This document shows, one piece after another, positions 1 to 64,000 of a DNA stretch of 64,000 nucleotides. This DNA is from an uncultured Gammaproteobacteria bacterium (GTDB lineage Bacteria > Patescibacteriota > Patescibacteriia > SG8-24). The notes below the pieces were generated by a model. It worked only from the letters and a program-made list of their open reading frames with translations. It was not told where the DNA came from and made no database searches. The number at the start of each line of letters is the position of its first letter. Within the stretch, counting starts at the first letter, position 1. The position numbers were made by a program, and so were the translations under genes. The stretch covers positions 95,168-159,167 of the forward strand of contig CAZAOV010000001.1 in assembly GCA_964486995.1 (NCBI GenBank), in the 5' to 3' direction.

Positions 1-8
1 GAAAACAT

Positions 9-1256
9 ATGGGCAAAGGAGATAGTCAGCCTGGTTTCAATCCGGAAAGCTGGTTCGAGAATATTGAGGATGAAAAAGGCAAACCAATTAACCTCGAAGA
101 GTTTAAAGACAGGGGCAGTAAGCCGATCGAAGAGGGAGAAATTAAAGACGAGCGAACCCTGAAGGAGAGAGCCGAAATGCTTAAGCGCGCCGCCGAAGAG
201 CCGAAAATCACGATAATCGATGCGGTTGACGGGGAAGACAGTGAAACCATCATCGACCTCGACTTGAGTGACCGGAAAACCAGCCAAAAAAATATTGAAG
301 CGTTTGACGCGGCGAAAAAACTTGCGGAAAAAGAAGATCGCGAAAAACTTTCGGCTGAAGATGGCGTGATGCTCGATGCTGAACAGGAGGTACTGCTCCA
401 AGGAATTGTGGGCGAGCTGGCGGAAAAGGATAGCGTAAAAGAAATATTGATGCGCGAGGGAATTGCGGCGGGCGAAGATGAGCAAGCGCTGGAGAGCGGA
501 GTGGTAACCATGGTCGATAAGCTGATGACTCAGCCACAGATCCGGGAGCATCTGAAAAACCAGCTCAAGAATCAGCCAGACCAGATTTCTGCGATTGCCA
601 GTCTGAAACGCATTATCGAATCCACGATTTGGAATGCGGACCGCGAGACCAGAAAACAGCATGGAGAGATGCCGGTCACGAGCAATGAATCGACCCGGAA
701 AGAAATCGACCCGGCAATCAAGCAAGAGACCGAGAAAAGCTGGTCTCAATTGTCGAAAAAATTTTCCGCTGACAGCGAGTCCGTAACCATGCGGGAGAAA
801 AAGGCAGTAGTTCAGAAAATGATTCGCGGGTTAACCAGCGACCACCGGATTTCTGCGCTGGTGTTGACCGAGGGTCAGAACAACCAGTCGGAGGGACGAA
901 AACCCATTGTCGAACGGGGCATCGATGCGCTGGCTGAACGGATGACCACCGACCTGTCGGCGCAGATAAATTTTGAATTACAGTCGGCGCGCAAGCCGGA
1001 GGAATCGCTAAAGATTATCGAACGGCGTATTCTAAAAGAAGTCGAAAAAATTAAAGATTCAGCTAAGCAGAAAGAGCTCTATAAGGCCAAGTCCATCGAT
1101 TCGGGTGTGCCAACTTGGGAGAGCAGGCCGAGATTTGGCGAGGCACGAAAGGCGGCGAAAGCCAAACGGACGGCCGAGGAAAAACGTCAGGCCGAATCTA
1201 AGTTGGGTCCGCTAAAAAAGTTTGGTAAGTGGTTTGGTGGTCTGTTTGATAGATAA
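9..1256 (+). CDS. Hypothetical highly charged (E/K/D-rich) protein. The ORF is open to the window edge, so the true start may lie upstream. C-terminus is an amphipathic 'KKFGKWFGGLFDR' tail.
   Basis: Long ORF with compositional bias and no recognisable catalytic motif. A terminator hairpin follows at 1351-1386. Confidence 0.45.
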   Translation: MGKGDSQPGFNPESWFENIEDEKGKPINLEEFKDRGSKPIEEGEIKDERTLKERAEMLKRAAEEPKITIIDAVDGEDSETIIDLDLSDRKTSQKNIEAFDAAKKLAEKEDREKLSAEDGVMLDAEQEVLLQGIVGELAEKDSVKEILMREGIAAGEDEQALESGVVTMVDKLMTQPQIREHLKNQLKNQPDQISAIASLKRIIESTIWNADRETRKQHGEMPVTSNESTRKEIDPAIKQETEKSWSQLSKKFSADSESVTMREKKAVVQKMIRGLTSDHRISALVLTEGQNNQSEGRKPIVERGIDALAERMTTDLSAQINFELQSARKPEESLKIIERRILKEVEKIKDSAKQKELYKAKSIDSGVPTWESRPRFGEARKAAKAKRTAEEKRQAESKLGPLKKFGKWFGGLFDR

Positions 1257-1350
1257 CGTTAACGGCTGCCGCCCTTCCTGGCGGGGCGGTATCGTGTGCG
1301 GCGCGACATTCAAACGCATATTATATCTACGACAAAGATTTATTACGATA

Positions 1351-1386
1351 AAAAATGCCGCCCCAGCTAGCGGGGCGGCTTTATTG
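1351..1386. terminator. Bidirectional rho-independent terminator (GCCGCCCC-agctagc-GGGGCGGC, A-run 5' and TTTATT 3').
   Basis: Perfect 8-bp GC stem flanked by AAAAAAT and TTTATT. It lies between the convergent ORFs 9-1256 (+) and 1390-1800 (-). Confidence 0.7.
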
Positions 1387-1389
1387 TCG

Positions 1390-1800
1390 TTAACTGCAGC
1401 TTGCCTTAGCGATTTGCCCGACCTCATGCAGATGCAGCGCGACGAAGCGCGCCACAATCATCTGCACGGCCGGATAAATCCGGTTATCATTCTCTTCGTC
1501 GCGCAACAGCGCACGAAGAGGGCCGGCAATGCCGGGTGGCATGAGCGCAATCATGGTAAGTTGCTCTTCAATCGCCTGCAGGTTGGCCAGCGTCAGATCC
1601 TTAACGACCTCGACTGACTGCTCGTAACTGAGGGCGACATCGGCTCTGATCGCATGCAGCATTTCAGCGATGACGCACTCGCACTCATTGGCTACCAGCG
1701 GATGTATCCCGAGCAATGCATTGGTCAATACAAGATAAGCCGAACAGTCGAGCGTCCGCTGGTCGATGAAGCGCCGCATCTCTCGTATGTCCCCGTTCAT
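1390..1800 (-). CDS. Hypothetical 136-aa protein.
   Basis: ORF with a good RBS (AAAGGAGtgttccgATG) and a terminator directly downstream. No recognisable motifs. Confidence 0.5.
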   Translation of the reverse strand: MNGDIREMRRFIDQRTLDCSAYLVLTNALLGIHPLVANECECVIAEMLHAIRADVALSYEQSVEVVKDLTLANLQAIEEQLTMIALMPPGIAGPLRALLRDEENDNRIYPAVQMIVARFVALHLHEVGQIAKASCS

Positions 1801-2021
1801 CGGAACACTCCTTTCATTTTCTGTAAGCTAATGTCCAGAGAAATACCTATTAATCTAGCAGAAAACTAGTTGGTTGTCAAGGGTGGATGAAGCGGAGTTC
1901 AGGGTGCAGGGCCTTGATTCACACGCCTGCGCGGTTGCGGCTGTCTCGATTTGTTTAGTTGTTTGGTCTTTAATTTTTTTAGTGGCGTACCAGAAGGGAA
2001 AGCTCGGGCCGCGGGCGCACA

Positions 2022-2078
2022 AAAAGAAACATGACCACTTTTTGGGCCGGGCCCAAAAAGTGGTCATGTTTCTGCGGC
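2022..2078 (-). terminator. Long perfect palindrome (~22-bp arms, GAAACATGACCACTTTTTGGGCC|GGCCCAAAAAGTGGTCATGTTTC). On the minus strand it is followed by CTTTTTGTG. Probable terminator of the 2879-5914 and 2303-2686 transcription unit.
   Basis: Inverted repeat read directly. A T-run follows only on the minus strand. Confidence 0.55.
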
Positions 2079-2302
2079 TAGGATAGCGAGCCTCGGCAGA
2101 AAAAAAGGAGGGGGGGATCAGGAAGCCCGAGCCGGGGGCGGGGGCGTGCCGGCCAGATAAGGAAAGCTTGCGATTGAGCTGCTCAGTTGCCGGGTTCTCG
2201 CTCTAAAACCCATTAAACAACTAAGTGACTAAAAATATCCAAGGTCAAAAACCAATACAAAAAACCGTCGACAATTAGCCAACGGCTTTAGAGCCTAACG
2301 CG

Positions 2303-2686
2303 CTACGGAGCGCACTTCTCGTACAAACAAGCCAGTACAGCAATCAACTCCACCGACTCCATCCGAACCACGTCACCATCCCAGAAACAGGATCCGATCC
2401 GCATCCACGAATCAAACACATCAGCATGCCGAGCAGAAAACACTTCGATAATCTGCACGCATGCTTTCTCATTCGATGTCGCCGCCATCACCGCACCAAC
2501 CCCTGTCTGGTCCAGGTCCATGTTGAACCGGAACGTCATAGATATGATTTCCGACAGACATCTAGTCCGTTCCATCACTCCGACTCCCTGCTTGGACACG
2601 AGCGACGACAGAAACTTCCGCACCGGTTCTGACACGATTTTTTCCCCGCTTCCGAACGGAACCCTGTTCACAAAATCCAAAATCAT
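2303..2686 (-). CDS. Hypothetical 127-aa protein, co-directional and just downstream of the tandem GGDEF-like gene.
   Basis: ORF only. No recognisable motifs. Confidence 0.4.
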   Translation of the reverse strand: MILDFVNRVPFGSGEKIVSEPVRKFLSSLVSKQGVGVMERTRCLSEIISMTFRFNMDLDQTGVGAVMAATSNEKACVQIIEVFSARHADVFDSWMRIGSCFWDGDVVRMESVELIAVLACLYEKCAP

Positions 2687-2878
2687 GTTTAACTCCTACT
2701 CAAAATTTGAACTTTTAACTTTTGAGAGCGCTAAGGGTAAAAATGAACCGCTAAATATATCACAAAAGAATCTCTCTGTCAATCCCGTTAGCTATTTTCG
2801 AATCGTGAGCACTTGACTCTACTCCGATGAACTCACAAATAATATTGTCGATGAAATAGAGCCTCCTTAAGCTAAGTA

Positions 2879-5800
2879 TTATTCCGAACCTTCCTCAATT
2901 AAATTGCTCACTAGGCGTTTCAAGGAATCTAATGCCAGTACCGACATGTCTGTCTCCTGATCCGCATGCTTGGCATCCACCCCAATTCCGCCCACTCCGA
3001 CCGCTAAATCACGAAGCAGTCGGTCCTGACGACCTAATTTTTCATTTAACTCATTGATGGAGCGCTCTAAATTTCTGGCTTCCTCGGTACGCTTGAGCAC
3101 CTTGGAGTAGACCGAATCTTCGGATTTTGCAGATGACGCTAACTGGCGTTTGAACTCTTTCTTGTCGTCGTCCGCCCGCTTGTCTGATATGTCCCACAAA
3201 CCGCCCACGATCTTGGCGTACATTTGTTCCGCGTAGTTTTCATTGCCGGTGAGACGCTTCCTTTCACGACGATCAATAATAGCCTGTCGCATACCCTCGC
3301 CGAGTGTCGCCACAGCTGCAGATGCCGAAGCGCGCATCTTGAAATCGTCCGAAACATCATCTAAGCCAGCTCGTTTTGCTACTTCTGGGTCAGAAAAATC
3401 CACCAAATCCGACACGTCCAGTTTAGCTATTTCATTTCGATAGGCGTTCAAAACGTTCTCAAGCGACTCCGCTTCAAGTGGCCGGTCGGATTTGACCATT
3501 ATGCTGTATTCGTCTCCCCCGCCAAGCAGCGGCAACACTTCTGTCGCGCCCATTTCACGCAACAGCGTAGCTGCTTCTGTATTTGGGTCACGAAACACCT
3601 CGGCCAATCGCTTAAGATATTCATCACCCTTGGCGTGCGAGCCGGATAAATCATTGACCGCCTTCAGCCCGTTGGCGTCAAACGAAAACCGTGCGACCTT
3701 ATCCATTTCTTCAGGCGATACCTGACCCTGCTCGTACATCTCCTTAACCCAGTCGATAGTCTTTAGCTTGCCGTATGCGTCCTTCATCATGAGCTCCTCC
3801 TGTCCGTCCTCAGCTTCAAAAGTGAATCGACTGTCCGCATACGCCAGGTCAAATATCTGCAGTTCTCGCTCGATGAAACTGTCGCGCTTAGTGAACAAGT
3901 CATCCAATTCCGCTTCAAGCTGCATAATCTTCTGCACCTGCTCTTGGTTCGGCTCACCCTCAATGCTGTCCATCAGTTCAACAAACTCTAGCTGACGGCC
4001 GTTTATTAGCGCATCGACATGCTCAACCACATTTCCGAGCCGTTTGACCGCCTCTTGCCGATGCTTCTCCGGTAGGCGCGCCAATCTTTCCTCAAGTTCG
4101 GAATTTGTGTCGGCACGCGACAAGTCCAACCCCGTTTTCTCCGCCCTGTCGCTTACCTTACTAATTACCTCTTTCATCTGGACGGTGCTGAAATCGGCTC
4201 TCTCTTTCCGCAAAGTCTGCTCGGTCAACGAACCTGTTTCGTCGGATTCCCCCTGCCCCTCTTCACTAGCAGTCATCCGTTCCTGAAGCATACTCTTTCG
4301 CTCCATACCCAACGCCTCCAGTCGGGCATATATCTGCTGAATCAACAGTTGAGGGGTCAAATCATCTCGGTTTAGCAGTTCATCACGAATGTTTCTTTTG
4401 ACTTCCTCGATTTTAGCCAATTCATCCGCTAGCATTTTTTCGTGCTTCTCCAGTTGCCGTGCTTCCTCGGTACGTTTCATTACCTTGGAATAAAATTGCT
4501 CCAATTCGGTGCCGTTCTTCAGGTCTTCCTTGTAGCGTCCTTTATTGAACTCGGCCCACTCGTCGGATGCGTCCCACAAGCCACCCATTATCTTTGCCAG
4601 CATGGAATTTTCTTCTGACTCGTCGCCGGTTAGTCTTTTTTCCGAACGGCTATCGTTTAAGGCCGTGGCCATACCTTCTTCCAGCGTGGCCACACCACCA
4701 GCTGCGGATGCCCACATCTTAAAATCCTCGGGAATAGTTTCGTCGGCCTGTTTCAGCACCTCTGCTCGCTGACTCTCGTCCATGGCGTCAAACTCACTCC
4801 TAGTGAGACCCATGAAACGCAACCGCACCTCGAAATCATTTTGCAGATCAATTAGGTTTTCTATGCCCTCAATGGCTTCGATTTCTTTTTCGAACTTCTC
4901 GACAACTTCGTTAAGCTCTCGCTGATCCAGTTCTTTGTCCGAACGCACCAGCACGCTGTACTCATCACCACCGCCCAACAGCGGCAGGTAGTTTTCTTCG
5001 GCCACGCCCATCTCTTCTAGCATCTGACGTGCTCGACTGTCTTTATTGCGAAAAACAGCGGCCACTTTTTTCAGATACTCATCACCCTTGTCGTGCGAAC
5101 CAGACAAGTCGTTGACCGCCTTCAAACCATTGGCGTCAAACGAAAGCCGGGCCACTTTCCGTAAATCCGACGCATCCATCTGCCCGTCCTGAAAAAATTC
5201 CTTGAGCCATTCCATGGTGCGCAGCTTGCCGAACACGTCTTTCATCATGTGCTCACTGCGACCGTCCGCCGTTTCGAACATGAATCGCTTATCTTCGAAC
5301 AGCTCCCGATGACGAGCGGCATATTCCTTGGTCAGCTCCTCCATCTGGTCGAACGCCCGAACATCTTTGATCATTTCTATGTAGTCCAAAACATCACGTA
5401 TCGATCGCTCCGACAAATCACTAAAAGGCTCGGCCAAATCGCCGACATACTGATCAAAAACTTTCTGTTTCTCTTCTTCGTCTAGGGCTTCGTACTCTTT
5501 CCTGAACTTCGCCTTGATTTCTTTGAGCGCATCGGACGATGCATACAGTTCCGAAGCGGTCATGGCCGTATCTTGAACCAGTTGTTCTAATATCATTTTC
5601 CTATCCTGGTCCGAAACGTCGGCTAACAACTCGCTGATTTCGGATTTGGCATCAATAATTCCGGTAGCCTTTGAGGCAACTGATGACTGTCCGGTTTCCG
5701 ACGGCATATCGACCGCACCGTCAAAATTCTCCCCCACCAACTGCTCAACCAACGCCTTTTTGTGAGCATCAACCCGACGATCGTTGATGTAATCTATTAT

Positions 5801-5914
5801 TTCCTCGACGGTTTTTGGCGCCTGTTCATGACCGAAATCGCTGGTCAGATTAGCTTCTTGCCTTTCTTTTGGCAGTTCAGCCATATATTTATCGTAGTGA
5901 GAAAATATTTCCAA
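2879..5914 (-). CDS. 1011-aa soluble protein with two tandem diverged GGDEF-like (class III nucleotidyl-cyclase palm) modules. Each module carries 'FDANGLKAVNDLSGSH(A/D)KGDEYL' and 'LPLLGGGDEYS', separated by coiled-coil-like charged segments. Putative (di)nucleotide cyclase.
   Basis: 'DANGLKAVND' aligns to GGDEF 'DxDxFKxxND', 'GSHxKGDEYL' to 'GHxxGDxxL', and 'GGGDEYS' to 'GGDEF'. The motif set occurs twice (around aa 255-330 and 740-815). No TM segment or signal peptide. Confidence 0.6.
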   Translation of the reverse strand: MEIFSHYDKYMAELPKERQEANLTSDFGHEQAPKTVEEIIDYINDRRVDAHKKALVEQLVGENFDGAVDMPSETGQSSVASKATGIIDAKSEISELLADVSDQDRKMILEQLVQDTAMTASELYASSDALKEIKAKFRKEYEALDEEEKQKVFDQYVGDLAEPFSDLSERSIRDVLDYIEMIKDVRAFDQMEELTKEYAARHRELFEDKRFMFETADGRSEHMMKDVFGKLRTMEWLKEFFQDGQMDASDLRKVARLSFDANGLKAVNDLSGSHDKGDEYLKKVAAVFRNKDSRARQMLEEMGVAEENYLPLLGGGDEYSVLVRSDKELDQRELNEVVEKFEKEIEAIEGIENLIDLQNDFEVRLRFMGLTRSEFDAMDESQRAEVLKQADETIPEDFKMWASAAGGVATLEEGMATALNDSRSEKRLTGDESEENSMLAKIMGGLWDASDEWAEFNKGRYKEDLKNGTELEQFYSKVMKRTEEARQLEKHEKMLADELAKIEEVKRNIRDELLNRDDLTPQLLIQQIYARLEALGMERKSMLQERMTASEEGQGESDETGSLTEQTLRKERADFSTVQMKEVISKVSDRAEKTGLDLSRADTNSELEERLARLPEKHRQEAVKRLGNVVEHVDALINGRQLEFVELMDSIEGEPNQEQVQKIMQLEAELDDLFTKRDSFIERELQIFDLAYADSRFTFEAEDGQEELMMKDAYGKLKTIDWVKEMYEQGQVSPEEMDKVARFSFDANGLKAVNDLSGSHAKGDEYLKRLAEVFRDPNTEAATLLREMGATEVLPLLGGGDEYSIMVKSDRPLEAESLENVLNAYRNEIAKLDVSDLVDFSDPEVAKRAGLDDVSDDFKMRASASAAVATLGEGMRQAIIDRRERKRLTGNENYAEQMYAKIVGGLWDISDKRADDDKKEFKRQLASSAKSEDSVYSKVLKRTEEARNLERSINELNEKLGRQDRLLRDLAVGVGGIGVDAKHADQETDMSVLALDSLKRLVSNLIEEGSE

Positions 5915-6074
5915 ATTTAGTGAAAAAATCGCTCTCGCGCTAATTGGGCTCGTTATAGTTAAATTTTAGCATATTTTAGCAAAAAAATCGAGAACGCATA
6001 GCACCCCCGTCCCGAATAGGGCCCGACGAAGTCTTGAAGCCCCACTAAAAAAGCTAAAATTAGCTCTTTTTATG

Positions 6075-7133
6075 TTACCCTGTATTTCCAACAATCAATT
6101 CATAAACCCTAAGCGCAGCATCCGAATCATTAATCCGGCTCATCGCAACGGACAACTGCCGTAACTCGTATGGATTTTGCAGTAAATAATTCACCCGCTC
6201 AGCCAACTTGTCCCCGCTACCGGACTCTTCAAACAGCACCGCGCCGCCGTGTTCAACATAGTATCGCGCATTTTCTTCCTGGTGCGAGTTCTGGATTGGC
6301 ACCACAACAGCTGGCAACCCCAGCGCCGCCAACTCGGTCAGAGTGCCCATCCCGGCCCGCGTCACCACCAATCGAGCCGCCGCATAAGCATCGGCAATCT
6401 CCTCGGACAAAAACTCAACCTGATGATAAGTATTGGGCGCGTTATGGGTCGGATAGCTTTTTCCGCGACCGACCACATGAATTATCTGCACACCGTCAAG
6501 CGCCGGCAATGCGGCCATCACCAGTCGATTCAAGTTCACCGCACCGGTCCCGCCGCCGATGACCAGCACAATCGGCAGTTCCTCACGAAGCCTAAAACGA
6601 CGCCGCGCCTTCTCGGCGGAACCGCTGAACAAAAATCGACGAATCGGATTTCCGGTAACCGTAATTTTTTTGCCGCCAAAATCTTCCCGTGACTTGGCAA
6701 AGGTCGCCGAAACGCTCTTGGCGAACGGCACCGACAGCCTGTTCGCCAGACCTGGCCGCCAATCCATCTGATGAATATGCGCCGGAATCCGCAGTAGCCA
6801 AGCCGCCCAAACAACCGGCACCGCCACGAACCCACCGGCGCTAACCACCGCATCTGGGCGGAAGAGCCTCAGCTGCGACCACGCATCATACAAACCCTTC
6901 AGAACCAAAAATGGCGTAGCCAAATTTCTCAGGGTCAAAAATCGCCGCAATCTGCCGGAAGTAATGCCGACATATTTAATATCCGCAGCTTCGACCATCT
7001 TTCGTTCCGGTCCGGTTTTAGTGCCAAGCCAAAGCAATTCGTGATTGGAATTTTTTTCTTGAGCCACTTCGGCCACGGCCAGCAGCGGTGTCACCGAACC
7101 CAGTGTGCCTCCGCCGGAAAATACTATCTTCAT
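6075..7133 (-). CDS. murG: MurG, UDP-GlcNAc:lipid I N-acetylglucosaminyltransferase.
   Basis: N-terminal 'KIVFSGGGTLGSVTP', GT28 architecture, and a 4-nt overlap with the upstream ftsW gene (dcw synteny). Confidence 0.9.
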   Translation of the reverse strand: MKIVFSGGGTLGSVTPLLAVAEVAQEKNSNHELLWLGTKTGPERKMVEAADIKYVGITSGRLRRFLTLRNLATPFLVLKGLYDAWSQLRLFRPDAVVSAGGFVAVPVVWAAWLLRIPAHIHQMDWRPGLANRLSVPFAKSVSATFAKSREDFGGKKITVTGNPIRRFLFSGSAEKARRRFRLREELPIVLVIGGGTGAVNLNRLVMAALPALDGVQIIHVVGRGKSYPTHNAPNTYHQVEFLSEEIADAYAAARLVVTRAGMGTLTELAALGLPAVVVPIQNSHQEENARYYVEHGGAVLFEESGSGDKLAERVNYLLQNPYELRQLSVAMSRINDSDAALRVYELIVGNTG

Positions 7134-8266
7134 ACTCGTCGTCTTAGCCGTTGCGGTTTATTGCTGGCTGCCTCGATGTGGCGGGTTATGTTTGCCACCA
7201 CTCCCATAGTGGCCAAAACCACCAGCAACGCCGTTCCGCCGTGGCTGATGAAAGGCAACGGCAACCCAGTCATCGGGAACAGTCCAATCATGGAACCAAC
7301 ATTCAGCAATATTTGCGACAAGAGCCAACCGGCCACACCAGCAACAAACAGCGCACTAAAGCCACAAGGAGCTTTTCTGGCCACAGTCAGTAACCGCAAA
7401 ATAAAAACGGCCATTAGCGCCAGCACCGCCATAGTCAGCACGAATCCCAACTCCTCGGCAATAATCGCGAATATCGAGTCGCCGACCACCTCGGGCAAAT
7501 ACATGTATTTCTGTCGCGAGTGTCCGAGCCCCAAACCAAACAATCCGCCCGAACCAATCGCCAAGAAGGACTGGTTGATATGATATCCAATCCCCTGCGG
7601 TTCCAACTCCGGATGAAGAAAGGTCATCAGTCTTGCCGCACGATATGGAGCGCTCTTAATCGACAGGTAAAGCGCCGCCGCACCGGCGGCTGACAGGCCG
7701 ACCAGATGCGCCCACGGTGCGCCGGCCAGAAAAAACACGATAACGGAAAGCGCAACAATCACCGACAGACTACCTAGGTCGGGCTGTAATATAACCAGCG
7801 ACGCGACCGAGCCCAGCGATAGAATAAATGGCCACAGCCCGAGTTTCGGATTCTGCAACTCATCACCGCTGAGGCGCGACAACCAATCGGCCAGAAACAC
7901 CAGCAGTGTGAACTTCACCACCTCGGCCGGCTGCAAAGAAAAACCACCGATGTTGATCCAGCTGCGTGATGTGCCCCATGTAGCACCCAAGCCCGGAACA
8001 AACACCAGAAGCAGCAAAACCAACGAGACAAAAAACATCGGTTTAGCCATCTTTCGCAAAAACCGATAGTCGATATGCGACAGCAGTAAAAACAGCACCA
8101 TGCCAGGCAACAAGCCGTAAAACAGCTGATGCTTGACGTACCAATACGAATCACCAAATTTTTCATACGCCACCGGTCCAGATGCGGAAGTGAGCATGAC
8201 TAAACCCAGCACCAGCAAAATGCCGAGCATCACAAGAAATCTCCTGTCTATCTGGGGCGTAATCAT
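7130..8266 (-). CDS. ftsW: FtsW/RodA (SEDS-family) lipid II polymerase/flippase.
   Basis: ~10-TM protein with SEDS-like motifs. Sits immediately upstream of murG. Confidence 0.85.
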   Translation of the reverse strand: MITPQIDRRFLVMLGILLVLGLVMLTSASGPVAYEKFGDSYWYVKHQLFYGLLPGMVLFLLLSHIDYRFLRKMAKPMFFVSLVLLLLVFVPGLGATWGTSRSWINIGGFSLQPAEVVKFTLLVFLADWLSRLSGDELQNPKLGLWPFILSLGSVASLVILQPDLGSLSVIVALSVIVFFLAGAPWAHLVGLSAAGAAALYLSIKSAPYRAARLMTFLHPELEPQGIGYHINQSFLAIGSGGLFGLGLGHSRQKYMYLPEVVGDSIFAIIAEELGFVLTMAVLALMAVFILRLLTVARKAPCGFSALFVAGVAGWLLSQILLNVGSMIGLFPMTGLPLPFISHGGTALLVVLATMGVVANITRHIEAASNKPQRLRRRV

Positions 8267-8318
8267 ATGTAAGCCATGACTAGCGGCTGACCGTTTCTTG
8301 GCTTAAGTACACGATACC

Positions 8319-10682
8319 TTATTTTTTACCTTTCGTTAGCACTAAAGGGAGAACCTCATCCACGGTTTTCACAAAAACAAATTCCATGCTGTCCCGTACC
8401 TCCTGCGGCACGTCAGCCAAATCCCTGCGATTGTCGTGTGGCATTATTACTCGCTTGATGCCAGCGCGATGCGCGGCCAGACACTTCTCTTTGACGCCGC
8501 CGATTTCAAGCACTCGACCGCGCAACGTTATCTCCCCGGTCATGGCAACACTCCGGCTTAATTTGTTGCCGCCCAGTAACGACACCAGCGCCACGGCCAT
8601 AGCTACACCCGCGGACGGTCCGTCTTTAGGTATGGCTCCGGCCGGAACATGAATATGAAAATCAGTTTTCTGGTGAAAGTCCGCATTCACCCCCAGCTTG
8701 TCGGCCACCGACCGCACATAAGAAAATGCGGCTTGCGCGGATTCCTGCATAACCTCTCCAAGTTGCCCAGTCAAAATCAGTTTCCCCTTGCCCGGCATCT
8801 GGGTCGCTTCAATTTGCAGAATTTCACCGCCGGTCTGCGTCCACGCCAGGCCAGTCACCACACCGACCTCGTCGCGTGCACCGGCTTCCATGTGAGTAAA
8901 CTTGCGCGGACCCAAGAAATTCTCAACGTCTTTAGCACGAATATCTTTTCGCGGTTTAGTGCCCTCAACTACTTTCTTGGCGATCTTTCGGCATACCGAT
9001 GATATTTCTCGCTCCAGATTGCGCACGCCCGCCTCACGCGTATAATGACGAATCAACTCATGCAGTGCGGCTGGCTGGAACTTGCAGCCACGTCGCCCTA
9101 ACCCGTTGTTCCTAATCGCTTTCGGTATCAGATACCCCTTTGCAATCTCTGTCTTCTCACGCTCGGTGTAGCCGGGAAATTCAATCACCTCCATGCGATC
9201 CCGAAGGGCCGGCGGAATTGTGTCGAGCACGTTAGCCGTAGTAATGAACAGCACGTCAGACAAATCAAACGGCACTTCCAGATAATGATCAGAAAACTCA
9301 TGATTCTGTTCCGGATCAAGCGCCTCCAGTAACGCAGCTGACGGATCACCACGAAAATCAGAACCAATCTTATCGATTTCGTCCAGCATAAATACCGGAT
9401 TACAGGTACCGACATTAGCGATACCCTGGATAATTCGACCGGGCAACGCACCAACATATGTCCGCCGATGCCCGCGAATCTCAGCTTCGTCATGCACGCC
9501 ACCCAAGCTGACACGATGAAACTTCCGCCCGAGCGCCCGGGCGATAGACTTGCCGATAGAAGTCTTGCCGGTTCCGGGCGGCCCGGCAAAACACATTATC
9601 GACCCACGCATCTTGCCGACCAATTTTTGCACCGCCAAATACTCCAGCACGCGATCCTTGGGCTTATCCAAACCAAAATGATCCTCATCCAGAATTTTTT
9701 TGGCCTGCTTCACATCTATCTCGGATTCGTCTTTCTTGTCCCACGGCAAATCCGTCAGCCATTCAAGATATGTCCGAACGTACGACGCTTCCGGACTGAA
9801 CGACGGCATGGCTTTCAACCGATGATATTCTTTTATCGCCTTAGCCTTTGCGTCCTCCGGCATGTTGGCGGATTCAATACGTTCGCTCAAATCGTCATCG
9901 TCACTTTTGCCGTTGATGCCTTCCAGCTCTTTTTCAATCGATTTCAACTGCTCACGCAGAAACACTTCGCGCTGCATTTTGTCGAGCTCCTTACCGGTTT
10001 CGGCCTGAATCTGCGATGCCATCTGCAAAATTTTTACCTGTCGGCCTAAAGCCTGGCTGACGCGGTCCAATTTCTCTTCTGCGGTATTTGATTCGAGCAC
10101 GCCCTGTTTTTCCTTGACCGACATCTCCACGTTCGCGGCAATCATGTCGCCGAGCAGCCACGGCTCACTCATATTCAAAATCACCAACAGCACATCAAAC
10201 GACACGTTCGCCCCCATGTTCACCACTCGCCTAAACTGATTCAGCACGCTGTACATCAACGCTTCTATTCGTTCGGTCTTCTGATCGTTCGGCTCAAAAA
10301 ATGGCTTAACTACAGCCTTAATATATGGTTTCTCCACTGCGACTGACGCTATCCGAACCCGCGCTAACCCCTCTACCAAAACACGAATCGTTCCATCGTC
10401 CTGCTTCACCAACTCACGCACTCGAGCCAACGTACAAACTTCGTACAGCTGATCGACGGTGGGTTCACTGGCCTCCGGATTCTTTTGCGCTGAAAGCGCG
10501 ATTACCCGACCGTGCTTCATTGCGTCGTCCAGCGCCTGCGTGGACTTTTCTCGCCGAACCACAATCGGCATGGCCACGCGCGGAAAAGCCACGGTGTCCC
10601 GAAGCGGAATTAACGGCACCTCTCGAGACTTGCGGTCCGAGAAATATTGTTCGGCAAATTCTTGGTTGTCTTTTTGAGCCAT
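8319..10682 (-). CDS. lon: ATP-dependent Lon protease (LonA).
   Basis: Lon N-domain, Walker A 'GPPGTGKTS', 'DEIDK', and the catalytic Ser region 'PKDGPSAGVAMAVALVS'. Confidence 0.95.
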   Translation of the reverse strand: MAQKDNQEFAEQYFSDRKSREVPLIPLRDTVAFPRVAMPIVVRREKSTQALDDAMKHGRVIALSAQKNPEASEPTVDQLYEVCTLARVRELVKQDDGTIRVLVEGLARVRIASVAVEKPYIKAVVKPFFEPNDQKTERIEALMYSVLNQFRRVVNMGANVSFDVLLVILNMSEPWLLGDMIAANVEMSVKEKQGVLESNTAEEKLDRVSQALGRQVKILQMASQIQAETGKELDKMQREVFLREQLKSIEKELEGINGKSDDDDLSERIESANMPEDAKAKAIKEYHRLKAMPSFSPEASYVRTYLEWLTDLPWDKKDESEIDVKQAKKILDEDHFGLDKPKDRVLEYLAVQKLVGKMRGSIMCFAGPPGTGKTSIGKSIARALGRKFHRVSLGGVHDEAEIRGHRRTYVGALPGRIIQGIANVGTCNPVFMLDEIDKIGSDFRGDPSAALLEALDPEQNHEFSDHYLEVPFDLSDVLFITTANVLDTIPPALRDRMEVIEFPGYTEREKTEIAKGYLIPKAIRNNGLGRRGCKFQPAALHELIRHYTREAGVRNLEREISSVCRKIAKKVVEGTKPRKDIRAKDVENFLGPRKFTHMEAGARDEVGVVTGLAWTQTGGEILQIEATQMPGKGKLILTGQLGEVMQESAQAAFSYVRSVADKLGVNADFHQKTDFHIHVPAGAIPKDGPSAGVAMAVALVSLLGGNKLSRSVAMTGEITLRGRVLEIGGVKEKCLAAHRAGIKRVIMPHDNRRDLADVPQEVRDSMEFVFVKTVDEVLPLVLTKGKK

Positions 10683-10819
10683 GTGTAATGGGTAGTAAGG
10701 GGTACAAAAGTGTAAGGGTGGAAAGGCGGCATGGCTGGCGAATGCAGATGCAAGTCCTGTCGTCCTTCTGCCCCTATACTCCTATGCTTCTATAATCTTC
10801 GCCTCGGCGTTTCTACCCG

Positions 10820-11875
10820 CTAGGAGAAGAATCCGATATCGATGAGCGCCATCACGAAGCCCATCACCGAAGTCACGCCAGCGATAATCCAAAACCGCAT
10901 CACAATTTTTGGTTCGGACCAGCCGATCGCTTCAAAATGATGATGAATCGGCGCGGAGCGAAACACTTTCTTGCCGCCACGCAACTTCTTAGATGAAACC
11001 TGAATAATGACCGATGCTGATTCGAGCACAAAAATAAACCCGATTATCGGCAACAATAACGCGGTGTTTGTGAGCATGGCCACGATTCCGAGCGTAACAC
11101 CTAACGACATCGCGCCCGTATCACCCATGAAGAACCGCGCCGGATTGATGTTGAACCACAAGAACGCCAATAGCGCGCCGACGATTACCCCGCAAAACGC
11201 CGCCAAGTCTGTGCGGCCCTGCATGAACGCAATCGCTCCGTATGCGCCAAAGCTTGAAAGCAGAACGCCACCGGCCAACCCGTCCAGACCATCGGTCTCG
11301 TTAACCGAAAAGGACGTTGCCACAATCACGACAATGAACGCCATGATATACCACCAGCCGATATTGAAATTACCCAAAAACGGCACGCGCAGTAAATCCC
11401 AATCAAGCTTAAAATAAAACCACAAAGCCCCAACCAGCGCTATTACTGTGTAAACCACCAAACGATGTGCCATTGTAAGGCCGCCGCCATGCGGACCAAT
11501 CTTGCGAACATTAAAATAGTCATCCACCACACCAATCAACGCCGCAGCCACCAAAGCGCCGAGCGGCAACAGGGTCTGTGACCGAGACAAAAAATTGAAC
11601 CAAGAGAAGAACGGTCCACCGAACCACTGATTGCCAAAGTAAAAAAATAACGCCAACGCCAATACCGTCACCCAAATCAGAATTCCACCCATGGTCGGAG
11701 TGCCGGACTTGCCCTGATGCAGCTTCGAAAAAATCGGTGCAGACTTGGCATCACGTATCTGTTTACCCAACTTAAATTTATACAAAAAGTTCGTCAAAAG
11801 CGGCGTCCAACAAATGGCCACTAAAAACGATACTGTGGTCAGAAAAAAAATTTTGATTACACCGTAGATTTCCAT
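10820..11875 (-). CDS. mraY: MraY, phospho-N-acetylmuramoyl-pentapeptide transferase.
   Basis: Polytopic membrane protein with MraY-type loops, located upstream of the dcw genes. Confidence 0.9.
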   Translation of the reverse strand: MEIYGVIKIFFLTTVSFLVAICWTPLLTNFLYKFKLGKQIRDAKSAPIFSKLHQGKSGTPTMGGILIWVTVLALALFFYFGNQWFGGPFFSWFNFLSRSQTLLPLGALVAAALIGVVDDYFNVRKIGPHGGGLTMAHRLVVYTVIALVGALWFYFKLDWDLLRVPFLGNFNIGWWYIMAFIVVIVATSFSVNETDGLDGLAGGVLLSSFGAYGAIAFMQGRTDLAAFCGVIVGALLAFLWFNINPARFFMGDTGAMSLGVTLGIVAMLTNTALLLPIIGFIFVLESASVIIQVSSKKLRGGKKVFRSAPIHHHFEAIGWSEPKIVMRFWIIAGVTSVMGFVMALIDIGFFS

Positions 11876-11949
11876 GGTTTTTAAGTGCGAAATATATGAG
11901 GCGCTAAAGCCAAGCGGTGCCCTGCGAAAACTCCATCATATCTCTATTG

Positions 11950-11990
11950 TGCTCTTTAAGTGCCAAACGCGGGCAAAACGTATCGCCCGC
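11950..11990 (-). terminator. Hairpin CGCGGGC-N9-GCCCGCG downstream of the 12019-12441 ORF.
   Basis: 7-bp GC stem with a U-rich tail on the minus strand. Confidence 0.4.
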
Positions 11991-12018
11991 GTAATTTATA
12001 TCAGCATGCTTCAAATGT

Positions 12019-12441
12019 CTAACCGTTCAACAGTGCCGCCATCACGCCACCAATCAGGAACAGGAGCTGAAGAAAGATTGTAATTCCGTACAACACCGAA
12101 CCAAACATCCTATGGCTCTTGGACAATGCGCCAGCAATCAAACCGTTGACGAAAAAGACCACCAAACCAAAACCAGGAAATATGAATATCTTCCACCAAA
12201 CATCAATCCAATCAACGCCGAGCGCAGCCGTATAATGCAGTCGCAAAAAATTCAACTGACCAATCCGCGACAATACAAACCACAGTAAAAGAAGCCAATG
12301 AACCAACAGCACGGCCATAGCCAATACGGCCATAACTTCTATCGTGCGATTATATATACCGAACAGCTTCTCAAGCGTTCCGTTTCCGTATTTACGTACA
12401 GGCATAAAATAGGGCGGATGATGAGCCGACTTACGCGGCAT
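12019..12441 (-). CDS. Hypothetical small integral membrane protein (3-4 TM). Start uncertain.
   Basis: Hydrophobic ORF only. Confidence 0.4.
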   Translation of the reverse strand: MPRKSAHHPPYFMPVRKYGNGTLEKLFGIYNRTIEVMAVLAMAVLLVHWLLLLWFVLSRIGQLNFLRLHYTAALGVDWIDVWWKIFIFPGFGLVVFFVNGLIAGALSKSHRMFGSVLYGITIFLQLLFLIGGVMAALLNG

Positions 12442-12710
12442 CTAGGGCAAAATGTAACATTATTTTGAGATGGATTCAAGAGCGGTATATGCGTAATTGC
12501 AGCGATAAGTACGGCTGCGGAAGGCTGGAAAGATGTAGAGGTAAGGCAATATGGGGGCATGAAGCAGAAGAGCGGCGAAGCTCGCGGATGCGCATTTGCG
12601 CTTATCGCCCTTTTGCCCTTATGCTCTTTCACTCTTGTGCCCCTTTATATCATGCCTTTTAGCGAACCCGGCGCCGACTGCCCTATTTAAGGCAACTATC
12701 TCCAAAAATA

Positions 12711-12719
12711 TGGTATAAT
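12711..12719 (+). promoter_or_regulatory. Extended -10 promoter element TGgTATAAT, 23 nt upstream of the pilB ATG.
   Basis: Perfect TGnTATAAT at 12711-12719. No convincing -35 and no SD, which implies a short leader. Confidence 0.55.
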
Positions 12720-12742
12720 ATAGAAGATGAAACTATTCTTAT

Positions 12743-14488
12743 ATGCTACAAGACGACCTGCTTAAAAAAATCCTTCGAGAAACTAAAACACTGGATGCCA
12801 AAGGAATAAAGGATCTCATAAAAGAGGCTGGAGAAAAAGACCCGAAAATGCCTCTTGAGACTTTTCTGATAAAGGAGAAAAAGATGCCAGAAGAGATGCT
12901 TTACCGCATCGCCGCTCAATTTTATAGGTTGCCGTTCATCAATCTGCGAGAAAAACCGATTCGTCGGGATATTCTGTTCATGATTCCGGAACCTATCGCC
13001 AATTCGCACAAGCTCGTGGCCTTTGATCAAATAGGTGACGAGCTTTTTGTTGCCACGATGGAGCCAACGGACTTACAGACGTTCGAGTTCATAAAACGAA
13101 AGACCAACCTTAATTTAAAAGTGCACTATACCAATCCGGAATCTTTTGAAACCGCGGTCAAACAATATAAGCAAAGCCTGTCTGCCGAACTGGGTGCGCT
13201 CACTGCCATACCGACCAAGGACGGCGAAGCTTCATCGCCAGAGGAAGAGGCCAAGCTGTCTAAGCTGGCAGAAGATATCCCGATTATCCGTGTGGTGGAT
13301 TCAATCTTGGAGCATGCCGTACTGGAAGGCGCTTCAGATATTCATGTTGAACCCACCGAACATGAGATACAAATTAGGTTCCGCGTGGACGGGGTGTTGC
13401 GTCCGGTAATGACCTTTCCGAAGGTGGTCGCGCCAGGAATCGTCGCTCGCATCAAGATTTTATCTAATCTAAAACTAGACGAACACCGTCTACCACAAGA
13501 CGGTCGTTTCAAAATTGAAAACAATAACTATAAGTTTTCATTACGTGTTTCTATCCTGCCGGTACAAGACGGCGAAAAAATCGTCATGCGCCTACTTTCC
13601 GAAACAGCGGCCGCTCTCTCGCTTGACCAGCTCGGCTTCCGGCCAAAAATACAAGAACAGGTGATGCGCAACGTCAACAAACCTCACGGTATTATCCTGG
13701 TAACCGGACCAACGGGTTCGGGAAAATCGACCACTTTATATTCAATTATCAATATTTTGAACACTCCTCAGGTGAATATCTCTACCGTCGAAGATCCGGT
13801 TGAGTATCGCATGCCCGGCATCAATCAAAGCCAGGTCAATCCAAAAATCGGTTTCACGTTTGCAGGTGGTCTGCGCGCGCTTCTGCGTCAGGATCCGAAT
13901 ATAATTATGGTCGGTGAGATTCGCGATGAAGAAACCGCCGGCATTGCGGTACAAGCCGCTATGACAGGCCACTTGGTACTCGGAACCTTGCACACCAACG
14001 ATGCAGCCACTTCACTCCCGCGCCTAGTCGACATGAACGTGCCGCGATTCCTGATCGCTTATACCGCAAACATGATTATCGGTCAGCGATTGGTGCGTAA
14101 AATATGCCAGAACTGCCTTCGGTCATATCGTCTGCCTAAACACGCCGTCGATGAGCTCAAAAAGGAGGTTGACTTGGATTCCATATGGAAAACGCTAAGA
14201 AGAGAGGGGTTTGTCGAGAAAGACCAAAAAATTGAAGACACTACATTCTGGCGCGGCTCTGGCTGCTCGCAATGCGGCGAAGAAGGCTATAAAGGGCGGA
14301 TGGGAATTTACGAACTGCTAGAAACGTCACCTGATATCGCTGATATGATTAACGAAAACGCCTCATCGGAAGAAATTAAAAAAGCGGCCATAGGAGAGGG
14401 TATGGTGACTATGATCGAAGAGGGATTCATGAAAGCGATCAAGGGCTCAACAACGGTCGAAGAGGTGTTACGCGTAACTAAAGACTAG
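12743..14488 (+). CDS. pilB: Type IV pilus / type II secretion assembly ATPase (PilB/GspE family).
   Basis: GspE_N-like N-domain, Walker A 'VTGPTGSGKST', Asp/His boxes, and a C-terminal tetra-Cys cluster 'CQNC...CSQC'. Confidence 0.9.
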   Translation: MLQDDLLKKILRETKTLDAKGIKDLIKEAGEKDPKMPLETFLIKEKKMPEEMLYRIAAQFYRLPFINLREKPIRRDILFMIPEPIANSHKLVAFDQIGDELFVATMEPTDLQTFEFIKRKTNLNLKVHYTNPESFETAVKQYKQSLSAELGALTAIPTKDGEASSPEEEAKLSKLAEDIPIIRVVDSILEHAVLEGASDIHVEPTEHEIQIRFRVDGVLRPVMTFPKVVAPGIVARIKILSNLKLDEHRLPQDGRFKIENNNYKFSLRVSILPVQDGEKIVMRLLSETAAALSLDQLGFRPKIQEQVMRNVNKPHGIILVTGPTGSGKSTTLYSIINILNTPQVNISTVEDPVEYRMPGINQSQVNPKIGFTFAGGLRALLRQDPNIIMVGEIRDEETAGIAVQAAMTGHLVLGTLHTNDAATSLPRLVDMNVPRFLIAYTANMIIGQRLVRKICQNCLRSYRLPKHAVDELKKEVDLDSIWKTLRREGFVEKDQKIEDTTFWRGSGCSQCGEEGYKGRMGIYELLETSPDIADMINENASSEEIKKAAIGEGMVTMIEEGFMKAIKGSTTVEEVLRVTKD

Positions 14489-14493
14489 TCAAA

Positions 14494-15591
14494 ATGAACG
14501 CAATTCAACGTTTAGACTATTGGCTGATGCATCACACCGGGGTGCCGCTGACGCAAAAGGTGTTTTTTACGGAAAATCTTCGCGTGATGGTGAAGGCTGG
14601 GTTATCAATGACGGAGGCCTTGGGGACGTTATCACTGCAATCAGAATCAAAGACGTTCAAAAGAATCATCAACGAGCTTCGTCAGGATATAGAGACCGGA
14701 AAATCGCTATCGGTTAGCATGGCACGCTTTCCGAAAACCTTCACGGACATATATCGAAGCATGATTGAAGTCGGTGAAGTTTCCGGCACGTTAGAAAAAA
14801 CTTTGGACGAGCTGGCGATACAGATGAAAAAGGACCACAAGTTGCGATCCAAGGTTAAGGGTGCCATGACCTATCCGATTGTCATCTTGATTGCAATGCT
14901 TGGTATTACCGCCCTGCTGATGGTGTTTGTGTTGCCCAAACTGCTCGGCGTGTTTAAGGAATTCGGTGACTCCGTTCAGCTGCCGCTGGCCACTCGCATG
15001 CTCATGTCAATCAGTGACTTCGTACAGAACAATGGAATTCTGACCGGACTGTTAATCGTGTTCATCATAGTTGGAACCGGCGCTTTTTCTCAGATTCAAT
15101 TCGGACGAAGAGTATTTCACTATTGTTTTCTGCACGGACCGATTCTCGGCCCAATAACCAAAAAAATAAACTTGGCTCGTTTCTCGCGCACAATTTCTGG
15201 ACTGTTGCGTACGGATATTCCTGTTGTGCAATCATTCGAAATCACTTCGCAGGTGGTTGGCAACGTTTATTACAAAGAAGCGATAATGAAAGCGAGCGAG
15301 CTAATCAGAAAAGGCGCCACTGTCGCCGAGAGCATCACCAGGGAGGATAAAATATTTCCGCCGCTCGTCGTGCAGATGGTTCATGTTGGTGAGCGGTCCG
15401 GTAGCGTGGATGAAATGCTGGAAGAGATAGCGGAGTTCTACGAACAGGAAGTTGATAATGTGCTGGACAGTCTTTCTTCAATTATCGAACCGGTATTAAT
15501 ACTGGTACTGGCGCTTATGGTCGGCGGAATCGCCTTGGCAGTTATCACCCCGATGTATTCGCTGACCCAAGCCATGGCTGAAGGTGGTTAA
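14494..15591 (+). CDS. pilC: Type IV pilus platform protein (PilC/GspF family).
   Basis: Duplicated GspF domains with 3 TM, immediately after pilB. Confidence 0.85.
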   Translation: MNAIQRLDYWLMHHTGVPLTQKVFFTENLRVMVKAGLSMTEALGTLSLQSESKTFKRIINELRQDIETGKSLSVSMARFPKTFTDIYRSMIEVGEVSGTLEKTLDELAIQMKKDHKLRSKVKGAMTYPIVILIAMLGITALLMVFVLPKLLGVFKEFGDSVQLPLATRMLMSISDFVQNNGILTGLLIVFIIVGTGAFSQIQFGRRVFHYCFLHGPILGPITKKINLARFSRTISGLLRTDIPVVQSFEITSQVVGNVYYKEAIMKASELIRKGATVAESITREDKIFPPLVVQMVHVGERSGSVDEMLEEIAEFYEQEVDNVLDSLSSIIEPVLILVLALMVGGIALAVITPMYSLTQAMAEGG

Positions 15592-15604
15592 TTACCTTGG
15601 ATAA

Positions 15605-17407
15605 ATGCATACCCCAAAGACAAAGAAGCGACGGGCCGGTTTGACACTAATAGAAGCGCTGGCCAGCATCGCTATTTTTACTATGGTCGGTATCGTCATT
15701 TACGAATTCTTCGGCGGAATGTTCGTGGCCGTGCAAAACTCAAAATCAATGCTTGCTTCCGTGGAACTGCTGCAGGAGCAGGTGGAGATTGTTCGCAATC
15801 TAAGTTTTGGTGACGTGGGAATTTCCAGTGGCGTTCCTGACGGAGTTCTCCAGCATGTCACAAACGTCACTCGCGGTGGCCAGCAATACGAAGTCACAAC
15901 GACAGTACGCAACATCGATGACCCGTTCGACGGTACGGTCGGCGGTAATCCTAATGATCTTTCGCCGGCGGATTATCGTTTGGTGGAAATCGAGGTCGCT
16001 TGCACGACGTGCCACAACAAAACGCCGATACGATTCACCACCACTCAAGCACCCAAGGACCTGGAAACGCTATCAACTAACGGTGCGCTGTTTATTCGTG
16101 CGCTCGACGGCAGCGGTTTGCCGGTGGCCAACGCCGATATCACCGTCACTAACGACGATGAATTTCCGCCGATTCTAATCGAGGATGTCACCGATAACGA
16201 TGGATACCTCCGTATTATCGACGCTCCGCCGGGCACTAATGCGTATAACGTTATCGCAACTAAACCCGGCTATTCAACCGAACAAACTTACCCCATCGGC
16301 GGACCCGGAAATCCTGACCCAATTAAGGAGGACGTCACGGTGGTGGTTCAGGATGTGACGCCACTCTCGCTATTCATAGACAAGGTGAGCACGATAAACG
16401 TCACCTCAATTACGCAAACATGTTCGGCAGTCGGCAATGTTTCGTTTGATTTGGCTGGAGACAAAAAAATCGGTGAAACTCCGGATGTCCTGAAATACGA
16501 ACAGTCGCATTTAACCAACGGCAGCGGACAGCTCACTCTGACCGATATGGAATGGGATGCCTACACTACAGAACTGAACGGTTCGACCTATGACCTGATC
16601 GGTTTGATTCCGCTAAACCCATTGAATGTGGCGCCGGATTCCACGGCCAGCCTGCAGCTAGTAGTTGTCCCAGCTAACCCTCGCGCACTCATGGTTACAG
16701 TCAAGGATGCCTCCAGTAAGCTGCCCATCACCGATGCTGAGGTTACTTTGAGCAGGGGCGCATATTCGGAAACCAAACATACTGGACGTGGCTATCTGAC
16801 TCAGACCGATTGGCAGGGCGGATCGGGCCAAAACGATTATACCGACACGACTCGCTTCTTTGATTCTGACGGAAATATCGAAATCGATGACCCAACCGGC
16901 GAACTACGACTAATCGATGTCGGTTCGTACGCGTGGTCCGGCAACCTGACGTCCTCCAGTTTCGACACCGGAACCGACAGCAACTTCCACCAGATATCAT
17001 GGCAGCCCACGGACCAACCACCCGAGGTCGGACCAAGCAGCGTTCGTCTGCAGGTCGCCACGAACACCGACAACATGACCTGGAACTTCACTGGGCCTGA
17101 CGGTACATCAGGTTCGTACTACACCCCTGGTGAAACCACGATACATTCATCTCATGATGGCGATCGCTACCTGCGTTATAAAATATTTCTGACCACCAAT
17201 GACAATAACCACACACCAAATGTTTCTGACATTAATTTTACTTTCTCTTCAAGCTGTCAGCCACCGGGGCAAGCACTGTTCAGCGGACTGAGTCCAGTAA
17301 GCTACGGCCTGGAGGTTACTGCTTCCGGATATCAGGATTATACGGACGGATCAGTCTTAATTTCAGATGACTGGGCAGAATACGAAGTCTTACTAAGCAC
17401 GGATTAG
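15605..17407 (+). CDS. Giant (600 aa) prepilin-type protein: class-III signal 'RRAG|LTLIEALASIAIF' followed by a large beta-rich extracellular domain. Putative minor pilin or tip adhesin.
   Basis: G|xTLIE prepilin cleavage/methylation motif with Glu at +5. Located in the pilus operon. Confidence 0.6.
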   Translation: MHTPKTKKRRAGLTLIEALASIAIFTMVGIVIYEFFGGMFVAVQNSKSMLASVELLQEQVEIVRNLSFGDVGISSGVPDGVLQHVTNVTRGGQQYEVTTTVRNIDDPFDGTVGGNPNDLSPADYRLVEIEVACTTCHNKTPIRFTTTQAPKDLETLSTNGALFIRALDGSGLPVANADITVTNDDEFPPILIEDVTDNDGYLRIIDAPPGTNAYNVIATKPGYSTEQTYPIGGPGNPDPIKEDVTVVVQDVTPLSLFIDKVSTINVTSITQTCSAVGNVSFDLAGDKKIGETPDVLKYEQSHLTNGSGQLTLTDMEWDAYTTELNGSTYDLIGLIPLNPLNVAPDSTASLQLVVVPANPRALMVTVKDASSKLPITDAEVTLSRGAYSETKHTGRGYLTQTDWQGGSGQNDYTDTTRFFDSDGNIEIDDPTGELRLIDVGSYAWSGNLTSSSFDTGTDSNFHQISWQPTDQPPEVGPSSVRLQVATNTDNMTWNFTGPDGTSGSYYTPGETTIHSSHDGDRYLRYKIFLTTNDNNHTPNVSDINFTFSSSCQPPGQALFSGLSPVSYGLEVTASGYQDYTDGSVLISDDWAEYEVLLSTD

Positions 17408-17411
17408 GTCT

Positions 17412-18032
17412 ATGATGCGCCCCTTCCGTAAAACTCGCAGTAGCGGCTTCACCCTGATGGAAGTGATGGTGGTGTTAGGCATCAGTATTATGGTAATGGG
17501 GGCGGCTCTATTGTTGCAGCGAGATGTACTCAAATTCAATGACGTTTTGCACGGTGCCTTTACGCTTCAGGAACAAGCCCGTCGCGCATTCAAGCAAATG
17601 TCTAAGGAGGTCAGAATCATAAATCATGCCGAAAATGGCTCATACCCCATCGCCGAAGCTTTGAGTGACTCATTTATTTTCTACTCTGACTATGATTCGG
17701 ACGGGGTTATGGAACGGATGCGCTACTATGTTAGCGGCACCACACTACGAAAAGGCGTTACTGAACCGAGCGGTGTGCCGGCCATATATGACTCGGGAAA
17801 TGAGGAGGTGGTAACCATAATCAGCGAGTTGGCAAACGGTCTCACTGACGTATTTGAATATTACGATGAATCATACGACGGGCAATCCGGCCCGCTCACT
17901 ACACCGTTCGACCTGTCAGACATACGATTGGTAAAAATGACGGTCATTATCGACAGCAACGGAGACCGTTCGCCAGAACCGCAGACTTTTACCACACAGG
18001 TATCTCTGCGCAATCTGAAAGATAACCTATGA
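17412..18032 (+). CDS. Prepilin-type minor pilin ('SSG|FTLMEVMVVLGI').
   Basis: Canonical GFTLxE N-terminus. Its stop overlaps the next gene start (ATGA). Confidence 0.7.
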   Translation: MMRPFRKTRSSGFTLMEVMVVLGISIMVMGAALLLQRDVLKFNDVLHGAFTLQEQARRAFKQMSKEVRIINHAENGSYPIAEALSDSFIFYSDYDSDGVMERMRYYVSGTTLRKGVTEPSGVPAIYDSGNEEVVTIISELANGLTDVFEYYDESYDGQSGPLTTPFDLSDIRLVKMTVIIDSNGDRSPEPQTFTTQVSLRNLKDNL

Positions 18033-19477
18033 TGCGTGTACGCCGACACAATCGGGGGTCGCTGTCGAATCAGTCTGGACAGACGCTAATTCTGGTTTTG
18101 ACCGTCACAGTCATTGCCATGTTGTTCCTGACGGGTATTGCGAGTTGGGCCACGATAAATATTCGAGCGGTGTCGCATACACGTAATCGAGAGCTGGCGC
18201 TTATGGTGGCGGAGGCCGGAACCGAGTATTATCGATGGCATCTGGCGCATGCACCGCAAGATTTCCAGGACGGCACCGGACAGCCCGGACCCTATGTGCA
18301 CGACTACCATGACAAAGACGGAAGCGTCATCGGCACTTTTACTTTGGACATCACCGCACCAACGCAAGGTTCAACCCTGGTCACCATAAAATCCACTGGC
18401 AGTCCGGCTAGCAATCCCAATATCCAGCGCGCGGTGGAAACTCGACTAGCCAAACCTTCATGGGCAAAGTACGCAGTGGTAGCGAACGACGTAATGCGTT
18501 TCGGAGGAGGAACCGAAGTGTTTGGCGAGATCCACTCCAACGAGGGCATTCGCTTCGACGGCTTGATCCATAACATCATATCCAGCGCCCGAACTACCTA
18601 TGACGATCCAGACCACAGCGGCGGAAACGAACATGCTGTTCATACCCATGTCAGTCCGGTCGACCCACTGCCACCGGCATCGGTACCAAGTCGTCCGGAC
18701 GTTTTTGAGGCCGGACGCACCTTTCCGGTCTCAACAGTTGACTTTGACGGTATCACCGCCGACTTGGCGCAAATCAAATCCGACTCACAGGACGACGGCT
18801 ATTATGTACCGGCATCTGGCCAGCAGGGGTGGCGAATCAGCTTTCTATCCAATGACACCTTCAATCTTTACCGGGTCAGAAATGTTTACAGCGGCTGGTC
18901 AAACTGCGGCAATGCTCTAGGTGAAGATTATTGGGGAACCTGGTCAATTCGTCGCCAAGATTATTGGGGCAACTACCCCATGCCTAACAACGGGCTTATA
19001 TTCGTGGAAGACCACGTTTGGGCGGACGGTCAAATTGACGGTTCACGGATTACGATTGCTGCTGGACGATTCCCGTCTAACCCATCAACCTATCGCCATA
19101 TAACCATCAACAACGATTTGGAATATACGAACTATGATGGACAAGACGCAATCGCACTTATCGCTCAAGGCAACATCAACGTGGGTTTGGGCAGTGAAAA
19201 CTATCTAAAAATAGATGCCGCGTTAATCTCCCAAAACGGTCGTGTCGGCAGACATTATTACGAGTGGGGCTGTAATCCATACAACGTGCGGCAACAAATA
19301 GATCTTTACGGCATGATCGGCACAAACCAACGGTACGGCTTTGCATGGACCGACGGCACCGGATATCAAATCCGCAACCTGAACTACGATGCCGAATTGC
19401 TTTATTCACCTCCGCCAAGCTTCCCGTTGACCTCAGAACAATATGTCACTCTGTCATGGCGTGAAGTTGCACCGTAA
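18029..19477 (+). CDS. 482-aa pilin-like protein (PilX/PilY-like N-terminal helix 'SGQTLILVLTVTVIAML').
   Basis: Hydrophobic N-terminal helix after a Gly. Position in the pilus operon. Confidence 0.5.
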   Translation: MMRVRRHNRGSLSNQSGQTLILVLTVTVIAMLFLTGIASWATINIRAVSHTRNRELALMVAEAGTEYYRWHLAHAPQDFQDGTGQPGPYVHDYHDKDGSVIGTFTLDITAPTQGSTLVTIKSTGSPASNPNIQRAVETRLAKPSWAKYAVVANDVMRFGGGTEVFGEIHSNEGIRFDGLIHNIISSARTTYDDPDHSGGNEHAVHTHVSPVDPLPPASVPSRPDVFEAGRTFPVSTVDFDGITADLAQIKSDSQDDGYYVPASGQQGWRISFLSNDTFNLYRVRNVYSGWSNCGNALGEDYWGTWSIRRQDYWGNYPMPNNGLIFVEDHVWADGQIDGSRITIAAGRFPSNPSTYRHITINNDLEYTNYDGQDAIALIAQGNINVGLGSENYLKIDAALISQNGRVGRHYYEWGCNPYNVRQQIDLYGMIGTNQRYGFAWTDGTGYQIRNLNYDAELLYSPPPSFPLTSEQYVTLSWREVAP

Positions 19478-19544
19478 TTGTCCGTATCGCGGGCAATGGG
19501 TTATCATATATAGGTAAAAATGAGTAGAAAACGGACAACAATCT

Positions 19545-20771
19545 ATGTTGAATCCAGTCGCTAACGCCTTTGGTCTGGACATCGGCGATAAATCATATAA
19601 GCTGGCGCAGTTACAGCATCGCCAAAAGGGAGACTATCGCCTAACGGCGCTGGGTCAAATTGATGTTCCTGAAGGTGTTATGAGCGGAGGCGAAATAACG
19701 GATAAAAAGAGAGGTGCTGAGCTGGTGTCTAAACTGGTAAAAAAATCCACCGGGCGGGTGCGCGGCCGAGCTGTGGTAGCCTGTCTACCCGAAGCAAAGA
19801 CATTCATCAAGATAATTGACGCGCCAACAGGACAATCTAAACCTGAATTGGAACGCGCAGTTCTGTCTGAGATTGAACAAAATATCCCACTGCCCAAAGA
19901 AGACATTTACTATGACTGGCAGCTCATTAGACCAGCGAAGCATAAGCCAGCGATAGACACGGCTGAAAAGGATGAAAAAGCGCCTAAAAAAGACAGGCGA
20001 GGCGACACGAAAAAGAGACGGGCCGAAACGGACCAGGAAACAGGAGACAAAAAAGAACCTGCCGCCACCTCGCCGGGTAAGAATACGCCTGACCAAGCGA
20101 AAATCCTGCTCGGCGCTGCACCCAAGGTGCTAGTAGATGACCTGACAGAGATGTTGGACATGGCGGGCTTGGCTCCGGTTGCTCTTGAAATTGAAGCGAC
20201 AGCCATCAGTCGCTGCATAATACCGAGCAAAAGCGGATTCGCACAGGCAGTCGGCATCTTGGATATCGGTGCCACCCGGTCCAGCCTGGTGATATACGAC
20301 CGTGGCCTTATACAAATGTCTATAAGCATCCCAATCGCCGGAACGACCATAACACAAACCCTCAGCAAGATGCTGAACGTGAGCCTTGAGGACGCCGAGA
20401 TACTAAAGGTGGAATGCGGGCTGGATAGCCAGCGCTGCGAAAATAAAATATGGACCGTACTGCAACCGCTCATCGATGACATGGCGCAAAAAATTCGCAG
20501 CGCATTACGTTTCTATAAAATCGGGTTTCCGCAAGGAAAAAACATCGAACAGCTGTACGTTTGCGGTGGCGGTGCGCACTTTCGTGAAATTGACTCTGTG
20601 CTATCCAGAAAACTCACCATTAAAGTTGAACGAGCCGACTCTACAATAAACTTGAAAAAACCGTTACCGCAGCGGCTCCGATCCGCTCAAGACCTTTCTT
20701 ATACGACCGCGCTGGGGCTCGGTATTCGAGCGGCAGATGAGATGAAAAACCAAGTCAAGCTACTGCTATAA
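19545..20771 (+). CDS. pilM: PilM, actin-like pilus assembly ATPase, carrying a ~90-aa K/D/E-rich low-complexity insertion.
   Basis: N-terminal 'GLDIGDKSYKLAQL' ASKHA-fold start, and pilN/pilO downstream. Confidence 0.75.
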   Translation: MLNPVANAFGLDIGDKSYKLAQLQHRQKGDYRLTALGQIDVPEGVMSGGEITDKKRGAELVSKLVKKSTGRVRGRAVVACLPEAKTFIKIIDAPTGQSKPELERAVLSEIEQNIPLPKEDIYYDWQLIRPAKHKPAIDTAEKDEKAPKKDRRGDTKKRRAETDQETGDKKEPAATSPGKNTPDQAKILLGAAPKVLVDDLTEMLDMAGLAPVALEIEATAISRCIIPSKSGFAQAVGILDIGATRSSLVIYDRGLIQMSISIPIAGTTITQTLSKMLNVSLEDAEILKVECGLDSQRCENKIWTVLQPLIDDMAQKIRSALRFYKIGFPQGKNIEQLYVCGGGAHFREIDSVLSRKLTIKVERADSTINLKKPLPQRLRSAQDLSYTTALGLGIRAADEMKNQVKLLL

Positions 20772-20774
20772 GTT

Positions 20775-21311
20775 ATGCGGACGTCTCTAAACCTATTACC
20801 GCCAAAAGAAAAACGCGGCCTGCAGACCGCGCTAGCTATTACGTTTGTTAAAACTTTGACTGCCTACGTATTTCTGGTTTCGCTCATTATCGCCGGCATA
20901 CTTCTATCCATCAAGTTTGTAATGAACGAGACGGCAGACAGCTTAGCCGAGCGCTCAATGGCCTCACTGGAAGAGCATGAAGTCATAAGCCAATACATTC
21001 AAAGCATTAACGACTATATTCATCGAACGGATGAGCTAAACGAAAGTTTTATCGACTGGTCTGCAGTGCTGGAGACTCTGGGACACTCGGCACCAGACGG
21101 CTTGATGTTTGAAAGCGTTGTAGTAGATACCGACAATACGATCACAATCGAGGGTTCGGCCGCGTCGCGCGACGATATTCTACAGATGGAGACGTTTTTA
21201 AATGACTTGCCGGAATTTACGGACATAGAATCACCGCTGTCGAATATTCTCACGAAAGAAAATACCCGCTTTCGGTTCGTAATGAAATATAATCCTGCGC
21301 CCAGTAATTAA
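20775..21311 (+). CDS. pilN: PilN-like bitopic protein ('LNLLPPKEKR' start, one TM).
   Basis: NLLP motif, a single TM and synteny. Confidence 0.55.
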   Translation: MRTSLNLLPPKEKRGLQTALAITFVKTLTAYVFLVSLIIAGILLSIKFVMNETADSLAERSMASLEEHEVISQYIQSINDYIHRTDELNESFIDWSAVLETLGHSAPDGLMFESVVVDTDNTITIEGSAASRDDILQMETFLNDLPEFTDIESPLSNILTKENTRFRFVMKYNPAPSN

Positions 21312-21312
21312 T

Positions 21313-21945
21313 ATGCGAATCAACAAGCGCATCATAGCTTCTACCATAATGCTGCTGCTCCTGACCGGAGGAGTAATTGGAGCAGTCGTGATTCCGACCG
21401 TATTGGGCATCAGACAAATTGAAGAGGAAATCAAACTACAAGAAAGCGAAATAGAGCGACAGTACACGCTGAGAAATTACGTTAGGCGTACCTTCTCAGA
21501 ACTGAGCACCGCAGAGATACAGCTAGACACAATCAGACATACCTATATCTATGAGGGGGAAGAGCTGAATTTTATACAAGCGCTGGAAGAGGCGGCCAGA
21601 ATGTCCGGCATTACCCAAACTATCAGCTTGAATACCGAGAGCGCGACCGAAATAACGCTCTGGGATAAAATGATTCCAATCAAAATTAAAGTCAGCGGTC
21701 CTTTCCCGAGCGTGATGAGCTGGTTGAATGAAATCGAACACCTGGACTATTACGTTATATTCAATTCGTTCAATATCAACTCTACCCAAACTGCAGGCGG
21801 CATCATGGGAGCAACCGGAAATGTAAATGCGCTTTTTTCTGGTAATGTCTATTGGATATCAAAAGATGCACCCTATCACCTTGACCTAGACAGGTCGTTA
21901 AACCTACCGCCCGAATCAACGACCAAAGAGGAAATCGCCACATAA
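21313..21945 (+). CDS. pilO: PilO-like bitopic protein.
   Basis: Single N-terminal TM plus a coiled coil. Synteny only. Confidence 0.4.
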   Translation: MRINKRIIASTIMLLLLTGGVIGAVVIPTVLGIRQIEEEIKLQESEIERQYTLRNYVRRTFSELSTAEIQLDTIRHTYIYEGEELNFIQALEEAARMSGITQTISLNTESATEITLWDKMIPIKIKVSGPFPSVMSWLNEIEHLDYYVIFNSFNINSTQTAGGIMGATGNVNALFSGNVYWISKDAPYHLDLDRSLNLPPESTTKEEIAT

Positions 21946-21947
21946 CT

Positions 21948-22319
21948 ATGGCAAAAAAACGCAAAAAAACTAACGAGCAAAAGGTCAGCCGCGGTAAGAT
22001 TAGAATGGTTGCTAGCATTCTAATGGTTACTGTATCTCTCTGCTGTATCGTGGCGACCGGCGTCTTTGTGCACCAAACTATCGAACGTATTACGGTTAAT
22101 GCGTTTAAGCTGACGGAAGAAGACAGGGAATCAGTAGAAACCATAGAGCTGGAGCTGTTGTCTGAACTGGAGAAAAAAATTAAGGCCAAGAATGCATTAG
22201 ATGTGCCCCGCGAAGGACGCCTGCGAAACCCGTTCAGCGAACGACTCCCCATAGATCCACCTGTACCGTTAAAAACCGACGAAGTGCAGACTCCGGTTGA
22301 TGCGCGGCCCGTTCAATAG
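21948..22319 (+). CDS. Small bitopic protein (possible PilP-like or other pilus accessory protein).
   Basis: N-terminal TM, last gene of the operon before a terminator. Confidence 0.35.
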   Translation: MAKKRKKTNEQKVSRGKIRMVASILMVTVSLCCIVATGVFVHQTIERITVNAFKLTEEDRESVETIELELLSELEKKIKAKNALDVPREGRLRNPFSERLPIDPPVPLKTDEVQTPVDARPVQ

Positions 22320-22340
22320 ACGATGCAAATCTGCTTAAAA

Positions 22341-22372
22341 CGTTAAAAACCGAGCACTGCTCGGTTTTCGCT
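22341..22372. terminator. Bidirectional terminator AAAACCGAGC-act-GCTCGGTTTT, between the pil operon and the cysteine desulfurase gene.
   Basis: Perfect hairpin with A/T runs on both sides. Confidence 0.75.
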
Positions 22373-22415
22373 TCTTCTTGGCGCTTTTGGTCATTTGATG
22401 GTGCTTTTTTATTTT

Positions 22416-23573
22416 CTATAGAATCTGCTTGAGAACTGACAGTACCTGTTCAATATCCGCCTCGGCGGTGAACCGACCGAACGACAATCTTATCCCGCCA
22501 CGACGCGCTGACTGCCCCGTACGAATCTCCTGAAGTATGGATGCAGTTTTTCTTGTGCCAGCGTCACATGCGGAACCAGATGATGCCGCGATGCCAGCTG
22601 CATCTAATTTTATCGTCAAAATATCGCCTTCTTCTTTGGCCGACGATGCATACAAGATTCCGGGTAGTGTTTTATTGGCGTCACCAACCGGAGTCAGATT
22701 TTTTGTAGCACGAATCCCCTCGCGTAACCGTCGTGAAAGACGAACTAATTTTTCGCGGTCAGCTAATCGTTCTTGCTGCAATATTTCCGCGGCTTTTCCG
22801 AGCCCAATTATGCCCTGAACATTTTCTGTTCCGGCGCGCAGACCTGATTCATGTTCGCCTCCCATGATAAGCGGCGCAATTTCAATCCCTTGCCGAACAT
22901 ACAACGCCCCCACGCCCTTGGGTCCGTAAAGCTTGTGGCCGGACAGAGTCAAAATATCAATACCAGCCTCCATCGGATGAATTTCTTCTGTTCGCAGCGC
23001 CTGTACCGCATCGGACATCAACACAAACGGCAACGAATCTTCTCCCCTGTTTTTTCGCTGCTCTTTGATGAACTTGGCAATATCTTCCACCGGTTGAATC
23101 GCGCCCATGACGTTGTTCGCCCACATTACGCATACCATCACGGTCGATTCTTTAACAATCTCAGGTAAAAATTCAGTTCGCACAACACCATCGGCATCAA
23201 CCGACAGGCGATCAATTTCGATATTAAACTCTGATTCCAGCCGACCTAAAGCAGCACGAACAGAAGGATGCTCAACCGCAGAAACAAGCAGATGCAATTC
23301 CCTCTCCGCACCAAACAATTCTCGTAGCCGCTTGAAGTACCCGAACAGGGCGGTATTGTTCGCTTCAGTCGCACCGGACGTAAAAACAACGCAGTGCGGT
23401 TCCGCATCCAACAGATTCGCTACATTGGTCCGGGCCTCATCGATTGCTTTGCGCACCATCCGACCAGCCATATGAATGGAGGACGGATTTCCGGTCATAT
23501 TCAAAGATTCCGCCATCGTCTCGCGAACACGCGAATCAACCGGATTCGACGCTGCATAATCAAGATAAATCAT
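22416..23573 (-). CDS. Cysteine desulfurase (class V aminotransferase, IscS/NifS/SufS-like).
   Basis: PLP-lysine 'SGHKLYGPKG' and the typical 'MIYLDYAASNP' start. Confidence 0.9.
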   Translation of the reverse strand: MIYLDYAASNPVDSRVRETMAESLNMTGNPSSIHMAGRMVRKAIDEARTNVANLLDAEPHCVVFTSGATEANNTALFGYFKRLRELFGAERELHLLVSAVEHPSVRAALGRLESEFNIEIDRLSVDADGVVRTEFLPEIVKESTVMVCVMWANNVMGAIQPVEDIAKFIKEQRKNRGEDSLPFVLMSDAVQALRTEEIHPMEAGIDILTLSGHKLYGPKGVGALYVRQGIEIAPLIMGGEHESGLRAGTENVQGIIGLGKAAEILQQERLADREKLVRLSRRLREGIRATKNLTPVGDANKTLPGILYASSAKEEGDILTIKLDAAGIAASSGSACDAGTRKTASILQEIRTGQSARRGGIRLSFGRFTAEADIEQVLSVLKQIL

Positions 23574-23800
23574 TAGTCCTGCGCCAGCTCAACGCGCTTA
23601 ATTTCCGGCATCTCTTCGACGACTGTTTTTTGTATCCCCTGCTTTAGGGTCATCTGGGCAAACGGACAGCCGGCACAATGCCCCAAAAACTTGACGTACA
23701 AAGTGCCGGTTTCACCATCAAACGAAACCACCTCCACATCGCCACCGTCCTGCTGAAGAGCCGGTCGGATTTTATCTAATATCTTATTTATGTCTTCCAT
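23573..23800 (-). CDS. Nfu/NifU C-terminal-domain Fe-S scaffold protein.
   Basis: 'GHCAGCPFAQMTL' CxxC motif. 1-nt overlap with the desulfurase gene. Confidence 0.75.
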   Translation of the reverse strand: MEDINKILDKIRPALQQDGGDVEVVSFDGETGTLYVKFLGHCAGCPFAQMTLKQGIQKTVVEEMPEIKRVELAQD

Positions 23801-23931
23801 AATATATATGATTAAAGTGCGATTATTCTGCCATAAATCCAGTCCGTGGTCAATTATCCACAGCTAGCACCTGTTGCGAAAACAGATAGTTGCTATCTTT
23901 TAAGCATGTACTTTTTTATTGGAGGTATTAA

Positions 23932-24267
23932 ATGATTGGCCGCACCGACCTTGAAGATCTCCAGAAAGCTCTAGTGGAGATTCAGGGCATGTATCCAGTA
24001 GGCGCCGTCGGCATCATGGAGAACGGTGAAGACAACGTCCTGGTGCAAATCATCGACCATGGAGTGATTCCTAAGTGCGACGAAACCGCACCAGCACACT
24101 CAACATTGACGCTAGCCATTGCTTATGGCACTGTGGGTCGGCTTCCTCTGGGGCGCCAAGCGGACATGCGGGTGTTTCCGCAAATCCACGAACACGGCAT
24201 CCGTGGCATGAAACTAACCACGTATCCGGTGACGTATCTATGCACCGATACGCCGGCGACCGAGTAA
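23932..24267 (+). CDS. Hypothetical 111-aa protein.
   Basis: Strong RBS (GGAGGtattaaATG) and a terminator at 24274-24304. Confidence 0.5.
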   Translation: MIGRTDLEDLQKALVEIQGMYPVGAVGIMENGEDNVLVQIIDHGVIPKCDETAPAHSTLTLAIAYGTVGRLPLGRQADMRVFPQIHEHGIRGMKLTTYPVTYLCTDTPATE

Positions 24268-24273
24268 TAAATA

Positions 24274-24304
24274 TCCCCCGGGCTTGCATCCGGGGTATTT
24301 TTTA
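24274..24304. terminator. Terminator CCCCGG-gcttgcat-CCGGGG followed by TATTTTTTAA.
   Basis: Hairpin plus T-run, shared by convergent small genes. Confidence 0.7.
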
Positions 24305-24406
24305 ATGCCGACTTTGCCGAACCTTACCCTATCGCCTCGCGTTCCGCTGGAACTCCATCCGGGATTTCTCGGGATACAAAAAACCAACTCGATCGAGGTG
24401 GTCTTA

Positions 24407-24688
24407 TTATCTGATTACATAACGAATCGGCACCGTACCGTAATTACCGGTGTAGCTTTCTTCCGGCAAATCGACGGCGGTTCGCGCCAACGAGCAGTCG
24501 CCTGCGATTGGCTGCAACTCTATTTCTAGCTCCAAACCGTGTTCGACCAACAGGCCAAAGCCACAACATAAGTAAGTCTGGTTTGTTGTCGCGAGCCGCC
24601 CAGCCTGGGCTTTCAGAATGAATGGGGCATAACGCTTACGAAACTCTTCAGCCAGCAATCGGGCTCGGGTAAAATTAAGCTTTGACAT
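24407..24688 (-). CDS. Hypothetical 93-aa protein.
   Basis: RBS GGAGGcgtactgATG on the minus strand. Confidence 0.45.
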   Translation of the reverse strand: MSKLNFTRARLLAEEFRKRYAPFILKAQAGRLATTNQTYLCCGFGLLVEHGLELEIELQPIAGDCSLARTAVDLPEESYTGNYGTVPIRYVIR

Positions 24689-24938
24689 CAGTACGCCTCC
24701 GATGGTACGTATTCGTCACATGTCACTTAGCGAATCGAGGAACTAACGCGCGCACCCATGTAATAACCAGCTGAGATGTGCGTCCAGCCAGGAAAGAGAT
24801 CATGTCCATTCTCTAAAGATGGATGACATCAATCTAGACAGCGGTGCACGGATTTGGCTAAAAAGAACTATTATTTTGATGCTCGCTCAGTAATATAGCG
24901 ACAAGCTAAATAACTTTCAACCGCCTTATTTAGCCCTA

Positions 24939-24967
24939 TTGACAACTGAGCTGAAATTCTGTAATCT
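24939..24967 (+). promoter_or_regulatory. Sigma-70-like promoter TTGACA-N17-TAATCT upstream of rpmA.
   Basis: Consensus -35 with 17-nt spacing to a near-consensus -10. A GGTGCTtAGCACC palindrome lies in the leader (24984-24996). Confidence 0.6.
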
Positions 24968-25023
24968 AAGCATCGCAATAAACACATCTGGTGCTTAGCA
25001 CCACCATCGCTTGAAATTAACCT

Positions 25024-25302
25024 ATGGCACATAAAAAAGCATCAGGCTCCACAAGACTGGGACGCGACTCCGAATCCAAGCGTCTTGGCGTTAAGCTGTA
25101 CGAAGGACAGACAGCAAAAGACGGCAGTATCATTATCCGGCAGCGCGGCACCAAGTTCCGTGCCGGAGATAACGTAATGCGCGGCAAGGACGACACTTTG
25201 TTTGCCACCGCTACCGGCACTGTTCGCTTCAACAAAAAGCTGGTTCGCAAGTTCAACGACCGGTTGGAACAGACCACATTCGTTTCCGTGCTTCCAGCTT
25301 AA
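25024..25302 (+). CDS. rpmA: 50S ribosomal protein L27.
   Basis: '[24 protein letters not shown]...[15 protein letters not shown]' matches the L27 consensus. Confidence 0.95.
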
Positions 25303-25320
25303 GAGTCATGCGATAAATCT

Positions 25321-25350
25321 AAAGCCGCCCGGCATATCCGGGCGGTTTTG
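25321..25350 (+). terminator. Rho-independent terminator CCGCCCGG-catat-CCGGGCGG-TTTTG after rpmA.
   Basis: Hairpin plus T-run. Confidence 0.75.
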
Positions 25351-25388
25351 ATTATAAGCTGACGATTCTTTGAGATGCTACTATTTTC

Positions 25389-27080
25389 TTACTTCTTCTT
25401 TTTCGGAGTAGACTTCCGTTTAGCCGAAGATTTTTTTCTTGTTCGGGTTGCGGTTTTTTTCTTGTCGCCAATTGCAGCTTTAAGAAACGCCATAAATAGT
25501 GGGTGCGGTGCGAGTGGTCGCGACTTGAACTCCGGATGGAATTGCGTACCCACGAAGAACGGATGGTCCTTGAGTTCGACAATCTCTACCAAATTGCCGT
25601 CCGGCGAAGTGCCGGCAATTATCAGGCCGGCGTTGCGCAATTGCTCACGATAGGCGTTATTGAATTCATAGCGATGTCGATGGCGTTCGCTAACATCCTG
25701 ACGGCCGTATGCCTTGCGTGACACGGTTCCAGCGGCAAGCCTGCAATCATACGCCCCCAAACGCATCGAACCGCCGTATTTATTTTGTTCAATAAGCTTC
25801 TCCTGTCCGGGCATGGTATGAATCACTAGGTGCGGCGCCTTCTTGTCAATCTCCTCGGTGTTGGCCCCATGCAAACCAACCACGTTCCGAGCGTATTCAA
25901 CCGTAGCCAACTGCATGCCGTAGCACAGCCCAAAAAACGGAATCTTTTTCTCGCGCAGATATTTAATTGCTTTGATTTTGCCTTCGATACCCCGACTGCC
26001 GAAACCACCTGGGATAATAATGCCGTCGTAATCAGCCAACTTATGCACACCACGAGGATTCTTCTCGAACTCTTCGGCATTCAGCCACTCAATCACTGGC
26101 TTATGCCCCTGCTTCCACGCCGCATGCTTTACCGCTTCAATCACCGAAATATATGAATCGGCCAACGTAAACTCGCCGGAAGAAAAATATTTACCAACCA
26201 TGCCAATTCTCACCGGCTTCTCCGCATCTTTTATCGTATCCACGAACTTAGCCCATTCTCCTAAGTCACGCCGCCTCGGTTTCATTCCGAGCTTCTTCAG
26301 AATCTTCTTACCCAAACCTTCTGCCGCAAAATTAACCGGTACCTCATAGATTGAATTGACGTCGGGAGCAGAAATTACCTCATCCTCACTGACGTTGCAA
26401 AAAATAGATAGCTTGCGACGGCGCGGCGCGTCAAGCGGCTGTTCGGCGCGAGCCATAATATAGTCTGGCTGAATTCCAGCTGAATTTACGGTGCGTACGG
26501 CATATTGCGTCGGTTTTGTCTTCATTTCGCCGGTATTCTTAGGAATCGGCAGGTAGCTCACCAAGATGAACAGCACATCTCTCGGTGCGGCCAACTTCAT
26601 CATGCGAGCCGCTTCTAGGAACAAGATATTTTGATATTCGCCAACCGTTCCGCCAATCTCGATCATTGTGAAATCAGCTTTGGACCTGCGCTGAGCCTCC
26701 TTTATTCGTCGAATTATCTCTTCCGGAACATGTGGCACCACCTCGACACAGCGTCCACCGTATTCCAAATTGCGCTCTTTCTCTATCACGGTCTGATAAA
26801 CTCGACCGGTGGTCATGTAATTCACCGCATGAATGTCTGTATTCAGGAATCGTTCATAATTTCCGATGTCTTGATCGGTCTCATCTCCGTCATCGGTCAC
26901 AAATACCTCGCCGTGTTCTACTGGATTCATCGTACCGGCATCGACGTTAACGTATGGATCGACTTTTACTGCAGTCACGTTGTAGCCATAACTCTGCAAT
27001 ATGCGTCCAACCGATGCGGTGGCCGCCCCCTTACCGACGCCGCTCATCACACCGCCGATTACGAAGATATATTTCGGCAT
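25389..27080 (-). CDS. pyrG: CTP synthase, with an unusual Lys-rich C-terminal tail.
   Basis: 'GGVMSGVGKG' synthetase domain plus a GATase domain 'GLCYGMQ'. Confidence 0.95.
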   Translation of the reverse strand: MPKYIFVIGGVMSGVGKGAATASVGRILQSYGYNVTAVKVDPYVNVDAGTMNPVEHGEVFVTDDGDETDQDIGNYERFLNTDIHAVNYMTTGRVYQTVIEKERNLEYGGRCVEVVPHVPEEIIRRIKEAQRRSKADFTMIEIGGTVGEYQNILFLEAARMMKLAAPRDVLFILVSYLPIPKNTGEMKTKPTQYAVRTVNSAGIQPDYIMARAEQPLDAPRRRKLSIFCNVSEDEVISAPDVNSIYEVPVNFAAEGLGKKILKKLGMKPRRRDLGEWAKFVDTIKDAEKPVRIGMVGKYFSSGEFTLADSYISVIEAVKHAAWKQGHKPVIEWLNAEEFEKNPRGVHKLADYDGIIIPGGFGSRGIEGKIKAIKYLREKKIPFFGLCYGMQLATVEYARNVVGLHGANTEEIDKKAPHLVIHTMPGQEKLIEQNKYGGSMRLGAYDCRLAAGTVSRKAYGRQDVSERHRHRYEFNNAYREQLRNAGLIIAGTSPDGNLVEIVELKDHPFFVGTQFHPEFKSRPLAPHPLFMAFLKAAIGDKKKTATRTRKKSSAKRKSTPKKKK

Positions 27081-27090
27081 AATTATCTAG

Positions 27091-27537
27091 TTATTTTTCC
27101 TTGGGAATGATTGATATTTTAACTTCGGCCACTCGTTCTTTGGTGACGTAAATTTTGATGTGGCAGTCACCGGGTTCTTTGACGGGCTGTTCCATTTCGG
27201 CTCGCTCGATTTCTATGCCGGTCTCATTTTGAATGAATTCCGCCACTCGCTCCGGCGTGACCGCTTGATATAACTTTCCGGACGGTGCCACCAGCTCCTC
27301 GAAAACGATATCCAGCTCGCCAATCGCTTTGGCGTTCCTCTTGGCGCGCATTTTCATTCGTTGTTCTTTCTTGGCCGCGTCTTTACTGGCTTGCGCGACC
27401 GACTTGGCGGCCCTGGCGCTCTCCGGCACCGCTAGACCTTGTGGAATCAGAAAGTTCCGCGCATGTCCATCGGAAACCTCTTTGACCTCGCCTTTCTGGC
27501 CGGTTCCCTTAACCTCTTTAAGTAAGATGACTTTCAT
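27091..27537 (-). CDS. rplI: 50S ribosomal protein L9. Start taken at the internal '[11 protein letters not shown]' rather than the longer ORF.
   Basis: '[37 protein letters not shown]' matches the L9 N-domain. Confidence 0.85.
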
Positions 27538-27550
27538 ACGCTCAGACAAA

Positions 27551-28102
27551 TTACTTCTTGTTGTTATTCTTAATCTTCTTGAGAACCTCCACAGCCTTAT
27601 CAATTACATCGTTGACATCCTTATAGGTAGATTTTTTCTTCAGCTGGCTAACCGGTACCCAGACAATCTTACGAATCCTCTCTTTCTTCTGTGGTTTGCC
27701 CCATGCCTTAGATGCCGCTTCCATCAGAAAAAAATGAACGAACTTATGCACCAGCATACCGCGCGTGGCCGGTCGATACTGATCGCGAAAATAAAAATCT
27801 ATCTTACCGAGCGGCGCCTTCACCCGCAGGCTGCGCAAGCCCATTTCTTCTTTGGCCTCACGAACCGCGGCCTGCCGAATGGTCTCGCCCTTCTCCACGT
27901 GCCCCTTGGCGAACGCCCATTTACCGAAAGGATCCAACAACAAAGCGACACGCACCCCTTTCGGGGTGCGCCTGAACACTATGCCACCAGCGGAGATTTC
28001 AACTCTGGACTTCTCGCCCTTGTTTGCTGGCTGGTGCGCTCGGACCGGTTTCTTTTTGGGCGCTCGAGCGCTAACTCGTTTTTTGCCTGCCTTGGCCGGC
28101 AT
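27551..28102 (-). CDS. NUDIX hydrolase with a basic N-terminal extension.
   Basis: Nudix box '[23 protein letters not shown]'. Confidence 0.8.
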
Positions 28103-28103
28103 A

Positions 28104-29402
28104 TTACCTAGTGTCAGTAAGTTCCCTTAGCTCTTCTATCGCTCGATCCATTTGCGGATCAAGATTATTATTAAAGTCCTCAACCGTCATCTCCACAATC
28201 TCATCTGGCGTAATGCCCTCCTTTTCTATTGACTGTCCACCCGGAGTCAACCACAGAGCGATAGTGATTTTGAGCGCCGATCCATCATCAAATTCAACGT
28301 AGTCCTGTACCGATCCCTTGCCAAAAGTCTGCTCGCCAACCAGTATCGCCCTATCATAATGTTGTAATGCTCCAGACACAATCTCCGACGCCGAAGCTGA
28401 GCCACCGTTAACCAGCACAACGGTCGGCATTTCAGTGAAGCGTGAGTTACCGTTGGAGGTGTAATTTCGCAACGAACCGTCGCTGAACTTCTCCTGCACC
28501 ACCACATCGCGCTGAATCCATTCACCGGCTACATCCACAGCGGTATCCAAGAATCCGCCCGGGTTGTTGCGCAAATCCAATATCACACCGTCCGGATTCT
28601 CCAGTAAAATCGACTGCACCGCCTCTTCAAATGCCGGCATGGTGGATTCGTTAAAGTGGAATATTTCGATCAGCCCATAGCGCAAACCGTCCTGCTCCTC
28701 GATTCGCCAACGTGTCGAAATAACATAAATGGTATCGCGTATAATGGAGACTTCGGACGGCTCCTCGCCTTCACGACCAATCGTCAGTATAACTTCCTCT
28801 CCCTTGGGACCGCGGATGCGTCGCACCGCCTCATCAGTTGACATACCATAGGTTTCCACATCGTCAATCGCTAAAATTATGTCTCCCGCCATCAGCCCAG
28901 CACGTTCCGCTGGAGTATCGGGCAACGGAGCAATTATTTTCAACAAATCTTGTTTGATGCCTATTTCCGCACCAATCCCCTCAAAAGTACCGGACAGCTC
29001 AGACTCGAACATCTCGGCAAAATGCGGATCCAGGAAAACAGAATACGGGTCTTGCAACGCACCTACCATGCCGGAAATAGCGCCGTAAAATAGGTCAGTC
29101 TCATCAACCGGCTGTTCGACGTGCCGACTGCGGACAATCTCCCAAACATCCCAAAACCTTTCAAATTCAATTTTATTATCGACACTGGCCGGAACTTCGG
29201 TCTGACCGGATATGGTTTTGCGAATTATCTCAGCGACCTTGGTTTCGTCATGATTAGACTCGCCTATCGCAACCCCAAAAACGAAGGCGATAACAACTAG
29301 CGCAGCCACCGCTGCGCCGGTCGCATAACGTTTTAAGACGTCTGATTTCTTTTCTGATTTTTGTCGTAAATATTTCTCCATAATTCGCGGTAAGGATACC
29401 AA
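28104..29402 (-). CDS. C-terminal processing (tail-specific, S41) peptidase with a PDZ domain and an N-terminal TM anchor.
   Basis: PDZ 'GDIILAIDDV' and the S41 core 'VVLVNGGSASASEIVSGALQ'. Confidence 0.85.
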   Translation of the reverse strand: MVSLPRIMEKYLRQKSEKKSDVLKRYATGAAVAALVVIAFVFGVAIGESNHDETKVAEIIRKTISGQTEVPASVDNKIEFERFWDVWEIVRSRHVEQPVDETDLFYGAISGMVGALQDPYSVFLDPHFAEMFESELSGTFEGIGAEIGIKQDLLKIIAPLPDTPAERAGLMAGDIILAIDDVETYGMSTDEAVRRIRGPKGEEVILTIGREGEEPSEVSIIRDTIYVISTRWRIEEQDGLRYGLIEIFHFNESTMPAFEEAVQSILLENPDGVILDLRNNPGGFLDTAVDVAGEWIQRDVVVQEKFSDGSLRNYTSNGNSRFTEMPTVVLVNGGSASASEIVSGALQHYDRAILVGEQTFGKGSVQDYVEFDDGSALKITIALWLTPGGQSIEKEGITPDEIVEMTVEDFNNNLDPQMDRAIEELRELTDTR

Positions 29403-29484
29403 TAGTGGAAGGTGAGGTCAAAGGGTGCTAGGGGGTTATTCGCCCTTCTAAACGACCGCACCGGAAACCTAATCTAAAAAATCG

Positions 29485-29525
29485 TAACCCCAAAAAACGC
29501 TTGGCGAATACGGAATCGTATTCGG
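29485..29525 (-). terminator. Terminator downstream of murA (CGAATACG-gaat-CGTATTCG followed by a U-run on the minus strand).
   Basis: 8-bp stem with TTTTTT on the minus strand. Confidence 0.65.
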
Positions 29526-29533
29526 GAGTCTGA

Positions 29534-30814
29534 CTATGTTTCCCTTCTTACGTCAGCACCAACAGCCTTGAGTCGCTCGTCTATTCTTTCGTATCCTCGA
29601 TCAATTACAGCGGCGTTGTGCAGGACTGTTTCTCCGGCCGCCACTAGTCCAGCAATCACTAGCGTAGCTCCAGCGCGCAAATCTAGTCCTCGAATCTCCT
29701 TGCCGTAAAGCGGCGTAGGGCCGGTGATTACTACACGGTGTGGATCGCAAATTGTGGCGTTAGCGCCCATCTTGGTTAGTTCGTTGATGTAGCCCAAGCG
29801 ACCCTCATACATCGGATCATGTATGAGCGACGTACCCGAACACTGCGTGGCCAATACACCAAACGGCGCTTGCAGGTCAGTCGGAAAACCGGGATAAGGT
29901 AACGTCTGCAATTTGAAAGCGTCAAGCTGTCCTGCTGCCGGCATCACCAGGGTGTCGCCCTTAATTTCAAAATTCACTCCGGCACGCCTGAGCTGCAACA
30001 AAATAATATCCAGATGTTCGGGCACTATACCGCGGATATTAAACGTGCCCTTGGTGAGTGCGCCGAGCACCGCGAAGGTTCCTACTTCGATTTGGTCTGG
30101 AATCACTCGACAAGTGGCACTATGCAGTTCCTTAACACCCTCGACCGTTAGGGTGTGTGTGCCAATTCCCCCTATCCTTGCACCGGCGGCGTTCAAAAAT
30201 TCGCACAGATTGGCGATATGCGGCTCTGCGGCCGCCAAACGAATAGTCGTAGAACCTTCAGCGAGTACTGCTGCCATGATCGCGTTTTCTGTGGCCGTTA
30301 CAGAAAATACTGGTAAAATTCCAACAGAGCCGGAACCAACCAGACCTGCAGTCGTTAATGTAAGCGTTCCATCTTCGTTGGTCTTGATATTGGCGTTTAA
30401 GCAGCTCAAAACTCGGAGATGGTCGTCAATCGGCCTGTTGCCAATGATACAACCACCCGGTTCCGGAATGGTGACTTCGTTGAATCGCGCCAACAGTGGA
30501 CCCATTAATAATATGGAGGAGCGCATTGCTTTTACGGACTGATTGTCTAACGTCCCGATGTCCGCCGCTGTCGTATCGATAGTCAGTGAATTGTCGGCTG
30601 ACCATTCAACTTTAGCTCCTAATGAACGTAAAATATCGAGCATACGCTCAACGTCTGATAGGTGCGGCACATTCTCTATAATGCATTCGCCGCTTACCAG
30701 TAGCGTGGCGGCGATAATCGGGGTGGCGGCATTTTTCATTCCGCCAACATGTATATCCCCCTCAAGCGGTCGACCGCCACGAATCACCATTCGAACCTGG
30801 TCATTTTCGACCAT
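29534..30814 (-). CDS. murA: UDP-N-acetylglucosamine 1-carboxyvinyltransferase.
   Basis: EPSP-synthase fold and the MurA N-terminus 'RGGRPLEGDIHVGGMKNAA'. Confidence 0.95.
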   Translation of the reverse strand: MVENDQVRMVIRGGRPLEGDIHVGGMKNAATPIIAATLLVSGECIIENVPHLSDVERMLDILRSLGAKVEWSADNSLTIDTTAADIGTLDNQSVKAMRSSILLMGPLLARFNEVTIPEPGGCIIGNRPIDDHLRVLSCLNANIKTNEDGTLTLTTAGLVGSGSVGILPVFSVTATENAIMAAVLAEGSTTIRLAAAEPHIANLCEFLNAAGARIGGIGTHTLTVEGVKELHSATCRVIPDQIEVGTFAVLGALTKGTFNIRGIVPEHLDIILLQLRRAGVNFEIKGDTLVMPAAGQLDAFKLQTLPYPGFPTDLQAPFGVLATQCSGTSLIHDPMYEGRLGYINELTKMGANATICDPHRVVITGPTPLYGKEIRGLDLRAGATLVIAGLVAAGETVLHNAAVIDRGYERIDERLKAVGADVRRET

Positions 30815-30900
30815 ATATGATAAAAATTTATTTCAGCTAAACACGTTCAATGATACTTCTCTTGAATCCAATTGGCAAGGGGATACCTAAGGAGGCAGAA

Positions 30901-30921
30901 ATGCAAAGGGGTACGGGGTAA
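30901..30921 (+). other. 6-codon upstream ORF (MQRGTG*) with a perfect SD (AAGGAGGcagaaATG), ending 11 nt before the SD-less start of the PEGA gene.
   Basis: Read directly from the sequence. Function (leader peptide or translational coupling) is speculative. Confidence 0.3.
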
Positions 30922-30932
30922 AATTTACGTAA

Positions 30933-32291
30933 ATGACCAAACTGAAACGATATATTCTAATCTCAGCACTAGTCGCGACGTTTGCTGTGGTGGCGCCGTT
31001 GGTTTTGTCGTTTGCATCGGGATATCGCTATAACTGGCAGAAAAAATCTATTGAGAAAACAGGAATTATCCGGGTGGATACCGAGCCGTCTGGGGCGACT
31101 TTGCTGATTAACGGCAAGAGAGCGAGCAAAACCACGCCGGTATCAGTGCCGCGACTGTTGCCAGAAGAGTACGAGGTGGAAATTGAGCTAGACGGGTACC
31201 TGCCCTGGAAAAAAACGCTGGCTGTCGAAAGCGGACGCACGACTTTTGCGAAAACCGTTACTTTGATTGAGGATGTGCTGCCGCGAATCATCCTTCGAAA
31301 AAACATTATCGAAAGCGTATTCAGCTCGGACGGCACCGCTATAGCCTATATTTCTACCGACGAACAATGGGCTGAACTAACGCACCGAGACTTTCGCACC
31401 GGCCAAAAGATGCTGTTGTCCCGATTCGGAATTGAAAAATATTCGAAACTGTCCCTATCAATGTCACCGGACGGCTCACATCTAATGATGATCGCCCTAA
31501 CGCCAGAAACGAATCAACGAACAATCACGGTTTACGAAATAGGCGTCACAAAAACCGCCACCACCATTAGCGAGCTACCTTCAACTTCTGATTTTAATTA
31601 CTGCTGGTCCGGAAACGACAGCGCCATATTAGCGACGGACAATAAATTATTTTTGGCCCGGGTCAACCAGGACGTCCAAGCCCTGTTCGCCACCTCACAA
31701 GAAAAAATCGTGGACGTGCATTGCACCAGAGACAACTACTGGCTGCTCCTGGAATCGGTCGATGGGTTGAAATTAACCAAACTTCCTAAAGAAAACCCGT
31801 TACTGCCCGTGCTCGTGAATACGTTACGGACAGATGAAAGACGTTTTGTCTCCGGCAAAGAAGACTTGCTGTGGCTGGGTGGCGACGGCTTGAGCGGAGG
31901 ATTAGCGCTGAACCCCCAAAACAACAGCTCCTTTCGCACACCAGAAGCTGCGGGAATGAAGTGGGAATACGCCGGGGACAACGGGCGGGTACTGCTATGG
32001 AACGATTTCGAAGTGTTCTTGATTGATTTTGTAAAACCAGAACCAGAACTCATTACTCGGTTAGGTACCCCTATTCTGGATGTGGCCTGGCACCCGGATG
32101 GCTCATACGCCTTATTTGTAACCGGCACCGGAGTAACCGCCATCGAAATAGACAGCCGCAACCGCCGCAATATTTTCCGTCTGGTGGAATTTGGCGCCGT
32201 AGATTCCATCGTGGTGTTAAAAGAGTCTAATCTCCTACGGTTTGTTGGCTCAATCGGGAATCAACGCGGGATTTATGAAAGGCCGTTATAA
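30933..32291 (+). CDS. Membrane-anchored PEGA-domain protein with a C-terminal beta-propeller-like (TolB-like) region.
   Basis: N-terminal TM, then a PEGA-type module 'VDTEPSGATLLINGK...YEVEIELDGYLPWKKTL'. Confidence 0.55.
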   Translation: MTKLKRYILISALVATFAVVAPLVLSFASGYRYNWQKKSIEKTGIIRVDTEPSGATLLINGKRASKTTPVSVPRLLPEEYEVEIELDGYLPWKKTLAVESGRTTFAKTVTLIEDVLPRIILRKNIIESVFSSDGTAIAYISTDEQWAELTHRDFRTGQKMLLSRFGIEKYSKLSLSMSPDGSHLMMIALTPETNQRTITVYEIGVTKTATTISELPSTSDFNYCWSGNDSAILATDNKLFLARVNQDVQALFATSQEKIVDVHCTRDNYWLLLESVDGLKLTKLPKENPLLPVLVNTLRTDERRFVSGKEDLLWLGGDGLSGGLALNPQNNSSFRTPEAAGMKWEYAGDNGRVLLWNDFEVFLIDFVKPEPELITRLGTPILDVAWHPDGSYALFVTGTGVTAIEIDSRNRRNIFRLVEFGAVDSIVVLKESNLLRFVGSIGNQRGIYERPL

Positions 32292-32496
32292 TGGGATCAG
32301 TCCGTGTACAGATGGGTCTATTATTTTTTGCCGCGCACCTGTGCAAAAAACGTCAAACTTATTTTGAAGTGAGTCTGACGTTTTTTAAGGGCGAGCACCC
32401 GCAAAAAGGTGACGGCGGCGAGCAAGGCGGCCCACTTGGAAATGCGCGAAAAAGGCGATGATTTAGATAAATAACGTGACGTCAATCTTAAAAGAA

Positions 32497-32533
32497 CAAA
32501 AAACCGACCTTTACTGGGTCGGTAATTTATTTT
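32497..32533. terminator. Bidirectional terminator CCGACC-tttactg-GGTCGG flanked by A and T runs.
   Basis: Hairpin between the convergent genes 30933-32291 (+) and 32532-33281 (-). Confidence 0.7.
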
Positions 32534-33281
32534 AGGGAGTCTCCCCCCGACAAATCCGGCTAAGGACATCCGGAACACCGCGAATACCAAATGGAGCCCA
32601 ATACGGCCCTAGCACGGACTCATCCATATCATTGTAAGTCCACTGCGTCGGACAGCTCACATACACAGCATGAATTCCCAACTGCTGTGCGACCGTGATG
32701 TCACTCTTCTTGGAGTCACCGATCATCACTGTCCGCTCCGGTGTGTCCGCCGCAATCTGAGCCAATACCTCGGACTTGCTTGGTGATACCACGAACACTC
32801 GTGTTTCCGGAAAATATCGACCCAAGCCTGAACTCAACACCTTGGTCAGCTGTACGTTCTTGTCGCCGATGGTGCACATGTAGAGTTCGTAGCCCAAATC
32901 TTTTACCGCTTCCAGGGTACTAAAAGCGCCTGGAACAACCTCGCTGGATCCGATAAATGGCTTCATCGCAGCGCGCTGCAGACGATGACCGACGTCATCG
33001 CTCGGAATCAGGGCCTGCTCTTCGCAAAGAAGTCGGTAAGTCTCCAACCAGCAAGCCACATACTTTCGCGGACCAAATCCGTAACGTTCTGTAAATTCTA
33101 CGTCGATTCTCTGCTGTAAATCCAGAATCTGCGGAGCGTAAGCTGAATACCAACCAAGGGCATTCATCACGATGCCGCCGCACTCAAATGCAGCTCGGTT
33201 GAATTTGACCATAGTCATGATGAGCGTATCATCGAGGTCGAAGACAACTTTTAGTTCCTTGGGCTGAATCAGATGTGACAA
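32532..33281 (-). CDS. HAD-superfamily hydrolase.
   Basis: Motif I 'VFDLDDTLI' and motif IV 'MIGDSKKSD'. Confidence 0.6.
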   Translation of the reverse strand: MSHLIQPKELKVVFDLDDTLIMTMVKFNRAAFECGGIVMNALGWYSAYAPQILDLQQRIDVEFTERYGFGPRKYVACWLETYRLLCEEQALIPSDDVGHRLQRAAMKPFIGSSEVVPGAFSTLEAVKDLGYELYMCTIGDKNVQLTKVLSSGLGRYFPETRVFVVSPSKSEVLAQIAADTPERTVMIGDSKKSDITVAQQLGIHAVYVSCPTQWTYNDMDESVLGPYWAPFGIRGVPDVLSRICRGETP

Positions 33282-33514
33282 TGCTCTTTCTCCCGTTTTA
33301 AAAGTGCGAGGTACAAACTTAGCACCGAAAGACGCTCATGTCAAAAGTACAGACCTGGAATTTTCTGCAGTACTCACAATACATCAAGGAGAATCTAGAC
33401 GGCCCACGCCGGAACACCGCTACTATGTTCCCGCGTGTCTTTGTGACAACTGTACGGAAGACAACATTCAGATGATTCGTCAGCAGACCCCTGTTCAATC
33501 CGTACCGTATTGAA

Positions 33515-33562
33515 AAATGCGAATTGAAGCATACAAAACGCACCCAATCTGTGAGTGCGTCT
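33515..33562 (-). terminator. Terminator downstream of rmlA (ACGCAC-N11-GTGCGT followed by a U-rich tail).
   Basis: Hairpin read on the minus strand. Confidence 0.5.
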
Positions 33563-33576
33563 TATCATGTAGTATT

Positions 33577-34692
33577 CTAAAGTTCCACCGTAGAGTTGTC
33601 CCCGACTATCATTCTGTGACCAGCCGGCAGCGTCTCCTGAGCCGAAACCACCGAGGCACCACGCCCGATAAGGCCGTCGACTATTCGCTTCCGGCAACTT
33701 ATATTCACCTGGTCAAATACCACAGAGTGCTCAATTTCGGTATTTCTAATGATCACATTATCGCCAATGGACGTGTACGGACCAATGTAACTGCGATCGA
33801 TGACGCAGTTCTCGCCAATAGTTACTGGACCGCGAATCAAGCACCGGCCGCGAATCTCCGTACCCCGGCCTATTTTTACCCGACCGTGAAGAATTACCTC
33901 GTCATCGCACTTGGCCTCGTTTATGGCCTGTTCGCGGGTCATCTCCGCCAACATCAGTTGGTTGCCTTCGAGCAGGTCCTCTGGTTTGCCGGTATCTTTC
34001 CACCAGCCAGTGATTTCTTCATAGCCCACATTGAAACCGTTCTGAATTAGCCAAGTATGAATATCGGAAATTTCGTACTCACCGCGCGCGGAAGGTTTGA
34101 TATGTTCATACGCCTCGAAGAAACTGCTGTCGTATATATATATGCCGGTTACCGCGAAATCACTCTTTGGATTCTCCGGCTTTTCATCCACCCGAACAAT
34201 ATGCCCATCTTTCATCTCTGGCACTCCGAATCGCCGCGGATCTTTGACTTTGGACAGCGCCAGCATACAGTTACGATCTTCCTGATTAAACTTATCGACC
34301 AAATTTTTAATGCTGCCCAAAATAATATTGTCGCCCAGATAGAAGATGAACGAATCGTCACCGATAAAATCCCTGGCGACGTTGACCACGTGCGCAATCC
34401 CCTTCGGACCGCCGGTCTGTTCAATATATGTAATCTTTACACCCCACCGCGAACCGTCACCGACTATCCGCTGCATCTCCTGCTCCCCCGGATTCACGTT
34501 GATGGCGATTTCGGTCACTCCGGCGTCGCACACCTTTTCGATGGCGTTAAAAATCATCGGCTTGTTGGCCAATGGAATCAGGTGCTTGTTGATTGTCCAA
34601 GTGATTGGGCGTAGGCGTGTGGCATGCCCACCAGCGGCAATAAGTGCTTTCATAAATCGTATTTTAATTTGAAGTGGGTAGCGAGGGTTCAC
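33577..34692 (-). CDS. rmlA: Sugar-1-phosphate nucleotidyltransferase with a C-terminal left-handed beta-helix. Probable glucose-1-phosphate thymidylyltransferase (RmlA, long form).
   Basis: 'MKALIAAGGHATRLRPIT' NTP-transferase start, hexapeptide repeats, and clustering with rmlBCD. Confidence 0.7.
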   Translation of the reverse strand: MNPRYPLQIKIRFMKALIAAGGHATRLRPITWTINKHLIPLANKPMIFNAIEKVCDAGVTEIAINVNPGEQEMQRIVGDGSRWGVKITYIEQTGGPKGIAHVVNVARDFIGDDSFIFYLGDNIILGSIKNLVDKFNQEDRNCMLALSKVKDPRRFGVPEMKDGHIVRVDEKPENPKSDFAVTGIYIYDSSFFEAYEHIKPSARGEYEISDIHTWLIQNGFNVGYEEITGWWKDTGKPEDLLEGNQLMLAEMTREQAINEAKCDDEVILHGRVKIGRGTEIRGRCLIRGPVTIGENCVIDRSYIGPYTSIGDNVIIRNTEIEHSVVFDQVNISCRKRIVDGLIGRGASVVSAQETLPAGHRMIVGDNSTVEL

Positions 34693-34861
34693 CCTATGCG
34701 TAAGGCAATGATGCGCTTACTAAGTTAAAAACCAGTCTTTTTGTACCTTATCAAGCTCACCAATTTAGTCTAAGGACTTATCCCCAAAATAGGTGCCAGG
34801 GACCTATTTTGGGGATATCTCCAGATTTAAAAAACCGGACAACTGTCCGATTTTAATGTAC

Positions 34862-35482
34862 TTAAGAATCAAGGTCAAACCCCTGCTCGCGCAAAAACTT
34901 ATTCAACCCGGAATAATCTCTGTAGTGGTGAGCCACAATACCCAGATTGCGAGCCTCATTCACGTATTCAGGGATATCATCAATATACACGGCTCCGTCT
35001 GGCTGTACGCCAGAACGATCGAGACCCAAGCGCCACATTTTCTGATTCGGCTTGGCGATTTTCTCCTTATAAGAAAGGACGGTGTAATTAAACAGCGACA
35101 TCACGCCGAGTCGATCCAGCTCCTCACGGCGCAGCTCCTCCATGTCCGATATGGCGGTAATAATGACGCCGGCTCGATTTAAATTGAACCACAACCGCAC
35201 CACGTCTTTATTCAGCGTAAACACCCTGGAGAACGCGTCGTCGAACTCACCGAACGGCATCGTGCCTAAACAACCGAACCTGCGCAATACCATTTCGCGA
35301 AATTCATCCGTGCTGATTAGCCCGCGAGTATATTTTCGCGTCAGCCGATGAGGGCCGTGGTATATGATCAGATAAATGAAGTAAGCGTCATAGTCGCAAT
35401 AACGAGCTATGGCTTTACAGACTTTGTAGTTGTCGAAACCGACCACCACATTACCAACGTCAGAAAGGATGACCTTTGCCAT
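34862..35482 (-). CDS. HAD-like hydrolase/phosphatase embedded in the rml cluster. Assignment is weak.
   Basis: N-terminal 'ILSDVGNVVV' and 'VYIDDIPEY' resemble HAD motifs I and IV. Confidence 0.35.
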   Translation of the reverse strand: MAKVILSDVGNVVVGFDNYKVCKAIARYCDYDAYFIYLIIYHGPHRLTRKYTRGLISTDEFREMVLRRFGCLGTMPFGEFDDAFSRVFTLNKDVVRLWFNLNRAGVIITAISDMEELRREELDRLGVMSLFNYTVLSYKEKIAKPNQKMWRLGLDRSGVQPDGAVYIDDIPEYVNEARNLGIVAHHYRDYSGLNKFLREQGFDLDS

Positions 35483-35572
35483 CTACTGCTCCTCGTTTTA
35501 AAAAACGATATTTCATTCATGCCGCACTTAACGAGCTGATGTCAAAAATCCGGCTGTGTATTTCGGATTTAT

Positions 35573-36463
35573 TTACGCCGCCTGCCTGTTTTTTTCCGGC
35601 ACCACTTCAGGATAATCGGTGAAAAAAGCCCTGAGAGCTTCGATGCGCGGGCGGAGTGGCGCTAATTTGGTGTTGTTTAATTTGCCGTATGCGGGGCGCT
35701 TGGCTGGCTTGGAAAATGCTTCCGAGGTGACCGGCGCGCGCGGAGTGTCTATGCCAAGCAGAGCAAAAAACTCTTCGGCGAATTCATACCAAGTAACGCC
35801 CGCACCTTCGTTTACTAAATGATATGTGCCGATCTCATGGTCATCGGTTAACAACTGCATTGTAGCCGCAGCTACGTCTGCGGTATAGGTCGGCATGCCG
35901 ACTTCTTCGTCTACTATGGAAAGCGCTGATTTCTCGGCAGCCAATTTCAACATAATGCTGACGAAACTGGGCTTGGCCGCAGCGGACGAGCCTGGCCGGC
36001 CGTATAGCTTGGACAGCCGGCAGATATAACTGTCACCGCCCGCCGCCCGCACGGCGATTTCGCCAGCCAACTTGCTCTCGCCGTAAGCCGAAATCGGACC
36101 GGGCGCATCATCCTCGTTATAGCCTTCGGGTTTGGTGCCGGCGAATACGTAGTCACTGCTGTAATGCACAAACTTGGCACCGACCTCTTTGGCTAACGCA
36201 GCCAACCGTCCCGGAACCGCAGCATTCAATTCCCAGACCAATTCTTTTTTGTGCGCATCCTCGGCACCGTCAACATCGTTCCAGGCTACTGCGTTTATAA
36301 TCGCATCAAAACTACCGTCAACTATCACGTCACGCAGAGCGTCACGGTCTGTCACGTCCAGATGGTCTTTGTCCATCCCGACCACTTCTTGCTCAGCCGA
36401 TTTGAATAACCGAACCAGGTCCTGACCAAGATTGCCTCGGCAACCCAATACCAAAATTTTCAT
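35573..36463 (-). CDS. rmlD: dTDP-4-dehydrorhamnose reductase.
   Basis: 'MKILVLGCRGNLGQDL' Rossmann start, RmlD length, and a 4-nt overlap with rmlC. Confidence 0.85.
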   Translation of the reverse strand: MKILVLGCRGNLGQDLVRLFKSAEQEVVGMDKDHLDVTDRDALRDVIVDGSFDAIINAVAWNDVDGAEDAHKKELVWELNAAVPGRLAALAKEVGAKFVHYSSDYVFAGTKPEGYNEDDAPGPISAYGESKLAGEIAVRAAGGDSYICRLSKLYGRPGSSAAAKPSFVSIMLKLAAEKSALSIVDEEVGMPTYTADVAAATMQLLTDDHEIGTYHLVNEGAGVTWYEFAEEFFALLGIDTPRAPVTSEAFSKPAKRPAYGKLNNTKLAPLRPRIEALRAFFTDYPEVVPEKNRQAA

Positions 36464-37035
36464 GCATGTACATGATTAGCGTTTTCAAAAACAAACGGCG
36501 TTTCCAGGCCTGCCAGTCCGACAAAGCCGGCATCGCGCTCGTTCACCAGCGGCTCCTCGCGGAACGGCCACTCGATACCCACGTCCGAACAGTTGAACCG
36601 CAACCCCCCTTCGGCTTTGGGCGCGTAACCCGCGTTCCCGCACAAATACATCAGCTCGCAATCCTCGATCGCATAAAATCCGTGCGCAAAACCGCCCGGC
36701 ACAAATAACATCTTTTTGTTGTCCGCGGTCAGCTCCACGCCAAACCACTTGCCATAAGTTGGTGAACCGAGACGAATATCAACCGCCACATCAAACAACT
36801 TACCGCGCAGACACCGCACCAACTTGGACTGATCGTGCGGCGGTGCCTGATAGTGCAATCCGCGCAATACGCCAGCCGCAGAAAAACTATGATTAATTTG
36901 CACCACTGTCGGCTCGATTCCCAGCCCTTCGAACTTGGTGGCGCTATGCATTTCCATAAACCAGCCACGCTCGTCGCCAAACACTTGCGGCTCGACCACG
37001 ACCAATCCTTCGATTCCTGTCTCGACAACATTCAT
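36460..37035 (-). CDS. rmlC: dTDP-4-dehydrorhamnose 3,5-epimerase.
   Basis: Cupin-fold RmlC motifs 'VFGDERGWFME' and 'RGLHYQ'. Confidence 0.9.
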   Translation of the reverse strand: MNVVETGIEGLVVVEPQVFGDERGWFMEMHSATKFEGLGIEPTVVQINHSFSAAGVLRGLHYQAPPHDQSKLVRCLRGKLFDVAVDIRLGSPTYGKWFGVELTADNKKMLFVPGGFAHGFYAIEDCELMYLCGNAGYAPKAEGGLRFNCSDVGIEWPFREEPLVNERDAGFVGLAGLETPFVFENANHVHA

Positions 37036-37036
37036 A

Positions 37037-38062
37037 CTACGCCACCTCCTTTAGCGTTTGATTATAATACTTGTCGTGATACTCACGATACGAACCGTCT
37101 TTCACGCGCTGCCACCAACCCGGATTATCCCTGTACCACTCGATGGTGCTCATCATACCGCTCTCGAAATCTATCTTCGGCTCCCAGCCCAATTCGTTTT
37201 GAATCTTGGTAAAATCCACCACGTAACGTGCGTCATGACCGGGTCGGTCCGGTACGTATGACTTCAGCGTCTGCGACTTGCCCAGCGCTTCCAAAATAAA
37301 ATCGGTAATCTCCTCAACGGATTTTTCGATACCGGTTCCCAAGTTATAGGTCTCACCGATCTTTCCTTTGCGAACAATCAAATCAATACCGGCGCTATGG
37401 TCATCGCAGTGAATCCACTCGCGCGAATTCTGGCTGGATTTAAATAGTGTTAATTGCTTTCCCTCCATCGCATCGGTCGAAAATTTAGGAATCAATTTTT
37501 CCGGAAACTGATACGGTCCGTAATTATTGCAGCAGTGACTAATCGTCACCGGCAGGCCGAACGTGTGATGATAAGCGCGCACCACGTGATCCGAAGCGGC
37601 CTTGGACGCACTGTAAGGAGACTTTGGCATATAAGGGTCGCTCTCTTTGAATTTTCTGTCTTCGTCCAGACCAATCTCGCCAAATACCTCATCGGTCGAA
37701 ATATGATGCAGACGTACCCCCTTCTGTTTGCATGCTTCCAGTACCATCTGCGTTCCAATGACATTGTTGCGAATAAAAACGTCTGGCTCCAAGACACTCC
37801 GGTCAACATGCGACTCAGCCGCATAATTAACGACAACATCGGTATCATCCCCCATTGCTTCTAAGAGCTGCTCCAAATTGCAAATATCACCGCGCACAAA
37901 TCTGTAACGCGAATCGTTTTCAATATCCTTTAGATTTTCCAAATTGCCGGCGTAAGTCAGCTTGTCGTAATTGATGACCTGAACGTCGTCATATTTTTTG
38001 AGCAGGTATCTAATATAGGAAGAGCCAATAAAGCCAGCCCCGCCTGTAACGAAAATTTTCAT
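37037..38062 (-). CDS. rmlB: dTDP-glucose 4,6-dehydratase.
   Basis: 'MKIFVTGGAGFIGS' and an SDR-extended YxxxK. Confidence 0.9.
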   Translation of the reverse strand: MKIFVTGGAGFIGSSYIRYLLKKYDDVQVINYDKLTYAGNLENLKDIENDSRYRFVRGDICNLEQLLEAMGDDTDVVVNYAAESHVDRSVLEPDVFIRNNVIGTQMVLEACKQKGVRLHHISTDEVFGEIGLDEDRKFKESDPYMPKSPYSASKAASDHVVRAYHHTFGLPVTISHCCNNYGPYQFPEKLIPKFSTDAMEGKQLTLFKSSQNSREWIHCDDHSAGIDLIVRKGKIGETYNLGTGIEKSVEEITDFILEALGKSQTLKSYVPDRPGHDARYVVDFTKIQNELGWEPKIDFESGMMSTIEWYRDNPGWWQRVKDGSYREYHDKYYNQTLKEVA

Positions 38063-38424
38063 ACTTATCCACAGATTAGTTTAGCGCTCACTACAGCTTA
38101 TCGTTTTCTTAAATTATGAACCAGAAATCGCACCCGTATAAGGCTTGACGTAATGGAGAATAAATGCCTACCGGGCATGAGCTTACGAAACGAATTGATA
38201 GTATGCAGAATAACATTTGAGGCGTTAGATTTAATTTAATTTGATAACTATCCTCAATGAATCAATCGACAAACGCCACACCGAGAAACTCCACGCAACG
38301 GAAGAACGACCTAATAAGTACGTCAACGAACTGACTACCAAACACCAAAAATACGACCGTGAAATCACCATGTTTAGCGGCCGCCGCTACCAAATTCAAA
38401 ATCTTGTCGGCATAAAATAGCCAA

Positions 38425-38458
38425 AGCAAAACACCGGATTAAATCTGGTGTTTTTATC
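38425..38458 (-). terminator. Terminator downstream of the HIT gene (AACACC-N11-GGTGTT).
   Basis: Hairpin with flanking T-runs on both strands. Confidence 0.55.
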
Positions 38459-38506
38459 CTCATGGATGTGGCTGTCCCGTCTTGGATTTGAACTAGACTT
38501 AAAAAT

Positions 38507-38914
38507 TTACAACCCGGACTTAATGGCCGCAGCTAATTCCCCTATCTCGTCTTCGGTCATATCGAGTTTCGGCCAATGGCTGAGGCCGTCTCCGTCGTAG
38601 CGCGGAATCATGTGCACGTGAGTATGGAACACCAGCTGCCCGGCGGCAGCGCCTTTGTTGACGATTATATTGTAACCTTGCGCATCTAGTTTCTTTTCGG
38701 CGGCTTCGCCTAGGCGTCCTACCGCGCTGAAGATATGCGACATGGTTACTGTATCTACATCAGCGATGTTTTCGCTGTGTTCCTTCGGTATAACCAGCAA
38801 GTGCCCGCGGCTGGCTGGAAAAATATCCATGAACGCCAACACCTGATCGTCCTCGTAAACTTTCTTGGACGGAATTTCTCCGGTCACGATTTTGCAGAAA
38901 AGACAGCCTGACAT
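38507..38914 (-). CDS. HIT-family (histidine triad) nucleotide hydrolase.
   Basis: 'CLFCKI' zinc-ribbon-like start and the 'HTHVHMIP' histidine triad. Confidence 0.85.
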   Translation of the reverse strand: MSGCLFCKIVTGEIPSKKVYEDDQVLAFMDIFPASRGHLLVIPKEHSENIADVDTVTMSHIFSAVGRLGEAAEKKLDAQGYNIIVNKGAAAGQLVFHTHVHMIPRYDGDGLSHWPKLDMTEDEIGELAAAIKSGL

Positions 38915-39040
38915 ATTTCAATATATATTTATGACTTTCGTAATTAGCCAACACCGAGAGATCTCTTTGCCCCCTGTGGTGGCCCTCTGCAAAGGGGAGA
39001 CCCGTTCCACTAGGGTCGGTAATAAACAAAAGCCACAGTA

Positions 39041-39478
39041 TTATTCTTTCTTAACCGGCCTCGGACCACCGACAACCGAATGAATCGAACCAACCACAAC
39101 CAGCGCAGCGGCCACACCCATTGCGATAGTCAGCATCAGATGTTCGTCCAACTGAGCAAAATAAGCTTGGGCAAACAGCACGACTAACGTGGCTATCGCA
39201 CACCCAGCCAGCGCGAACAATATAAGACGCCATGCGGAACGCTCATAAACCGGTCCGAGCATGGACATCGCACCAAAAATCACCAGCGCCACCACTAACC
39301 GCTGCGGCGAAATATGATTGAAAAACAAGCCAGGGTAGATAGTCTCGGCCGCCGCACCACAAGTCACCAAAATAAAAGCCACCACAAAACCAACCCGTCC
39401 CAAATCAGCGATATACACAAAAAATTCGCGTATCGCCACCAGTTCCTCTTCTAGATATTGTTGCGTCTCGATATCCAT
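39041..39478 (-). CDS. Hypothetical 4-TM small membrane protein.
   Basis: Hydrophobic ORF, with a 2-nt gap to the upstream gene. Confidence 0.4.
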   Translation of the reverse strand: MDIETQQYLEEELVAIREFFVYIADLGRVGFVVAFILVTCGAAAETIYPGLFFNHISPQRLVVALVIFGAMSMLGPVYERSAWRLILFALAGCAIATLVVLFAQAYFAQLDEHLMLTIAMGVAAALVVVGSIHSVVGGPRPVKKE

Positions 39479-39479
39479 A

Positions 39480-41027
39480 CTATTCTACTTCTTCGCTATA
39501 GCTCCAGCCATCGGATAAAATCACGGCTGTCTCGCGGTCCGTAACCTGCCAACCCAACTCATCCAACAAACCTATGATGCCTTCAATCCAGCCGACTGGA
39601 TCGCGGAAAAAAATGAATTTCACCGATTCCAACGCCAAGTCTTTTCTGGTAACCCCGATGCCGGGTGCGGAAATCGCGAAACGATATTCCCCATCCTCGG
39701 TAGTCGCCAGTCTAGAAACTTCAAACGTCGCTTCCGCCACCGTGGTATCAACTGCCATTTTAGGCGACTCATATTCGGTCAAGATGAAATCAATTCCACT
39801 GCTCGCCAAATCATCGGCGTTCATATACCAATCTAGCTGCATGGGCAAAGGATTGAAATAATCATCGGGCGATAAGGCGAACACGCCGTCGGTCTCTAAT
39901 AGCACATCGCGCTTGGGCGAGATTATTTCGAACGGACCGCCCCCCTTATCGAGCCAGGAAAAATATCGCGTATGCGGTTCTCGCAAATCAACTTCCCATT
40001 TATCTACTTTGACCTTCTGCAGTGCTTCCTCATGTGCGGTTCGTGCGACCATAGAACGACCACCAACAAATACAGTCACCGGCAAAGTTTGGTCGCTATA
40101 ACCGACATGGTCGCCCAAATACAGTCGGTTCAAGAACACAAATTTATTCTGCCGCGTAGAAAGCTCGCGAATAAAAACATCTCCCGACGCAGTGAACTCG
40201 ATACGGTACAACCCGCTGATGGGATACGGAAGCGTTAACGACACATTTCGCAAGCCAGAAGATTTTTGATTGTCCTTAGTATTGCCGTCATCTTCAAGCA
40301 CAGTACGCGCCACCGCATCTTGCTCTCCCTCACGATACACCGACAACGTCACCGGATCCGCACCCTCCTGCCGGTTCATGTCCTGAACCTTGAACGAAAA
40401 AGATAGCGGCTCCTGCTCGACGTAGGTCAAGATGCGATGATTGCCGCGCAACGAGACCACCCGTGATTTCGGCTCATCTAGAGTGATATGACTGGACATT
40501 TCATGGGGCCACGAAATCACGGTGCGGTACATCGCCACTCGAGACGAATCAGGTGGCTCACGCAGAAAACTGTCCACGCTGTTGTAAATCTTTTTCCGCT
40601 GCAGCAATGTGACGTCACCGCTAGTGATTCGCGGCCATGACAATGAGTCCACTAGCTGATTTTCCGCTGGTCGCATGTCAAACTGGCCATCTAAACGATT
40701 GGCTAGCGCTCCGATTTCCACCAACGACTGACCGCGATTCCGATAGCGGGCTACCACGGTTACGTTCTCAAACTCTGACGGTGGTCGCACATCAAAATAA
40801 ATCGGATCTCCAACCACTCGGTACGGCGGCCCTGCTTCCAACTCCAGGCGCTGACTTGGCTTGGGTTCAGAAATGTACGGCGAAGGGTCAGTAATGTCGG
40901 TACGTGCTGTGAGATAGCCGTCCGGGGAAACGGCCGCCGAGATAATCCGCATTAAAGCCGCGATGACTACCACCACCGCAATTATGCGAATCGCAATCAT
41001 GAATCTTATATCCGGCTTTTTATTCAT
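39480..41027 (-). CDS. Hypothetical signal-anchored extracytoplasmic protein (~515 aa). Start chosen at 'MNKKPDIRFMIAIRII'; the longer ORF runs to 41081.
   Basis: N-terminal TM anchor followed by a large soluble domain. Sits between the GT-C gene and the small membrane protein. Confidence 0.45.
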   Translation of the reverse strand: MNKKPDIRFMIAIRIIAVVVVIAALMRIISAAVSPDGYLTARTDITDPSPYISEPKPSQRLELEAGPPYRVVGDPIYFDVRPPSEFENVTVVARYRNRGQSLVEIGALANRLDGQFDMRPAENQLVDSLSWPRITSGDVTLLQRKKIYNSVDSFLREPPDSSRVAMYRTVISWPHEMSSHITLDEPKSRVVSLRGNHRILTYVEQEPLSFSFKVQDMNRQEGADPVTLSVYREGEQDAVARTVLEDDGNTKDNQKSSGLRNVSLTLPYPISGLYRIEFTASGDVFIRELSTRQNKFVFLNRLYLGDHVGYSDQTLPVTVFVGGRSMVARTAHEEALQKVKVDKWEVDLREPHTRYFSWLDKGGGPFEIISPKRDVLLETDGVFALSPDDYFNPLPMQLDWYMNADDLASSGIDFILTEYESPKMAVDTTVAEATFEVSRLATTEDGEYRFAISAPGIGVTRKDLALESVKFIFFRDPVGWIEGIIGLLDELGWQVTDRETAVILSDGWSYSEEVE

Positions 41028-42675
41028 CCAACTGTTCAAATTTATACAGAGTTTTGTCGCCGACGTTCGCCATCGGTTCAACAGTCAAACCCAGCGGAGG
41101 CAGCTTGTCGGTCTGCAGCCATTGTACGTCATAATCCGGCAAAGTAAGACCGAAATAATAAGTCGGTCTTATGCGAACCGCTTCGGGTAACAGTTCATAG
41201 GTTTTTGCGGTTCGAAGCGGATACAGCACTGAACGATACGGATACAAATACTTATCGGCCCGATCAACTACTATTAACGAATCGTACTCGGTCAACTCAA
41301 AAACCATCTCGGCTTCCGTTTTGTATTTTAGCAAGTTGTCGCGCACTGCGGACAGCCCCTCCCCCTTTGAGGAAAATATCGTACCTATCGACGCAACAAT
41401 GACGGCGAAGAGCGCAATATATGCAACGCACTTACCGGGCTTACCCCTCTTTAGCAGCGAATCCATCGCCAGCGCGACCGGAAGCGTGGACAACACGAAC
41501 AACGGCAACCAATAACGCAGATATGATGAACCCAGACTAACGGCTGTCGGATCCGGACTATCCTGAATATGCCAGCTACCGTACAGCGGAATCATCCATG
41601 CGGCTATAGCCAGACCGGCGGCCAAAAAAACCTTCGAGTCCGGCAAGAGGCGGCGGCGGCGATAAACACCGACGGCCAAATATATAACCGCCGCTGCAAC
41701 AGCAACCGTCCACCACCACGCTAATCCCATACCATAGACCCAAAAATTGATCGCGGCGGTACGCGGCGCAAAGCCGAGCGGAAAAAACGCCGGCCGCAAC
41801 GGACCCAATATCCGGGCGCCCAAGCCGCCATGCGGGTCACCGCCTACAGTCGCGACCACATCACCATATCCGGTGGCAAATATACTGCCGTACAACGACT
41901 GATTCATTATCAAAAACGGCGCTAAAGTCAGCATGGCAAAAACCATACACAACACCACCCTACCCCAAACCACCCGACGCCAAGCCAGCATCAGAAAGAC
42001 GACTGCTCCGGCTGCCAGCCAATACGCTGCCGCCGGCCGAACGGCCAATGCCAAACCCAAAAATATACCGGCAATAATTCCATCAGCTCGACGCAATACG
42101 CCCATGCCGCCGTACCCGTACAGTTCGGTAAACGCCGCCACCGGAGCGCGCAATAAAAAATACGCCGAAATCAACAACAAGGAAACGAGCAATACGTTCG
42201 GCATCATGGAACGAGAAGTCCAGTACCACCAAAATACGTTAGTCAGTAACAACAGTGCGGCCAACAACGCGGCCCGTAAACCGTAGTATCGCTTGACTAT
42301 CAACGACCACGCCAACACACCGAATAGCGCGAACACCGGAGTAAAAAACGGAAGCGCTCCCGTTCCGAAAACCTTGGCCAACCAGCCGTAGAGCATCGGC
42401 AAGCCCAAAAAACCGCCCGGCACCTGAAGACCGTCCACCACTTTGACGCTGCGCGGATGAATACGGTCGTCCAATCTAACGTTCAAATAATCAATCCGAT
42501 GCAGCTGCCCGTTACGTGCGACCTGTTCGGCAAACACCGCATTAGAATTCTCGTCCGGTGAATTATAAATTCCCGGAACAGACAGCGGCAAAAACGAATA
42601 CAAAAAAAAGAATACGACGCCGATGGCGGCGGCGCTGGCATATTTGAGCAATTGAACTGGTTTTATAGACGTCAT
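41020..42675 (-). CDS. GT-C-fold glycosyltransferase (PMT/ArnT-like, GT39/GT83-type).
   Basis: ~12-TM protein with a 'YNSPDENSN' DE motif in the first extracytoplasmic loop. Confidence 0.6.
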   Translation of the reverse strand: MTSIKPVQLLKYASAAAIGVVFFFLYSFLPLSVPGIYNSPDENSNAVFAEQVARNGQLHRIDYLNVRLDDRIHPRSVKVVDGLQVPGGFLGLPMLYGWLAKVFGTGALPFFTPVFALFGVLAWSLIVKRYYGLRAALLAALLLLTNVFWWYWTSRSMMPNVLLVSLLLISAYFLLRAPVAAFTELYGYGGMGVLRRADGIIAGIFLGLALAVRPAAAYWLAAGAVVFLMLAWRRVVWGRVVLCMVFAMLTLAPFLIMNQSLYGSIFATGYGDVVATVGGDPHGGLGARILGPLRPAFFPLGFAPRTAAINFWVYGMGLAWWWTVAVAAAVIYLAVGVYRRRRLLPDSKVFLAAGLAIAAWMIPLYGSWHIQDSPDPTAVSLGSSYLRYWLPLFVLSTLPVALAMDSLLKRGKPGKCVAYIALFAVIVASIGTIFSSKGEGLSAVRDNLLKYKTEAEMVFELTEYDSLIVVDRADKYLYPYRSVLYPLRTAKTYELLPEAVRIRPTYYFGLTLPDYDVQWLQTDKLPPLGLTVEPMANVGDKTLYKFEQLDE

Positions 42676-42833
42676 GCGATATGGAACTGCTTAGTTATTG
42701 AGCTAGCCGGCTCTTTCTTAGCAAGCGTTAAGCAAATCAACAGCTCAGCAACTCAGAAAACCTGGGCAAAGCACTAACAATGAACGTGTTTCTGACTGTC
42801 GCTTACATCTCATTAGTGCTGTTTTATCCGCAA

Positions 42834-43424
42834 TCACGTATGCAACCGCGACAGCACACTTACAATAGCCACCGCCAATGCAAGTGCTAGAGTACCCGCC
42901 GAAATCTCAACCAGCAAACTCACGTCCAGCCACAAGGCAAACAACAGCAGTGAGATTCCGCATACCTCAGTCACCATTTTGAGTTTACCCCAAAAATTGG
43001 CCGGCTCAATAATGCCCTTTCGCTGGCGCACCCAAGCGCCGATGATCATAACCGATTCGACTGCGAGTAAAGCCATACCAAGCGCATAGTTGATGTGCTG
43101 CAGAACCACCAAAAACAATACTGCGCCAATCAGCATCTTATCGGCCAAGGGGTCGTATTTAATGCCCCATTCGGTAACCTGTCTGCGCACTCGCGCCATT
43201 GACCCGTCCAGAGCATCGGTCAACGCCGCAAAAATAAATAGTGGCACACCGATGTGATATGCCTGCACATGCAAAAAATACAAGACCACCGGTATCATCA
43301 GCATGCGGAACACAGTAACGTGATTCGGATGAACCGCTTGTGGCATAAACGGATCAATCGCACGCCTATAGACCTTGTCGTGCGGCAGCAGTCGGATATT
43401 TTTGTTCCACTTATCGCCAAACAT
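42834..43424 (-). CDS. CDP-alcohol phosphatidyltransferase.
   Basis: 'DALDGSMARVRRQVTEWGIKYDPLADK' matches D-G-x2-A-R-x8-G-x3-D-x3-D. Confidence 0.8.
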   Translation of the reverse strand: MFGDKWNKNIRLLPHDKVYRRAIDPFMPQAVHPNHVTVFRMLMIPVVLYFLHVQAYHIGVPLFIFAALTDALDGSMARVRRQVTEWGIKYDPLADKMLIGAVLFLVVLQHINYALGMALLAVESVMIIGAWVRQRKGIIEPANFWGKLKMVTEVCGISLLLFALWLDVSLLVEISAGTLALALAVAIVSVLSRLHT

Positions 43425-43449
43425 GGAGATTATTTGCTATCCTATCCTC

Positions 43450-45654
43450 ATGGAGGTTGAATGTCCCAACAACAAGTATATCCTGTTTGCTGCCGTCTTT
43501 ACAGCAGTCGGTACTATAGCGGTATTCCTCCCCGCATCCCTGTGGCTGCGAATTTTTTTGGTTACCCTTTACTTTATTGGCAACGGTTATGTAATCGGTC
43601 GCATTACGCTAGCCGAGGAGCGCTTGGCGATCCGGGCACTGATTGGTTTTTTGATGCACGTGGCGGCTCTAATGATTGTGGGCAGTGCGGTTTATCTATT
43701 CTATCGCTTGAACCTAGCGGCAACAGCGGCGGTAATTATCTTAGCTCCGCTTCTGACCATACTGACCATGCGGCTGAACAATTGGCTAATCAGCCGCAAT
43801 ACAGTCAGCCTGAACGCAATAAAAACGCAACCTGAAACAGAAAAAAATAATTATGAAAATGTTCTAGCGATTATCGGAGTGATTCTGTCTATCGCCTTTT
43901 TTGCTTTTGCTGTGTACGGGCTCGGGCTGCTGGACGGCGCAACGACCGAGCTATCCATCAGATCACCTTGGGACTACGTGCCGCGACTGTTTTTTATTGT
44001 GATATTTGCAGTGGCGGCTGGCACCTTTGCCATGTCCGCCGGACGCTTGGCCGGTGCGGCCACTCTCCTACCGCTTGCCGGACTCTCGGTGCTGACCACC
44101 TCCGTTGCCGCCACGGTGTATGCCATCGGTTTCGGCTTTGATCCGTTCATTCACCAAGCCACGGAAAATCACATTTTCACTTACGGCGAAATGACCCCCA
44201 AACCGCCATATTATTTGGGGCAGTACGCTTTCATTACGGTTCTAGCTCGAATGACGGGCGGTCATGTCAACCTAATAGATACCTGGCTGGTTCCGCTGGC
44301 GTTCGCGTTAGTGATTCCGGTCGCTTATTGGTCATTACGCCGTTCGTTCAATTGGGACAGTCCGCTTGCCGCCGCGGCGTGCATACCCCTACTGGCACTG
44401 CCACTGTCGTCATTTGTAATGACCACACCACAAGGACTAGCAAATACGCTGCTGTTGATTACTACTTTTATGCTGATGGTGAGTGCGACCACGGACCGTA
44501 TTCGCCGTCTAGTTCCGGCGATGCTGGCCGTGGCCACCATAACGATACATCCGTTAGCCGGTGTGCCGCTGTTGCTTTTTGTGGCTATGGTGGCATATCT
44601 ACGCGCCTCGAATCGCCTGCGGAATCACCCGGAGATTCGCTGGGCCTTTTTTATGAAGCTGACTATCGTGACCTGCATCGCCTTGCCGGTAATGTTTATC
44701 GTTAATTCACGACTGTCGGACACTGGCGTGACATTGGACCAGGACACCATCCGAACTCCGGCCGCAATTATGGAACAGCTGAAAAATCCTGAACTGGAAA
44801 CGCGTCTATTTTCAGCGGCTCTGGACTTCGTTTATTTCTGGCGCACCAGTCGCACCGCGATTTGGGCTACGCTTGCCGCTGTCGGCGTGGCACTGCTCTG
44901 GTTTGCTGGTCGTAGAAAAGAAAACGATTTGATGTATGAGGCGGCAATCGCGTTTGGTGCCGGGGCAATCGCCTTCTTTGTGAATTACGTTTTACTAAGA
45001 GCTTGGGTGCGCTTCCCGTTCCTGATTGACTACGAAAGAACCAACTATGCCGATCGAATAGCTGATTTGGCTTTATTTATCGCCGCCCCACTCGCTCTTT
45101 ATGCGGTTGGACGATTCATTCAGCGCATGCGCAAGTACGGCTTCCCCACCCTAACGGCTGCCATGATTTTGTTGGTCGCGGCAATAATCGTGGCCAATAC
45201 TTACATCGCCTATCCACGACGCGACCGGTATGAATCTAGCCGCGGCTGGTCAACAAGCGCGTCCGACGTAAAAGCAGTGCAAACTATCGACAATGACTCA
45301 TCTGATGAGAATTATGTGGTTCTCGCGAATCAATCGGTTTCCGCTGCCGCTATCCGTGAGTTGGGTTTCAAAAAATATTACGAATCGAACGACGAAGAAA
45401 ACCTCGAGCCGGTTTTCTTCTACCCCATCCCAACCGGAGGTCCGCTCTATGAAATATTCCTGGACGCCAACGAACAGAGCGGAGCGACGGAGGCGATTCA
45501 GGAAGCCATGAATCTAGTGGGCGTTGATGTCGCATATTACGTAGTGAATCACTACTGGTGGCAGGCGCAACAAATCGTTATCAAGGCAAAAAAGGAAGCG
45601 GATTCGTGGTGGGAAATTGATGACAAGGTCTGGGTATTTAAATACTCCAAATAG
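43450..45654 (+). CDS. Large (~735 aa) polytopic membrane protein with >12 TM and a C-terminal soluble domain. Putative glycan polymerase/transferase. Start uncertain (ORF opens at 43375 but overlaps the divergent gene).
   Basis: Hydrophobicity pattern only, with no diagnostic motif. Embedded in the glycan locus. Confidence 0.4.
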   Translation: MEVECPNNKYILFAAVFTAVGTIAVFLPASLWLRIFLVTLYFIGNGYVIGRITLAEERLAIRALIGFLMHVAALMIVGSAVYLFYRLNLAATAAVIILAPLLTILTMRLNNWLISRNTVSLNAIKTQPETEKNNYENVLAIIGVILSIAFFAFAVYGLGLLDGATTELSIRSPWDYVPRLFFIVIFAVAAGTFAMSAGRLAGAATLLPLAGLSVLTTSVAATVYAIGFGFDPFIHQATENHIFTYGEMTPKPPYYLGQYAFITVLARMTGGHVNLIDTWLVPLAFALVIPVAYWSLRRSFNWDSPLAAAACIPLLALPLSSFVMTTPQGLANTLLLITTFMLMVSATTDRIRRLVPAMLAVATITIHPLAGVPLLLFVAMVAYLRASNRLRNHPEIRWAFFMKLTIVTCIALPVMFIVNSRLSDTGVTLDQDTIRTPAAIMEQLKNPELETRLFSAALDFVYFWRTSRTAIWATLAAVGVALLWFAGRRKENDLMYEAAIAFGAGAIAFFVNYVLLRAWVRFPFLIDYERTNYADRIADLALFIAAPLALYAVGRFIQRMRKYGFPTLTAAMILLVAAIIVANTYIAYPRRDRYESSRGWSTSASDVKAVQTIDNDSSDENYVVLANQSVSAAAIRELGFKKYYESNDEENLEPVFFYPIPTGGPLYEIFLDANEQSGATEAIQEAMNLVGVDVAYYVVNHYWWQAQQIVIKAKKEADSWWEIDDKVWVFKYSK

Positions 45655-45664
45655 GAATAGCCTC

Positions 45665-45726
45665 ATTTAAAAAATCGTCAGACAGTTTTTCGCTCTAAGA
45701 CGAAAAACTGTCTGACGATTTTTTAA
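45665..45726. terminator. Long perfect hairpin (~22-bp arms, AAAAATCGTCAGACAGTTTTTCG / CGAAAAACTGTCTGACGATTTTTT). Bidirectional terminator.
   Basis: Inverted repeat with flanking A/T runs, between convergent genes. Confidence 0.75.
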
Positions 45727-45744
45727 ACGGTCGTCAACATCTGA

Positions 45745-46959
45745 TTAGTTCCCATAAACGCTCTCTAGCGTGGAAACGTGTGATTCTGTCGTCATTTTTT
45801 TAGCCGTGTTCAGCGCTCTTTCTCCTAATTCATTATTGCCTTTTATGGCTCGACTAAGCGCCTCAAGCAAGCTGTCTGCATGACCCGACTCAAAAATAAA
45901 ACCATTCTCACCATCCCGCACTAACTCGGGAATACCGCCGACATCGGCAGCGATAACCGGCACACCGCGACTGAAAGCCCCCAAAATTACCATAGGAGCG
46001 TTTTCGATGACCTTCGAAGGCACGACCAGGTATGCGGCCTCGGCATAATGCTTGTTCAGTCCAGCACCGTATATCGGACCTTCGAATTTAGTTCCATCCA
46101 TCGATTCCATTCTGGCCTTTACTTTATGCCTCAGGGAGCCGTCACCGATCACGTGCAGAACCGCATCACCCCGCTCTCCCCACTTCTCCCAAGCTTCCAG
46201 CAAATTCATCACACCCTTATGTTCCTCCAGCTGCCCGATAAAAATAAAATCCTTTGCCCCCCTAACTCCCTGAACCCCCACTCCCTCCACGGGATTCCTC
46301 AACACCACCTTGGTCGATTTCGGAAAAAAACCAAATCGATTATGCAACTGTTTCGAATGCTCCGACGGAAACAACACCACGGACGGCGACCCCATCATTA
46401 CTTTCATCAGCCAGATATAAATCCACTCGTGCGGCCAGTGCGGTCGCCAATTTACCGGCAATAGCCCTGACGGATGAAGTAGCTGCACGTCATGCACGGT
46501 ATGCACGTGCCGAATCTGCATCTTCCAAATTAAATTAGGGATGGTAAATCCTAAGCCCATCAAATTGTGAGTATGCACCACATTAGGTCGATAAGCCTTG
46601 ATGATTTTTTTCAGCTGCTCGGCCGACCGCCAATTAAAAATATCCAGCCAGTGCCAAACCAACCGCCCGAGCCATGACTTGCCTTCCAAGTCCGTATAGA
46701 AGCAGCTGTTGGGCGGATAGTATGTAAAGTGCCCCACCTCGTTCTCACTGGAACTGAAGCCGATTGCACTACCGCACAGATCATCGGGAAGTCCAGGCGA
46801 ACAAACACCGGCCGATAGCGTGTCAGATTCAGAAACCCCACTCACCACAACCACATCATGACCGCGCTCACGTAAGGCGTTTGCTTCTATCTCAACCACG
46901 CGCTCGGCGCCCCCACGTGCGTGAAAACCGTATAAATTTGAAACTAATAATATCTTCAT
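45745..46959 (-). CDS. Glycosyltransferase family 4 (GT-B).
   Basis: 'KILLVSNLYGFHARGGAERVV' N-domain and a C-terminal EX7E-type region. Confidence 0.75.
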   Translation of the reverse strand: MKILLVSNLYGFHARGGAERVVEIEANALRERGHDVVVVSGVSESDTLSAGVCSPGLPDDLCGSAIGFSSSENEVGHFTYYPPNSCFYTDLEGKSWLGRLVWHWLDIFNWRSAEQLKKIIKAYRPNVVHTHNLMGLGFTIPNLIWKMQIRHVHTVHDVQLLHPSGLLPVNWRPHWPHEWIYIWLMKVMMGSPSVVLFPSEHSKQLHNRFGFFPKSTKVVLRNPVEGVGVQGVRGAKDFIFIGQLEEHKGVMNLLEAWEKWGERGDAVLHVIGDGSLRHKVKARMESMDGTKFEGPIYGAGLNKHYAEAAYLVVPSKVIENAPMVILGAFSRGVPVIAADVGGIPELVRDGENGFIFESGHADSLLEALSRAIKGNNELGERALNTAKKMTTESHVSTLESVYGN

Positions 46960-48107
46960 CAGTCTTGCAGCAACTCAGCGGAAATCCGGTCCCATTTCTC
47001 AATGCGCCGCTGTTCTGAATATTCGTTTAATGCCATTTTTCGTCCAGCCTCACTTAATTCGTGGCACTTACGAGTATCATAAATAACGTCTTGCAGTCTA
47101 GCAGCGATACCAGAAACACTTCCAGGCATAGCCAAAAAACCTGTCTCTTCGGGTCGTACGATGGTTCGCACACCCGGTAAATCGCTCGCCACCACCGGCA
47201 CACCGCTCGACATGGCCTCAAGTGCGGCAATGCCGAAAGCCTCGGAACGGTCGATTGACGGAAATGCGAACACGCTCGCCAAAAGGTGGTGTGACGGCAG
47301 TTCTTCATCGCTTACCGGACCGGTAAAAATAACTCGGTCAGCCACGCCGTTCTCTTCTGCACGTTGCTTGTATTCCTCTAGCAGCGCGCCACCACCAACA
47401 ATTACCGCCTGTACTTCTTCTAGTCCGGAAACGGCCAGGGCGTCAATCAGATTATGCACCCCCTTAAAGTAATGGGCGCGATCCAGACCTCCGACAAAAA
47501 CGACCACTGGACGAGATAAATCCAATCCATATCGCTTCGCCAAATCAACTGGCGCGTCACCCGGCCGGAAACGTTCTGTATCGACAGCCGGCGGCAATTC
47601 ACGAAACAAACTTGGCTCGTTCAAAAAACGATCCTTCACCGCTGAAGACTGAGCGTAATCAAAGCTGGTGACCAAAATCCTATCAGCAGTTCGCAGTACG
47701 GACGGTCGAATCAACGCACCGTGCACTTTAAAGATTGTGCCGATCAGACCGGTACCGACAGTGTCCATATGATAATAAATCGCCAGCTTACGACATTGAC
47801 GCATCCACTTGACCAAGGCAACGAGTTCCGCTCCGCCGTAAAACGGATAATGCAGTACGACCAAGTCGTATCGCTTGCATATTCCGAATGCTCCGGGCAC
47901 CAAAGCGGCGTTGCCGTATTTTAACCATGGCTTCAACGATTTAACCGCATAACCCTCGGCTTCGCCATGCTCCTGACCAGGCACATACACATCCACTTCA
48001 TGACCTAACGCAGCCAACTGTCGTGCGTCTTGTTCCGCCACCACACACATTCCACCTCGATACGGCAGAAAGGTCGGGGTCACTACGGCGATTTTGTAAC
48101 CGGTCAT
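46959..48107 (-). CDS. Glycosyltransferase family 4 (GT-B).
   Basis: 'KIAVVTPTFLPYRGGM' plus the GT4 C-domain. 1-nt overlap with the downstream GT4 gene. Confidence 0.75.
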   Translation of the reverse strand: MTGYKIAVVTPTFLPYRGGMCVVAEQDARQLAALGHEVDVYVPGQEHGEAEGYAVKSLKPWLKYGNAALVPGAFGICKRYDLVVLHYPFYGGAELVALVKWMRQCRKLAIYYHMDTVGTGLIGTIFKVHGALIRPSVLRTADRILVTSFDYAQSSAVKDRFLNEPSLFRELPPAVDTERFRPGDAPVDLAKRYGLDLSRPVVVFVGGLDRAHYFKGVHNLIDALAVSGLEEVQAVIVGGGALLEEYKQRAEENGVADRVIFTGPVSDEELPSHHLLASVFAFPSIDRSEAFGIAALEAMSSGVPVVASDLPGVRTIVRPEETGFLAMPGSVSGIAARLQDVIYDTRKCHELSEAGRKMALNEYSEQRRIEKWDRISAELLQD

Positions 48108-48111
48108 ATGA

Positions 48112-49170
48112 CTACACGATTAAGCGTCTGATTATGGCCCAAGCAAAACCCATTAGAGGATTTGCGACAAAGTGAACGAATAAGCTGGTGCCTTCCTGGT
48201 CACGGATCTCGTAGGTGAAAAGTTCCATCACCTGCCGATCTCCAGCACATCGCAACGCGCCCACTCGATCACGCTCGCGCAACAAATGCTGCCAGACAAG
48301 TGGATTCATAAAATAGGTCATGGCTTTTATCTTCTTCGGCCACCAGCCGCCCCGCAACGCGGTCAGTGCCATCATGCTTTCGGCAGCTATCAAACTGGGC
48401 GCAATCAGCAACAAAGTCCAAAGACGCATATTTTTTATGAGCACAATATAACGATTGCGCTCCATGTAATACCACTTGCCTATACTGCGCGAGAATTCGT
48501 ACTTATGATATACCTTTGATTTCGGTGCCAACACATTTCGATAGCCGGCCAAACGTAGGCGCCAGCCCAAATCCAAATCTTCATGATAGATAAATAACTT
48601 TTCATCAAAAAGCCCAACGTGCTTTAAAGCTGAACAACGAAACAATACGCTGGCTCCGGCCGGGTAAGCGATGTCACGTACGGTTTCTGTATCTATTTCT
48701 TCGAGCTTGCGGCGATAGTCCTGACAGTAGCCAAAGCCCAAAAAATGAATCGCGTTTCCGGCGCTGTTCACCAATTCTCTTTCTGGGTGCAATAACAGCA
48801 GCGATTGAACCGAGCTGATGGCTTTATCCATTTCCATCACCTTAATCGCCTCCACCAAGAAATTCGGGTCAACTTCCGTGTCCAAATTCAATAAATATAC
48901 ATAATCATCGCCGTGTTCGATGGCTTCGCGCATGACGATATTGTTTCCGCCAGCAAAACCAAAATTACCGCCGGACGCTCGCGCTTCAACCCAGGGAAAC
49001 TTCTCTTTGATTGACTCCAGCGTTCCGTCCGTCGAACCGTTATCCAAAGCCACCACTCGCAAATCCAGACCGGTGCGGTCAATATTTTCGAGACTAGTAA
49101 AACACCCGCCCACAAATCGAGACGAGTTGTATGTAACCAAAATGATTGTCACCTTCTTGTTTGGCATCAT
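48112..49170 (-). CDS. Glycosyltransferase family 2.
   Basis: 'VTIILVTYNSSRFV' and DxD-containing GT-A motifs. Confidence 0.8.
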   Translation of the reverse strand: MMPNKKVTIILVTYNSSRFVGGCFTSLENIDRTGLDLRVVALDNGSTDGTLESIKEKFPWVEARASGGNFGFAGGNNIVMREAIEHGDDYVYLLNLDTEVDPNFLVEAIKVMEMDKAISSVQSLLLLHPERELVNSAGNAIHFLGFGYCQDYRRKLEEIDTETVRDIAYPAGASVLFRCSALKHVGLFDEKLFIYHEDLDLGWRLRLAGYRNVLAPKSKVYHKYEFSRSIGKWYYMERNRYIVLIKNMRLWTLLLIAPSLIAAESMMALTALRGGWWPKKIKAMTYFMNPLVWQHLLRERDRVGALRCAGDRQVMELFTYEIRDQEGTSLFVHFVANPLMGFAWAIIRRLIV

Positions 49171-49520
49171 TATTCGTCTTCGGACCCCTCCCCTGCTTCC
49201 TGTTGCTTTAGACCAAACTCGCGCACCAACATCGTGATTTCGCGTTCTATTTTTTCGAGCTTAAGAAAAATGCGAAAAACCAGATAAAACAGCACGATAA
49301 CCGAAACATAGATAGCCGCATCCACGCCGCGCCCCACCCCAACCAGCGAAGCGAACCAGCTCGTTGCTTGCGGCAAAGCCACAGCCACCACGACCACTAG
49401 CCAGAACACCAACCATAGCGCCAGGGCTCCACCGCTAAATGCGCCGTCTCGAAACCGAGAAAAAGTTCGCCACATGGCAAACGCCGCAAACGCGATGATG
49501 ATTATCTGAATCAGTAACAT
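49170..49520 (-). CDS. Small 3-4-TM membrane protein (DUF2304-like companion of GT2 genes).
   Basis: Hydrophobic ORF in the typical position between two GT2 genes. Overlaps its neighbour by 1 nt. Confidence 0.45.
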   Translation of the reverse strand: MLLIQIIIIAFAAFAMWRTFSRFRDGAFSGGALALWLVFWLVVVVAVALPQATSWFASLVGVGRGVDAAIYVSVIVLFYLVFRIFLKLEKIEREITMLVREFGLKQQEAGEGSEDE

Positions 49521-49528
49521 ACCATCTA

Positions 49529-50197
49529 CTATCTCATTACTCGATGAAGAAACAGTTTCCAGGCTGTCTTCAGTCCTTCGTAAAATCCCTGCCCCTTAGA
49601 CAACGAGTATGCCGAGTAGTCCGGTCGAATCAGTACCTCTTCCAACATCAAATCATTGCGGTTAATTTCACCGATAATCTCTGACGAAACTTCCATTCGA
49701 TTTGACCGCAAGTCTAGCTGTAGCGCCGCACCGCGCGTAAAGCCGCGTAATCCGGACTGACTGTCGTTGACCCATTTACCAAACAGCAAAAACGTTTGCA
49801 GATTCGCGAGCCAGTTCGCCAGACGTCGCGTTTTCGGCATCAAATGACGGTCAAGATATCTGGTGCCGATGGTCACTTCAGCACTGCCCCGCCTCAGCGG
49901 CTCAACCATCCGCGCTATATCCTCCGCCCGATGCTGGTCGTCTGCATCAAAAGTCACAATGAAATCCGCGCCCGAACGTAACGCCGCCAACAAACCGGTA
50001 CCAATTGCGGCACCCAGCCCACGATTAATTACATGCGTCACGACCCTGACTCCAGCGGCCACCGCCAACTCGCCAGTCCGGTCGGTTGAACCGTCATTGA
50101 CCACTATAATTTCATCAACCAAACCCGAAAGTGAGCGGAGAACTCCGCTCACCGTGCTTTCTTCGTTGTAGGCCGGTACGACGGCGACTACTTTCAT
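49529..50197 (-). CDS. Glycosyltransferase family 2 (polyprenyl-phosphate sugar synthase type, DPM1/GtrB-like). Start at the internal 'MKVVAVVPAYNEE'.
   Basis: 'AVVPAYNEE...VVNDGSTDRT' and 'DADDQH' motifs. The longer ORF would overlap the UXS gene. Confidence 0.8.
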   Translation of the reverse strand: MKVVAVVPAYNEESTVSGVLRSLSGLVDEIIVVNDGSTDRTGELAVAAGVRVVTHVINRGLGAAIGTGLLAALRSGADFIVTFDADDQHRAEDIARMVEPLRRGSAEVTIGTRYLDRHLMPKTRRLANWLANLQTFLLFGKWVNDSQSGLRGFTRGAALQLDLRSNRMEVSSEIIGEINRNDLMLEEVLIRPDYSAYSLSKGQGFYEGLKTAWKLFLHRVMR

Positions 50198-50270
50198 ATG
50201 GCATTTGGGTAATAAGGAGGTAAAACTTACGTTGACGGAAAATTCCCTGTTGCTTTGCCGCCTCGCTCCT

Positions 50271-51290
50271 CTAGTCAAATGATGGGCGTAAAATATCCTT
50301 ATGCGCCACGGTATATTCAACGGTCTTCTTTAATCCCTGCTCCAAAGTCACTAACGGAATCCAACCAGTTTCCTTAATCTTGCTCAGATCGGGCAGACCC
50401 AAATCTCGCATGAACGGCAATCGGTCGCGAAATACAATCTGCGATTTGGAGCCGGTCATTTCGAGAATCTTACTAGCTACATCAACCAGCTTAATATCAT
50501 AGTCGCTGCCCATATTCATCGGTCCCGGATCCTCCGGTAGTTCCATCAGACGTATTATTGCATCCACCACATCCGTGACGAAAATCAACGAAGAACGGAA
50601 ATTATCATCACCGTATATCACCAGCTCGCGGCCATCTATCGCATCGAGCACAAAATCGGGAACCATGTGTCCATCAGCCAGCGTCTGGCGCGGTCCGTAA
50701 GTGCGAAAGATGCGTCCAATTCTGGTGTCTAGTCCGTGTGCATCACGATACGTATTGCACATGGTTTCCGCAAACCGCTTGCCTTCGTCATAGCAACCGC
50801 GCGGTGTCATGTGGTCGAAACGGCCAAACTCGTCTTCAGAAAAAAGATGCCCATCCTCTGGACGAGTGCCGTAAATTACCGAAGTGGAAGCCTGAAAAAA
50901 CTTAGCCTTATACTTCAGCGCCAAGTCCAGCACATTTCGCATACCCACTGAATTGGCCATCAGCGTATCGTGCTTATACTCATCGAACTTTTTTGGTGAA
51001 GTCGGACAGGCTAAATGATACACTTCCTGCACGCCCTGAAATTTCAGCTTGAACCTTTCCAATTCGGGATATATCTCCAAATCGAGCGGCTCAGAAATAT
51101 TAGCATTGATAAATTCAAAATCCGGATTCTTGAACAGTTGATTGATGTTAGCCTGCTGGGAAGTAATGAAATTATCGACGCAAATAACCTTGTTTTCTTT
51201 AAGCAGGCGTTCGCAAAGAAACGATCCGATGAATCCAGCACCACCGGTAACTAAGACGTTTTTCTTCTCAAATATTGGCTTGTCTTCCAT
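50271..51290 (-). CDS. UDP-glucuronate decarboxylase / UDP-xylose synthase-like SDR.
   Basis: 'VLVTGGAGFIGSFLCERLL', YxxxK, and UXS-like length. Confidence 0.75.
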   Translation of the reverse strand: MEDKPIFEKKNVLVTGGAGFIGSFLCERLLKENKVICVDNFITSQQANINQLFKNPDFEFINANISEPLDLEIYPELERFKLKFQGVQEVYHLACPTSPKKFDEYKHDTLMANSVGMRNVLDLALKYKAKFFQASTSVIYGTRPEDGHLFSEDEFGRFDHMTPRGCYDEGKRFAETMCNTYRDAHGLDTRIGRIFRTYGPRQTLADGHMVPDFVLDAIDGRELVIYGDDNFRSSLIFVTDVVDAIIRLMELPEDPGPMNMGSDYDIKLVDVASKILEMTGSKSQIVFRDRLPFMRDLGLPDLSKIKETGWIPLVTLEQGLKKTVEYTVAHKDILRPSFD

Positions 51291-51485
51291 AAATGTGGTG
51301 TCTTATTTCTAAGCGGTGGCTCAGACACGCTGAATGCTGCTATTCGCACGCATTACAGCATGTCTTCGCGTGGGTTAGGTATTGGCGTCCGTGCCAAGTT
51401 TTAGTTCGCTGACAACAATAATTTCTGTATGGGAATTATACGTCTTTAGGCTGGCAGAGGCAAGAAAAAGGCTTAAATATAAGAA

Positions 51486-51600
51486 AAAGTATAGATGTGT
51501 AGAGGTGTAGATGTTTAGGAGACCCACACACTTACGATAGACGCCTGATGCAAACGTGGAGGTCTGCCACACTTCTACACCTCTATACTTCTACACTATT
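51486..51600. repeat. ORF-less inverted pair of 3x 8-bp tandem-repeat arrays (GTATAGAT GTGTAGAG GTGTAGAT ... CTTCTACA CCTCTATA CTTCTACA) around a 58-bp spacer. It belongs to the same repeat family that brackets the 4HB gene at 58922-59406.
   Basis: Read directly. The arms are able to form a long imperfect stem. Confidence 0.6.
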
Positions 51601-52024
51601 CTCTAAATGCCCACTTCTTATAGAGCGTAAAATTCCACAAAATGACGCATCCGGTCGCAAACACCTTGGCGATGATGTCATAGACCCCCAGATTAATTAG
51701 CGTGTACATCAGCAAAGCATTCAGACCCAGGCTGGCGAAAGTCACCATCAAATATTTTGGCATGCGCCCAGCCATGCCGTCGCGTTTTTTCCGAAAAGTC
51801 CAAAAATTGTTCAGCGTAAAACTAGAAACCATACCGCAACAGTATGACACCACAGCGGCCAGCACCAGACGTTCACCCCAGAATTCAAAAATGCGTGTCA
51901 TGAAAATGTACACGCTGAAATCTACCAGGGTATTCACCGTTCCGACGATACAGAACTTAATGAGTTGGCGAGCAGTGGCATGGCGATATGCCAATACCCT
52001 CAAATTGCTGATGAACTTTACCAT
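51596..52024 (-). CDS. GtrA-family polysaccharide-synthesis membrane protein.
   Basis: 4-TM protein, 'FCIVGTVNTLVDFSVYIFM' GtrA signature. Confidence 0.7.
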   Translation of the reverse strand: MVKFISNLRVLAYRHATARQLIKFCIVGTVNTLVDFSVYIFMTRIFEFWGERLVLAAVVSYCCGMVSSFTLNNFWTFRKKRDGMAGRMPKYLMVTFASLGLNALLMYTLINLGVYDIIAKVFATGCVILWNFTLYKKWAFRE

Positions 52025-52030
52025 GACCGA

Positions 52031-54115
52031 TTAATGTATGAATCGAGCTCTGACTCCGCCACGATGATGCATTCCGTAGGCTTGAAAAGTAATCTCGGGC
52101 CGAGCAGATGAGGCGGTCACGGTTACCGCAGGTGCCTTGCCTTCTAGTGATCCCCAAACCGTGCGGTGAGGCGCGGTTGTGTTGGGAGTTTCTAGGCCAA
52201 CTCCGCTGGCGGTCATCTCCGGTACCGCACCACCATCGCCTAAATAATCTCCCTGTCCGTTGTAGACCGCGGTCGTCGGTTCTCCTTTCGGGTCATGACC
52301 CTGCACAACCAGCTCAACCGTGCCGTCACCGTCCAAGTCCTCCATCATCACCATCATTCCACGATCATAGTCGATACCGAAGGGCATAATAGTAAATAGG
52401 TGTGTGCCGTGTTTATCGAAGATACGCACTTCGGGTTTACCGCGTCCCGGTGATACGGCAATCTCTGTTTCGCCATCGTTATTGAAATCACCGGCAGCAA
52501 CGTCTGTCCCCCCGCGATAGCCTTCCTCAAAGGCGAAAAATCCGCCGAGCACCTGACCTCGCTTATCAAACACCCGAATATGCGGACCGCCACCTGGACC
52601 GGCTCCGGTTATAATTTCATCAATGCCATCGTCATCCAAATCGCTGACATCAATCTCGACCCCACCCCGGAAATCGCTATTATAGGCGAAAAATCCGCCG
52701 ATCGGTCGTGTATTTATGTCAAAAATTCTAACGTGCGGACCGCCGCCGGACAGTGCACCAGCTATAATGCTGTCACGATGAGTGCCGTCAAAGTTACCGA
52801 TAGCAAGCGAAACACCGCCCATAAACGATTCGGGGAACGCATTAAAGCTCCGAACAAACAGGCCGTATTCGGTAAAAATTCTTACTTCAGGAGCATGACC
52901 GGCGCCGGGACTAGTAACTACATAGCGACCGTAAGCTTCTTCTGGTGCCAACATTGCCGTAGCTTTCACCTGCTCTATGGGTTGCAGCTGCTGATCTTGC
53001 AGGACCTTTTTCACTGCCGCCGCGGCATCAATCCGACCACGTCCTAGACGACCAAAATAATCTTCGTTCAAAATGTCAATATTTTCCGAAGTCTCGGTTA
53101 AGATGTTCATCACCCTCTTAGGGGTTAATGCGCTATCGAGCGAAAACATCAACGACACCAGACCTGAAACCAGAGGAGCGGCCACGGAAGTCCCGCTGTA
53201 ATAACCACCATAGGCTTCAACAAAATCCATGCTCCCAGGAACAACGACCTGAGTGGAAATTATTCTTTCCCCCGGAGCGCTGATATCAATACAGGCGGCT
53301 CCGTAGTTAGAGAACTCGGCTTTCAAATCGTCTGCGTCGGTCGCCGCCACCCCGTAGACGTAATTTACGTTTGAATCGCGATCAAAACAAACCGGATAAA
53401 GCGGGTTGCGATCAAGATTATCCGCCTCGCCGTTATCCGGCGCATTGCCGGCTGCCGCCACCACAAATACGCCGCTGTCATAGGCACGACGAAGCGCATG
53501 GTTCAGCCGCGAGCTATAAGTCGAACCAACAAAGCTAAGATTAATGACTTTGGCTCCGTTATTGACTGCATAATCAACCGCACGCGCCACATCGTTTGGG
53601 TCTCCTACCCCATTTGAATCCAGCGCGCGTATCGGCATTATTGGCACTTGCCAGGCGACGCCCACGATACCAATCCGGTTATCGCCCTTAGCTGACGCCA
53701 GGCCAGCGCTAATTGTGCCGTGGTTCGCACCTAACAGTGAATAGTCACCGTAAGTATGCGGACTTGGGTCATTATCAGAATCAACGAAATCCCAGCCGAC
53801 GATGTCATCGACATATCCGTTGCCGTCGTTATCAACCCCGTCACCGGCGACCTCGTAGACGTTGCGCCAAATATTATCTTTTAAATCGGGATGATCCAAA
53901 TCAATGCCGCTGTCTATAATCGCAATCGGCACATTTTCCATGCCCAAACTGTACTGCCAAGCTTCCGGTGCTCCGATATGCGACAGATACCACTGCTGTT
54001 CAAAAAACTGGTCATCCGGAACACGCGCCGATGCAGCGCCCGGAAACCATAAATAGCTGGCCGTAAACAGCACCAGCATGATTAACATTGCTCGATTCAC
54101 TGGAGTTTGTTTCAT
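52031..54115 (-). CDS. Secreted subtilisin-like (S8) serine protease with a C-terminal FG-GAP/VCBS-like repeat domain. The signal peptide starts at 'MKQTPVNRAMLIMLVL'; the longer ORF runs to 54151.
   Basis: Asp 'AIIDSGID', His 'HGT', Ser 'GTSVAAP', then repeated 'D.D.DG..E' beta-propeller blades. Confidence 0.85.
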   Translation of the reverse strand: MKQTPVNRAMLIMLVLFTASYLWFPGAASARVPDDQFFEQQWYLSHIGAPEAWQYSLGMENVPIAIIDSGIDLDHPDLKDNIWRNVYEVAGDGVDNDGNGYVDDIVGWDFVDSDNDPSPHTYGDYSLLGANHGTISAGLASAKGDNRIGIVGVAWQVPIMPIRALDSNGVGDPNDVARAVDYAVNNGAKVINLSFVGSTYSSRLNHALRRAYDSGVFVVAAAGNAPDNGEADNLDRNPLYPVCFDRDSNVNYVYGVAATDADDLKAEFSNYGAACIDISAPGERIISTQVVVPGSMDFVEAYGGYYSGTSVAAPLVSGLVSLMFSLDSALTPKRVMNILTETSENIDILNEDYFGRLGRGRIDAAAAVKKVLQDQQLQPIEQVKATAMLAPEEAYGRYVVTSPGAGHAPEVRIFTEYGLFVRSFNAFPESFMGGVSLAIGNFDGTHRDSIIAGALSGGGPHVRIFDINTRPIGGFFAYNSDFRGGVEIDVSDLDDDGIDEIITGAGPGGGPHIRVFDKRGQVLGGFFAFEEGYRGGTDVAAGDFNNDGETEIAVSPGRGKPEVRIFDKHGTHLFTIMPFGIDYDRGMMVMMEDLDGDGTVELVVQGHDPKGEPTTAVYNGQGDYLGDGGAVPEMTASGVGLETPNTTAPHRTVWGSLEGKAPAVTVTASSARPEITFQAYGMHHRGGVRARFIH

Positions 54116-54207
54116 GGATGTAAATTCATTGCCGAGATTATACTGCCGCATTCAGTAACGAGGGTATTGTACAGAGAGAATAAAATAATGAAAAGTGCTT
54201 TTGCGAA

Positions 54208-54238
54208 TTAAAAAAAGGCGCTTGTTCGCGCCCTTTAT
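54208..54238 (-). terminator. Terminator GGCGC-ttgttc-GCGCC with a 7-nt U-run on the minus strand.
   Basis: Hairpin immediately downstream of the 73-aa ORF. Confidence 0.7.
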
Positions 54239-54247
54239 CCCCGCTGC

Positions 54248-54469
54248 TTATTTCATCTTCCGAAGCTTCTCGTGAAAATGCAGACCGATGCCTATCACGT
54301 CCTTTCGGCTTGAGCTTTTGAGTAATTCCTGCTCAATAAAGCCAAATTCTTCATCCATTGGCATCTGTCCGAACATGTCGTCAGAGGGTGGTTCGCTCCC
54401 GAATCCACCACCAAACGAACCGTCTGGCGGGCCAAACGGCCCCCCACCTTGAAAATCTGAAGGTAACAT
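54248..54469 (-). CDS. Small 73-aa Gly/Phe/Pro-rich acidic protein with its own promoter and terminator.
   Basis: ORF bracketed by a strong promoter (54495-54523) and a terminator (54208-54238). Confidence 0.45.
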   Translation of the reverse strand: MLPSDFQGGGPFGPPDGSFGGGFGSEPPSDDMFGQMPMDEEFGFIEQELLKSSSRKDVIGIGLHFHEKLRKMK

Positions 54470-54494
54470 TTTATTTTTGTTTATTTCTGTTTAT

Positions 54495-54523
54495 ATTATA
54501 GCATTTTTGGGGGCAGCTTTCAA
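54495..54523 (-). promoter_or_regulatory. Strong sigma-70-type promoter on the minus strand: TTGAAA-N17-(TGc)TATAAT.
   Basis: -35 TTGAAA (54523-54518), 17-nt spacer, extended -10 TGcTATAAT (54503-54495). Confidence 0.6.
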
Positions 54524-54657
54524 TTGCTCCGTTTAAACATGCTTGAGGCGACCACCGCACCAAAAAAACTTTCTGAGCACAAAAAATTAAAAACCCTCCC
54601 CCGCGCGGAAACGAGGAAGGGCGGCAAGAGGGCGATTAGACTTCAGTGTAAAACACG

Positions 54658-57531
54658 CTAAGAACCCTTGACATTCAGGGAGCTCTTCACATTGACCACG
54701 CCATCAGCAGCGGTTCCGGGCAGCGGTTCATATGTGCCGGACGGTATATCAGTCCAGAGAAAGTCACCGTTTGTCATCAACTCCACTTTCAGGGAGTAAT
54801 CTCTGTCTTGCGCGAATGCGGTGGTATAGAGCTCAAGCTGATAATCAAATGAAGCACCAGCCGGAATGATAATTTCTGAACCTTCGTCAATGTCATATTC
54901 GATGATTCCGTAATCGCTCGATTGTGAGTCGTAACCGGACGGCGTGGAGTCTCGGCTGCTACCGGATGCTATATAGTATCTGATGCTGACACTGCTGTCC
55001 TCACCGAACGTATCCTTGGTGCCGTTAGGATAGACGCGTTTTAGATTTACCACGCCGTCATCGTCACGCGCATCGCCGTTTCGATCCGCCCAAAGTTCCA
55101 GCGCATCATTATCGGAACCTTCCTTTCCGGCGTCTGATGGGTCTAGCATGAACGACAGTTTCCGCACCCGCACCATACCAGTTTCATCCGCCGCCAAACT
55201 GAATCTCAGCACCTGTATCTCGGAGCCGCGATAGACATCACCCGATGGGGAATACTCGGACTTGCTGGCGTACAATTTGGAATACCTGACGATGATTGCA
55301 CTAGAGCGATTCTCCTTTAGCTCAAACCCGGGCAAATTCAAATCCGTAGCCTCGAAATCATCGAGCGTAGAAACAGACGAGAACACCAACGGACCCATGA
55401 TGTTTAGATCAACACCCAACTCCTCACCATATACAACGCCGCCAATCTTGGGATAGATATCACCGTATAGACGCACCGAAGTTTCTGTATCCCGGGGCAG
55501 CCAGGCCGCCAAGCCGGAAAAGGTCGCCAGACCGCCGAGCATTTCCCCGTCCACAGACACAACCTCTCCAGCCTGATTATCATATTCAAGTCGCAAGTTA
55601 CCCAAAGAATCAGCAGTTGAACTCGACTGCCTGAAGGTGATTATTTTGAGCAGGTAATCATCAAACTGCGGCTCGAATTTAATGTCGCCGAGATGCACCT
55701 CTTGCCCGGCAATTTGGTTGCCGCTATCTCCATACCAACCTAAATCCATCTCGCCTTTTTCTCGAATGGTGAGACGGCCGATGGCGTTCACACCATGATT
55801 GGGATTCTTGCCGCTAGCCGGTACTTGATCGCCCGTCTCATCAGTAACTATGACGTTTAGTGCGGCATCTTCAATATCGAAAGCAACCATATTTGGACTG
55901 CCTTCTAGATTAAGGCTGTGGCTGATATCGCCGTGCACGATGACTTGCTGTGAACCACCGGCCGGAATATACAAATTCATTCCGGTGAACGTGACCACGC
56001 CGTTTACGTCTATAGTTTCCGGACCGGCGATCGTGCTTCCATCAGGATTACGCAGAGTCACCTGATCTGACACGAAAGTTTCGCGCACCAGAGTTTCGGT
56101 GCCGTTGTCCGCGTCGCTACCGGGCAGAAAGCCGCCGGAATCGCCCTCATCGATATAACCCTGCATCGTCATCGATTGAACGACGTTTGGCGCCGATGTC
56201 GTGGCATGAAGGGTGAAGTCGGTTATCGGAACATTGAGCGCACCCTTGACGTAAGTCTGGTTGCTGTATGCGGCTGTGGCATCCACCTCTAGGCTGTCGG
56301 CCAGCGTGGTAAGCGCTGGGCCAATTATGTCGGAGGCGGGCAGGAACGGTGTTAGCTGTCCCTGATCATCGATGAATTGAATGCCGGAATTGAGTAGCTT
56401 GACCTGATATCCTTCCGAATCCGGCAGCAGATGGTTCAGTCGCGCCTTTAGAAACAGCACCACATCTTCGCCGGCCGGAATCAACAAATTACCAGTATAA
56501 TTAAGTGTCTGCACTTGGTCAAGATTGACATCAAGCGCGATTTCTTGACGCCCCAGAACCTCGAAACCTGAACCATTAACGAAAGTCAGATGCGAAAAAT
56601 TCTTCTGAGCGTTATTGCCGTAGACTAATCCACCTGCATCATCGTCAACTTCACCCTCGTCGCGGGAGTCGTCTGTGGTCGCCTGAAGCACCGCGGTAAG
56701 ACGAGTCAGTCGAACATCTCGCCCGGCAGTTATATGCAGCTCCAGCAAAGTGGCGTTACTGGCCACGGCGATGAACGTTGACGGCGGCGTCTGAACTCGC
56801 AGCTGCGGCGGCACAGCAACCGAAACCACATTGCGCTCAGCCGTATCGGTTATCGCAGCTTCGGGTGCGGTAATTGATTCGGCTTCCGGATAGGTAGATA
56901 AATCCAGTTCGGTTGTCACCAGATGCTGTTCCTGAATTCTCAATTGATCCAATAGGTCTTCGGTGGAAATTCTGCGTTTGGTGCCATTGTCTATGTAAAA
57001 AAATGCGTCGTCGCTAGAGCGCCGCACTACGGTGCCAGTAGGCCAAACCGGCGCCGCTAACGGCGAACCGATCGAATAATTTATGAAATAAGTATCCGGA
57101 ACGTCATCAATAATTTGATTCCAGCTCTCGCCGTATAAATCATTGGCAATTGATTCACTGCCGATTGCGCGCAGCACTCCACCGGGCTCCACTGCATACA
57201 CGGTCGGATCAGAAGTTATTTTTATTAGGCGAGTGCCGGGGCGGTATGTGATATTACCGCCGATCATGTGTGCCGCCATTTCGGCTTCGCTCACCTCGCG
57301 CACGCCAGAAAAATCTTCGTACCATGTGTGATAAACCTTTGAGGACGGAAACACGTAACGCTTGCCGTCATCGGCAACATAATAGACTGCGGCATCGTGC
57401 TGAGTGTCGGGATTATTGTCGCTGACCAGCTTGATTAAGTCACCCGGAACCGTGGCGGCAAAAACGTCATCCGGCGAAGACACGAAGCACAACGCCAAGG
57501 CGATTGCGATAAAAATTAAGTATTTTTTCAT
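54658..57531 (-). CDS. Large secreted protein (~957 aa from 'MKKYLIFIAIALAL'; the ORF extends to 57582). The N-terminal ~125-aa conserved domain is shared with the two neighbouring paralogues, followed by a long beta-rich region.
   Basis: Signal peptide plus the domain 'DDGKRYVFP..KVYHTWY.DFSGV..V...E.A...IGGN.TYRPG.R..KI.SDP.VYAV..GG.LR...' shared with 57619-58830 and 59996-63520. Confidence 0.7.
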   Translation of the reverse strand: MKKYLIFIAIALALCFVSSPDDVFAATVPGDLIKLVSDNNPDTQHDAAVYYVADDGKRYVFPSSKVYHTWYEDFSGVREVSEAEMAAHMIGGNITYRPGTRLIKITSDPTVYAVEPGGVLRAIGSESIANDLYGESWNQIIDDVPDTYFINYSIGSPLAAPVWPTGTVVRRSSDDAFFYIDNGTKRRISTEDLLDQLRIQEQHLVTTELDLSTYPEAESITAPEAAITDTAERNVVSVAVPPQLRVQTPPSTFIAVASNATLLELHITAGRDVRLTRLTAVLQATTDDSRDEGEVDDDAGGLVYGNNAQKNFSHLTFVNGSGFEVLGRQEIALDVNLDQVQTLNYTGNLLIPAGEDVVLFLKARLNHLLPDSEGYQVKLLNSGIQFIDDQGQLTPFLPASDIIGPALTTLADSLEVDATAAYSNQTYVKGALNVPITDFTLHATTSAPNVVQSMTMQGYIDEGDSGGFLPGSDADNGTETLVRETFVSDQVTLRNPDGSTIAGPETIDVNGVVTFTGMNLYIPAGGSQQVIVHGDISHSLNLEGSPNMVAFDIEDAALNVIVTDETGDQVPASGKNPNHGVNAIGRLTIREKGEMDLGWYGDSGNQIAGQEVHLGDIKFEPQFDDYLLKIITFRQSSSTADSLGNLRLEYDNQAGEVVSVDGEMLGGLATFSGLAAWLPRDTETSVRLYGDIYPKIGGVVYGEELGVDLNIMGPLVFSSVSTLDDFEATDLNLPGFELKENRSSAIIVRYSKLYASKSEYSPSGDVYRGSEIQVLRFSLAADETGMVRVRKLSFMLDPSDAGKEGSDNDALELWADRNGDARDDDGVVNLKRVYPNGTKDTFGEDSSVSIRYYIASGSSRDSTPSGYDSQSSDYGIIEYDIDEGSEIIIPAGASFDYQLELYTTAFAQDRDYSLKVELMTNGDFLWTDIPSGTYEPLPGTAADGVVNVKSSLNVKGS

Positions 57532-57618
57532 ACAGCTGGTTTTTAATTGCCAAAGACAACGGGAGCGTCTGCCTGCCGGCATATCTGTCTTTACAAAATA
57601 TTAGAGGAATGCTCTGAC

Positions 57619-58830
57619 CTACCCCACAGGCTTCCCTACCGTGTAATTCACGAAGAACGGGTCTGGGATGTCGTCAATCATCTGATTCCAATTTTCACCA
57701 TACAGCCGCTCTGCCGTATCCTCGTCCGGCACCCATCGCAGTACGCCGTCCGCATCTACCGCAAACACTTCTGGACTGGACTCGATTTTCACCATTCTGA
57801 CACCCGGACGATAAGTGACGTTGCCGCCAATGGGAATCTGCGCCATTAGCTCCTTGCTGATTTCAATTACGCCAGCGAAAGAATCGTACCAAGTGTCGTG
57901 CGTTTTTCGGTTTGGAAAAACATATCGCTTGCCGTCAGTTCCGCAATAGTACAGCGTGGAGCTATTCGGTGTCTTGATTCGGCTATTGGGATGGCAGGTG
58001 GTCGTACCCACGGGCAATTCAGCGGCCAATAGACCCTTATCTACCCCAATGGTTTCCGCTGCTGCGATAATTTCTGCTGGCTCATAGATATCAACTGGCT
58101 TCGGTTCCGGCGGCGGCTCCAAGCCCCGTATCGTAAAATCACCGGTCACGGCCATAGCCACAATTCGACCGGCGTTAATGCCCTCGATCTTTAACCGCAC
58201 GACATCCGTGGTGATTACTTCCGGCACGGCCCAGTTGTAGAAACCGGTATTAAACAACTCTCCGGCAAACGGCTCGGCAAAAGTGGTACCACCATCGACC
58301 GACAGGCGCAGTTGAAGATAAGATGGCGCACGACCGATGGTGCTCCACAAAATCTGATGCGTGTCTCCCATCGACAGTTCGGTATCGGCGCTCGGTGAAG
58401 AGATGACGATTTGCGAAGTGTCCTCGGGCTCAGCCTCGTCGGTTTCGCAAAACAGCGAAGAGACGACGATATTTACGGTCTTCGGACCGGTGATAATGAG
58501 TTGGTTTTCCCGACTAGGTGTGACATTGCATACCTGCAGGCTGGCGTTATTCTCCAAGCGGCGTGGATTCGGGCCAAGGGACCGGAATTCAAACGCCTCA
58601 TTCTCGGGAACGGTCACGAATATCGAGTCGCCTTCATGATAGATATCCTCATAAACCGAACCGGCTTTGATCACCAAGGAAAAGCTATCCGTGGCATAAG
58701 AGGTATCCTCGGTGGCGGTTGTATAAACCGGAACCGATTCGATGTATAGCGTGGGCACGGCTTCCTCGGCTAGGGCAGTCATCGGAGCCAGCAAACCAGC
58801 CAGTGTCAGGAGAGTGATTAGTTTTTTCAT
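57619..58830 (-). CDS. Secreted 403-aa paralogue in which the conserved ~125-aa domain is C-terminal, preceded by Ig-like/beta-rich modules.
   Basis: Signal peptide 'MKKLITLLTLAGLLAPMTALA' and a C-terminal 'TDGKRYVFPNRKTHDTWYDSFAGV...IGGNVTYRPGVRMVKIESSPEVFAV'. Confidence 0.7.
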   Translation of the reverse strand: MKKLITLLTLAGLLAPMTALAEEAVPTLYIESVPVYTTATEDTSYATDSFSLVIKAGSVYEDIYHEGDSIFVTVPENEAFEFRSLGPNPRRLENNASLQVCNVTPSRENQLIITGPKTVNIVVSSLFCETDEAEPEDTSQIVISSPSADTELSMGDTHQILWSTIGRAPSYLQLRLSVDGGTTFAEPFAGELFNTGFYNWAVPEVITTDVVRLKIEGINAGRIVAMAVTGDFTIRGLEPPPEPKPVDIYEPAEIIAAAETIGVDKGLLAAELPVGTTTCHPNSRIKTPNSSTLYYCGTDGKRYVFPNRKTHDTWYDSFAGVIEISKELMAQIPIGGNVTYRPGVRMVKIESSPEVFAVDADGVLRWVPDEDTAERLYGENWNQMIDDIPDPFFVNYTVGKPVG

Positions 58831-58921
58831 ATATTAGATAGTAGGTGTGTTGTGATTTGAGGTAATTGTACACAATTTTTGTAGAAGCATATAAGCGTGT
58901 AAACGACTTTTTCATTATTTA

Positions 58922-58947
58922 TGTGTAGAAGTATAGAAGTATAGTAG
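58922..58947. repeat. Left 8-bp tandem-repeat array (TGTGTAGAA GTATAGAA GTATAGTA) flanking the 4HB gene. Inverted partner at 59383-59406.
   Basis: Read directly. Same repeat family as 51486-51600. Confidence 0.6.
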
Positions 58948-59010
58948 GTTGTTTTGGCTAAATATTTCCGTTTGACAACATCGGGACACACTGATAAGCA
59001 ATGTCTTAAT

Positions 59011-59376
59011 ATGAATGTCAGAACTCCATTTACTGAGCTACGAATATGGAAACAAGCGCACAAACTTGCGTTAGAAATTTATAGTATTTCAAACAAATTT
59101 CCGGTCGAGGAAAAATTTGGACTGCAATCCCAAATTAGACGCTCTGTTTCCTCTGTTTCGGCCAATATTGCTGAAGCATCCGGCAGAGAAACCAGGAAAG
59201 ATATTGCTAGATTTCTAACAATATCGAGAGGGTCCGTTCAGGAAACCATCAGCCACTGCTTACTTGCTAAAGACTTGGGAATTATTGATGAAAGCGAGGC
59301 TAATCTGATTATCAATAAATACAATATCCTGGCTGCAGGAATACACAAGTATAAATATGTGGTAATGAATAGGTAG
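59011..59376 (+). CDS. Four-helix-bundle protein of the '23S rRNA intervening-sequence protein' / DGR-Avd family (PF05635/TIGR02436-like). Start at the internal 'MNVRTPFTELRIW'; the ORF opens at 58954.
   Basis: 'W..AH.LALEIY.I...FP.EEKFGL.SQIRRS..SV.ANIAEA.GR....D..RFL.IS.GS..E' matches the family. This is the only plus-strand gene in a minus-strand neighbourhood. Confidence 0.75.
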   Translation: MNVRTPFTELRIWKQAHKLALEIYSISNKFPVEEKFGLQSQIRRSVSSVSANIAEASGRETRKDIARFLTISRGSVQETISHCLLAKDLGIIDESEANLIINKYNILAAGIHKYKYVVMNR

Positions 59377-59382
59377 CCACCC

Positions 59383-59406
59383 TCCTACACTTCTATACTT
59401 CTATAC
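59383..59406. repeat. Right inverted 8-bp tandem-repeat array (CTACACTT CTATACTT CTATACCC).
   Basis: Inverted relative to 58922-58947. Confidence 0.6.
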
Positions 59407-59410
59407 CCCT

Positions 59411-59442
59411 AAACAAAAAACCACCCGTAGGGTGGTTTTTTG
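59411..59442 (+). terminator. Rho-independent terminator CCACCC-gta-GGGTGG-TTTTTT after the 4HB gene.
   Basis: Hairpin with a 6-nt T-run and an A-run 5'. Confidence 0.75.
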
Positions 59443-59995
59443 TCGTCTCGCGAATGAGCGGGACGTTATTGAGAATTCTTCGTCAGATCGAATCGGCTCG
59501 GAATAATGTCGGACGGTCTCGGTTGCGGCGGCTGGCATTGGCAGCCGTGCCACAAAGTGCAGTTCGCACCGACCGACCCTCCCTAAGAGCGCATGGGAAG
59601 AACTATTGGATTCACGCGAAGGCGACATTCCTGTCTGGTGGCACATATATATAAACGGCCTACACATGACGGATGGCGCTGGTTCGCCGTAAACTAACGG
59701 ACTTCCGGAGCGGGGTGGGATGGCTGATGGTAACTAGCTGAACCCGGCGCACAGAGCCTGACGCTCGCCGGACACAACTTCGACTATCTTCAATTATTAG
59801 GAACGCGAATCGACATGGTTTCGAACTTTCGCCGGAGAAGGTGCGCCTTTTTCGCGCGACCCGTCCGCTATCCCCTCGGCAGTCGAGGTGGAGCCGAACT
59901 ATTTTGGCTCGACCCCACTCGACTTACCCCAGGTGAGGGCGGCTTTTAGTTTCCAAGGGAGCCGCTAACCCAGCAAAGTTTCAATTCAGAGTGTC

Positions 59996-62900
59996 CTAGT
60001 TGGACATGGTCTGAGAGTCGGTCGGGAGGACGTTGACGTAGAAGCCATTGGCCCAGTCGGCAGAACCATCATCCAGGTCATCGTGGGCCAACAGTGAAAT
60101 GTCGGACCAGACGAAGCGGGAACCGGTGTCGTCGACCAGCAACGAGTAACCGTTAGCAACGCCGTCGTAATCGAGGTCACCAGTGTCAGCGGCATCGTCG
60201 CCGAGCAGTTTGGTGCTCAGGGAATCGGTGCCTGTGCTGGCATTAGCGACATCCAGTATCAGGTCGTAGGTGACCTGCGAACCGGCGGAAATGACCTCTT
60301 CCTGGTCAAAGACCACAGCGAAGGTACATTCCTCGCCGTCCTCGCAGTTTGCGTCAGTATCAGTGCTGTACACAGTCACGTTACCATCGATGTAGTCGCC
60401 ACCGACGCGGCGGACGGAGGACTTGGTACCGACCGGGTCGACATTGCCGTTGCTCTGGTTCTGGACCTCGAATACGAGACCCTTCAGCGCGACTGCACCG
60501 GCCGCATCGGCGGATACGGTGAAGCGGGAAGCGGTCACGTCACCGGCGGTCAACAGAGAGCCCGGCAGGCTGACGAGAGCCACGCTCGGCTTGCTCTTGC
60601 GACTGACCTTGACGTAGCCGTCAATCTGGTTACTAGGCAGGCCAGCGCCGTTGTTCAGGTTGTCACCATCCAGAACGGTGTTGGAGCCGGAGCCTGTGCC
60701 GCGGGCCTCAAAGTTGGTCTCGACCATGGTCACGGTAGCTTCCATTCCGGTGTCAGCACCAGAGGCGCCAACGCTGTTCAGGTTACCCTTGACGGTCATG
60801 GTCTTGTGGCTGTCCTTCGGCACGACGAAGGTCATGCTGGAGAAGTCAGCGACACCGCCAGCAGTGACGCCCACCGGACCGCCGACTAGCGTCGAGCCGT
60901 CCCATAGGGACAGGCTGCCTACGGCTTCACCGTTGACCACAGTAAAGACGATGTCCTCAACGTTGATCTCTTCGTTCTCGGCGGTGAACTTGTACTTGGC
61001 CAAGACGGCGTTAGAGGTGCCACCGACGACGATACCAGCCTCGGTATCAGCGTCTTCCGGAGCGCGGACAACGTTCAGGTTGCCTGCCAGAGCGACGTTG
61101 TGGTTTGGACCATCAGCCGGGAGACCGACAATCTGTGTGGCCGCAAGCGGCTCACCTTCGGCATCTTCGACGTCACCGTCGAGGTCGCCACCATCAATGT
61201 CGAATTCGAGGTTGGCAACGAGACCGCCGAGCGAGCTGCGCAGGTCAACCTTCAGCGTTACGCCGACGGTCTGACCGGCCGGAACCAAGAGGTTCAGATT
61301 GTCAAAGACAAACTGCTCATTGGTGTTCGGACTCTCGAGTGAACCGAGCTGGGTCGAGCCGTTCCACAAGCTGCCGCTCATAACGACAGTGTCGAGAACT
61401 ACTGATGAATCATCACCAGTGATCGTGATGGTATCGACATACAGGTCGGACGCGTCGTTGGCGGTCAGACCGAAGCCGAATACCTCAACACCGGTACTAC
61501 CTTGGATGAAGGTCTGGGCGACCGGCGTGGAACCTGTAGCAACAGTCAGCTCCGGAGCCACTACTCCATGGTCGTTACCCGCCAGGCGAGTGGCCGGAAC
61601 AAAGTCGAGATCCTCGTCTAGGTCTTCACCGTTGTCGAGATTCCTGACGTCGCCGGTGTTGAATAGGTCATCTTCAGCATCATCACCCCAAGTCACCATA
61701 ACGGTGTCACTGACGATACCAGCGGCATCCTCGATGTCAGCACGTACTGACAAGGTGCGGCTGGAACCAGCACCGATGTTATAGGACTCAGTGAAGTCAA
61801 AGTCCTGCTCGACGACACCGTTGTAGGTGTTTGCCGGACCAGCGATGGTGACACCAGTAGCAGTGTCAACAATCTTCAGGTCAGTGATCACATCATTGAC
61901 ATTAGAACCACCCACTATGGTCACGGTCAGCCCAGTGTTGCGAACCTCAAGGTTTGCCTGGGCGGACAGGGTGATGTTGAGAAGCTCAACGTCACTGGCA
62001 CCAGTAGCAATGTCGCGCGAAGCCGGGCCGTTCAGAACGGCGGTCAGCTTACCAGCCTCGATACCGACGTCACCTGGAGTCCAGCTATCAAGTGTGGCCA
62101 TGCCATAGCCATAGCTCTGACCGACACACAGCAAGTCTGCAACCTGGTCGAGGTCTAATCTGACGACATCGTTAGTATCAACAGCCGCGCTTACGTCAGC
62201 ATAGAGGTCGAAAGTTCGGGGTGAACCATCTTCCAACGAGAACGGAGCGGGCAAAATAAATACCGCCAAATCATCATTCAGACCAGCGACAGTAGCCAGA
62301 GTATCACCACTCTGCTTCAGAACGAAGTTGCTCAGGTCACCAGCGTTAACGCCGCCGACTTCGACAGCGATGCGGGTAAAGTGAGCGTCCTCGTTAGTAG
62401 CCTCAAGCTGGAACTCGCCAATCTTGGCGCCCATCTCACCGGCCTTGATGTCAGCAACTGCGCCTCCGTCTGTGATTTCACACTGACCGGCATTAACACC
62501 AGCAAAGGTGAAGGACGGACCAGTCACCGGAGTGCCGGCGGCGCTCACAGTACCGGAAGTCAGACCAACGATTTGGAACGCGTTAACGTTGCCAGCGTCG
62601 GCTAAATCACCATCAACATCGAGTGGGTTGTCAACATCAACAGCGAGCCAGAAGGACTCGGTAGCGCCCGGGCCAACAGAGACACCCAAGTTTCCGAAGG
62701 TGGTCTCCTGGCTGGAACCACTCAGGGTGCGGCCATTGCTCAGGCGATCGTTGCCATGATAGACGTACACGGCATCGAAGTCATCGACTTCACCCGGACC
62801 AGTGCGGCGCACGGTCAGAGAGTCGAGCGGAAGGGCGGCGGAGCCACCATTCATGACGTCGAATTTCAGTACGTTGACGCCGGTCGCACCCTTCGGAAGG

Positions 62901-63520
62901 GTACCGCCAGACGGCATCATGGAAGACGGACCGACGGTCAAGCTACCGGAACCGGAGCTAGCCGAGAGGCCCTTATCCTCGTTAATAGTGGCCGAGGCGG
63001 CCATAACAGCGGCTGGATCATAGTCGCCGCAGTCAGCGATATCCGCACCGATGGTGTAGTTCACAAAGAACGCATCCGGTACGTCATCGATCTTGGTGTT
63101 CCAGTCCGCACCATAAAGGCAAGTAGCGGTGGCTTCGTCGGCAACCCAGCGGAGGGTGCCATCCATGCCGACTGCATAGACCTTAGGATCGGTCTGGATC
63201 TTAACCATTCTGACACCAGGACGATAGGTGACGTTGCCGCCAATCGGCATCGCCGCCAGCTCGGCGTCAGTGATTGTCTGGACGGCGGAAAAATCCGCGT
63301 ACCAGGTATTGTAAGTTGGTTGATTCGGAAAGACGTAGCGCTTATCGTCCGCGCCGACGTAGTAAACCGCCGGCAGGGATCCGCGCACGAGGTCACCGGA
63401 AGCCGCAGCGTTCGCCGTAAGTGGCGTAACGAGCGCAGCCAAACCGATGGACCAAGCGATCGTTGCTGCAACAACAGCAACGGTGAACGCTCTCCTGCTC
63501 ATTCGTAAAACGTTATGCAT
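59996..63520 (-). CDS. Giant (1174 aa) secreted surface protein. After the signal peptide it carries the conserved ~125-aa domain, then >1000 aa of Thr/Ser/Gly/Asp/Val-rich, Cys-poor beta-rich sequence.
   Basis: Signal peptide 'MSRRAFTVAVVAATIAWSIGLAALVTPLTANA'. Domain 'ADDKRYVFPNQPTYNTWYADFSAV...IGGNVTYRPGVRMVKIQTDPKVYAV'. 50-80-nt stretches share about 85% nucleotide identity with the paralogues. Confidence 0.75.
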   Translation of the reverse strand: MHNVLRMSRRAFTVAVVAATIAWSIGLAALVTPLTANAAASGDLVRGSLPAVYYVGADDKRYVFPNQPTYNTWYADFSAVQTITDAELAAMPIGGNVTYRPGVRMVKIQTDPKVYAVGMDGTLRWVADEATATCLYGADWNTKIDDVPDAFFVNYTIGADIADCGDYDPAAVMAASATINEDKGLSASSGSGSLTVGPSSMMPSGGTLPKGATGVNVLKFDVMNGGSAALPLDSLTVRRTGPGEVDDFDAVYVYHGNDRLSNGRTLSGSSQETTFGNLGVSVGPGATESFWLAVDVDNPLDVDGDLADAGNVNAFQIVGLTSGTVSAAGTPVTGPSFTFAGVNAGQCEITDGGAVADIKAGEMGAKIGEFQLEATNEDAHFTRIAVEVGGVNAGDLSNFVLKQSGDTLATVAGLNDDLAVFILPAPFSLEDGSPRTFDLYADVSAAVDTNDVVRLDLDQVADLLCVGQSYGYGMATLDSWTPGDVGIEAGKLTAVLNGPASRDIATGASDVELLNITLSAQANLEVRNTGLTVTIVGGSNVNDVITDLKIVDTATGVTIAGPANTYNGVVEQDFDFTESYNIGAGSSRTLSVRADIEDAAGIVSDTVMVTWGDDAEDDLFNTGDVRNLDNGEDLDEDLDFVPATRLAGNDHGVVAPELTVATGSTPVAQTFIQGSTGVEVFGFGLTANDASDLYVDTITITGDDSSVVLDTVVMSGSLWNGSTQLGSLESPNTNEQFVFDNLNLLVPAGQTVGVTLKVDLRSSLGGLVANLEFDIDGGDLDGDVEDAEGEPLAATQIVGLPADGPNHNVALAGNLNVVRAPEDADTEAGIVVGGTSNAVLAKYKFTAENEEINVEDIVFTVVNGEAVGSLSLWDGSTLVGGPVGVTAGGVADFSSMTFVVPKDSHKTMTVKGNLNSVGASGADTGMEATVTMVETNFEARGTGSGSNTVLDGDNLNNGAGLPSNQIDGYVKVSRKSKPSVALVSLPGSLLTAGDVTASRFTVSADAAGAVALKGLVFEVQNQSNGNVDPVGTKSSVRRVGGDYIDGNVTVYSTDTDANCEDGEECTFAVVFDQEEVISAGSQVTYDLILDVANASTGTDSLSTKLLGDDAADTGDLDYDGVANGYSLLVDDTGSRFVWSDISLLAHDDLDDGSADWANGFYVNVLPTDSQTMSN

Positions 63521-64000
63521 AAACGTTGTTCCTTTTCTTTAGTTCCTTTCGTGCTTAGTGCTCGAAAGTATAGTTACCGCACGTAGTTCGCCGTATTAGC
63601 GAACCTCGACCTTTCAACTTAACGGGGGTTTAGATTATATATCAGGTCTCGCGACCGTTCGTCGGGACCGTCCGGGGAACCTTTTTATTTGATTCCGCAT
63701 TCGGTTGAATCCGACTGCTATCCACCTTCGTCTATTACTTGAACGAAAGGCAGATGGCAGACGGATTCTGAACTCCCGACCGACAGTCCGTCCTAACGGT
63801 TGCCAGATCCCGTAACGAAATCCGTTCTTGACCGATTCCGTTACTGGAGCTTCAACTGTGTATTCTTCCGCTGACTCTGCTTATGTGTCATTCCTGCCTC
63901 CCGTGACTGGGCTTGCGCGGGGGGATGAGGAGCGTCTCGGAATTATCGGGCGGTCTCTTCGGTGTTTGTTTCGGTCAGCCCCTTGTCTTCCGCATCGGCG

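Follow-up and report, generated by a model that had tools for sequence, protein, structure and literature searches.

Results

A stem-loop with tandem-repeat arms lies between gtrA and the UXS gene

The window, that is, the whole 64-kb stretch of DNA that was analyzed, contains on its − strand a transcription unit with a gene for an S8 peptidase (52031-54151, − strand) and, as its last gene, gtrA (51596-52024, − strand; PF04138, E 2e-26), followed by the first gene of the next unit, which encodes a UXS-like NAD epimerase/dehydratase (50271-51290, − strand) with homologues named UDP-glucuronate decarboxylase. The nearest homologues of the UXS protein (≤83% identity) are from Patescibacteria, and the closest homologues of the neighboring genes are from Patescibacteria, Uhrbacteria and Parcubacteria; the host is not a heterocyst-forming cyanobacterium. 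At the gtrA/UXS junction lies a gene-less hairpin of ~110 bases in which each arm comprises three head-to-tail 8-base units. The whole stem-loop, as delimited by an inverted-repeat search and by folding, occupies positions 51485-51600 (− strand). In the sense of gtrA/UXS transcription, the 5' arm (51573-51596, − strand) reads GTGTAGAA GTATAGAG GTGTAGAA, the 3' arm (51489-51512, − strand) reads ATCTACAC CTCTACAC ATCTATAC (on the + strand, GTATAGAT GTGTAGAG GTGTAGAT), and the interior (51513-51572, − strand) contains a degenerate fourth unit on each side (GTGTGGCAG and CTCCTAAAC), an inner stem and a loop. Each arm, accordingly, has three exact units and one degenerate unit, with a period of 8. 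A first-pass annotation had placed inverted tandem arrays of 8-bp units at 51486-51600, between gtrA and the UXS gene; the arrays are present as exact matches, with 0 expected by chance, and the flanking genes are as it described them (PF04138; epimerase/dehydratase), and the spacer, given there as 58 nt, measures 60 nt (51513-51572).

A pattern search of the 64-kb window with GTRTAGANGTRTAGANGTRTAGA yields exact matches at 51489-51511 (+) and 51574-51596 (−) and one-mismatch matches at 58923-58945 (+) and 59384-59406 (−); overlapping matches number 7 in total vs. 0.00 expected from 100 dinucleotide-preserving shuffles. A regular-expression scan across the full window detects four and only four arrays with two or more GTRTAGAN units, forming two convergent pairs, together with isolated GTRTAG hexamers scattered over the window (16 on the + strand and 17 on the − strand). 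The unit might have been a ubiquitous simple sequence, a possibility that the first-pass annotation had itself raised; in the 64-kb window it is not, because there are only four arrays, and these are paired convergently. Two degenerate relatives of the hairpin, at 10683-10800 and 12540-12660, accompany the two clear GTRTAGAN pairs in these 64 kb of the source genome, and a second full-length copy of the hairpin is absent within the 64 kb.

The two convergent (GTRTAGAN)x3 arrays at the junction (51489-51512, + strand, and 51573-51596, − strand) form an imperfect stem of 45-50 bp. The inverted repeat extends past the arrays, with arms at 51485-51529 and 51556-51600 that are 45 nt long, 78% complementary and separated by 26 nt. 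Folding of positions 51475-51610 gives −56.1 kcal/mol (z −8.2) for the − strand and −48.5 kcal/mol (z −6.6) for the + strand; that is, the hairpin is more stable on the transcribed strand. A segment of 3,104 nt that includes the hairpin is identical in a separate Logan assembly of run SRR7048221 (L001), an assembly made possibly from the same reads, and the hairpin is therefore not an artefact of a single assembler. The sole open reading frame that crosses the hairpin (51375-51572, − strand; 65 aa, starting with GTG) matches no Pfam or NCBIfam family, and Rfam and tRNA scans of the 64-kb window return nothing, with no Rfam family above threshold and no rRNA.

The hairpin begins in the gtrA stop codon and ends at a T-tract

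The gtrA TAG stop codon (51598-51596) contributes its G as the first base of the hairpin 5' arm. The stem ends at 51489, and a T-tract, TTTTTCTT (51481-51488, − strand), follows directly 3' of it. A second copy of TTTTTCTT, at 51462-51469, is fused to the −35 box of a sigma-70-like UXS promoter (TTGCCT-17 nt-TATAAT; 51435-51463, − strand), the position of which is kept in relatives. The hairpin, with both of its flanking genes on the − strand, thus lies just upstream of the UXS promoter. Conservation of the T-tract may reflect this fusion to the −35 region of the UXS promoter rather than a terminator tail.

The hairpin is a stable stem-loop 3' of a stop codon with an immediate T-run, as in a terminator, but its stem, ~50 bp long with a high share of A-U and G-U pairs, is not the short GC-rich stem (~5-20 bp) of a terminator. 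A consensus terminator scanner overlooked it because its loop and stem exceed the limits of the scanner. Other operon ends in the window have ordinary GC-rich stems of 9-20 bp with T-tracts. For a terminator, an AU/GU-rich stem of 50 bp is unusual.

The arms of the hairpin are related to those of a nearby 4HB cassette

The second convergent pair of arrays, 7.4 kb from the first, encloses a four-helix-bundle (4HB) gene (59011-59376, + strand; PF05635 23S_rRNA_IVP, E 4e-34; TIGR02436). The 5' arm of this cassette (58923-58951, + strand) reads GTGTAGAA GTATAGAA GTATAGTAGGTTG, and the 3' arm (59378-59406, + strand) starts 2 nt past the stop codon; in both minimum-free-energy and centroid folds the arms pair as a closing stem. 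An ordinary terminator, consisting of an A-tract, CCACCC-GTA-GGGTGG and a T-tract (59415-59441, + strand), lies just outside the cassette. The first-pass reading of the locus as inverted GTRTAGAN-type arrays enclosing a gene of the Avd/IVS family holds, in that one-mismatch arrays bracket the PF05635 gene. The 4HB protein weakly matches NF033474 (Avd), and PF05635 proteins are homologous to Avd (PMC10053308). The nearest solved structure to it is 2GSC (Xanthomonas XCC0516), which has five chains in a single entry and is described in the literature as a homopentamer.

Comparison of the two loci shows that the 5' arms match at 22/25 positions, with unit variants in the same order, and that the 3' arms match at 19/22 positions. 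Only 0.5% of random pairs of 4HB loci are as alike as the two window loci (p ~0.005), which bears out the earlier assignment of both to one repeat family. The likeness is confined to the arms. The hairpin interior (60 nt) has no similarity to the interior or leader of the 4HB cassette (score 12 vs. shuffle mean 11.6, p 0.47), and the 4HB gene is the only partner element of the hairpin. There is no direct repeat or target-site duplication at the hairpin borders (AATAG vs. TTTTT, in GAGAATAG at one border and TTTTTCTT at the other), there is no transposase at either window locus, and the 4HB gene is without a transposase domain. The proposal that the hairpin is an "empty", MITE-like or excised copy of the cassette is accordingly not supported: the interiors are unrelated, and neither a border direct repeat nor a transposase was found. 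We conclude that the arm match between hairpin and cassette is likely to reflect shared ancestry or gene conversion inside a single repeat family, not excision.

Repeat-armed hairpins at gene ends vary rapidly among related genomes

Relatives keep the gene order S8 peptidase - gtrA - UXS - GT2, together with the stop codon of gtrA, the T-rich box and the UXS promoter (the last conserved in L120, L122, L123, L206, L207, L209 and L212); the region between varies. In L120, L121, L211 and L212 the junction carries a hairpin with arms of 9-nt units, (CGGGAGAAG)n and (CTTCTGCCC)n. L122 and L212 have extra palindromes nested in a hairpin of this kind. In L123 and L206 it carries small hairpins with a T-run. 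In L209/L210 and L207 there is no hairpin from the gtrA stop to the UXS promoter, and in L209 the −35 box directly follows the gtrA stop codon. Since L209 and L207 do without one, a hairpin is dispensable at the gtrA/UXS junction. When the window and L120 hairpins are compared for covariation, their flanks can be aligned, but no reliable alignment of 8-mer with 9-mer arms is obtained.

More repeat-armed hairpins occur at or near stop codons of relatives (L122 5418-5490; L212 2528-2618 and 7813-7897), and hairpins within operons of relatives are without T-tracts. Units in this CPR lineage end in AGAAG or a close variant (GTRTAGAA-G in the window; CGGGAGAAG, GGGGCAGAAG and GCGGGGAA in relatives). 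Among six gene-less hairpins of known gene direction, five have the better fold on the sense strand; a better antisense fold is found for the CPR hairpin at L212 7813 and for the degenerate window hairpin at 10683. The 4HB locus varies as well: at the orthologous position L209 also carries a 4HB gene, and the outside terminator of the cassette is kept there, but the protein is 41% identical (vs. 80% for UXS) and the arm unit differs (GTGCTAG/GTGCCGG). We conclude that repeat-armed hairpins at gene ends, placed in or shortly past the stop codon at several junctions, are a recurring, fast-changing trait of this CPR lineage.

Convergent pairing, not the unit itself, is diagnostic

Exact (GTRTAGAN)3 stretches number at least 118 in species-representative genomes, in many phyla. 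Among those listed, most are plain and unpaired; 13 have an inverted partner within 170 nt, of which 11 are outside long ORFs. These 13 gene-less GTRTAGAN hairpins have no T-tract and no consistent orientation to their neighbors. A search with an HMM built from 120 homologues places a 4HB gene next to 2 of the 118 listed stretches (L020 and L107), the same two loci as a weak single-sequence phmmer search. Because most arrays elsewhere are unpaired, the GTRTAGAN unit alone is not diagnostic, whereas convergent pairing is.

A gene flanked by inverted repeat copies and accompanied by gene-less doublets was found both in the window and in Nostoc punctiforme. All 14 plasmid matches to the window 4HB protein are cyanobacterial, and in 172 kb of the Nostoc punctiforme plasmid pNPUN01 there are three 4HB genes, each flanked by a heptamer of its own (CAGGAGT for the first, GGGTGTA and GGAAGTC for the others). 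At 560 nt from the first of these genes lies an inverted pair of (CAGGAGT)n arrays without a gene, between two co-directional genes, and folds with −61.1 kcal/mol in the sense and −43.0 kcal/mol in the antisense orientation. The pNPUN01 repeats are what cyanobacterial workers call STRR sequences.

Tandem-repeat arms are the rule around PF05635 genes

To generalize beyond the window and its relatives, we scanned metagenomes for PF05635 genes with a 9-sequence alignment as query, which yielded 80 loci, and analyzed the 72 with enough flank for tandem arrays in windows of ≤150 nt, at a threshold passed by 5% of same-locus control windows. A periodic tandem array lies upstream of the 4HB gene in 89% of the 72 loci and downstream in 68% (5% in controls), and 43/72 loci carry one on each side of the gene. 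A period of 7 predominates, with 8 or 6 less frequent. The two arrays of a locus are inverted complements: the mean inverted-repeat score is 31.3, vs. 17.4 for mismatched flanks, and the score is above the null maximum in 25/76 loci. The 3' array begins a median of 3 nt past the 4HB stop, and the start codon follows the end of the 5' array at a median distance of 30 nt.

The arm units are diverse, with 53 consensus units in 64 loci and none of them GTRTAGAN-like, and variation within arrays is confined mostly to 1-2 columns of the unit (0.79 vs. 0.68 expected, p 6.5e-6). Two 4HB genes on one contig have different units (L148, L141), and gene-less arrays occur with the unit of the adjacent cassette (L132, L145, L180). 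No correlation between protein and unit is apparent among the five 4HB proteins compared; the window protein shares 45% identity with Npun2, whose unit is GTRTAG-like, and 41% with Npun1. We conclude that PF05635 genes are, as a rule, enclosed in repeat-armed stems, which are characteristic of these genes in general, and that the units of the stems are cassette-specific. In the literature that we consulted, coverage of which is incomplete, we found no statement that PF05635 genes generally sit in tandem-repeat stems, nor one that ties STRR sequences to these genes; the heptamers of the Coxiella IVS were the sole related description.

Two properties of the arms were considered and set aside. 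Insulation from translation by stops in three frames, which a TAG every 8 nt could afford, is not borne out: only 28-34% of arms stop all frames, and strands and arms are equal in this respect. YAG is strongly enriched on the sense strand of the 5' arm (28 vs. 3, p 4.6e-6), but, because an inverted repeat reads the same on both strands, this bias says nothing on which strand is transcribed; we reject it as a sign of strand polarity, as it shows only that the G-rich/YAG strand lies 5' of the loop. An asymmetry of G-U pairs in the closing stems of 4HB loci, considered as a sign of selection on the RNA, is not significant (62 vs. 46, p 0.15).

Discussion

Relationship to known repeat elements

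STRR sequences and hairpins of cyanobacteria are said to have been described by Mazel in 1990 and Vioque in 1997, for example in RNase P RNA. STRR units are of 7 nt and were originally defined from heterocyst-forming cyanobacteria. The window hairpin resembles them in that short head-to-tail units lie in intergenic DNA and in that inverted arrays form a long hairpin between co-directional genes, and the STRR repeats of pNPUN01 show the same pairing of a gene-carrying with a gene-less element as the window. It differs in that its unit is of 8 nt (9 nt in close relatives) rather than 7 nt and in that its host is a member of the CPR/Patescibacteria. STRR hairpins occur between hupS and hupL, where they may affect transcript stability (PMC2670836).

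The likeness to intervening sequences (IVSs) of rRNA genes (Coxiella, Leptospira, CPR) lies in the PF05635 protein, which the window cassette encodes, and in terminal inverted repeats that form an enclosing stem; the difference is that neither window element is inside an rRNA gene and that the hairpin lies between protein-coding genes and is without an ORF. Both ORF-carrying and ORF-less IVSs are found in rRNA genes. In Coxiella, the 23S IVS contains an S23p (PF05635-type) ORF and is closed by a 28-bp stem that RNase III cuts mid-stem, with tandem GACAGAT heptamers, strain-variable in copy number, upstream of the ORF; S23p is apparently not produced in vivo (PMC4990558). The comparison with rRNA intervening sequences drawn in the first-pass annotation is therefore apt, the Coxiella IVS combining an RNase III-cut stem, a PF05635-type ORF and tandem heptamers. 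In CPR bacteria, rRNA insertions carry 23S_rRNA_IVP ORFs (PMC11270868).

REPIN/RAYT systems are similar in having a repeat-bracketed gene, gene-less palindromic copies in intergenic DNA, often just past stops, and a repeat family of its own for each gene copy, but the flanked gene of the window is PF05635/TIGR02436, not a Y1 transposase, and its arms are tandem arrays. REP and REPIN sequences and the RAYT transposases were reportedly the subject of work by Nunvar in 2010 and by Bertels and Rainey in 2011. RAYT is a Y1 (IS200/IS605-like) transposase of known chemistry, located between the REPs that it mobilizes, and REPs are single imperfect palindromes, without tandem arrays; we know of no catalytic, recombinase or nuclease motif in PF05635. 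Rho-independent terminators share with the hairpin a stem-loop directly past a stop codon, then a T-run, at an operon boundary, but not a ~50-bp AU/GU-rich stem with periodic mismatches, nor arms homologous to another locus. MITEs, in turn, are likewise short, with terminal inverted repeats, no ORF and presence or absence at orthologous sites, but the hairpin has no target-site duplication and no related autonomous transposon, and its interior is not common to copies.

We conclude with high confidence that the hairpin is a gene-less member of a class of stem-loops with short-tandem-repeat arms. With the same high confidence we conclude that such arms form the closing stem around the neighboring 4HB gene and around most PF05635 genes elsewhere, and that the class corresponds to the STRR hairpins of cyanobacteria and to the stems that close ORF-carrying rRNA intervening sequences. 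Relative to these two known kinds of structure, what is new is the octamer unit and the CPR host.

Possible roles and origins of the hairpin

The role of the hairpin is most likely that of an RNA 3' end, as a terminator or an RNase III stem. In this account the S8 peptidase-gtrA message would run on into the hairpin (− strand) and end with it, and this terminal segment would fold into an imperfect RNA duplex of 45-50 bp, then U5CUU. By halting RNA polymerase or making it pause, the hairpin may demarcate the operon; the duplex, being longer than 20 bp, would be a candidate substrate for RNase III and a potential barrier to 3' exonucleases; and processing could leave a stable 3' stub ahead of the separately promoted UXS operon. 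Support for action at the RNA level is modest, consisting in the better sense-strand fold of 5/6 gene-less hairpins, whereas the G-U asymmetry is not significant. Further points that weigh against the account are the unusual length and composition of the stem, the possible promoter-related cause of T-tract conservation, the junctions of L209 and L207 that lack a hairpin, the better antisense folds at L212 7813 and window 10683, and the 13 GTRTAGAN hairpins of other phyla with neither a T-tract nor a consistent orientation. The processing or terminator role suggested in the first-pass annotation is plausible and agrees with the position of the hairpin. To the account as a whole, that is, an STRR/IVS-type hairpin with an RNA 3'-end role and an origin in a repeat family common to both window loci, we assign a probability of roughly 55%.

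A simpler view would take the hairpin as the plain intrinsic terminator of the gtrA unit, with tandem arms that are a by-product of slippage and bear no relation to the 4HB gene. Its position directly after the stop codon and before TTTTTCTT, the presence of a hairpin with a T-run at the same site in L123, L206, L120 and L122, and the use of intrinsic terminators elsewhere in the genome all fit this view, which we nevertheless regard as improbable: independent slippage would not be expected to produce a 22/25 arm match to the 4HB cassette with variants in the same order, the concentration of variation in 1-2 unit columns (p 6.5e-6) points to a core under constraint, the stem exceeds those of the ordinary terminators of the window by a factor of 3-5 in length, and comparable within-operon hairpins of relatives are without T-tracts. 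It is very improbable that the hairpin is instead a scar left after deletion of a 4HB ORF from a full cassette. Arm order and orientation are those of the cassette, and IVSs with and without ORFs are both known in rRNA genes, but the interior is unlike the cassette leader (p 0.47) and forms an inner stem of its own, and relatives carry ORF-less hairpins at the junction, never a 4HB gene.

Somewhat unlikely, in our assessment, is a selfish repeat of the non-autonomous kind, comparable to a REPIN or a MITE, with 4HB as a trans-acting partner and little benefit to the host. Such a repeat would account for orthologous junctions that are occupied (window, L120) or empty (L209/L210, L207), although the junction hairpins may be orthologous and merely diverged; for the occurrence of one 9-mer family at different junctions in L120, L122 and L212; for the additional palindromes nested in hairpin loops; for the separate unit of each 4HB gene (three different units on a single Nostoc plasmid and two on each of L148 and L141); and for gene-less hairpins of the same unit near the window cassette, Npun cassette 1, L132 and L145. 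It is at odds with the lack of a target-site duplication, of a known recombinase or nuclease motif in PF05635 and of any link between the window loci other than arm homology, with the adjacency of a 4HB gene to only 2/118 listed exact GTRTAGAN stretches elsewhere, and with the lack of a protein-unit correlation (window protein 45% identical to Npun2 and 41% to Npun1). That the arms are instead a putative array of binding sites for the pentameric 4HB protein encoded 7.4 kb away, which would recognize the RNA units, both in its own message and in targets such as the hairpin, and thereby control stability or read-through, is quite improbable. The homology of PF05635 proteins to Avd (weak NF033474 match; PMC10053308), the five chains of 2GSC, a homopentamer in the literature, cassette-specific units with a conserved core and variable columns, and gene-less hairpins with the unit of a nearby cassette are consistent with such an array, but the few comparisons that could be made revealed no covariation of protein and unit, Coxiella S23p is apparently not made in vivo (PMC4990558), and base pairing of the arms would conceal single-stranded motifs.

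Implications for PF05635 genes and STRR-type hairpins

PF05635/TIGR02436 genes rank with the most frequent genes of unknown function in Cyanobacteria, Bacteroidota, Planctomycetota and CPR bacteria, and STRR repeats have, to our knowledge, been without explanation since 1990. For both, the window offers a clean minimal case, with a gene-carrying and a gene-less stem of one unit 7 kb apart, and the pairing also occurs in the genetically tractable Nostoc punctiforme. The finding links ORF-carrying rRNA intervening sequences, STRR hairpins and stand-alone Avd-like genes, and makes their relationship testable. For annotation, it means that repeat-armed hairpins mark gene and operon boundaries in CPR genomes and that ORFs called through arrays can be inflated by such hairpins.

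The cassette-specific tandem-repeat stems around most PF05635 genes, together with their gene-less partners, are a more interesting result than the hairpin itself. Avd acts in the reverse-transcription complex of DGRs together with its template RNA. A broader and, in our judgment, doubtful proposal is that PF05635 proteins and STRR-type hairpins may constitute a widespread two-part system, in which each 4HB gene, enclosed in a stem of its own 6-9-nt unit, would have as partners gene-less hairpins of that unit at other places in the genome, 51485-51600 being an example, and in which the pentamer would recognize the units, as RNA or single-stranded DNA, and either regulate messages or propagate the hairpins, the latter perhaps via a host reverse transcriptase, as with Avd in DGRs. 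If true, this would provide a function for the large PF05635 family, the cyanobacterial STRRs and the ORF-carrying rRNA intervening sequences together.

The gtrA-UXS junction in the window and in related contigs

In the window, the gene-less hairpin between gtrA and UXS is followed, in the direction of UXS transcription, by a UXS leader of ~145 nt (51291-51434); small hairpins form at two places in this leader, 51334-51361 and 51382-51397, and it has no match in Rfam; in the related contigs L120, L122, L123, and L209, in contrast, the UXS leader is just ~25-45 nt. The box TTTTTCTT occurs twice on the − strand of the window (51462-51469 and 51481-51488), with ATATTTAAGCC between the copies; the relatives have a single copy, joined to the UXS promoter at its −35 TTGC. 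The doubled box looks like a local duplication of a promoter-proximal segment. In two relatives, the orthologous gtrA-UXS hairpin carries additional palindromes nested within its loop (L122 2967-3187; L212 5775-6109), which in L212 yield a ~280-nt GC-rich structure (−203 kcal/mol for 359 nt folded). Judged from these sequences, hairpin loops seem to tolerate further insertions.

4HB cassettes in relatives, metagenomes, and plasmids

The related contig L209 contains a 4HB gene (109-504) at the position orthologous to the window 4HB gene (59011-59376), with an outside terminator common to both. The two 4HB proteins are only 41% identical, vs. 80% identity for the neighbouring UXS, and the L209 arm unit, GTGCTAG/GTGCCGG, is unlike that of the window cassette. 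Such divergence means that the cassette was replaced or that evolution here was very fast. Two metagenomic contigs each carry two 4HB cassettes having arm units unlike each other (L148 1424-2750, with units TAATCGT and CTAATTN; L141 300-1800). Across the 80 metagenomic 4HB loci (L126-L205), the 5′ arms of 28 have the G-rich strand, whose core is TAG or CAG, on the 5′ side of the loop, and those of 3 show the reverse. The inverted repeat is therefore polar with respect to its inside and outside.

The Nostoc punctiforme plasmid pNPUN01 (1-171910; L214-L217) contains three 4HB genes, each with its own heptamer arms (CAGGAGT, GGGTGTA, and GGAAGTC); for the second gene, the ORF as annotated (140 aa) extends into its 3′ array region. 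The same plasmid contains gene-less inverted pairs of (CAGGAGT)n at 958-1093, (GGCAGGA)n at 46625-46821, and (GAGTAAT)n at 44807-44887. In Nostoc sp. PCC 7120 plasmid alpha (L213 4140-4193), a (CTTCTGC/CCTCTGC)n array, similar in unit to the CPR GGGGCAGAAG family, lies 3′ of the 4HB gene, and no 5′ array was detected. Transposase genes are located upstream, so an insertion may have divided this cassette.

Repeat arrays and hairpins at other sites

Among the matches listed from species-representative genomes, several MAGs contain many exact GTRTAGAN arrays each: the Planctomycetota MAG JBDRIB (L025, L043, L047, L064), the Cyclobacteriaceae MAG JBDSIM (L018, L053, L060, L081), and the Chloroflexota MAG JALZCF (L006, L037, L068). 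Most of these listed arrays lack an inverted partner, and none adjoins a 4HB gene.

Elsewhere in the window, a degenerate hairpin built of related units (10683-10800) lies between the − strand genes 8319-10682 and 10820-11875. Its right arm reads, as reverse complement, TATAGAAG CATAGGAG TATAGGGG CAGAAGG, and the + strand gives the more stable fold (−43.3, z −2.7; − strand, −27.8). A weakly periodic purine-rich/pyrimidine-rich hairpin in a divergent intergenic region (12540-12660; arms GATGTAGAG GTAAGGCA ... and CTTTTGCC CTTATGCT ...) has a z-score of merely ~ −1.8. Four near-perfect palindromes with 20-27-nt arms (45666-45727, 2025-2073, 32345-32386, and 34774-34822), the first and third of which have A- and T-tracts at the outer arm ends, are probably ordinary terminators, partly bidirectional. 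The palindromes show that long stems are frequent at gene ends in the source genome.

Follow-up and report, generated by a model that had tools for sequence, protein, structure and literature searches.

The only solved structures matched by the protein module described here are the periplasmic repeats R1 to R4 of EccB, a protein of mycobacterial ESX type VII secretion (3X3N, 4KK7, 5CYU and 7NPS; PF05108). Such a repeat is 50-57 amino acids (aa) long, has a 4-stranded sheet and two helices, and is packed in pairs (PMC4769845). The repeats have been likened to the wall-binding PlyCB, and their own link to peptidoglycan is a hint only (PMC4769845).

In its architecture, the module resembles SLH, CWB2, LysM, SH3b and GW, the wall-targeting modules of monoderm bacteria. 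Like these, it is terminal, placed either right behind a signal peptide or at the C-terminus. It also shares with them that it occurs several times per genome and is joined to a wide range of unrelated passengers, among them M23 peptidases and candidate surface-layer proteins. Unlike these, it has a different fold, is acidic, and matches none of them by sequence or profile.

The module was found in three adjacent secreted proteins of an uncultured ultra-small bacterium of the CPR/Patescibacteria, a group whose envelope formation and structure 'remain unclear' (PMC5220378). The window is the whole stretch of DNA that was analysed, 64,000 nucleotides in length. Its relevant features are listed in Table 1.

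Three secreted proteins and their shared module

The genes, called A974, B403 and C1174 here, are neighbouring open reading frames (ORFs). Each encodes a signal peptide and one copy of a shared core, which tblastn recovers at E-values of 1e-43 to 1e-46; the same search finds no further core copies within the window. The original prediction, that these are secreted, surface-type proteins in which a shared domain follows the signal peptide in the two larger ones and ends the smallest, is borne out.

Table 1. Features of the locus, in window coordinates.
Feature	Position	Strand	Description
Subtilase (S8), neighbour gene	52031..54151	-	Secreted, with FG-GAP repeats; Pfam E 1e-41
Terminator-like hairpin	54593..54622	-	12-bp stem and T-tract just past A974 stop; consensus scan only
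A974	54658..57582	-	ORF, 974/957 aa; secreted, signal peptide, module core without canonical tail, large acidic body
A974 module core	57058..57393	-	aa 64-175; tblastn
B403	57619..58830	-	ORF, 403 aa; signal peptide, two beta-sandwich domains, proline linker, permuted module (tail, core, stop)
B403 module core	57625..57960	-	aa 291-402; tblastn
51-nt patch in B403	57784..57834	-	~90% identical to 63197-63247; encodes PIGGNVTYRPGVRMVKI
B403 tail motif	58030..58095	-	aa 246-267, ahead of core; VDIYEPAEIIAAAETIGVDKGL
C1174	59996..63520	-	ORF, 1174 aa; secreted, signal peptide, module (core then tail), ~six tandem ~155-aa repeats
C1174 body	59999..62953	-	Tandem ~150-160-aa unit, about six copies
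C1174 module tail	62966..63037	-	aa 162-185, DCGDYDPAAVMAASATINEDKGL; two short helices, the 'linker' of the original prediction
C1174 module core	63038..63373	-	aa 50-161; two tandem ~50-aa EccB-type units, GGNVTYRPG loop between; tblastn
Partner 51-nt patch in C1174	63197..63247	-	
C1174 signal peptide	63407..63520	-	aa 1-38, ...TPLTANA/AAS; read from sequence

Judged from its sequence, A974 probably has its true start at Met18 (position 57531), which would give a protein of 957 aa. Read from there it has a canonical signal peptide, MKKYLIFIAIALALCFVSSPDDVFA/A, and an exact look-up finds the 974-aa form absent from the protein collection. The full-length orthologue in locus L001 is 956 aa long in the gene call, with 43% identity over 930 aa. 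The HMM match in A974 is limited to positions 11-125, so this protein is without a tail. A segment at aa ~185-235, a possible third repeat unit, is conserved in the orthologue and gives no match with single-unit HMMs. The body of A974 is weakly similar to that of C1174 (E 1e-6 to 5e-11).

B403 is identical to entry P0266 in the protein collection, and its architecture is common to 26 orthologues or paralogues. Its AF2 model has a pLDDT of 86.9, and a Foldseek search with the N-terminal part returns generic Ig/fn3/CBM-like matches only. From the B403 stop to the start of the A974 ORF there are 36 nt, and the hairpin beyond A974 is the probable end of a B403-A974 transcript. No tRNA or Rfam elements were found in the window.

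C1174 is in the collection as the exact protein P0379. It can be aligned with 38 relatives, which are ~1135-1330 aa long and 26-66% identical to it. Its signal peptide has a basic n-region, a hydrophobic core and an AxA site. The repeats in its body show up when the family alignment is compared with itself by hhalign, as off-diagonal offsets of ~150, 300, 465 and 620 aa (E 1e-47 to 1e-17). The body has no Pfam or PDB sequence match.

The three cores have 54-61% amino acid identity and 51 invariant columns, and they are not low-complexity. The predicted shared domain is therefore real, but its extent had to be redrawn: what was described as a ~125-aa domain plus linker is better cast as a ~112-aa core and a ~24-aa tail, a module of ~135 residues. 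As had been noted, the 'AA..TI..DKGL' motif in the former linker follows the core in C1174 but precedes it in B403. The modules have a pI of 4.3-4.6 and are thus acidic, unlike many binders of anionic wall polymers, which counts against the envelope role proposed below.

That the domain is unrecognised also holds. No Pfam or NCBIfam model matches the module in the three proteins, no Pfam family covers it in 74 and 88 relatives, and PDB sequence profiles do not match it either. In Pfam scans of the three proteins and 74 relatives, SLH (PF00395) gives no match at E ≤ 1, and SH3b, LysM, PG_binding, CW_binding and GW give no significant one. Choline_bind yields stray matches only (E 0.1-0.17), in 1-2 of the 74 module members. 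The two outcomes that the original prediction had named as refuting it, a well-known family or similarity restricted to low-complexity sequence, did not appear. Literature searches turned up no description of the module. Two groups of PDB matches were rejected: those to antibody VH domains arise from an 'AVYYC'-like motif, and those to cupredoxins and nitrite reductase from fused partner domains in the query alignment.

Fold and topology of the module

The AF2 model of the C1174 module (148-aa query) has a pLDDT of 96.9. The predicted fold consists of two tandem ~50-aa units and a two-helix tail, with helices at 132-138 and 142-146 (pLDDT 96-98). The core contains an internal duplication, its two halves aligning to each other (hhalign E 0.007 over 49 columns). 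The GGNVTYRPG loop is nearly invariant across lineages.

When the module is compared with the PDB by Foldseek, the top 10 matches are all EccB1/EccB5 periplasmic repeats, with a probability of up to 0.98 and a global TM-score of only 0.30-0.35. By its predicted structure, the module would share with the EccB repeats a paired unit of ~50-57 aa that has two helices and a small beta-sheet, as well as an extracytoplasmic, envelope-associated location. Conversely, it has two units where EccB has four, and a helical tail. The proteins that carry it are without the central domain and the N-terminal membrane anchor of EccB, and have a signal peptide that is cleavable. PF05108 does not match at E ≤ 1 in the three proteins or in any of the 74 module-bearing relatives, PDB sequence profiles find no EccB chains, and there are no type VII secretion (T7SS) genes among the neighbours scanned. 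The resemblance to PlyCB, the wall-binding subunit of the streptococcal phage lysin PlyC (4F87), is second-hand; PlyCB is not in the top 50 Foldseek matches.

Among 298 N-terminal modules, 228 have a tail that was detected behind the core. The opposite layout, tail before core, is present in all 27 members of the B403 family that were aligned, down to 34% identity. Among 88 C-terminal modules it was detected in 40, some of them fused to M23 peptidases. C-terminal relatives that end in ...DKGL* were seen as well.

In the B403 model the tail forms two helices, 251-257 and 261-265 (pLDDT 84-88), and 'YDYxPA..AATIxxDKGL' is conserved in the orthologue alignment. The connector between tail and core is flanked by Cys279 and Cys296, both invariant in the 27 sequences. 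Permuted modules that are fused to M23 or ice-binding-like domains have the same Cys pair. By these alignments, tail-before-core in B403 is an old, family-wide, permutation-like variant. The module comes in two topologies: core-tail, usually N-terminal, and tail-Cys-loop-core, C-terminal and permutation-like.

Gene order, orthology and recombination

In other Patescibacteria, A974, B403 and C1174 each have full-length orthologues of their own, and these are arranged in the same order. Their neighbours are glycosyltransferases, an epimerase, GtrA and the S8/FG-GAP protease. The order is conserved in L001 to L003, along with additional module-bearing genes, and L001 has the same kind of S8/FG-GAP gene near the cluster. 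In other genomes the C1174 family is found downstream of an ECF sigma/DUF5667 pair. The conserved cluster is made up of a ~1200-aa repeat protein, a ~400-aa and a ~960-aa protein, and then the protease and glycan-synthesis genes.

The original prediction held that these are paralogues whose domain and linker were shuffled by recombination, and whose similarity enables gene conversion. On this model they would be diverging recently and swapping sequence. However, both the core tree and the identity matrix group the cores by orthologue and not by genome. The C1174 core, for example, is 74-77% identical to its orthologues, and 55% to its neighbours. Taken over its full length, the core has a DNA identity of 56-64%, and of 30-44% at third positions. 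Where residues are identical, 30 of 67 codons are too; codon usage leads one to expect 27.6 (P=0.31).

The claim of retained nucleotide-level identity does stand for one patch of 51 nt, shared by B403 and C1174, in which 46 of 51 nt are identical and the longest exact run is 17 nt. It encodes an invariant stretch, with 12 of 17 codons identical against 6.4 expected (post-hoc P~0.004). The DNA string quoted in the prediction is located here, at 57791-57834 and 63204-63247. Outside this 17-codon run, synonymous sites are saturated.

There is one further observation in favour of conversion. L001 contains two ~1240-aa genes with 100% identical modules, beside a transposase gene, which means that duplication or conversion can occur in the family. 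For the three genes studied here, recent shuffling or gene conversion is unsupported, because the cores group by orthologue and third positions are saturated apart from the 51-nt patch. Nor is the swapped linker a product of local recombination: its layout is kept throughout the B403 family and in unrelated M23 fusions. The conversion and shuffling model is largely refuted, and we now consider it very improbable. On orthology and gene order, each of the three genes is an orthologous group of its own, vertically inherited, and the envelope gene cluster to which they belong is conserved.

A possible role in envelope retention

Searching with a profile gives 5,523 cluster representatives, almost all of them from Patescibacteria, when the cut-off is E ≤ 1e-3, and 2,889 when it is E ≤ 1e-30. 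A scan of species-representative genomes, run with eight cores, confirmed at least 580 stretches, the named carriers being Uhrbacteria, Falkowbacteria, Paceibacter, Parcubacteria and Minisyncoccota. Among 389 modules, 298 are at most 90 aa from the N-terminus and 88 at most 45 aa from the C-terminus. A signal-peptide-like N-terminus is present in 312 of 379 module proteins.

The passengers are diverse. Peptidases include M23, S8, S11/beta-lactamase, C25 and trypsin types. Others are GH114, GH10, cupredoxin/plastocyanin, YHYH, ice-binding-like, Big_7, Big_5, fn3 and invasin domains. The fusion to wall-active enzymes (M23, S11) parallels the use made of SH3b and LysM modules elsewhere.

This family-wide architecture is best read as pointing to a role in anchoring or binding. 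Specifically, we give a probability of roughly one half to the module being a portable retention or targeting domain for the cell envelope, for peptidoglycan or an attached glycopolymer, in genes that are vertically inherited. Sec-exported proteins would be held non-covalently at the envelope through the module. Its core would be two ~50-aa units in tandem, of the EccB-repeat type and connected by the GGNVTYRPG loop, to which the two-helix tail D-Y-x-P...I-x-x-D-K-G-L is added. The choice of ligand is speculative. The variable passenger, be it an enzyme, a cupredoxin or an Ig-like array, would face outward.

The module might instead be a docking or oligomerisation domain, which attaches proteins to a common scaffold (an S-layer lattice, pilus or membrane receptor) or to each other, and not to wall glycans. 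EccB repeats do pack together, EccB is part of a multiprotein machine, and PlyCB acts as an octameric ring (PMC4769845). Docking would also fit the acidity of the modules, the two module copies in 10 of 379 proteins, and the conserved cluster in which several genes for module proteins adjoin. Yet no conserved module-free partner gene was identified beside all clusters, and the M23, S11 and GH114 fusions, together with lysozyme-like neighbours in phages, suit a wall ligand better. We regard docking as unlikely.

The phage profile phrog_9616 matches the N-terminal region of A974 (E 8.7e-9), where aa 19-116 align to positions 10-101 of the 118 in the profile, and does not match the B403 and C1174 modules at E ≤ 1. 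Two small actinophage proteins of 102-115 aa, from Rhodococcus phage Weasels2 (A0A1I9SA71) and Streptomyces phage LukeCage (A0A345MGB2), have predicted structures that superpose on the module with a TM on target of 0.70-0.72 and an rmsd of 2.5-3.8 Å. In contrast to the module proteins they are stand-alone, and of unknown function. Module genes adjoin lysozyme-like/SLT genes, one overlapping, on two viral contigs; this phage link is limited to those two, and one lysozyme match is under the Pfam cut-off.

The actinophage proteins and phrog_9616, which share fold or sequence, would also fit a reading in which the module targets the envelope of a host or prey. The secreted enzymes and adhesins of an episymbiont would then bind the partner's wall, as lysins and bacteriocins do. 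The lytic passengers (M23, GH114, proteases) would fit, and EccB is actinobacterial, while Actinobacteria are known hosts of some CPR lineages. However, the producer's own surface is the more plausible place for cupredoxin electron carriers, for S11 carboxypeptidases and for ~1200-aa repeat proteins whose cluster is conserved and housekeeping-like. The core, with its loop, is also highly conserved across lineages that presumably have different hosts. This makes host targeting rather improbable.

Retention at the producer's own envelope can be taken further, which we do tentatively and with some doubt. The module may be a general surface-display device of Patescibacteria that binds their peptidoglycan or a wall glycopolymer, like SLH, CWB2 or LysM in function, with two circularly permuted topologies depending on the passenger end, and the C1174 family may be an S-layer or main surface-coat protein. 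Features of C1174 compatible with an S-layer are its signal peptide, terminal module, pI of 4.05, ~six tandem repeats and conserved cluster.

The EccB-repeat fold of type VII secretion would gain a large, unannotated family with this module, and its permutation-like pair of topologies makes it a neat example for work on domain evolution. As it marks thousands of exported proteins, it would offer a sequence handle on the surface proteome from metagenomes, with the ~1200-aa family as a short list of candidate surface-coat proteins. It is a candidate for how proteins stay on CPR/Patescibacteria cells. Should the display-device reading hold, these ultra-small bacteria would have in the C1174 family their S-layer or main surface-coat protein.

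The module and its predicted fold

The original prediction was that three secreted proteins share a domain unrecognised by known families, and that its position changes among them. Both hold up. Pfam and NCBIfam contain nothing for A974, B403 and C1174, as these minus-strand proteins are called here; no Pfam match falls in the module region of any of 74 relatives, and PDB sequence profiles give no genuine match. Among the latter, antibody matches are spurious ('AVYYC' motif), and cupredoxin matches are due to fused cupredoxins, not to the module. Literature searches did not find a description of it. In the curated libraries a single family is related to it by sequence: phrog_9616, made up of phage proteins without a known function, and only the A974 copy reaches it (E 8.7e-9).

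AlphaFold2, given the 74-sequence alignment, models C1174 residues 38-185 with a pLDDT of 96.9 and a pTM of 0.88. The predicted secondary structure contains one order of elements twice, and the two halves of the core can be aligned in register over 49 columns (29% identity, hhalign E 0.007). The core thus consists of two tandem units of about 50 aa, joined by a nearly invariant GGNVTYRPG loop. The tail that adjoins the core (D-Y-x-P...A..I-x-x-D-K-G-L) had been taken for a linker. In the model it forms two short helices (pLDDT 96-98), and among 389 modules counted in 379 fetched proteins it is detected after the core in 228 of the 298 N-terminal ones. It is part of the module.

All ten best PDB matches in Foldseek are EccB1 or EccB5, the periplasmic part of the mycobacterial type VII secretion core. 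The best has an E of 4.4e-3 and a probability of 0.98; because global TM-scores are just 0.30-0.35, the likeness is one between repeat units. Among predicted viral structures, small actinophage proteins of 102-115 aa (Weasels2, LukeCage) have the same predicted fold and fit closely onto the module (TM on target 0.70-0.72). With these and phrog_9616, the module has stand-alone phage relatives.

Three genes and their surroundings

Features in the window, with the module cores as located by tblastn.
Feature	Position	Strand	Remark
551-aa ORF	41020-42675	minus	upstream of glycosyltransferase block
759-aa ORF	43375-45654	plus	upstream of glycosyltransferase block
S8 subtilase with FG-GAP repeats	52031-54151	minus	secreted
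A974 ORF	54658-57582	minus
A974 core	57058-57393	minus	tblastn
A974 Met18 start	57531	minus
B403 ORF	57619-58830	minus
B403 core	57625-57960	minus	tblastn
Shared DNA string, first copy	57791-57834
23S_rRNA_IVP four-helix-bundle gene	58954-59376	plus	between B403 and C1174; Pfam E 7e-34
C1174 ORF	59996-63520	minus
C1174 core	63038-63373	minus	tblastn
Shared DNA string, second copy	63204-63247
Region upstream of C1174	63521-64000		480 bp
Promoter-like site	63891-63862

With each copy of the core (about 112 aa) as query, tblastn finds exactly three copies (E 1e-43 to 1e-46) and no fourth in the 64-kb window. Any two of the copies are 54-61% identical as proteins, 51 columns are invariant when all three are aligned, and the similarity is not of the low-complexity kind. 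Codon-aligned DNA identity is 56%, 58% and 64%, and third positions are essentially saturated at 30-44%. At the 67 residues identical between the B403 and C1174 cores, the same codon is used 30 times, where the codon usage of the window leads one to expect 27.6 (P=0.31). The DNA string on which an earlier claim of retained nucleotide identity was built is real, but such identity does not extend across the domain. The string falls in one 51-nt patch encoding the invariant PIGGNVTYRPGVRMVKI. Here B403 and C1174 agree at 46 of 51 nt (longest exact run 17 nt) and in 12 of 17 codons, where 6.4 would be expected (post-hoc P about 0.004); the A974 copy differs. A very short local anomaly is the most that can be read into the patch.

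The N-termini of B403 and C1174 resemble signal peptides. That of A974 does so only if Met18 is the start, which yields a canonical signal peptide (MKKYLIF...VFA/A); the first ATG of the ORF yields an odd 17-residue leader, MPAGRRSRCLWQLKTSC. Met18 is the likely start because the protein collection lacks the 974-aa form and holds B403 and C1174 exactly. The real protein is then probably 957 aa long.

From residue 190 to 1174, C1174 is a tandem array of a unit of about 150-160 aa, with off-diagonal self-alignments (E 1e-47 to 1e-17) at offsets of about 150, 300, 465 and 620 aa. This body has no Pfam or PDB match; the A974 body is a distant relative of it. B403 has two beta-sandwich domains, whose neighbours in structure are only generic Ig/fn3/CBM-like ones. 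All three proteins are acidic (pI 4.0-4.5).

B403 and A974 are spaced 36 nt apart and a strong terminator-like hairpin follows A974, which suggests, as far as consensus scans go, that they are co-transcribed. The region upstream of C1174 has stops in all three minus-strand frames, and its sole promoter-like site is weak. Elsewhere the gene upstream of the orthologue is one for a DUF5667 protein, accompanied by an ECF sigma factor gene; the window does not extend that far. G+C is clearly higher in C1174 (57.6%, GC3 65%) than in B403 (52.9%), the S8 gene (51.7%) and A974 (51.5%). The cause may be a composition rich in Ala, Gly, Val and Asp, codon bias linked to expression, or a history of its own. 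The 551-aa and 759-aa ORFs have no Pfam match at E<=1e-3. The S8 subtilase gene adjoins the module gene cluster, as it also does in L001 (there from 21199), a related locus in another Patescibacteria genome, and the association may be functional, for example in surface-protein processing.

Two topologies and three orthologous groups

The changed order of core and tail had been read as domain shuffling or recombination between paralogues. The 26 orthologues and paralogues of B403 (391-447 aa, 34-60% identity) all have the tail motif ahead of the core and stop right past the core, and their connector has the same two invariant cysteines as B403 (C279 and C296). In the AlphaFold2 model of B403 (pLDDT 86.9) the upstream motif is the two tail helices (pLDDT 84-88). 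The layout passenger-tail-Cys...Cys-core is also found in fusions to M23 peptidases and ice-binding-like domains. A layout this common argues against recent shuffling, and it is best described as an old second topology, a circular-permutation-like variant of the module. Among 88 C-terminal modules the tail precedes the core in 40, follows it in 15 and is not detected in 33; there are C-terminal relatives whose last residues are exactly '...DKGL'. GH114, S11 and YHYH fusions have the order signal peptide-core-tail-passenger, and one S8 fusion has passenger-core-tail. Judging by model confidence, the tail may dock on the same surface of the core in both topologies.

The gene order of L001 and of L002/L003, two further such loci, recurs in the window. 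L001 reads ECF sigma, DUF5667, 1233 aa (module), Y1 transposase, 1240 aa (module), 401 aa (B403 orthologue), 564 aa, 393 aa (module), TerC, 391 aa (module), 956 aa (module without tail) and S8/FG-GAP protease. L002/L003 have sigma, DUF5667, 1159 aa (module), 399 aa (B403 orthologue), 494 aa and 441 aa (module). The window has C1174, B403, A974, S8/FG-GAP, then GtrA, epimerase and glycosyltransferases. A974 is 43% identical to the 956-aa protein over 930 aa.

In a neighbour-joining tree and an identity matrix of cores, each window copy groups with its own orthologues, and not with its neighbours. Identity to orthologues and to the other two window copies is 74-77% and 55% for C1174, 61-70% and 53-55% for B403, and 62% and 53-55% for A974. 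The three genes are three orthologous groups in a conserved cluster. At this resolution of sequence comparison the grouping excludes concerted evolution among them, and gene conversion, as earlier proposed, is not borne out.

By contrast, L001 has two C1174-type genes of about 1235 aa (1520-5221 and 6093-9815) with 100% identical module cores, as if one had recently been duplicated or converted. Between them, at 5417-5971, lies a Y1_Tnp (IS200/IS605-type) transposase gene. In L002/L003 no gene is called between the C1174-type gene and the B403-type one. The site of the 23S_rRNA_IVP gene may be an insertion hot spot.

Distribution and putative role

A word-indexed search with the C1174 module gave 176 matches, the best at E 4e-59. 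They come from metagenomic Patescibacteria, Uhrbacteria and Veblenbacteria among them. In an exhaustive profile search of cluster representatives (50% identity), 5,523 matched at E<=1e-3 and 2,889 still did so at E<=1e-30. Scanning one genome per species yielded at least 580 confirmed module stretches, in genomes named Uhrbacteria, Falkowbacteria, Paceibacter, Parcubacteria, Minisyncoccota and 'Patescibacteria group'; several have two to three module loci each. The module defines a large, lineage-specific family that has gone unannotated and that combines an EccB-type repeat fold with two topologies.

P0290, a 412-aa protein from the same source contig, is 38% identical to B403 and has the same permuted layout. 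It lies outside the window, so the source genome carries four module genes or more. The module also occurs in dozens of third-party MAGs titled 'uncultured Gammaproteobacteria bacterium', the L001 genome among them, and in a few short contigs labelled Acutalibacteraceae, Vicinamibacterales or archaeon (loci L006-L083). These labels are probably placeholder taxonomy or binning errors.

The module is terminal: it either comes straight after the signal peptide or forms the C-terminal end. Its passengers are many and unrelated, and include wall-active enzymes (M23, S11/beta-lactamase-like, GH114), proteases (S8, C25, trypsin), cupredoxins and Ig-like arrays. There are several copies per genome, within envelope gene clusters, and among solved structures the envelope-located EccB repeats are its only relatives. 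This points to an extracellular targeting or retention domain, similar in kind to modular cell-surface targeting domains. The original prediction of a new anchoring or binding domain fits the terminal placement and the many unrelated passengers, as a putative role.

Two IMG/VR viral contigs, L084 (584-2089, 4047-4973) and L085, have a gene for a module-bearing secreted protein beside a lysozyme-like/SLT gene. In L085 the two genes overlap (3333-3902, 3899-4789), next to a terminase small subunit, and the lysozyme-like match scores under Pfam's curated threshold. Such an arrangement is reminiscent of two-component lysins, for example PlyCA/PlyCB.

Terminal position, varied passengers, gene context, EccB fold and viral lysozyme neighbours together favour envelope retention. 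We give non-covalent retention on the producer's own envelope a probability of roughly one half; the acidity of the modules speaks against it. A protein-docking role is unlikely, and targeting of the wall of a host cell slightly more so. As a putative surface-targeting domain, the module would offer a way into the CPR cell surface, which is poorly understood.

Follow-up and report, generated by a model that had tools for sequence, protein, structure and literature searches.

The 23S rRNA of Coxiella burnetii carries a 428-nt intervening sequence (IVS) that encodes an S23p ORF, is cut by RNase III within its stem and so leaves the precursor without re-ligation, and has a GC content of 36% against 42.5% for the genome (PMC4990558). 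The protein Xcc0516 is a homopentamer of four-helix bundles (4HBs; cited in PMC4990558). Avd, from the diversity-generating retroelement (DGR) of Bordetella phage BPP-1 (4DWL, 8UB7), is a pentameric barrel whose five protomers all bind an RNA stem-loop (bioRxiv 10.1101/2023.10.23.563531), and PF05635-like proteins are frequent beside DGR reverse transcriptases (RTs; PMC10053308).

In REP/REPIN systems with their RAYT partner, a gene lies between inverted copies of a short repeat, and ORF-less, genome-specific doublets of that repeat occupy intergenic spacers; RAYT is an HUH transposase. The Correia/NEMIS elements of Neisseria are small inverted-repeat elements, co-transcribed with their neighbours, and RNase III processes the hairpins in their RNA; their TIRs are conserved and a TA duplication marks the target, with neither tandem-unit arms nor an associated 4HB gene. 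The STRR sequences of cyanobacteria are tandem heptamers in intergenic DNA.

The window, by which we mean the whole 64-kb stretch of DNA analysed here, contains a 4HB gene that lies between a pair of inverted tandem arrays with 8-nt units; gene and arrays together span about 484 nt (Table 1). The 29-nt arms are 86% complementary, with a unit consensus of TRTAGRRG and a period of 8 (TRF), and their pairing score of 19 compares with a maximum of 11 among 403 control pairs of the same spacing; the inverted 3 × 8-bp flanking arrays described in the sequence-only reading of this DNA are therefore real. In the MFE fold of the cassette RNA the arms pair over 24 bp (dG −139.9, z −5.5), so that terminal inverted repeats close the element in a long stem, as in an IVS. 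TAG triplets at 58926, 58934 and 58942 stop inward reading of the 5' arm in all three frames, and the minus strand of the 3' arm, read inward, also presents TAG in all three. Cassette GC is ∼37%, against ∼50% for the genome. Neither a target-site duplication nor a direct repeat was seen flanking the cassette, and no transposase was found near it. We regard this feature as probably an intact selfish cassette of the IVS type, with arms that would form an RNase III-type stem, and as neither an Avd gene nor part of a DGR.

Table 1. Features of the cassette, its surroundings and related hairpins, in window positions.
Feature	Positions	Strand	Remarks
Degenerate ORF-less copy	10690-10800	-	5' array TATAGAAG CATAGGAG TATAGGGG; spacer upstream of Lon gene; z −1.4
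ORF-less hairpin element	51485-51600	-	8-nt unit family of the window cassette; 45-nt arms 78% complementary, dG −51.7, z −7.4
Spacer	58831-58922		92 bp, AT-rich; between divergent 403-aa gene (57619-58830) and 5' arm
5' arm	58923-58951	+	about three tandem 8-nt units TGTAGAAG TATAGAAG TATAGTAG G...
Four-helix-bundle protein gene	59011-59376	+	PF05635/TIGR02436, Xcc0516-like; 121 aa from ATG
3' arm	59378-59406	+	inverted copy of the 8-nt array; begins 1 nt past the 4HB stop codon
Hairpin (host terminator)	59413-59443		perfect 14-bp stem, flanked by A run and T run
Host non-coding 3' region of large surface-protein gene	59446-59995	-	'GC-rich island' of the sequence-only reading

The encoded protein belongs to the same family as those of the 23S rRNA IVSs of Coxiella and Leptospira. 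The Coxiella element is also alike in length, in stem (∼28 bp, against ∼24 bp here), in a GC content below that of its host, and in arms built of tandem units, namely heptamers (GACAGAT ×2–3) where the window has octamers (×3; PMC4990558). The window cassette differs in its unit period of 8 rather than 7 and in its location outside rRNA, between protein genes; its arms give three-frame stops, which would be meaningless inside rRNA, and RNase III cleavage, proven in Coxiella, is presumed here by analogy.

Assignment of the gene to PF05635, already proposed from the letters alone, was borne out by profile scores of 117.3 bits for PF05635 (E = 4e-34; cut-off 33.8) and 109.7 bits for TIGR02436 (cut-off 24). 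The product matches PDB 2GSC (Xcc0516) in sequence (E = 8e-15), and its AF2 monomer model (pLDDT 96; helices 11-27, 32-57, 62-88 and 94-120) has the corresponding four-helix-bundle fold, with Foldseek TM values of 0.89–0.96 to Xcc0516 (29% identity) and about 0.8 to BT_0352 (2RLD). The window protein thus resembles Xcc0516, BT_0352 and the 'S23 ribosomal protein' family in sequence and fold, the latter as judged from a monomer model. The ORF is intact and retains every family-invariant residue. Public annotation (P0001) uses an alternative start, TTG at 58954, which gives 140 aa; judging by the N-termini of homologues, we favour the ATG. Profile and structure searches found no nuclease, recombinase or polymerase fold or motif. 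Beyond the PF05635 family the only profile match was sub-threshold bAvd, with no HUH or tyrosine transposase, and PADLOC anti-phage defence models returned 0 families at E up to 0.01.

Both neighbours of the gene (57619-58830 and 59996-63520) lie on the minus strand, so the window copy sits between one divergent and one convergent gene, while the typical relative is embedded in an operon. The spacer upstream of the 5' arm must house one or more promoters; a scan of its 92 bp returned a weak minus-strand consensus match and no convincing plus-strand promoter. On the other side, the span first assigned to the element (58920-59445) contains the whole cassette but also a hairpin that is not part of it: this is a bidirectional intrinsic terminator of the host at the end of the 3' region of the convergent gene, and the cassette abuts and excludes it. 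The terminator position is conserved in the related locus L089, with a different stem sequence.

The region beyond the terminator had been described as a GC-rich, ORF-free island. It is indeed free of ORFs, with 4–7 stops per frame, but at 55.8% GC it is no richer than the adjacent gene. A pseudogene was rejected, given the stop codons and the absence of codon periodicity. The minus strand of the region folds with a z of −3.5, and in Uhrbacteria relatives (L089/L090) a homologous, colinear spacer follows the orthologous gene; by these sequence comparisons the region is conserved host 3' non-coding DNA, outside the cassette and not a TR. At gathering threshold no Rfam family, rRNA included, reached threshold in the 64-kb window. 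At E up to 10 nothing credible appeared in 58800-60100, a structured RNA in or beside the element was rejected, and no tRNAs were found.

Syntenic relatives of the locus point to insertion. They have the large gene, its 3' region and the terminator, and lack the 4HB gene and arrays of this kind; one carries a GIY-YIG ORF inserted in the corresponding spacer. No strict empty site was found: the closest syntenic contigs (L087, L088) end right at the cassette site, where the alignment covered the last 104 nt. Among relatives elsewhere, two loci that are 93% identical (L029 and L031) differ at a single intercistronic site: one has a full cassette there, whereas its counterpart has a 100-bp ORF-less hairpin built of different units.

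We surveyed 80 relatives of the 4HB gene from many phyla, alongside 403 control pairs. Inverted tandem arrays of 7- or 8-nt units hug the ORF in 53 of the 80 relatives and in 0 of the 403 controls, with a period of 7 in 39 and of 8 in 7 of the array-bearing relatives. In these, the median distance is 27 nt from the end of the 5' arm to the start codon and 3 nt from the stop codon to the beginning of the 3' arm; the median element length in the survey is 457 nt. The 4HB gene is lower in GC than its locus in 62 of 64 cases. Cassettes are usually wedged between co-directional genes (on each side, the neighbour is co-directional in 38 of 45 loci), a median of 10.5 nt separating the upstream stop from the 5' arm. 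Their genomic contexts are mutually unrelated, and none of the surveyed relatives lies in an rRNA context. An IVS-type selfish element that 'has left the rRNA' had been among the options raised for this locus: the first part is supported, but because the surveyed relatives all lie outside rRNA, with similar arms, the direction of travel is probably backwards. Residence outside rRNA looks to be the norm for the cassette, and the rRNA IVS a special case.

The arms form a stem in the MFE fold of 43 of the 53 array-bearing cassettes (median 21 bp). Their units vary by locus, cross-locus pairing of arms is at background level, and unit families can differ even between copies within one genome (L004, L029, L066). 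Within the units, variation clusters at certain positions (z 10.8) and core positions are invariant. On the sense strand, 37 G.U stand against 48 A.C mismatches in the arms; with no G.U excess, selection on RNA pairing as such is not demonstrated. Read inward, 18 of 53 5' arms contain stops in all three frames, compared with 4.2 expected from composition shuffles and 9.4 when tandem structure is kept (P = 2.5e-4); read outward, 3 of 53 do. A G-rich 5' arm is a real polarity (46 of 53), but it was rejected as a mark of gene orientation: reverse-complementing leaves the polarity unchanged, so all it shows is that the strand reading inward is poor in C. Tandem heptamers also flank copies of the 4HB gene on cyanobacterial plasmids, GTCAGGA ×4 in pNPUN02 and CTCTGCC ×6 in pCC7120alpha.

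The unit pattern of the window cassette recurs elsewhere, near 10.7 kb and at 51485-51600 of the window, with 5 matches against 0 expected. The element at 51485-51600 begins 1 nt past the GtrA stop codon within a co-directional operon, and the syntenic contig L088 lacks it; ORF-less copies of this kind resemble Correia/NEMIS elements. As family members, the hairpins at 12530-12665 and near 10.7 kb were rejected as too weak. Across loci, arm-like arrays outside the cassette occur at 1.4 per 100 kb in its own locus, compared with 0.07 per 100 kb in other loci. Two genomes (L008 and L019) share a pair of orthologous sites, the first occupied by a cassette and the second by an ORF-less hairpin, and the units at both sites are GCNATGA in one genome and GCTCTTG in the other. 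The unit family is thus genome-specific and common to cassette arms and ORF-less hairpins. Outside L016, L034 and L075, three loci rich in repeats in which adjacent elements pair through their arrays, inverted array pairs spaced 350–700 nt apart always enclose a 4HB-family ORF, an exclusivity biased by the choice of loci for carrying the 4HB gene.

For an IVS-type cassette, these features suggest the following mechanism. In whichever transcript carries the cassette, the ORF would be shut off by a stem of about 24 bp formed between the arms; as RNase III cuts such a stem in the Coxiella IVS, the cassette RNA would be cut out of the host RNA or insulated from it. Arm units that contain stop triplets and whose period is not divisible by three would halt a ribosome arriving from either side in every frame. 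Stem and stops together would let the cassette occupy or adjoin translated operons at little cost, and it is in this sense of low-cost insertion that it may be called a selfish, horizontally acquired element.

The alternatives differ in what they make of the protein and its arms. A role in diversifying the surface proteins, as a DGR remnant or as an Avd acting in trans for an RT elsewhere, is very improbable. The setting invites it, since large surface proteins adjoin the 4HB gene and, besides the frequency of such proteins beside DGR RTs, the protein folds like Avd (TM 0.80 to 4DWL). But the Avd label did not survive: the Avd equivalog NF033474 gave 21 bits against a cut-off of 80, bAvd (PF22296) gave 17.3 against 40, and the model is 6% identical to Avd, compared with 29% to Xcc0516. 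The motif pair [LIV]GxxxSQ...YxDD occurs in no ORF of the 64-kb window, in agreement with the earlier remark that an RT ORF is absent, nor in 83 related loci (up to 10 kb per side), which leaves an RT acting in trans without support. No TR/VR pair was found in the window: the region 59446-59995, proposed as a TR source, has no VR partner by self-BLAST or an A-tolerant scan, and no 60-mer of 58800-60000 matches elsewhere in the window with ≤6 non-A mismatches. What had been called three giant surface-protein paralogues share a domain of ∼105 aa (58–66% nucleotide identity) and nothing beyond it; the repeats among their genes are this paralogous domain, without A bias, and the proteins have no Pfam match and no known DGR target domain. 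With the Avd models failing and RT and TR/VR pair absent, both DGR readings are unsupported. Improbable too, though less so, is an ordinary resident host gene whose hairpin would regulate or stabilise that gene alone, for instance through autoregulation in which the protein binds the stem of its own mRNA. The intact ORF with its invariant residues, the arms sitting tight against it and the ability of an Avd-type pentamer to bind a stem-loop would all suit such a gene. Its GC content below that of the host in nearly all loci, its absence from syntenic relatives, the presence, absence or replacement polymorphism at the L029/L031 site, the ORF-less copies, the unrelated contexts of its relatives and the like architecture inside rRNA genes, CPR rRNA insertions included, would not.

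Rather unlikely, but to be taken seriously, is a DNA-level mobile repeat family resembling REP/REPIN with RAYT, which overlaps in part with the IVS-type cassette and does not exclude it. Here the arrays would serve for recognition or recombination, in the form of single-stranded DNA or cruciform hairpins. The 4HB pentamer would be a trans factor that binds the units and is responsible for maintaining or dispersing both the master cassette and the ORF-less hairpins, and the RNA stem would be a side effect. The locus shares with REPIN/RAYT systems an inverted-repeat-flanked gene plus dispersed ORF-less doublets of a genome-specific repeat. The recurrence of the unit family in the window, the own-locus density of arrays, the switching of units together in L008/L019, the exchange of cassette and hairpin at the L029/L031 site, the enclosure of the 4HB ORF by spaced arrays, the position-concentrated unit variation and arms without G.U bias all agree with it, and the homologous Avd pentamer binds its RNA stem-loop via corresponding residues (bioRxiv 10.1101/2023.10.23.563531). 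The likeness is incomplete: unlike the RAYT transposase, the 4HB protein is devoid of catalytic motifs; the arms are tandem 7- or 8-nt arrays instead of single REP palindromes; and mobility here is putative. The most conserved segment of the protein is near-invariant across the family though arm units differ completely, leaving no evident unit-reading residues; the window cassette shows no target-site duplication; unit families differ within one genome; and the exclusive array–ORF association carries the selection bias noted above. The IVS-type reading, which we prefer, has difficulties of its own. RNase III cutting is argued by analogy, the missing G.U excess does not speak for it, three-frame stops occur in only about a third of 5' arms, the plus strand of the 92-bp spacer has no convincing promoter, the divergent and convergent neighbours are atypical, and the Coxiella S23p protein was not detected in vivo (PMC4990558). 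Nor does an RNA stem alone explain genome-specific units common to ORF-less hairpins, or their invariant core positions.

A broader and more tentative picture, possible though doubtful, would make PF05635 proteins the partner of a so far undescribed, multi-phylum class of hairpin repeats, in which each genome's own 7- or 8-nt units build both the arms of master cassettes and ORF-less hairpins lodged after operon stops. Ribosomal RNA IVSs, and possibly STRR sequences, would then be members that landed at particular sites, and the homopentamer would read the units, one protomer each, much as Avd does its stem-loop, and drive their maintenance, concerted evolution or spread. In the searchable literature we found no link between STRR sequences and the 4HB gene family and nothing on flanking arrays outside rRNA, which is no proof that they are undescribed.

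The origin and nature of rRNA IVSs, and the role of their conserved ORF, have been debated since about 1990. If the reading given here holds, the ORF-bearing IVS would be one landing site of a commoner cassette that lies mostly between ordinary operon genes, with a design, RNase III stem and three-frame stops, that makes insertion near-harmless. The genome-specific units common to ORF-less hairpins offer a testable hypothesis of function for thousands of 'four helix bundle protein' genes currently annotated without one. For annotation, a PF05635 match should not count as evidence of a DGR. For the CPR/Patescibacteria host, the locus would be a small selfish element and not a system for diversifying surface proteins.

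The open reading frame (ORF) within the reported span encodes 121 aa from its ATG, or 140 aa from an alternative TTG start at 58954. The sequence-only reading had placed it in the PF05635 four-helix-bundle (4HB) family, and profile searches agree, with 117 bits (E 4e-34) for PF05635 and 110 bits for TIGR02436 ("four helix bundle protein"). The protein also matches Xcc0516 (PDB 2GSC; E 8e-15), and its predicted structure, four helices at pLDDT 96, superposes on Xcc0516 with TM 0.89–0.96 at 29% identity. An alignment of 39 family members has ten invariant residues, all of which this protein keeps, and the nearest two relatives (48–52% identity), which group with the window protein, both have 8-nt units. 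These data establish the family and fold of the window ORF. The Avd label given earlier did not hold: the Avd-specific models NF033474 and PF22296 score 21 and 17 bits, below their cut-offs of 80 and 40, and superposition on phage Avd (TM 0.80) leaves an identity of only 6%.

Coordinates of the window features
Feature	Position	Strand	Description
5' arm	58923-58951	+	about three TRTAGRRG units, 29 nt
4HB ORF	59011-59376	+	within reported span 58920-59445
3' arm	59378-59406	+	about three 8-nt units of TRTAGRRG form, inverted, 29 nt
ORF-less hairpin	51485-51600		in the window; TRTAGRRG-type 8-nt unit family of the cassette
Shared ~105-aa surface domain	57064-57390		
Shared ~105-aa surface domain	57635-57956		
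Shared ~105-aa surface domain	63048-63370		

The inverted arrays of three 8-bp units read around this gene are likewise real: the two arms are 86% complementary over 29 nt and pair in the predicted fold of the cassette RNA (dG -139.9 kcal/mol, z -5.5), which establishes the window arms and their significance. TAG triplets lie at 58926, 58934, and 58942, with their mirror image on the other strand, and cassette GC is ∼35–40% against ∼50% for the genome. CTP synthase relatives place the host in Patescibacteria, near Uhrbacteria. Its organism is also present in the public sequencing run SRR7048221, where a 3.1-kb Logan contig (L086) is 100% identical to window 50061-53164.

[quoted passage not shown] Insertions with a 4HB protein domain have been reported in CPR rRNA genes (bioRxiv 10.1101/2024.02.27.582315). 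Whereas the Coxiella element lies inside 23S rRNA, the window copy lies outside rRNA, as proposed from the sequence, and the 64-kb window has no Rfam match at threshold; none of the surveyed 4HB loci is inside an rRNA gene. We file the feature as an IVS-type cassette outside rRNA, a variant of the known rRNA IVS.

We surveyed 80 loci, chosen for carrying a 4HB gene, from many phyla (including Omnitrophota, Bacteroidota, Acidobacteriota, Planctomycetota, Chloroflexota, Proteobacteria, and several CPR lineages), and extended the survey by two metagenomic relatives. Each gene was scored by the highest complementarity, without gaps, that its 150-nt upstream and 150-nt downstream flanks reach with each other; 53 of the 80 genes scored >11, but none of 403 control pairs drawn at random from these loci with matched spacing did. 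The array period is 7 in 39 cases and 8 in seven, period 8 being clade-consistent in the family; median distances are 27 nt from the end of the 5' arm to the start codon and 3 nt from the stop codon to the 3' arm, and median element length is 457 nt. GC of the gene is below that of its locus in 62 of 64 cases. Minimum-free-energy folds of the whole cassette RNA pair the arms in 43 of 53 elements (median 21 bp), with no G.U excess seen in the arms. Because unit sequences change between loci, and complementarity between the upstream arm of one locus and the downstream arm of another drops to background, the within-locus pairing amounts to covariation across the family. The arms are both family-wide and genome-specific.

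Arrays evidently expand and contract: in some cassettes they are nested or greatly enlarged, with ∼18 heptamers at L043 9852-9990, >100 nt of GGTTGA hexamers at L009 9822-10431, and several inverted sets at L075 434-1127 and 9853-10409 (all surveyed loci). Cyanobacterial plasmid copies share this design; on Nostoc PCC 7120 plasmid alpha (L084, 2820-3420) the 3' array is kept (CTCTGCC x6), and the end of a transposase gene stands in place of the 5' arm, which was removed by IS insertion.

Operons are the usual position of these cassettes. A crude ORF call finds the genes on both sides in the same orientation as the 4HB gene at 38 of 45 loci. The median distance from the upstream stop codon to the 5' arm is 10.5 nt, and usually no more than ∼35 nt separates the 3' arm from the next gene, so that the typical cassette is squeezed between two cistrons. 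The window copy departs from this pattern, with a divergent gene upstream and a convergent one downstream. The C-poor strand of the arms runs 5' to 3' inward in 46 of 53 elements, a polarity that survives reverse-complementing of the element and is therefore uninformative on gene orientation.

The arms carry three-frame stops, found inward in 18/53 5' arms and 11/53 3' arms and outward in 3/53 and 5/53, respectively. For 5' arms with inward three-frame stops, composition-matched shuffles predict 4.2, and permuting unit positions while preserving the tandem structure predicts 9.4 (P 2.5e-4); a unit that contains a stop triplet and whose period is not divisible by three yields such stops automatically. 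At L001 4960-5000 the recA stop codon falls within the first units of the 5' array (…AAGTGACAAAG…), and the array itself terminates this upstream gene. In a Planctomycetaceae contig (L029 11795-11822), where the upstream gene meets the 5' side of the second cassette, the gene's last codons precede a reverse complement of themselves (TTTGGACGAC GTA GTCGTCCAAA), forming a hairpin that overlaps the stop codon and may record how the cassette was inserted.

Related arrays also occur without an ORF. The ORF-less window hairpin starts 1 nt past the GtrA stop codon (45-nt arms, dG -51.7, z -7.4) and is missing from the GtrA site of the syntenic relative L088; a degenerate copy lies near 10.7 kb. Arrays matching the resident cassette arm occur elsewhere in their own locus at 1.4 per 100 kb and in other loci at 0.07 per 100 kb. 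Two Acidobacteria loci (L008 and L019; flanks 76–83% identical, 4HB proteins only 57%) share an orthologous cassette site and, 5.5 kb away, an orthologous ORF-less hairpin site, both with GCNATGA units in one genome and GCTCTTG in the other. Two Planctomycetaceae contigs, L029 and L031, are 93% identical and differ at one intercistronic site, where a full cassette in one corresponds to an ORF-less hairpin of 100 bp, built of different units, in the other. In a census of inverted tandem-array pairs covering 1.27 Mb, all pairs spaced 350–700 nt enclose a 4HB-family ORF, one of them a divergent member missed by the first search, except in the repeat-rich loci L016, L034, and L075, where arrays of neighbouring elements pair. 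Between-unit differences concentrate at particular unit positions (z 10.8), which duplication history could also produce.

An imperfect G-rich/C-rich hairpin of ∼130 nt upstream of the T2SSE ATPase gene (window 12530-12665, plus strand; TRF period 8, TTTGCCCT x4.2; fold z -2.5) may be a diverged member of the ORF-less family with other units. The long near-perfect palindromes beside A and T runs at 2025-2073, 32345-32386, 34774-34822, and 45666-45727 have no relation to the 8-nt unit family; they are bidirectional intrinsic terminators. Elsewhere, the 1011-aa ORF 2879-5914 has internal repeats (3171-3829 vs 4551-5287, 62–66% identity) and no Pfam match.

The sequence-only reading had also considered a remnant of a diversity-generating retroelement (DGR) or a reverse transcriptase (RT) acting in trans. 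It had seen no RT ORF in the window, and our motif-pair search agrees; nor does the pair occur in any ORF ≤10 kb from 83 related 4HB loci. Every 60-mer of 58800-60000, compared with the whole window while ignoring mismatches at template adenines, lacked a template/variable-repeat partner there. The three giant surface proteins do have a paralogous domain of ∼105 aa in common, and this is the sole repeat linking their genes (58–66% nucleotide identity, no adenine bias). With these DGR parts absent from the window, and RT motifs from the flanks of its relatives, the DGR reading of the 4HB gene finds no support. The surface proteins have no Pfam domains. The shared domain (YYV..DGKRYVFPN...TWY..F..V...GGNVTYRPG..MVKI), also without a Pfam match, is N-terminal in two proteins and C-terminal in the 403-aa one, and is found in the syntenic relatives L087–L090 as well.

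The island 59446-59995, described as GC-rich and free of ORFs, is indeed non-coding. It is colinear and weakly homologous with the spacer that two Uhrbacteria contigs (L089 and L090) have after their orthologue of the large gene; conserved blocks that include GTCCCGCTCATTYGCGAGACG and TATTTATGTGCCACC are shared, and the contigs have a terminator hairpin of different stem sequence at the matching position. Because of this, we take it to be the 3' non-coding region of the host large gene, of which the hairpin 59413-59443 is the bidirectional terminator. This ∼550-nt region (minus strand; L089 7140-7740) keeps its position downstream of the large surface-protein gene, folds with z -3.5 over its length, and closes with a terminator whose stem changes are compensated; it has no Rfam match and could represent a structured long 3' UTR or a 3'-derived sRNA. 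Homology to the relatives ends at ∼59407, the outer edge of the cassette 3' arm. The syntenic relatives have neither 4HB gene nor TRTAGRRG arrays, and the contigs of the two closest stop at the cassette site. In one relative the equivalent spacer holds a ∼580-bp insertion (L090 7331-7911 vs ∼7912-7972 in the near-identical L089), bordered by a ∼61-bp repeat and encoding a 98-aa GIY-YIG ORF, in the same intergenic section as the window cassette; this spacer looks like a favoured insertion site for small selfish ORFs.

By analogy with Coxiella, the arms would pair in the transcript and RNase III would cut the stem; stops and stem together would make an insertion nearly neutral for host operons, and we infer that the element is selfish and horizontally acquired. 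That unit families are shared across a genome and switch in parallel suggests some process or factor that acts on the DNA, or on every copy simultaneously. In the homologous Avd pentamer, all five protomers contact an RNA stem-loop via the same residues (bioRxiv 10.1101/2023.10.23.563531). Since a tandem-unit stem would similarly suit a homopentamer, we hypothesize that the 4HB protein could act in trans as the partner of the arrays, as the transposase RAYT is for the dispersed REPIN repeats. The 4HB gene family, the rRNA IVS, and the heptamers of the Coxiella IVS were already known; the searchable literature yielded nothing on flanking arrays of non-rRNA copies or their operon position, nor on three-frame stops or ORF-less companions of 4HB cassettes, which is absence of evidence only. 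The importance of the window feature comes from the family survey, not from a DGR link.
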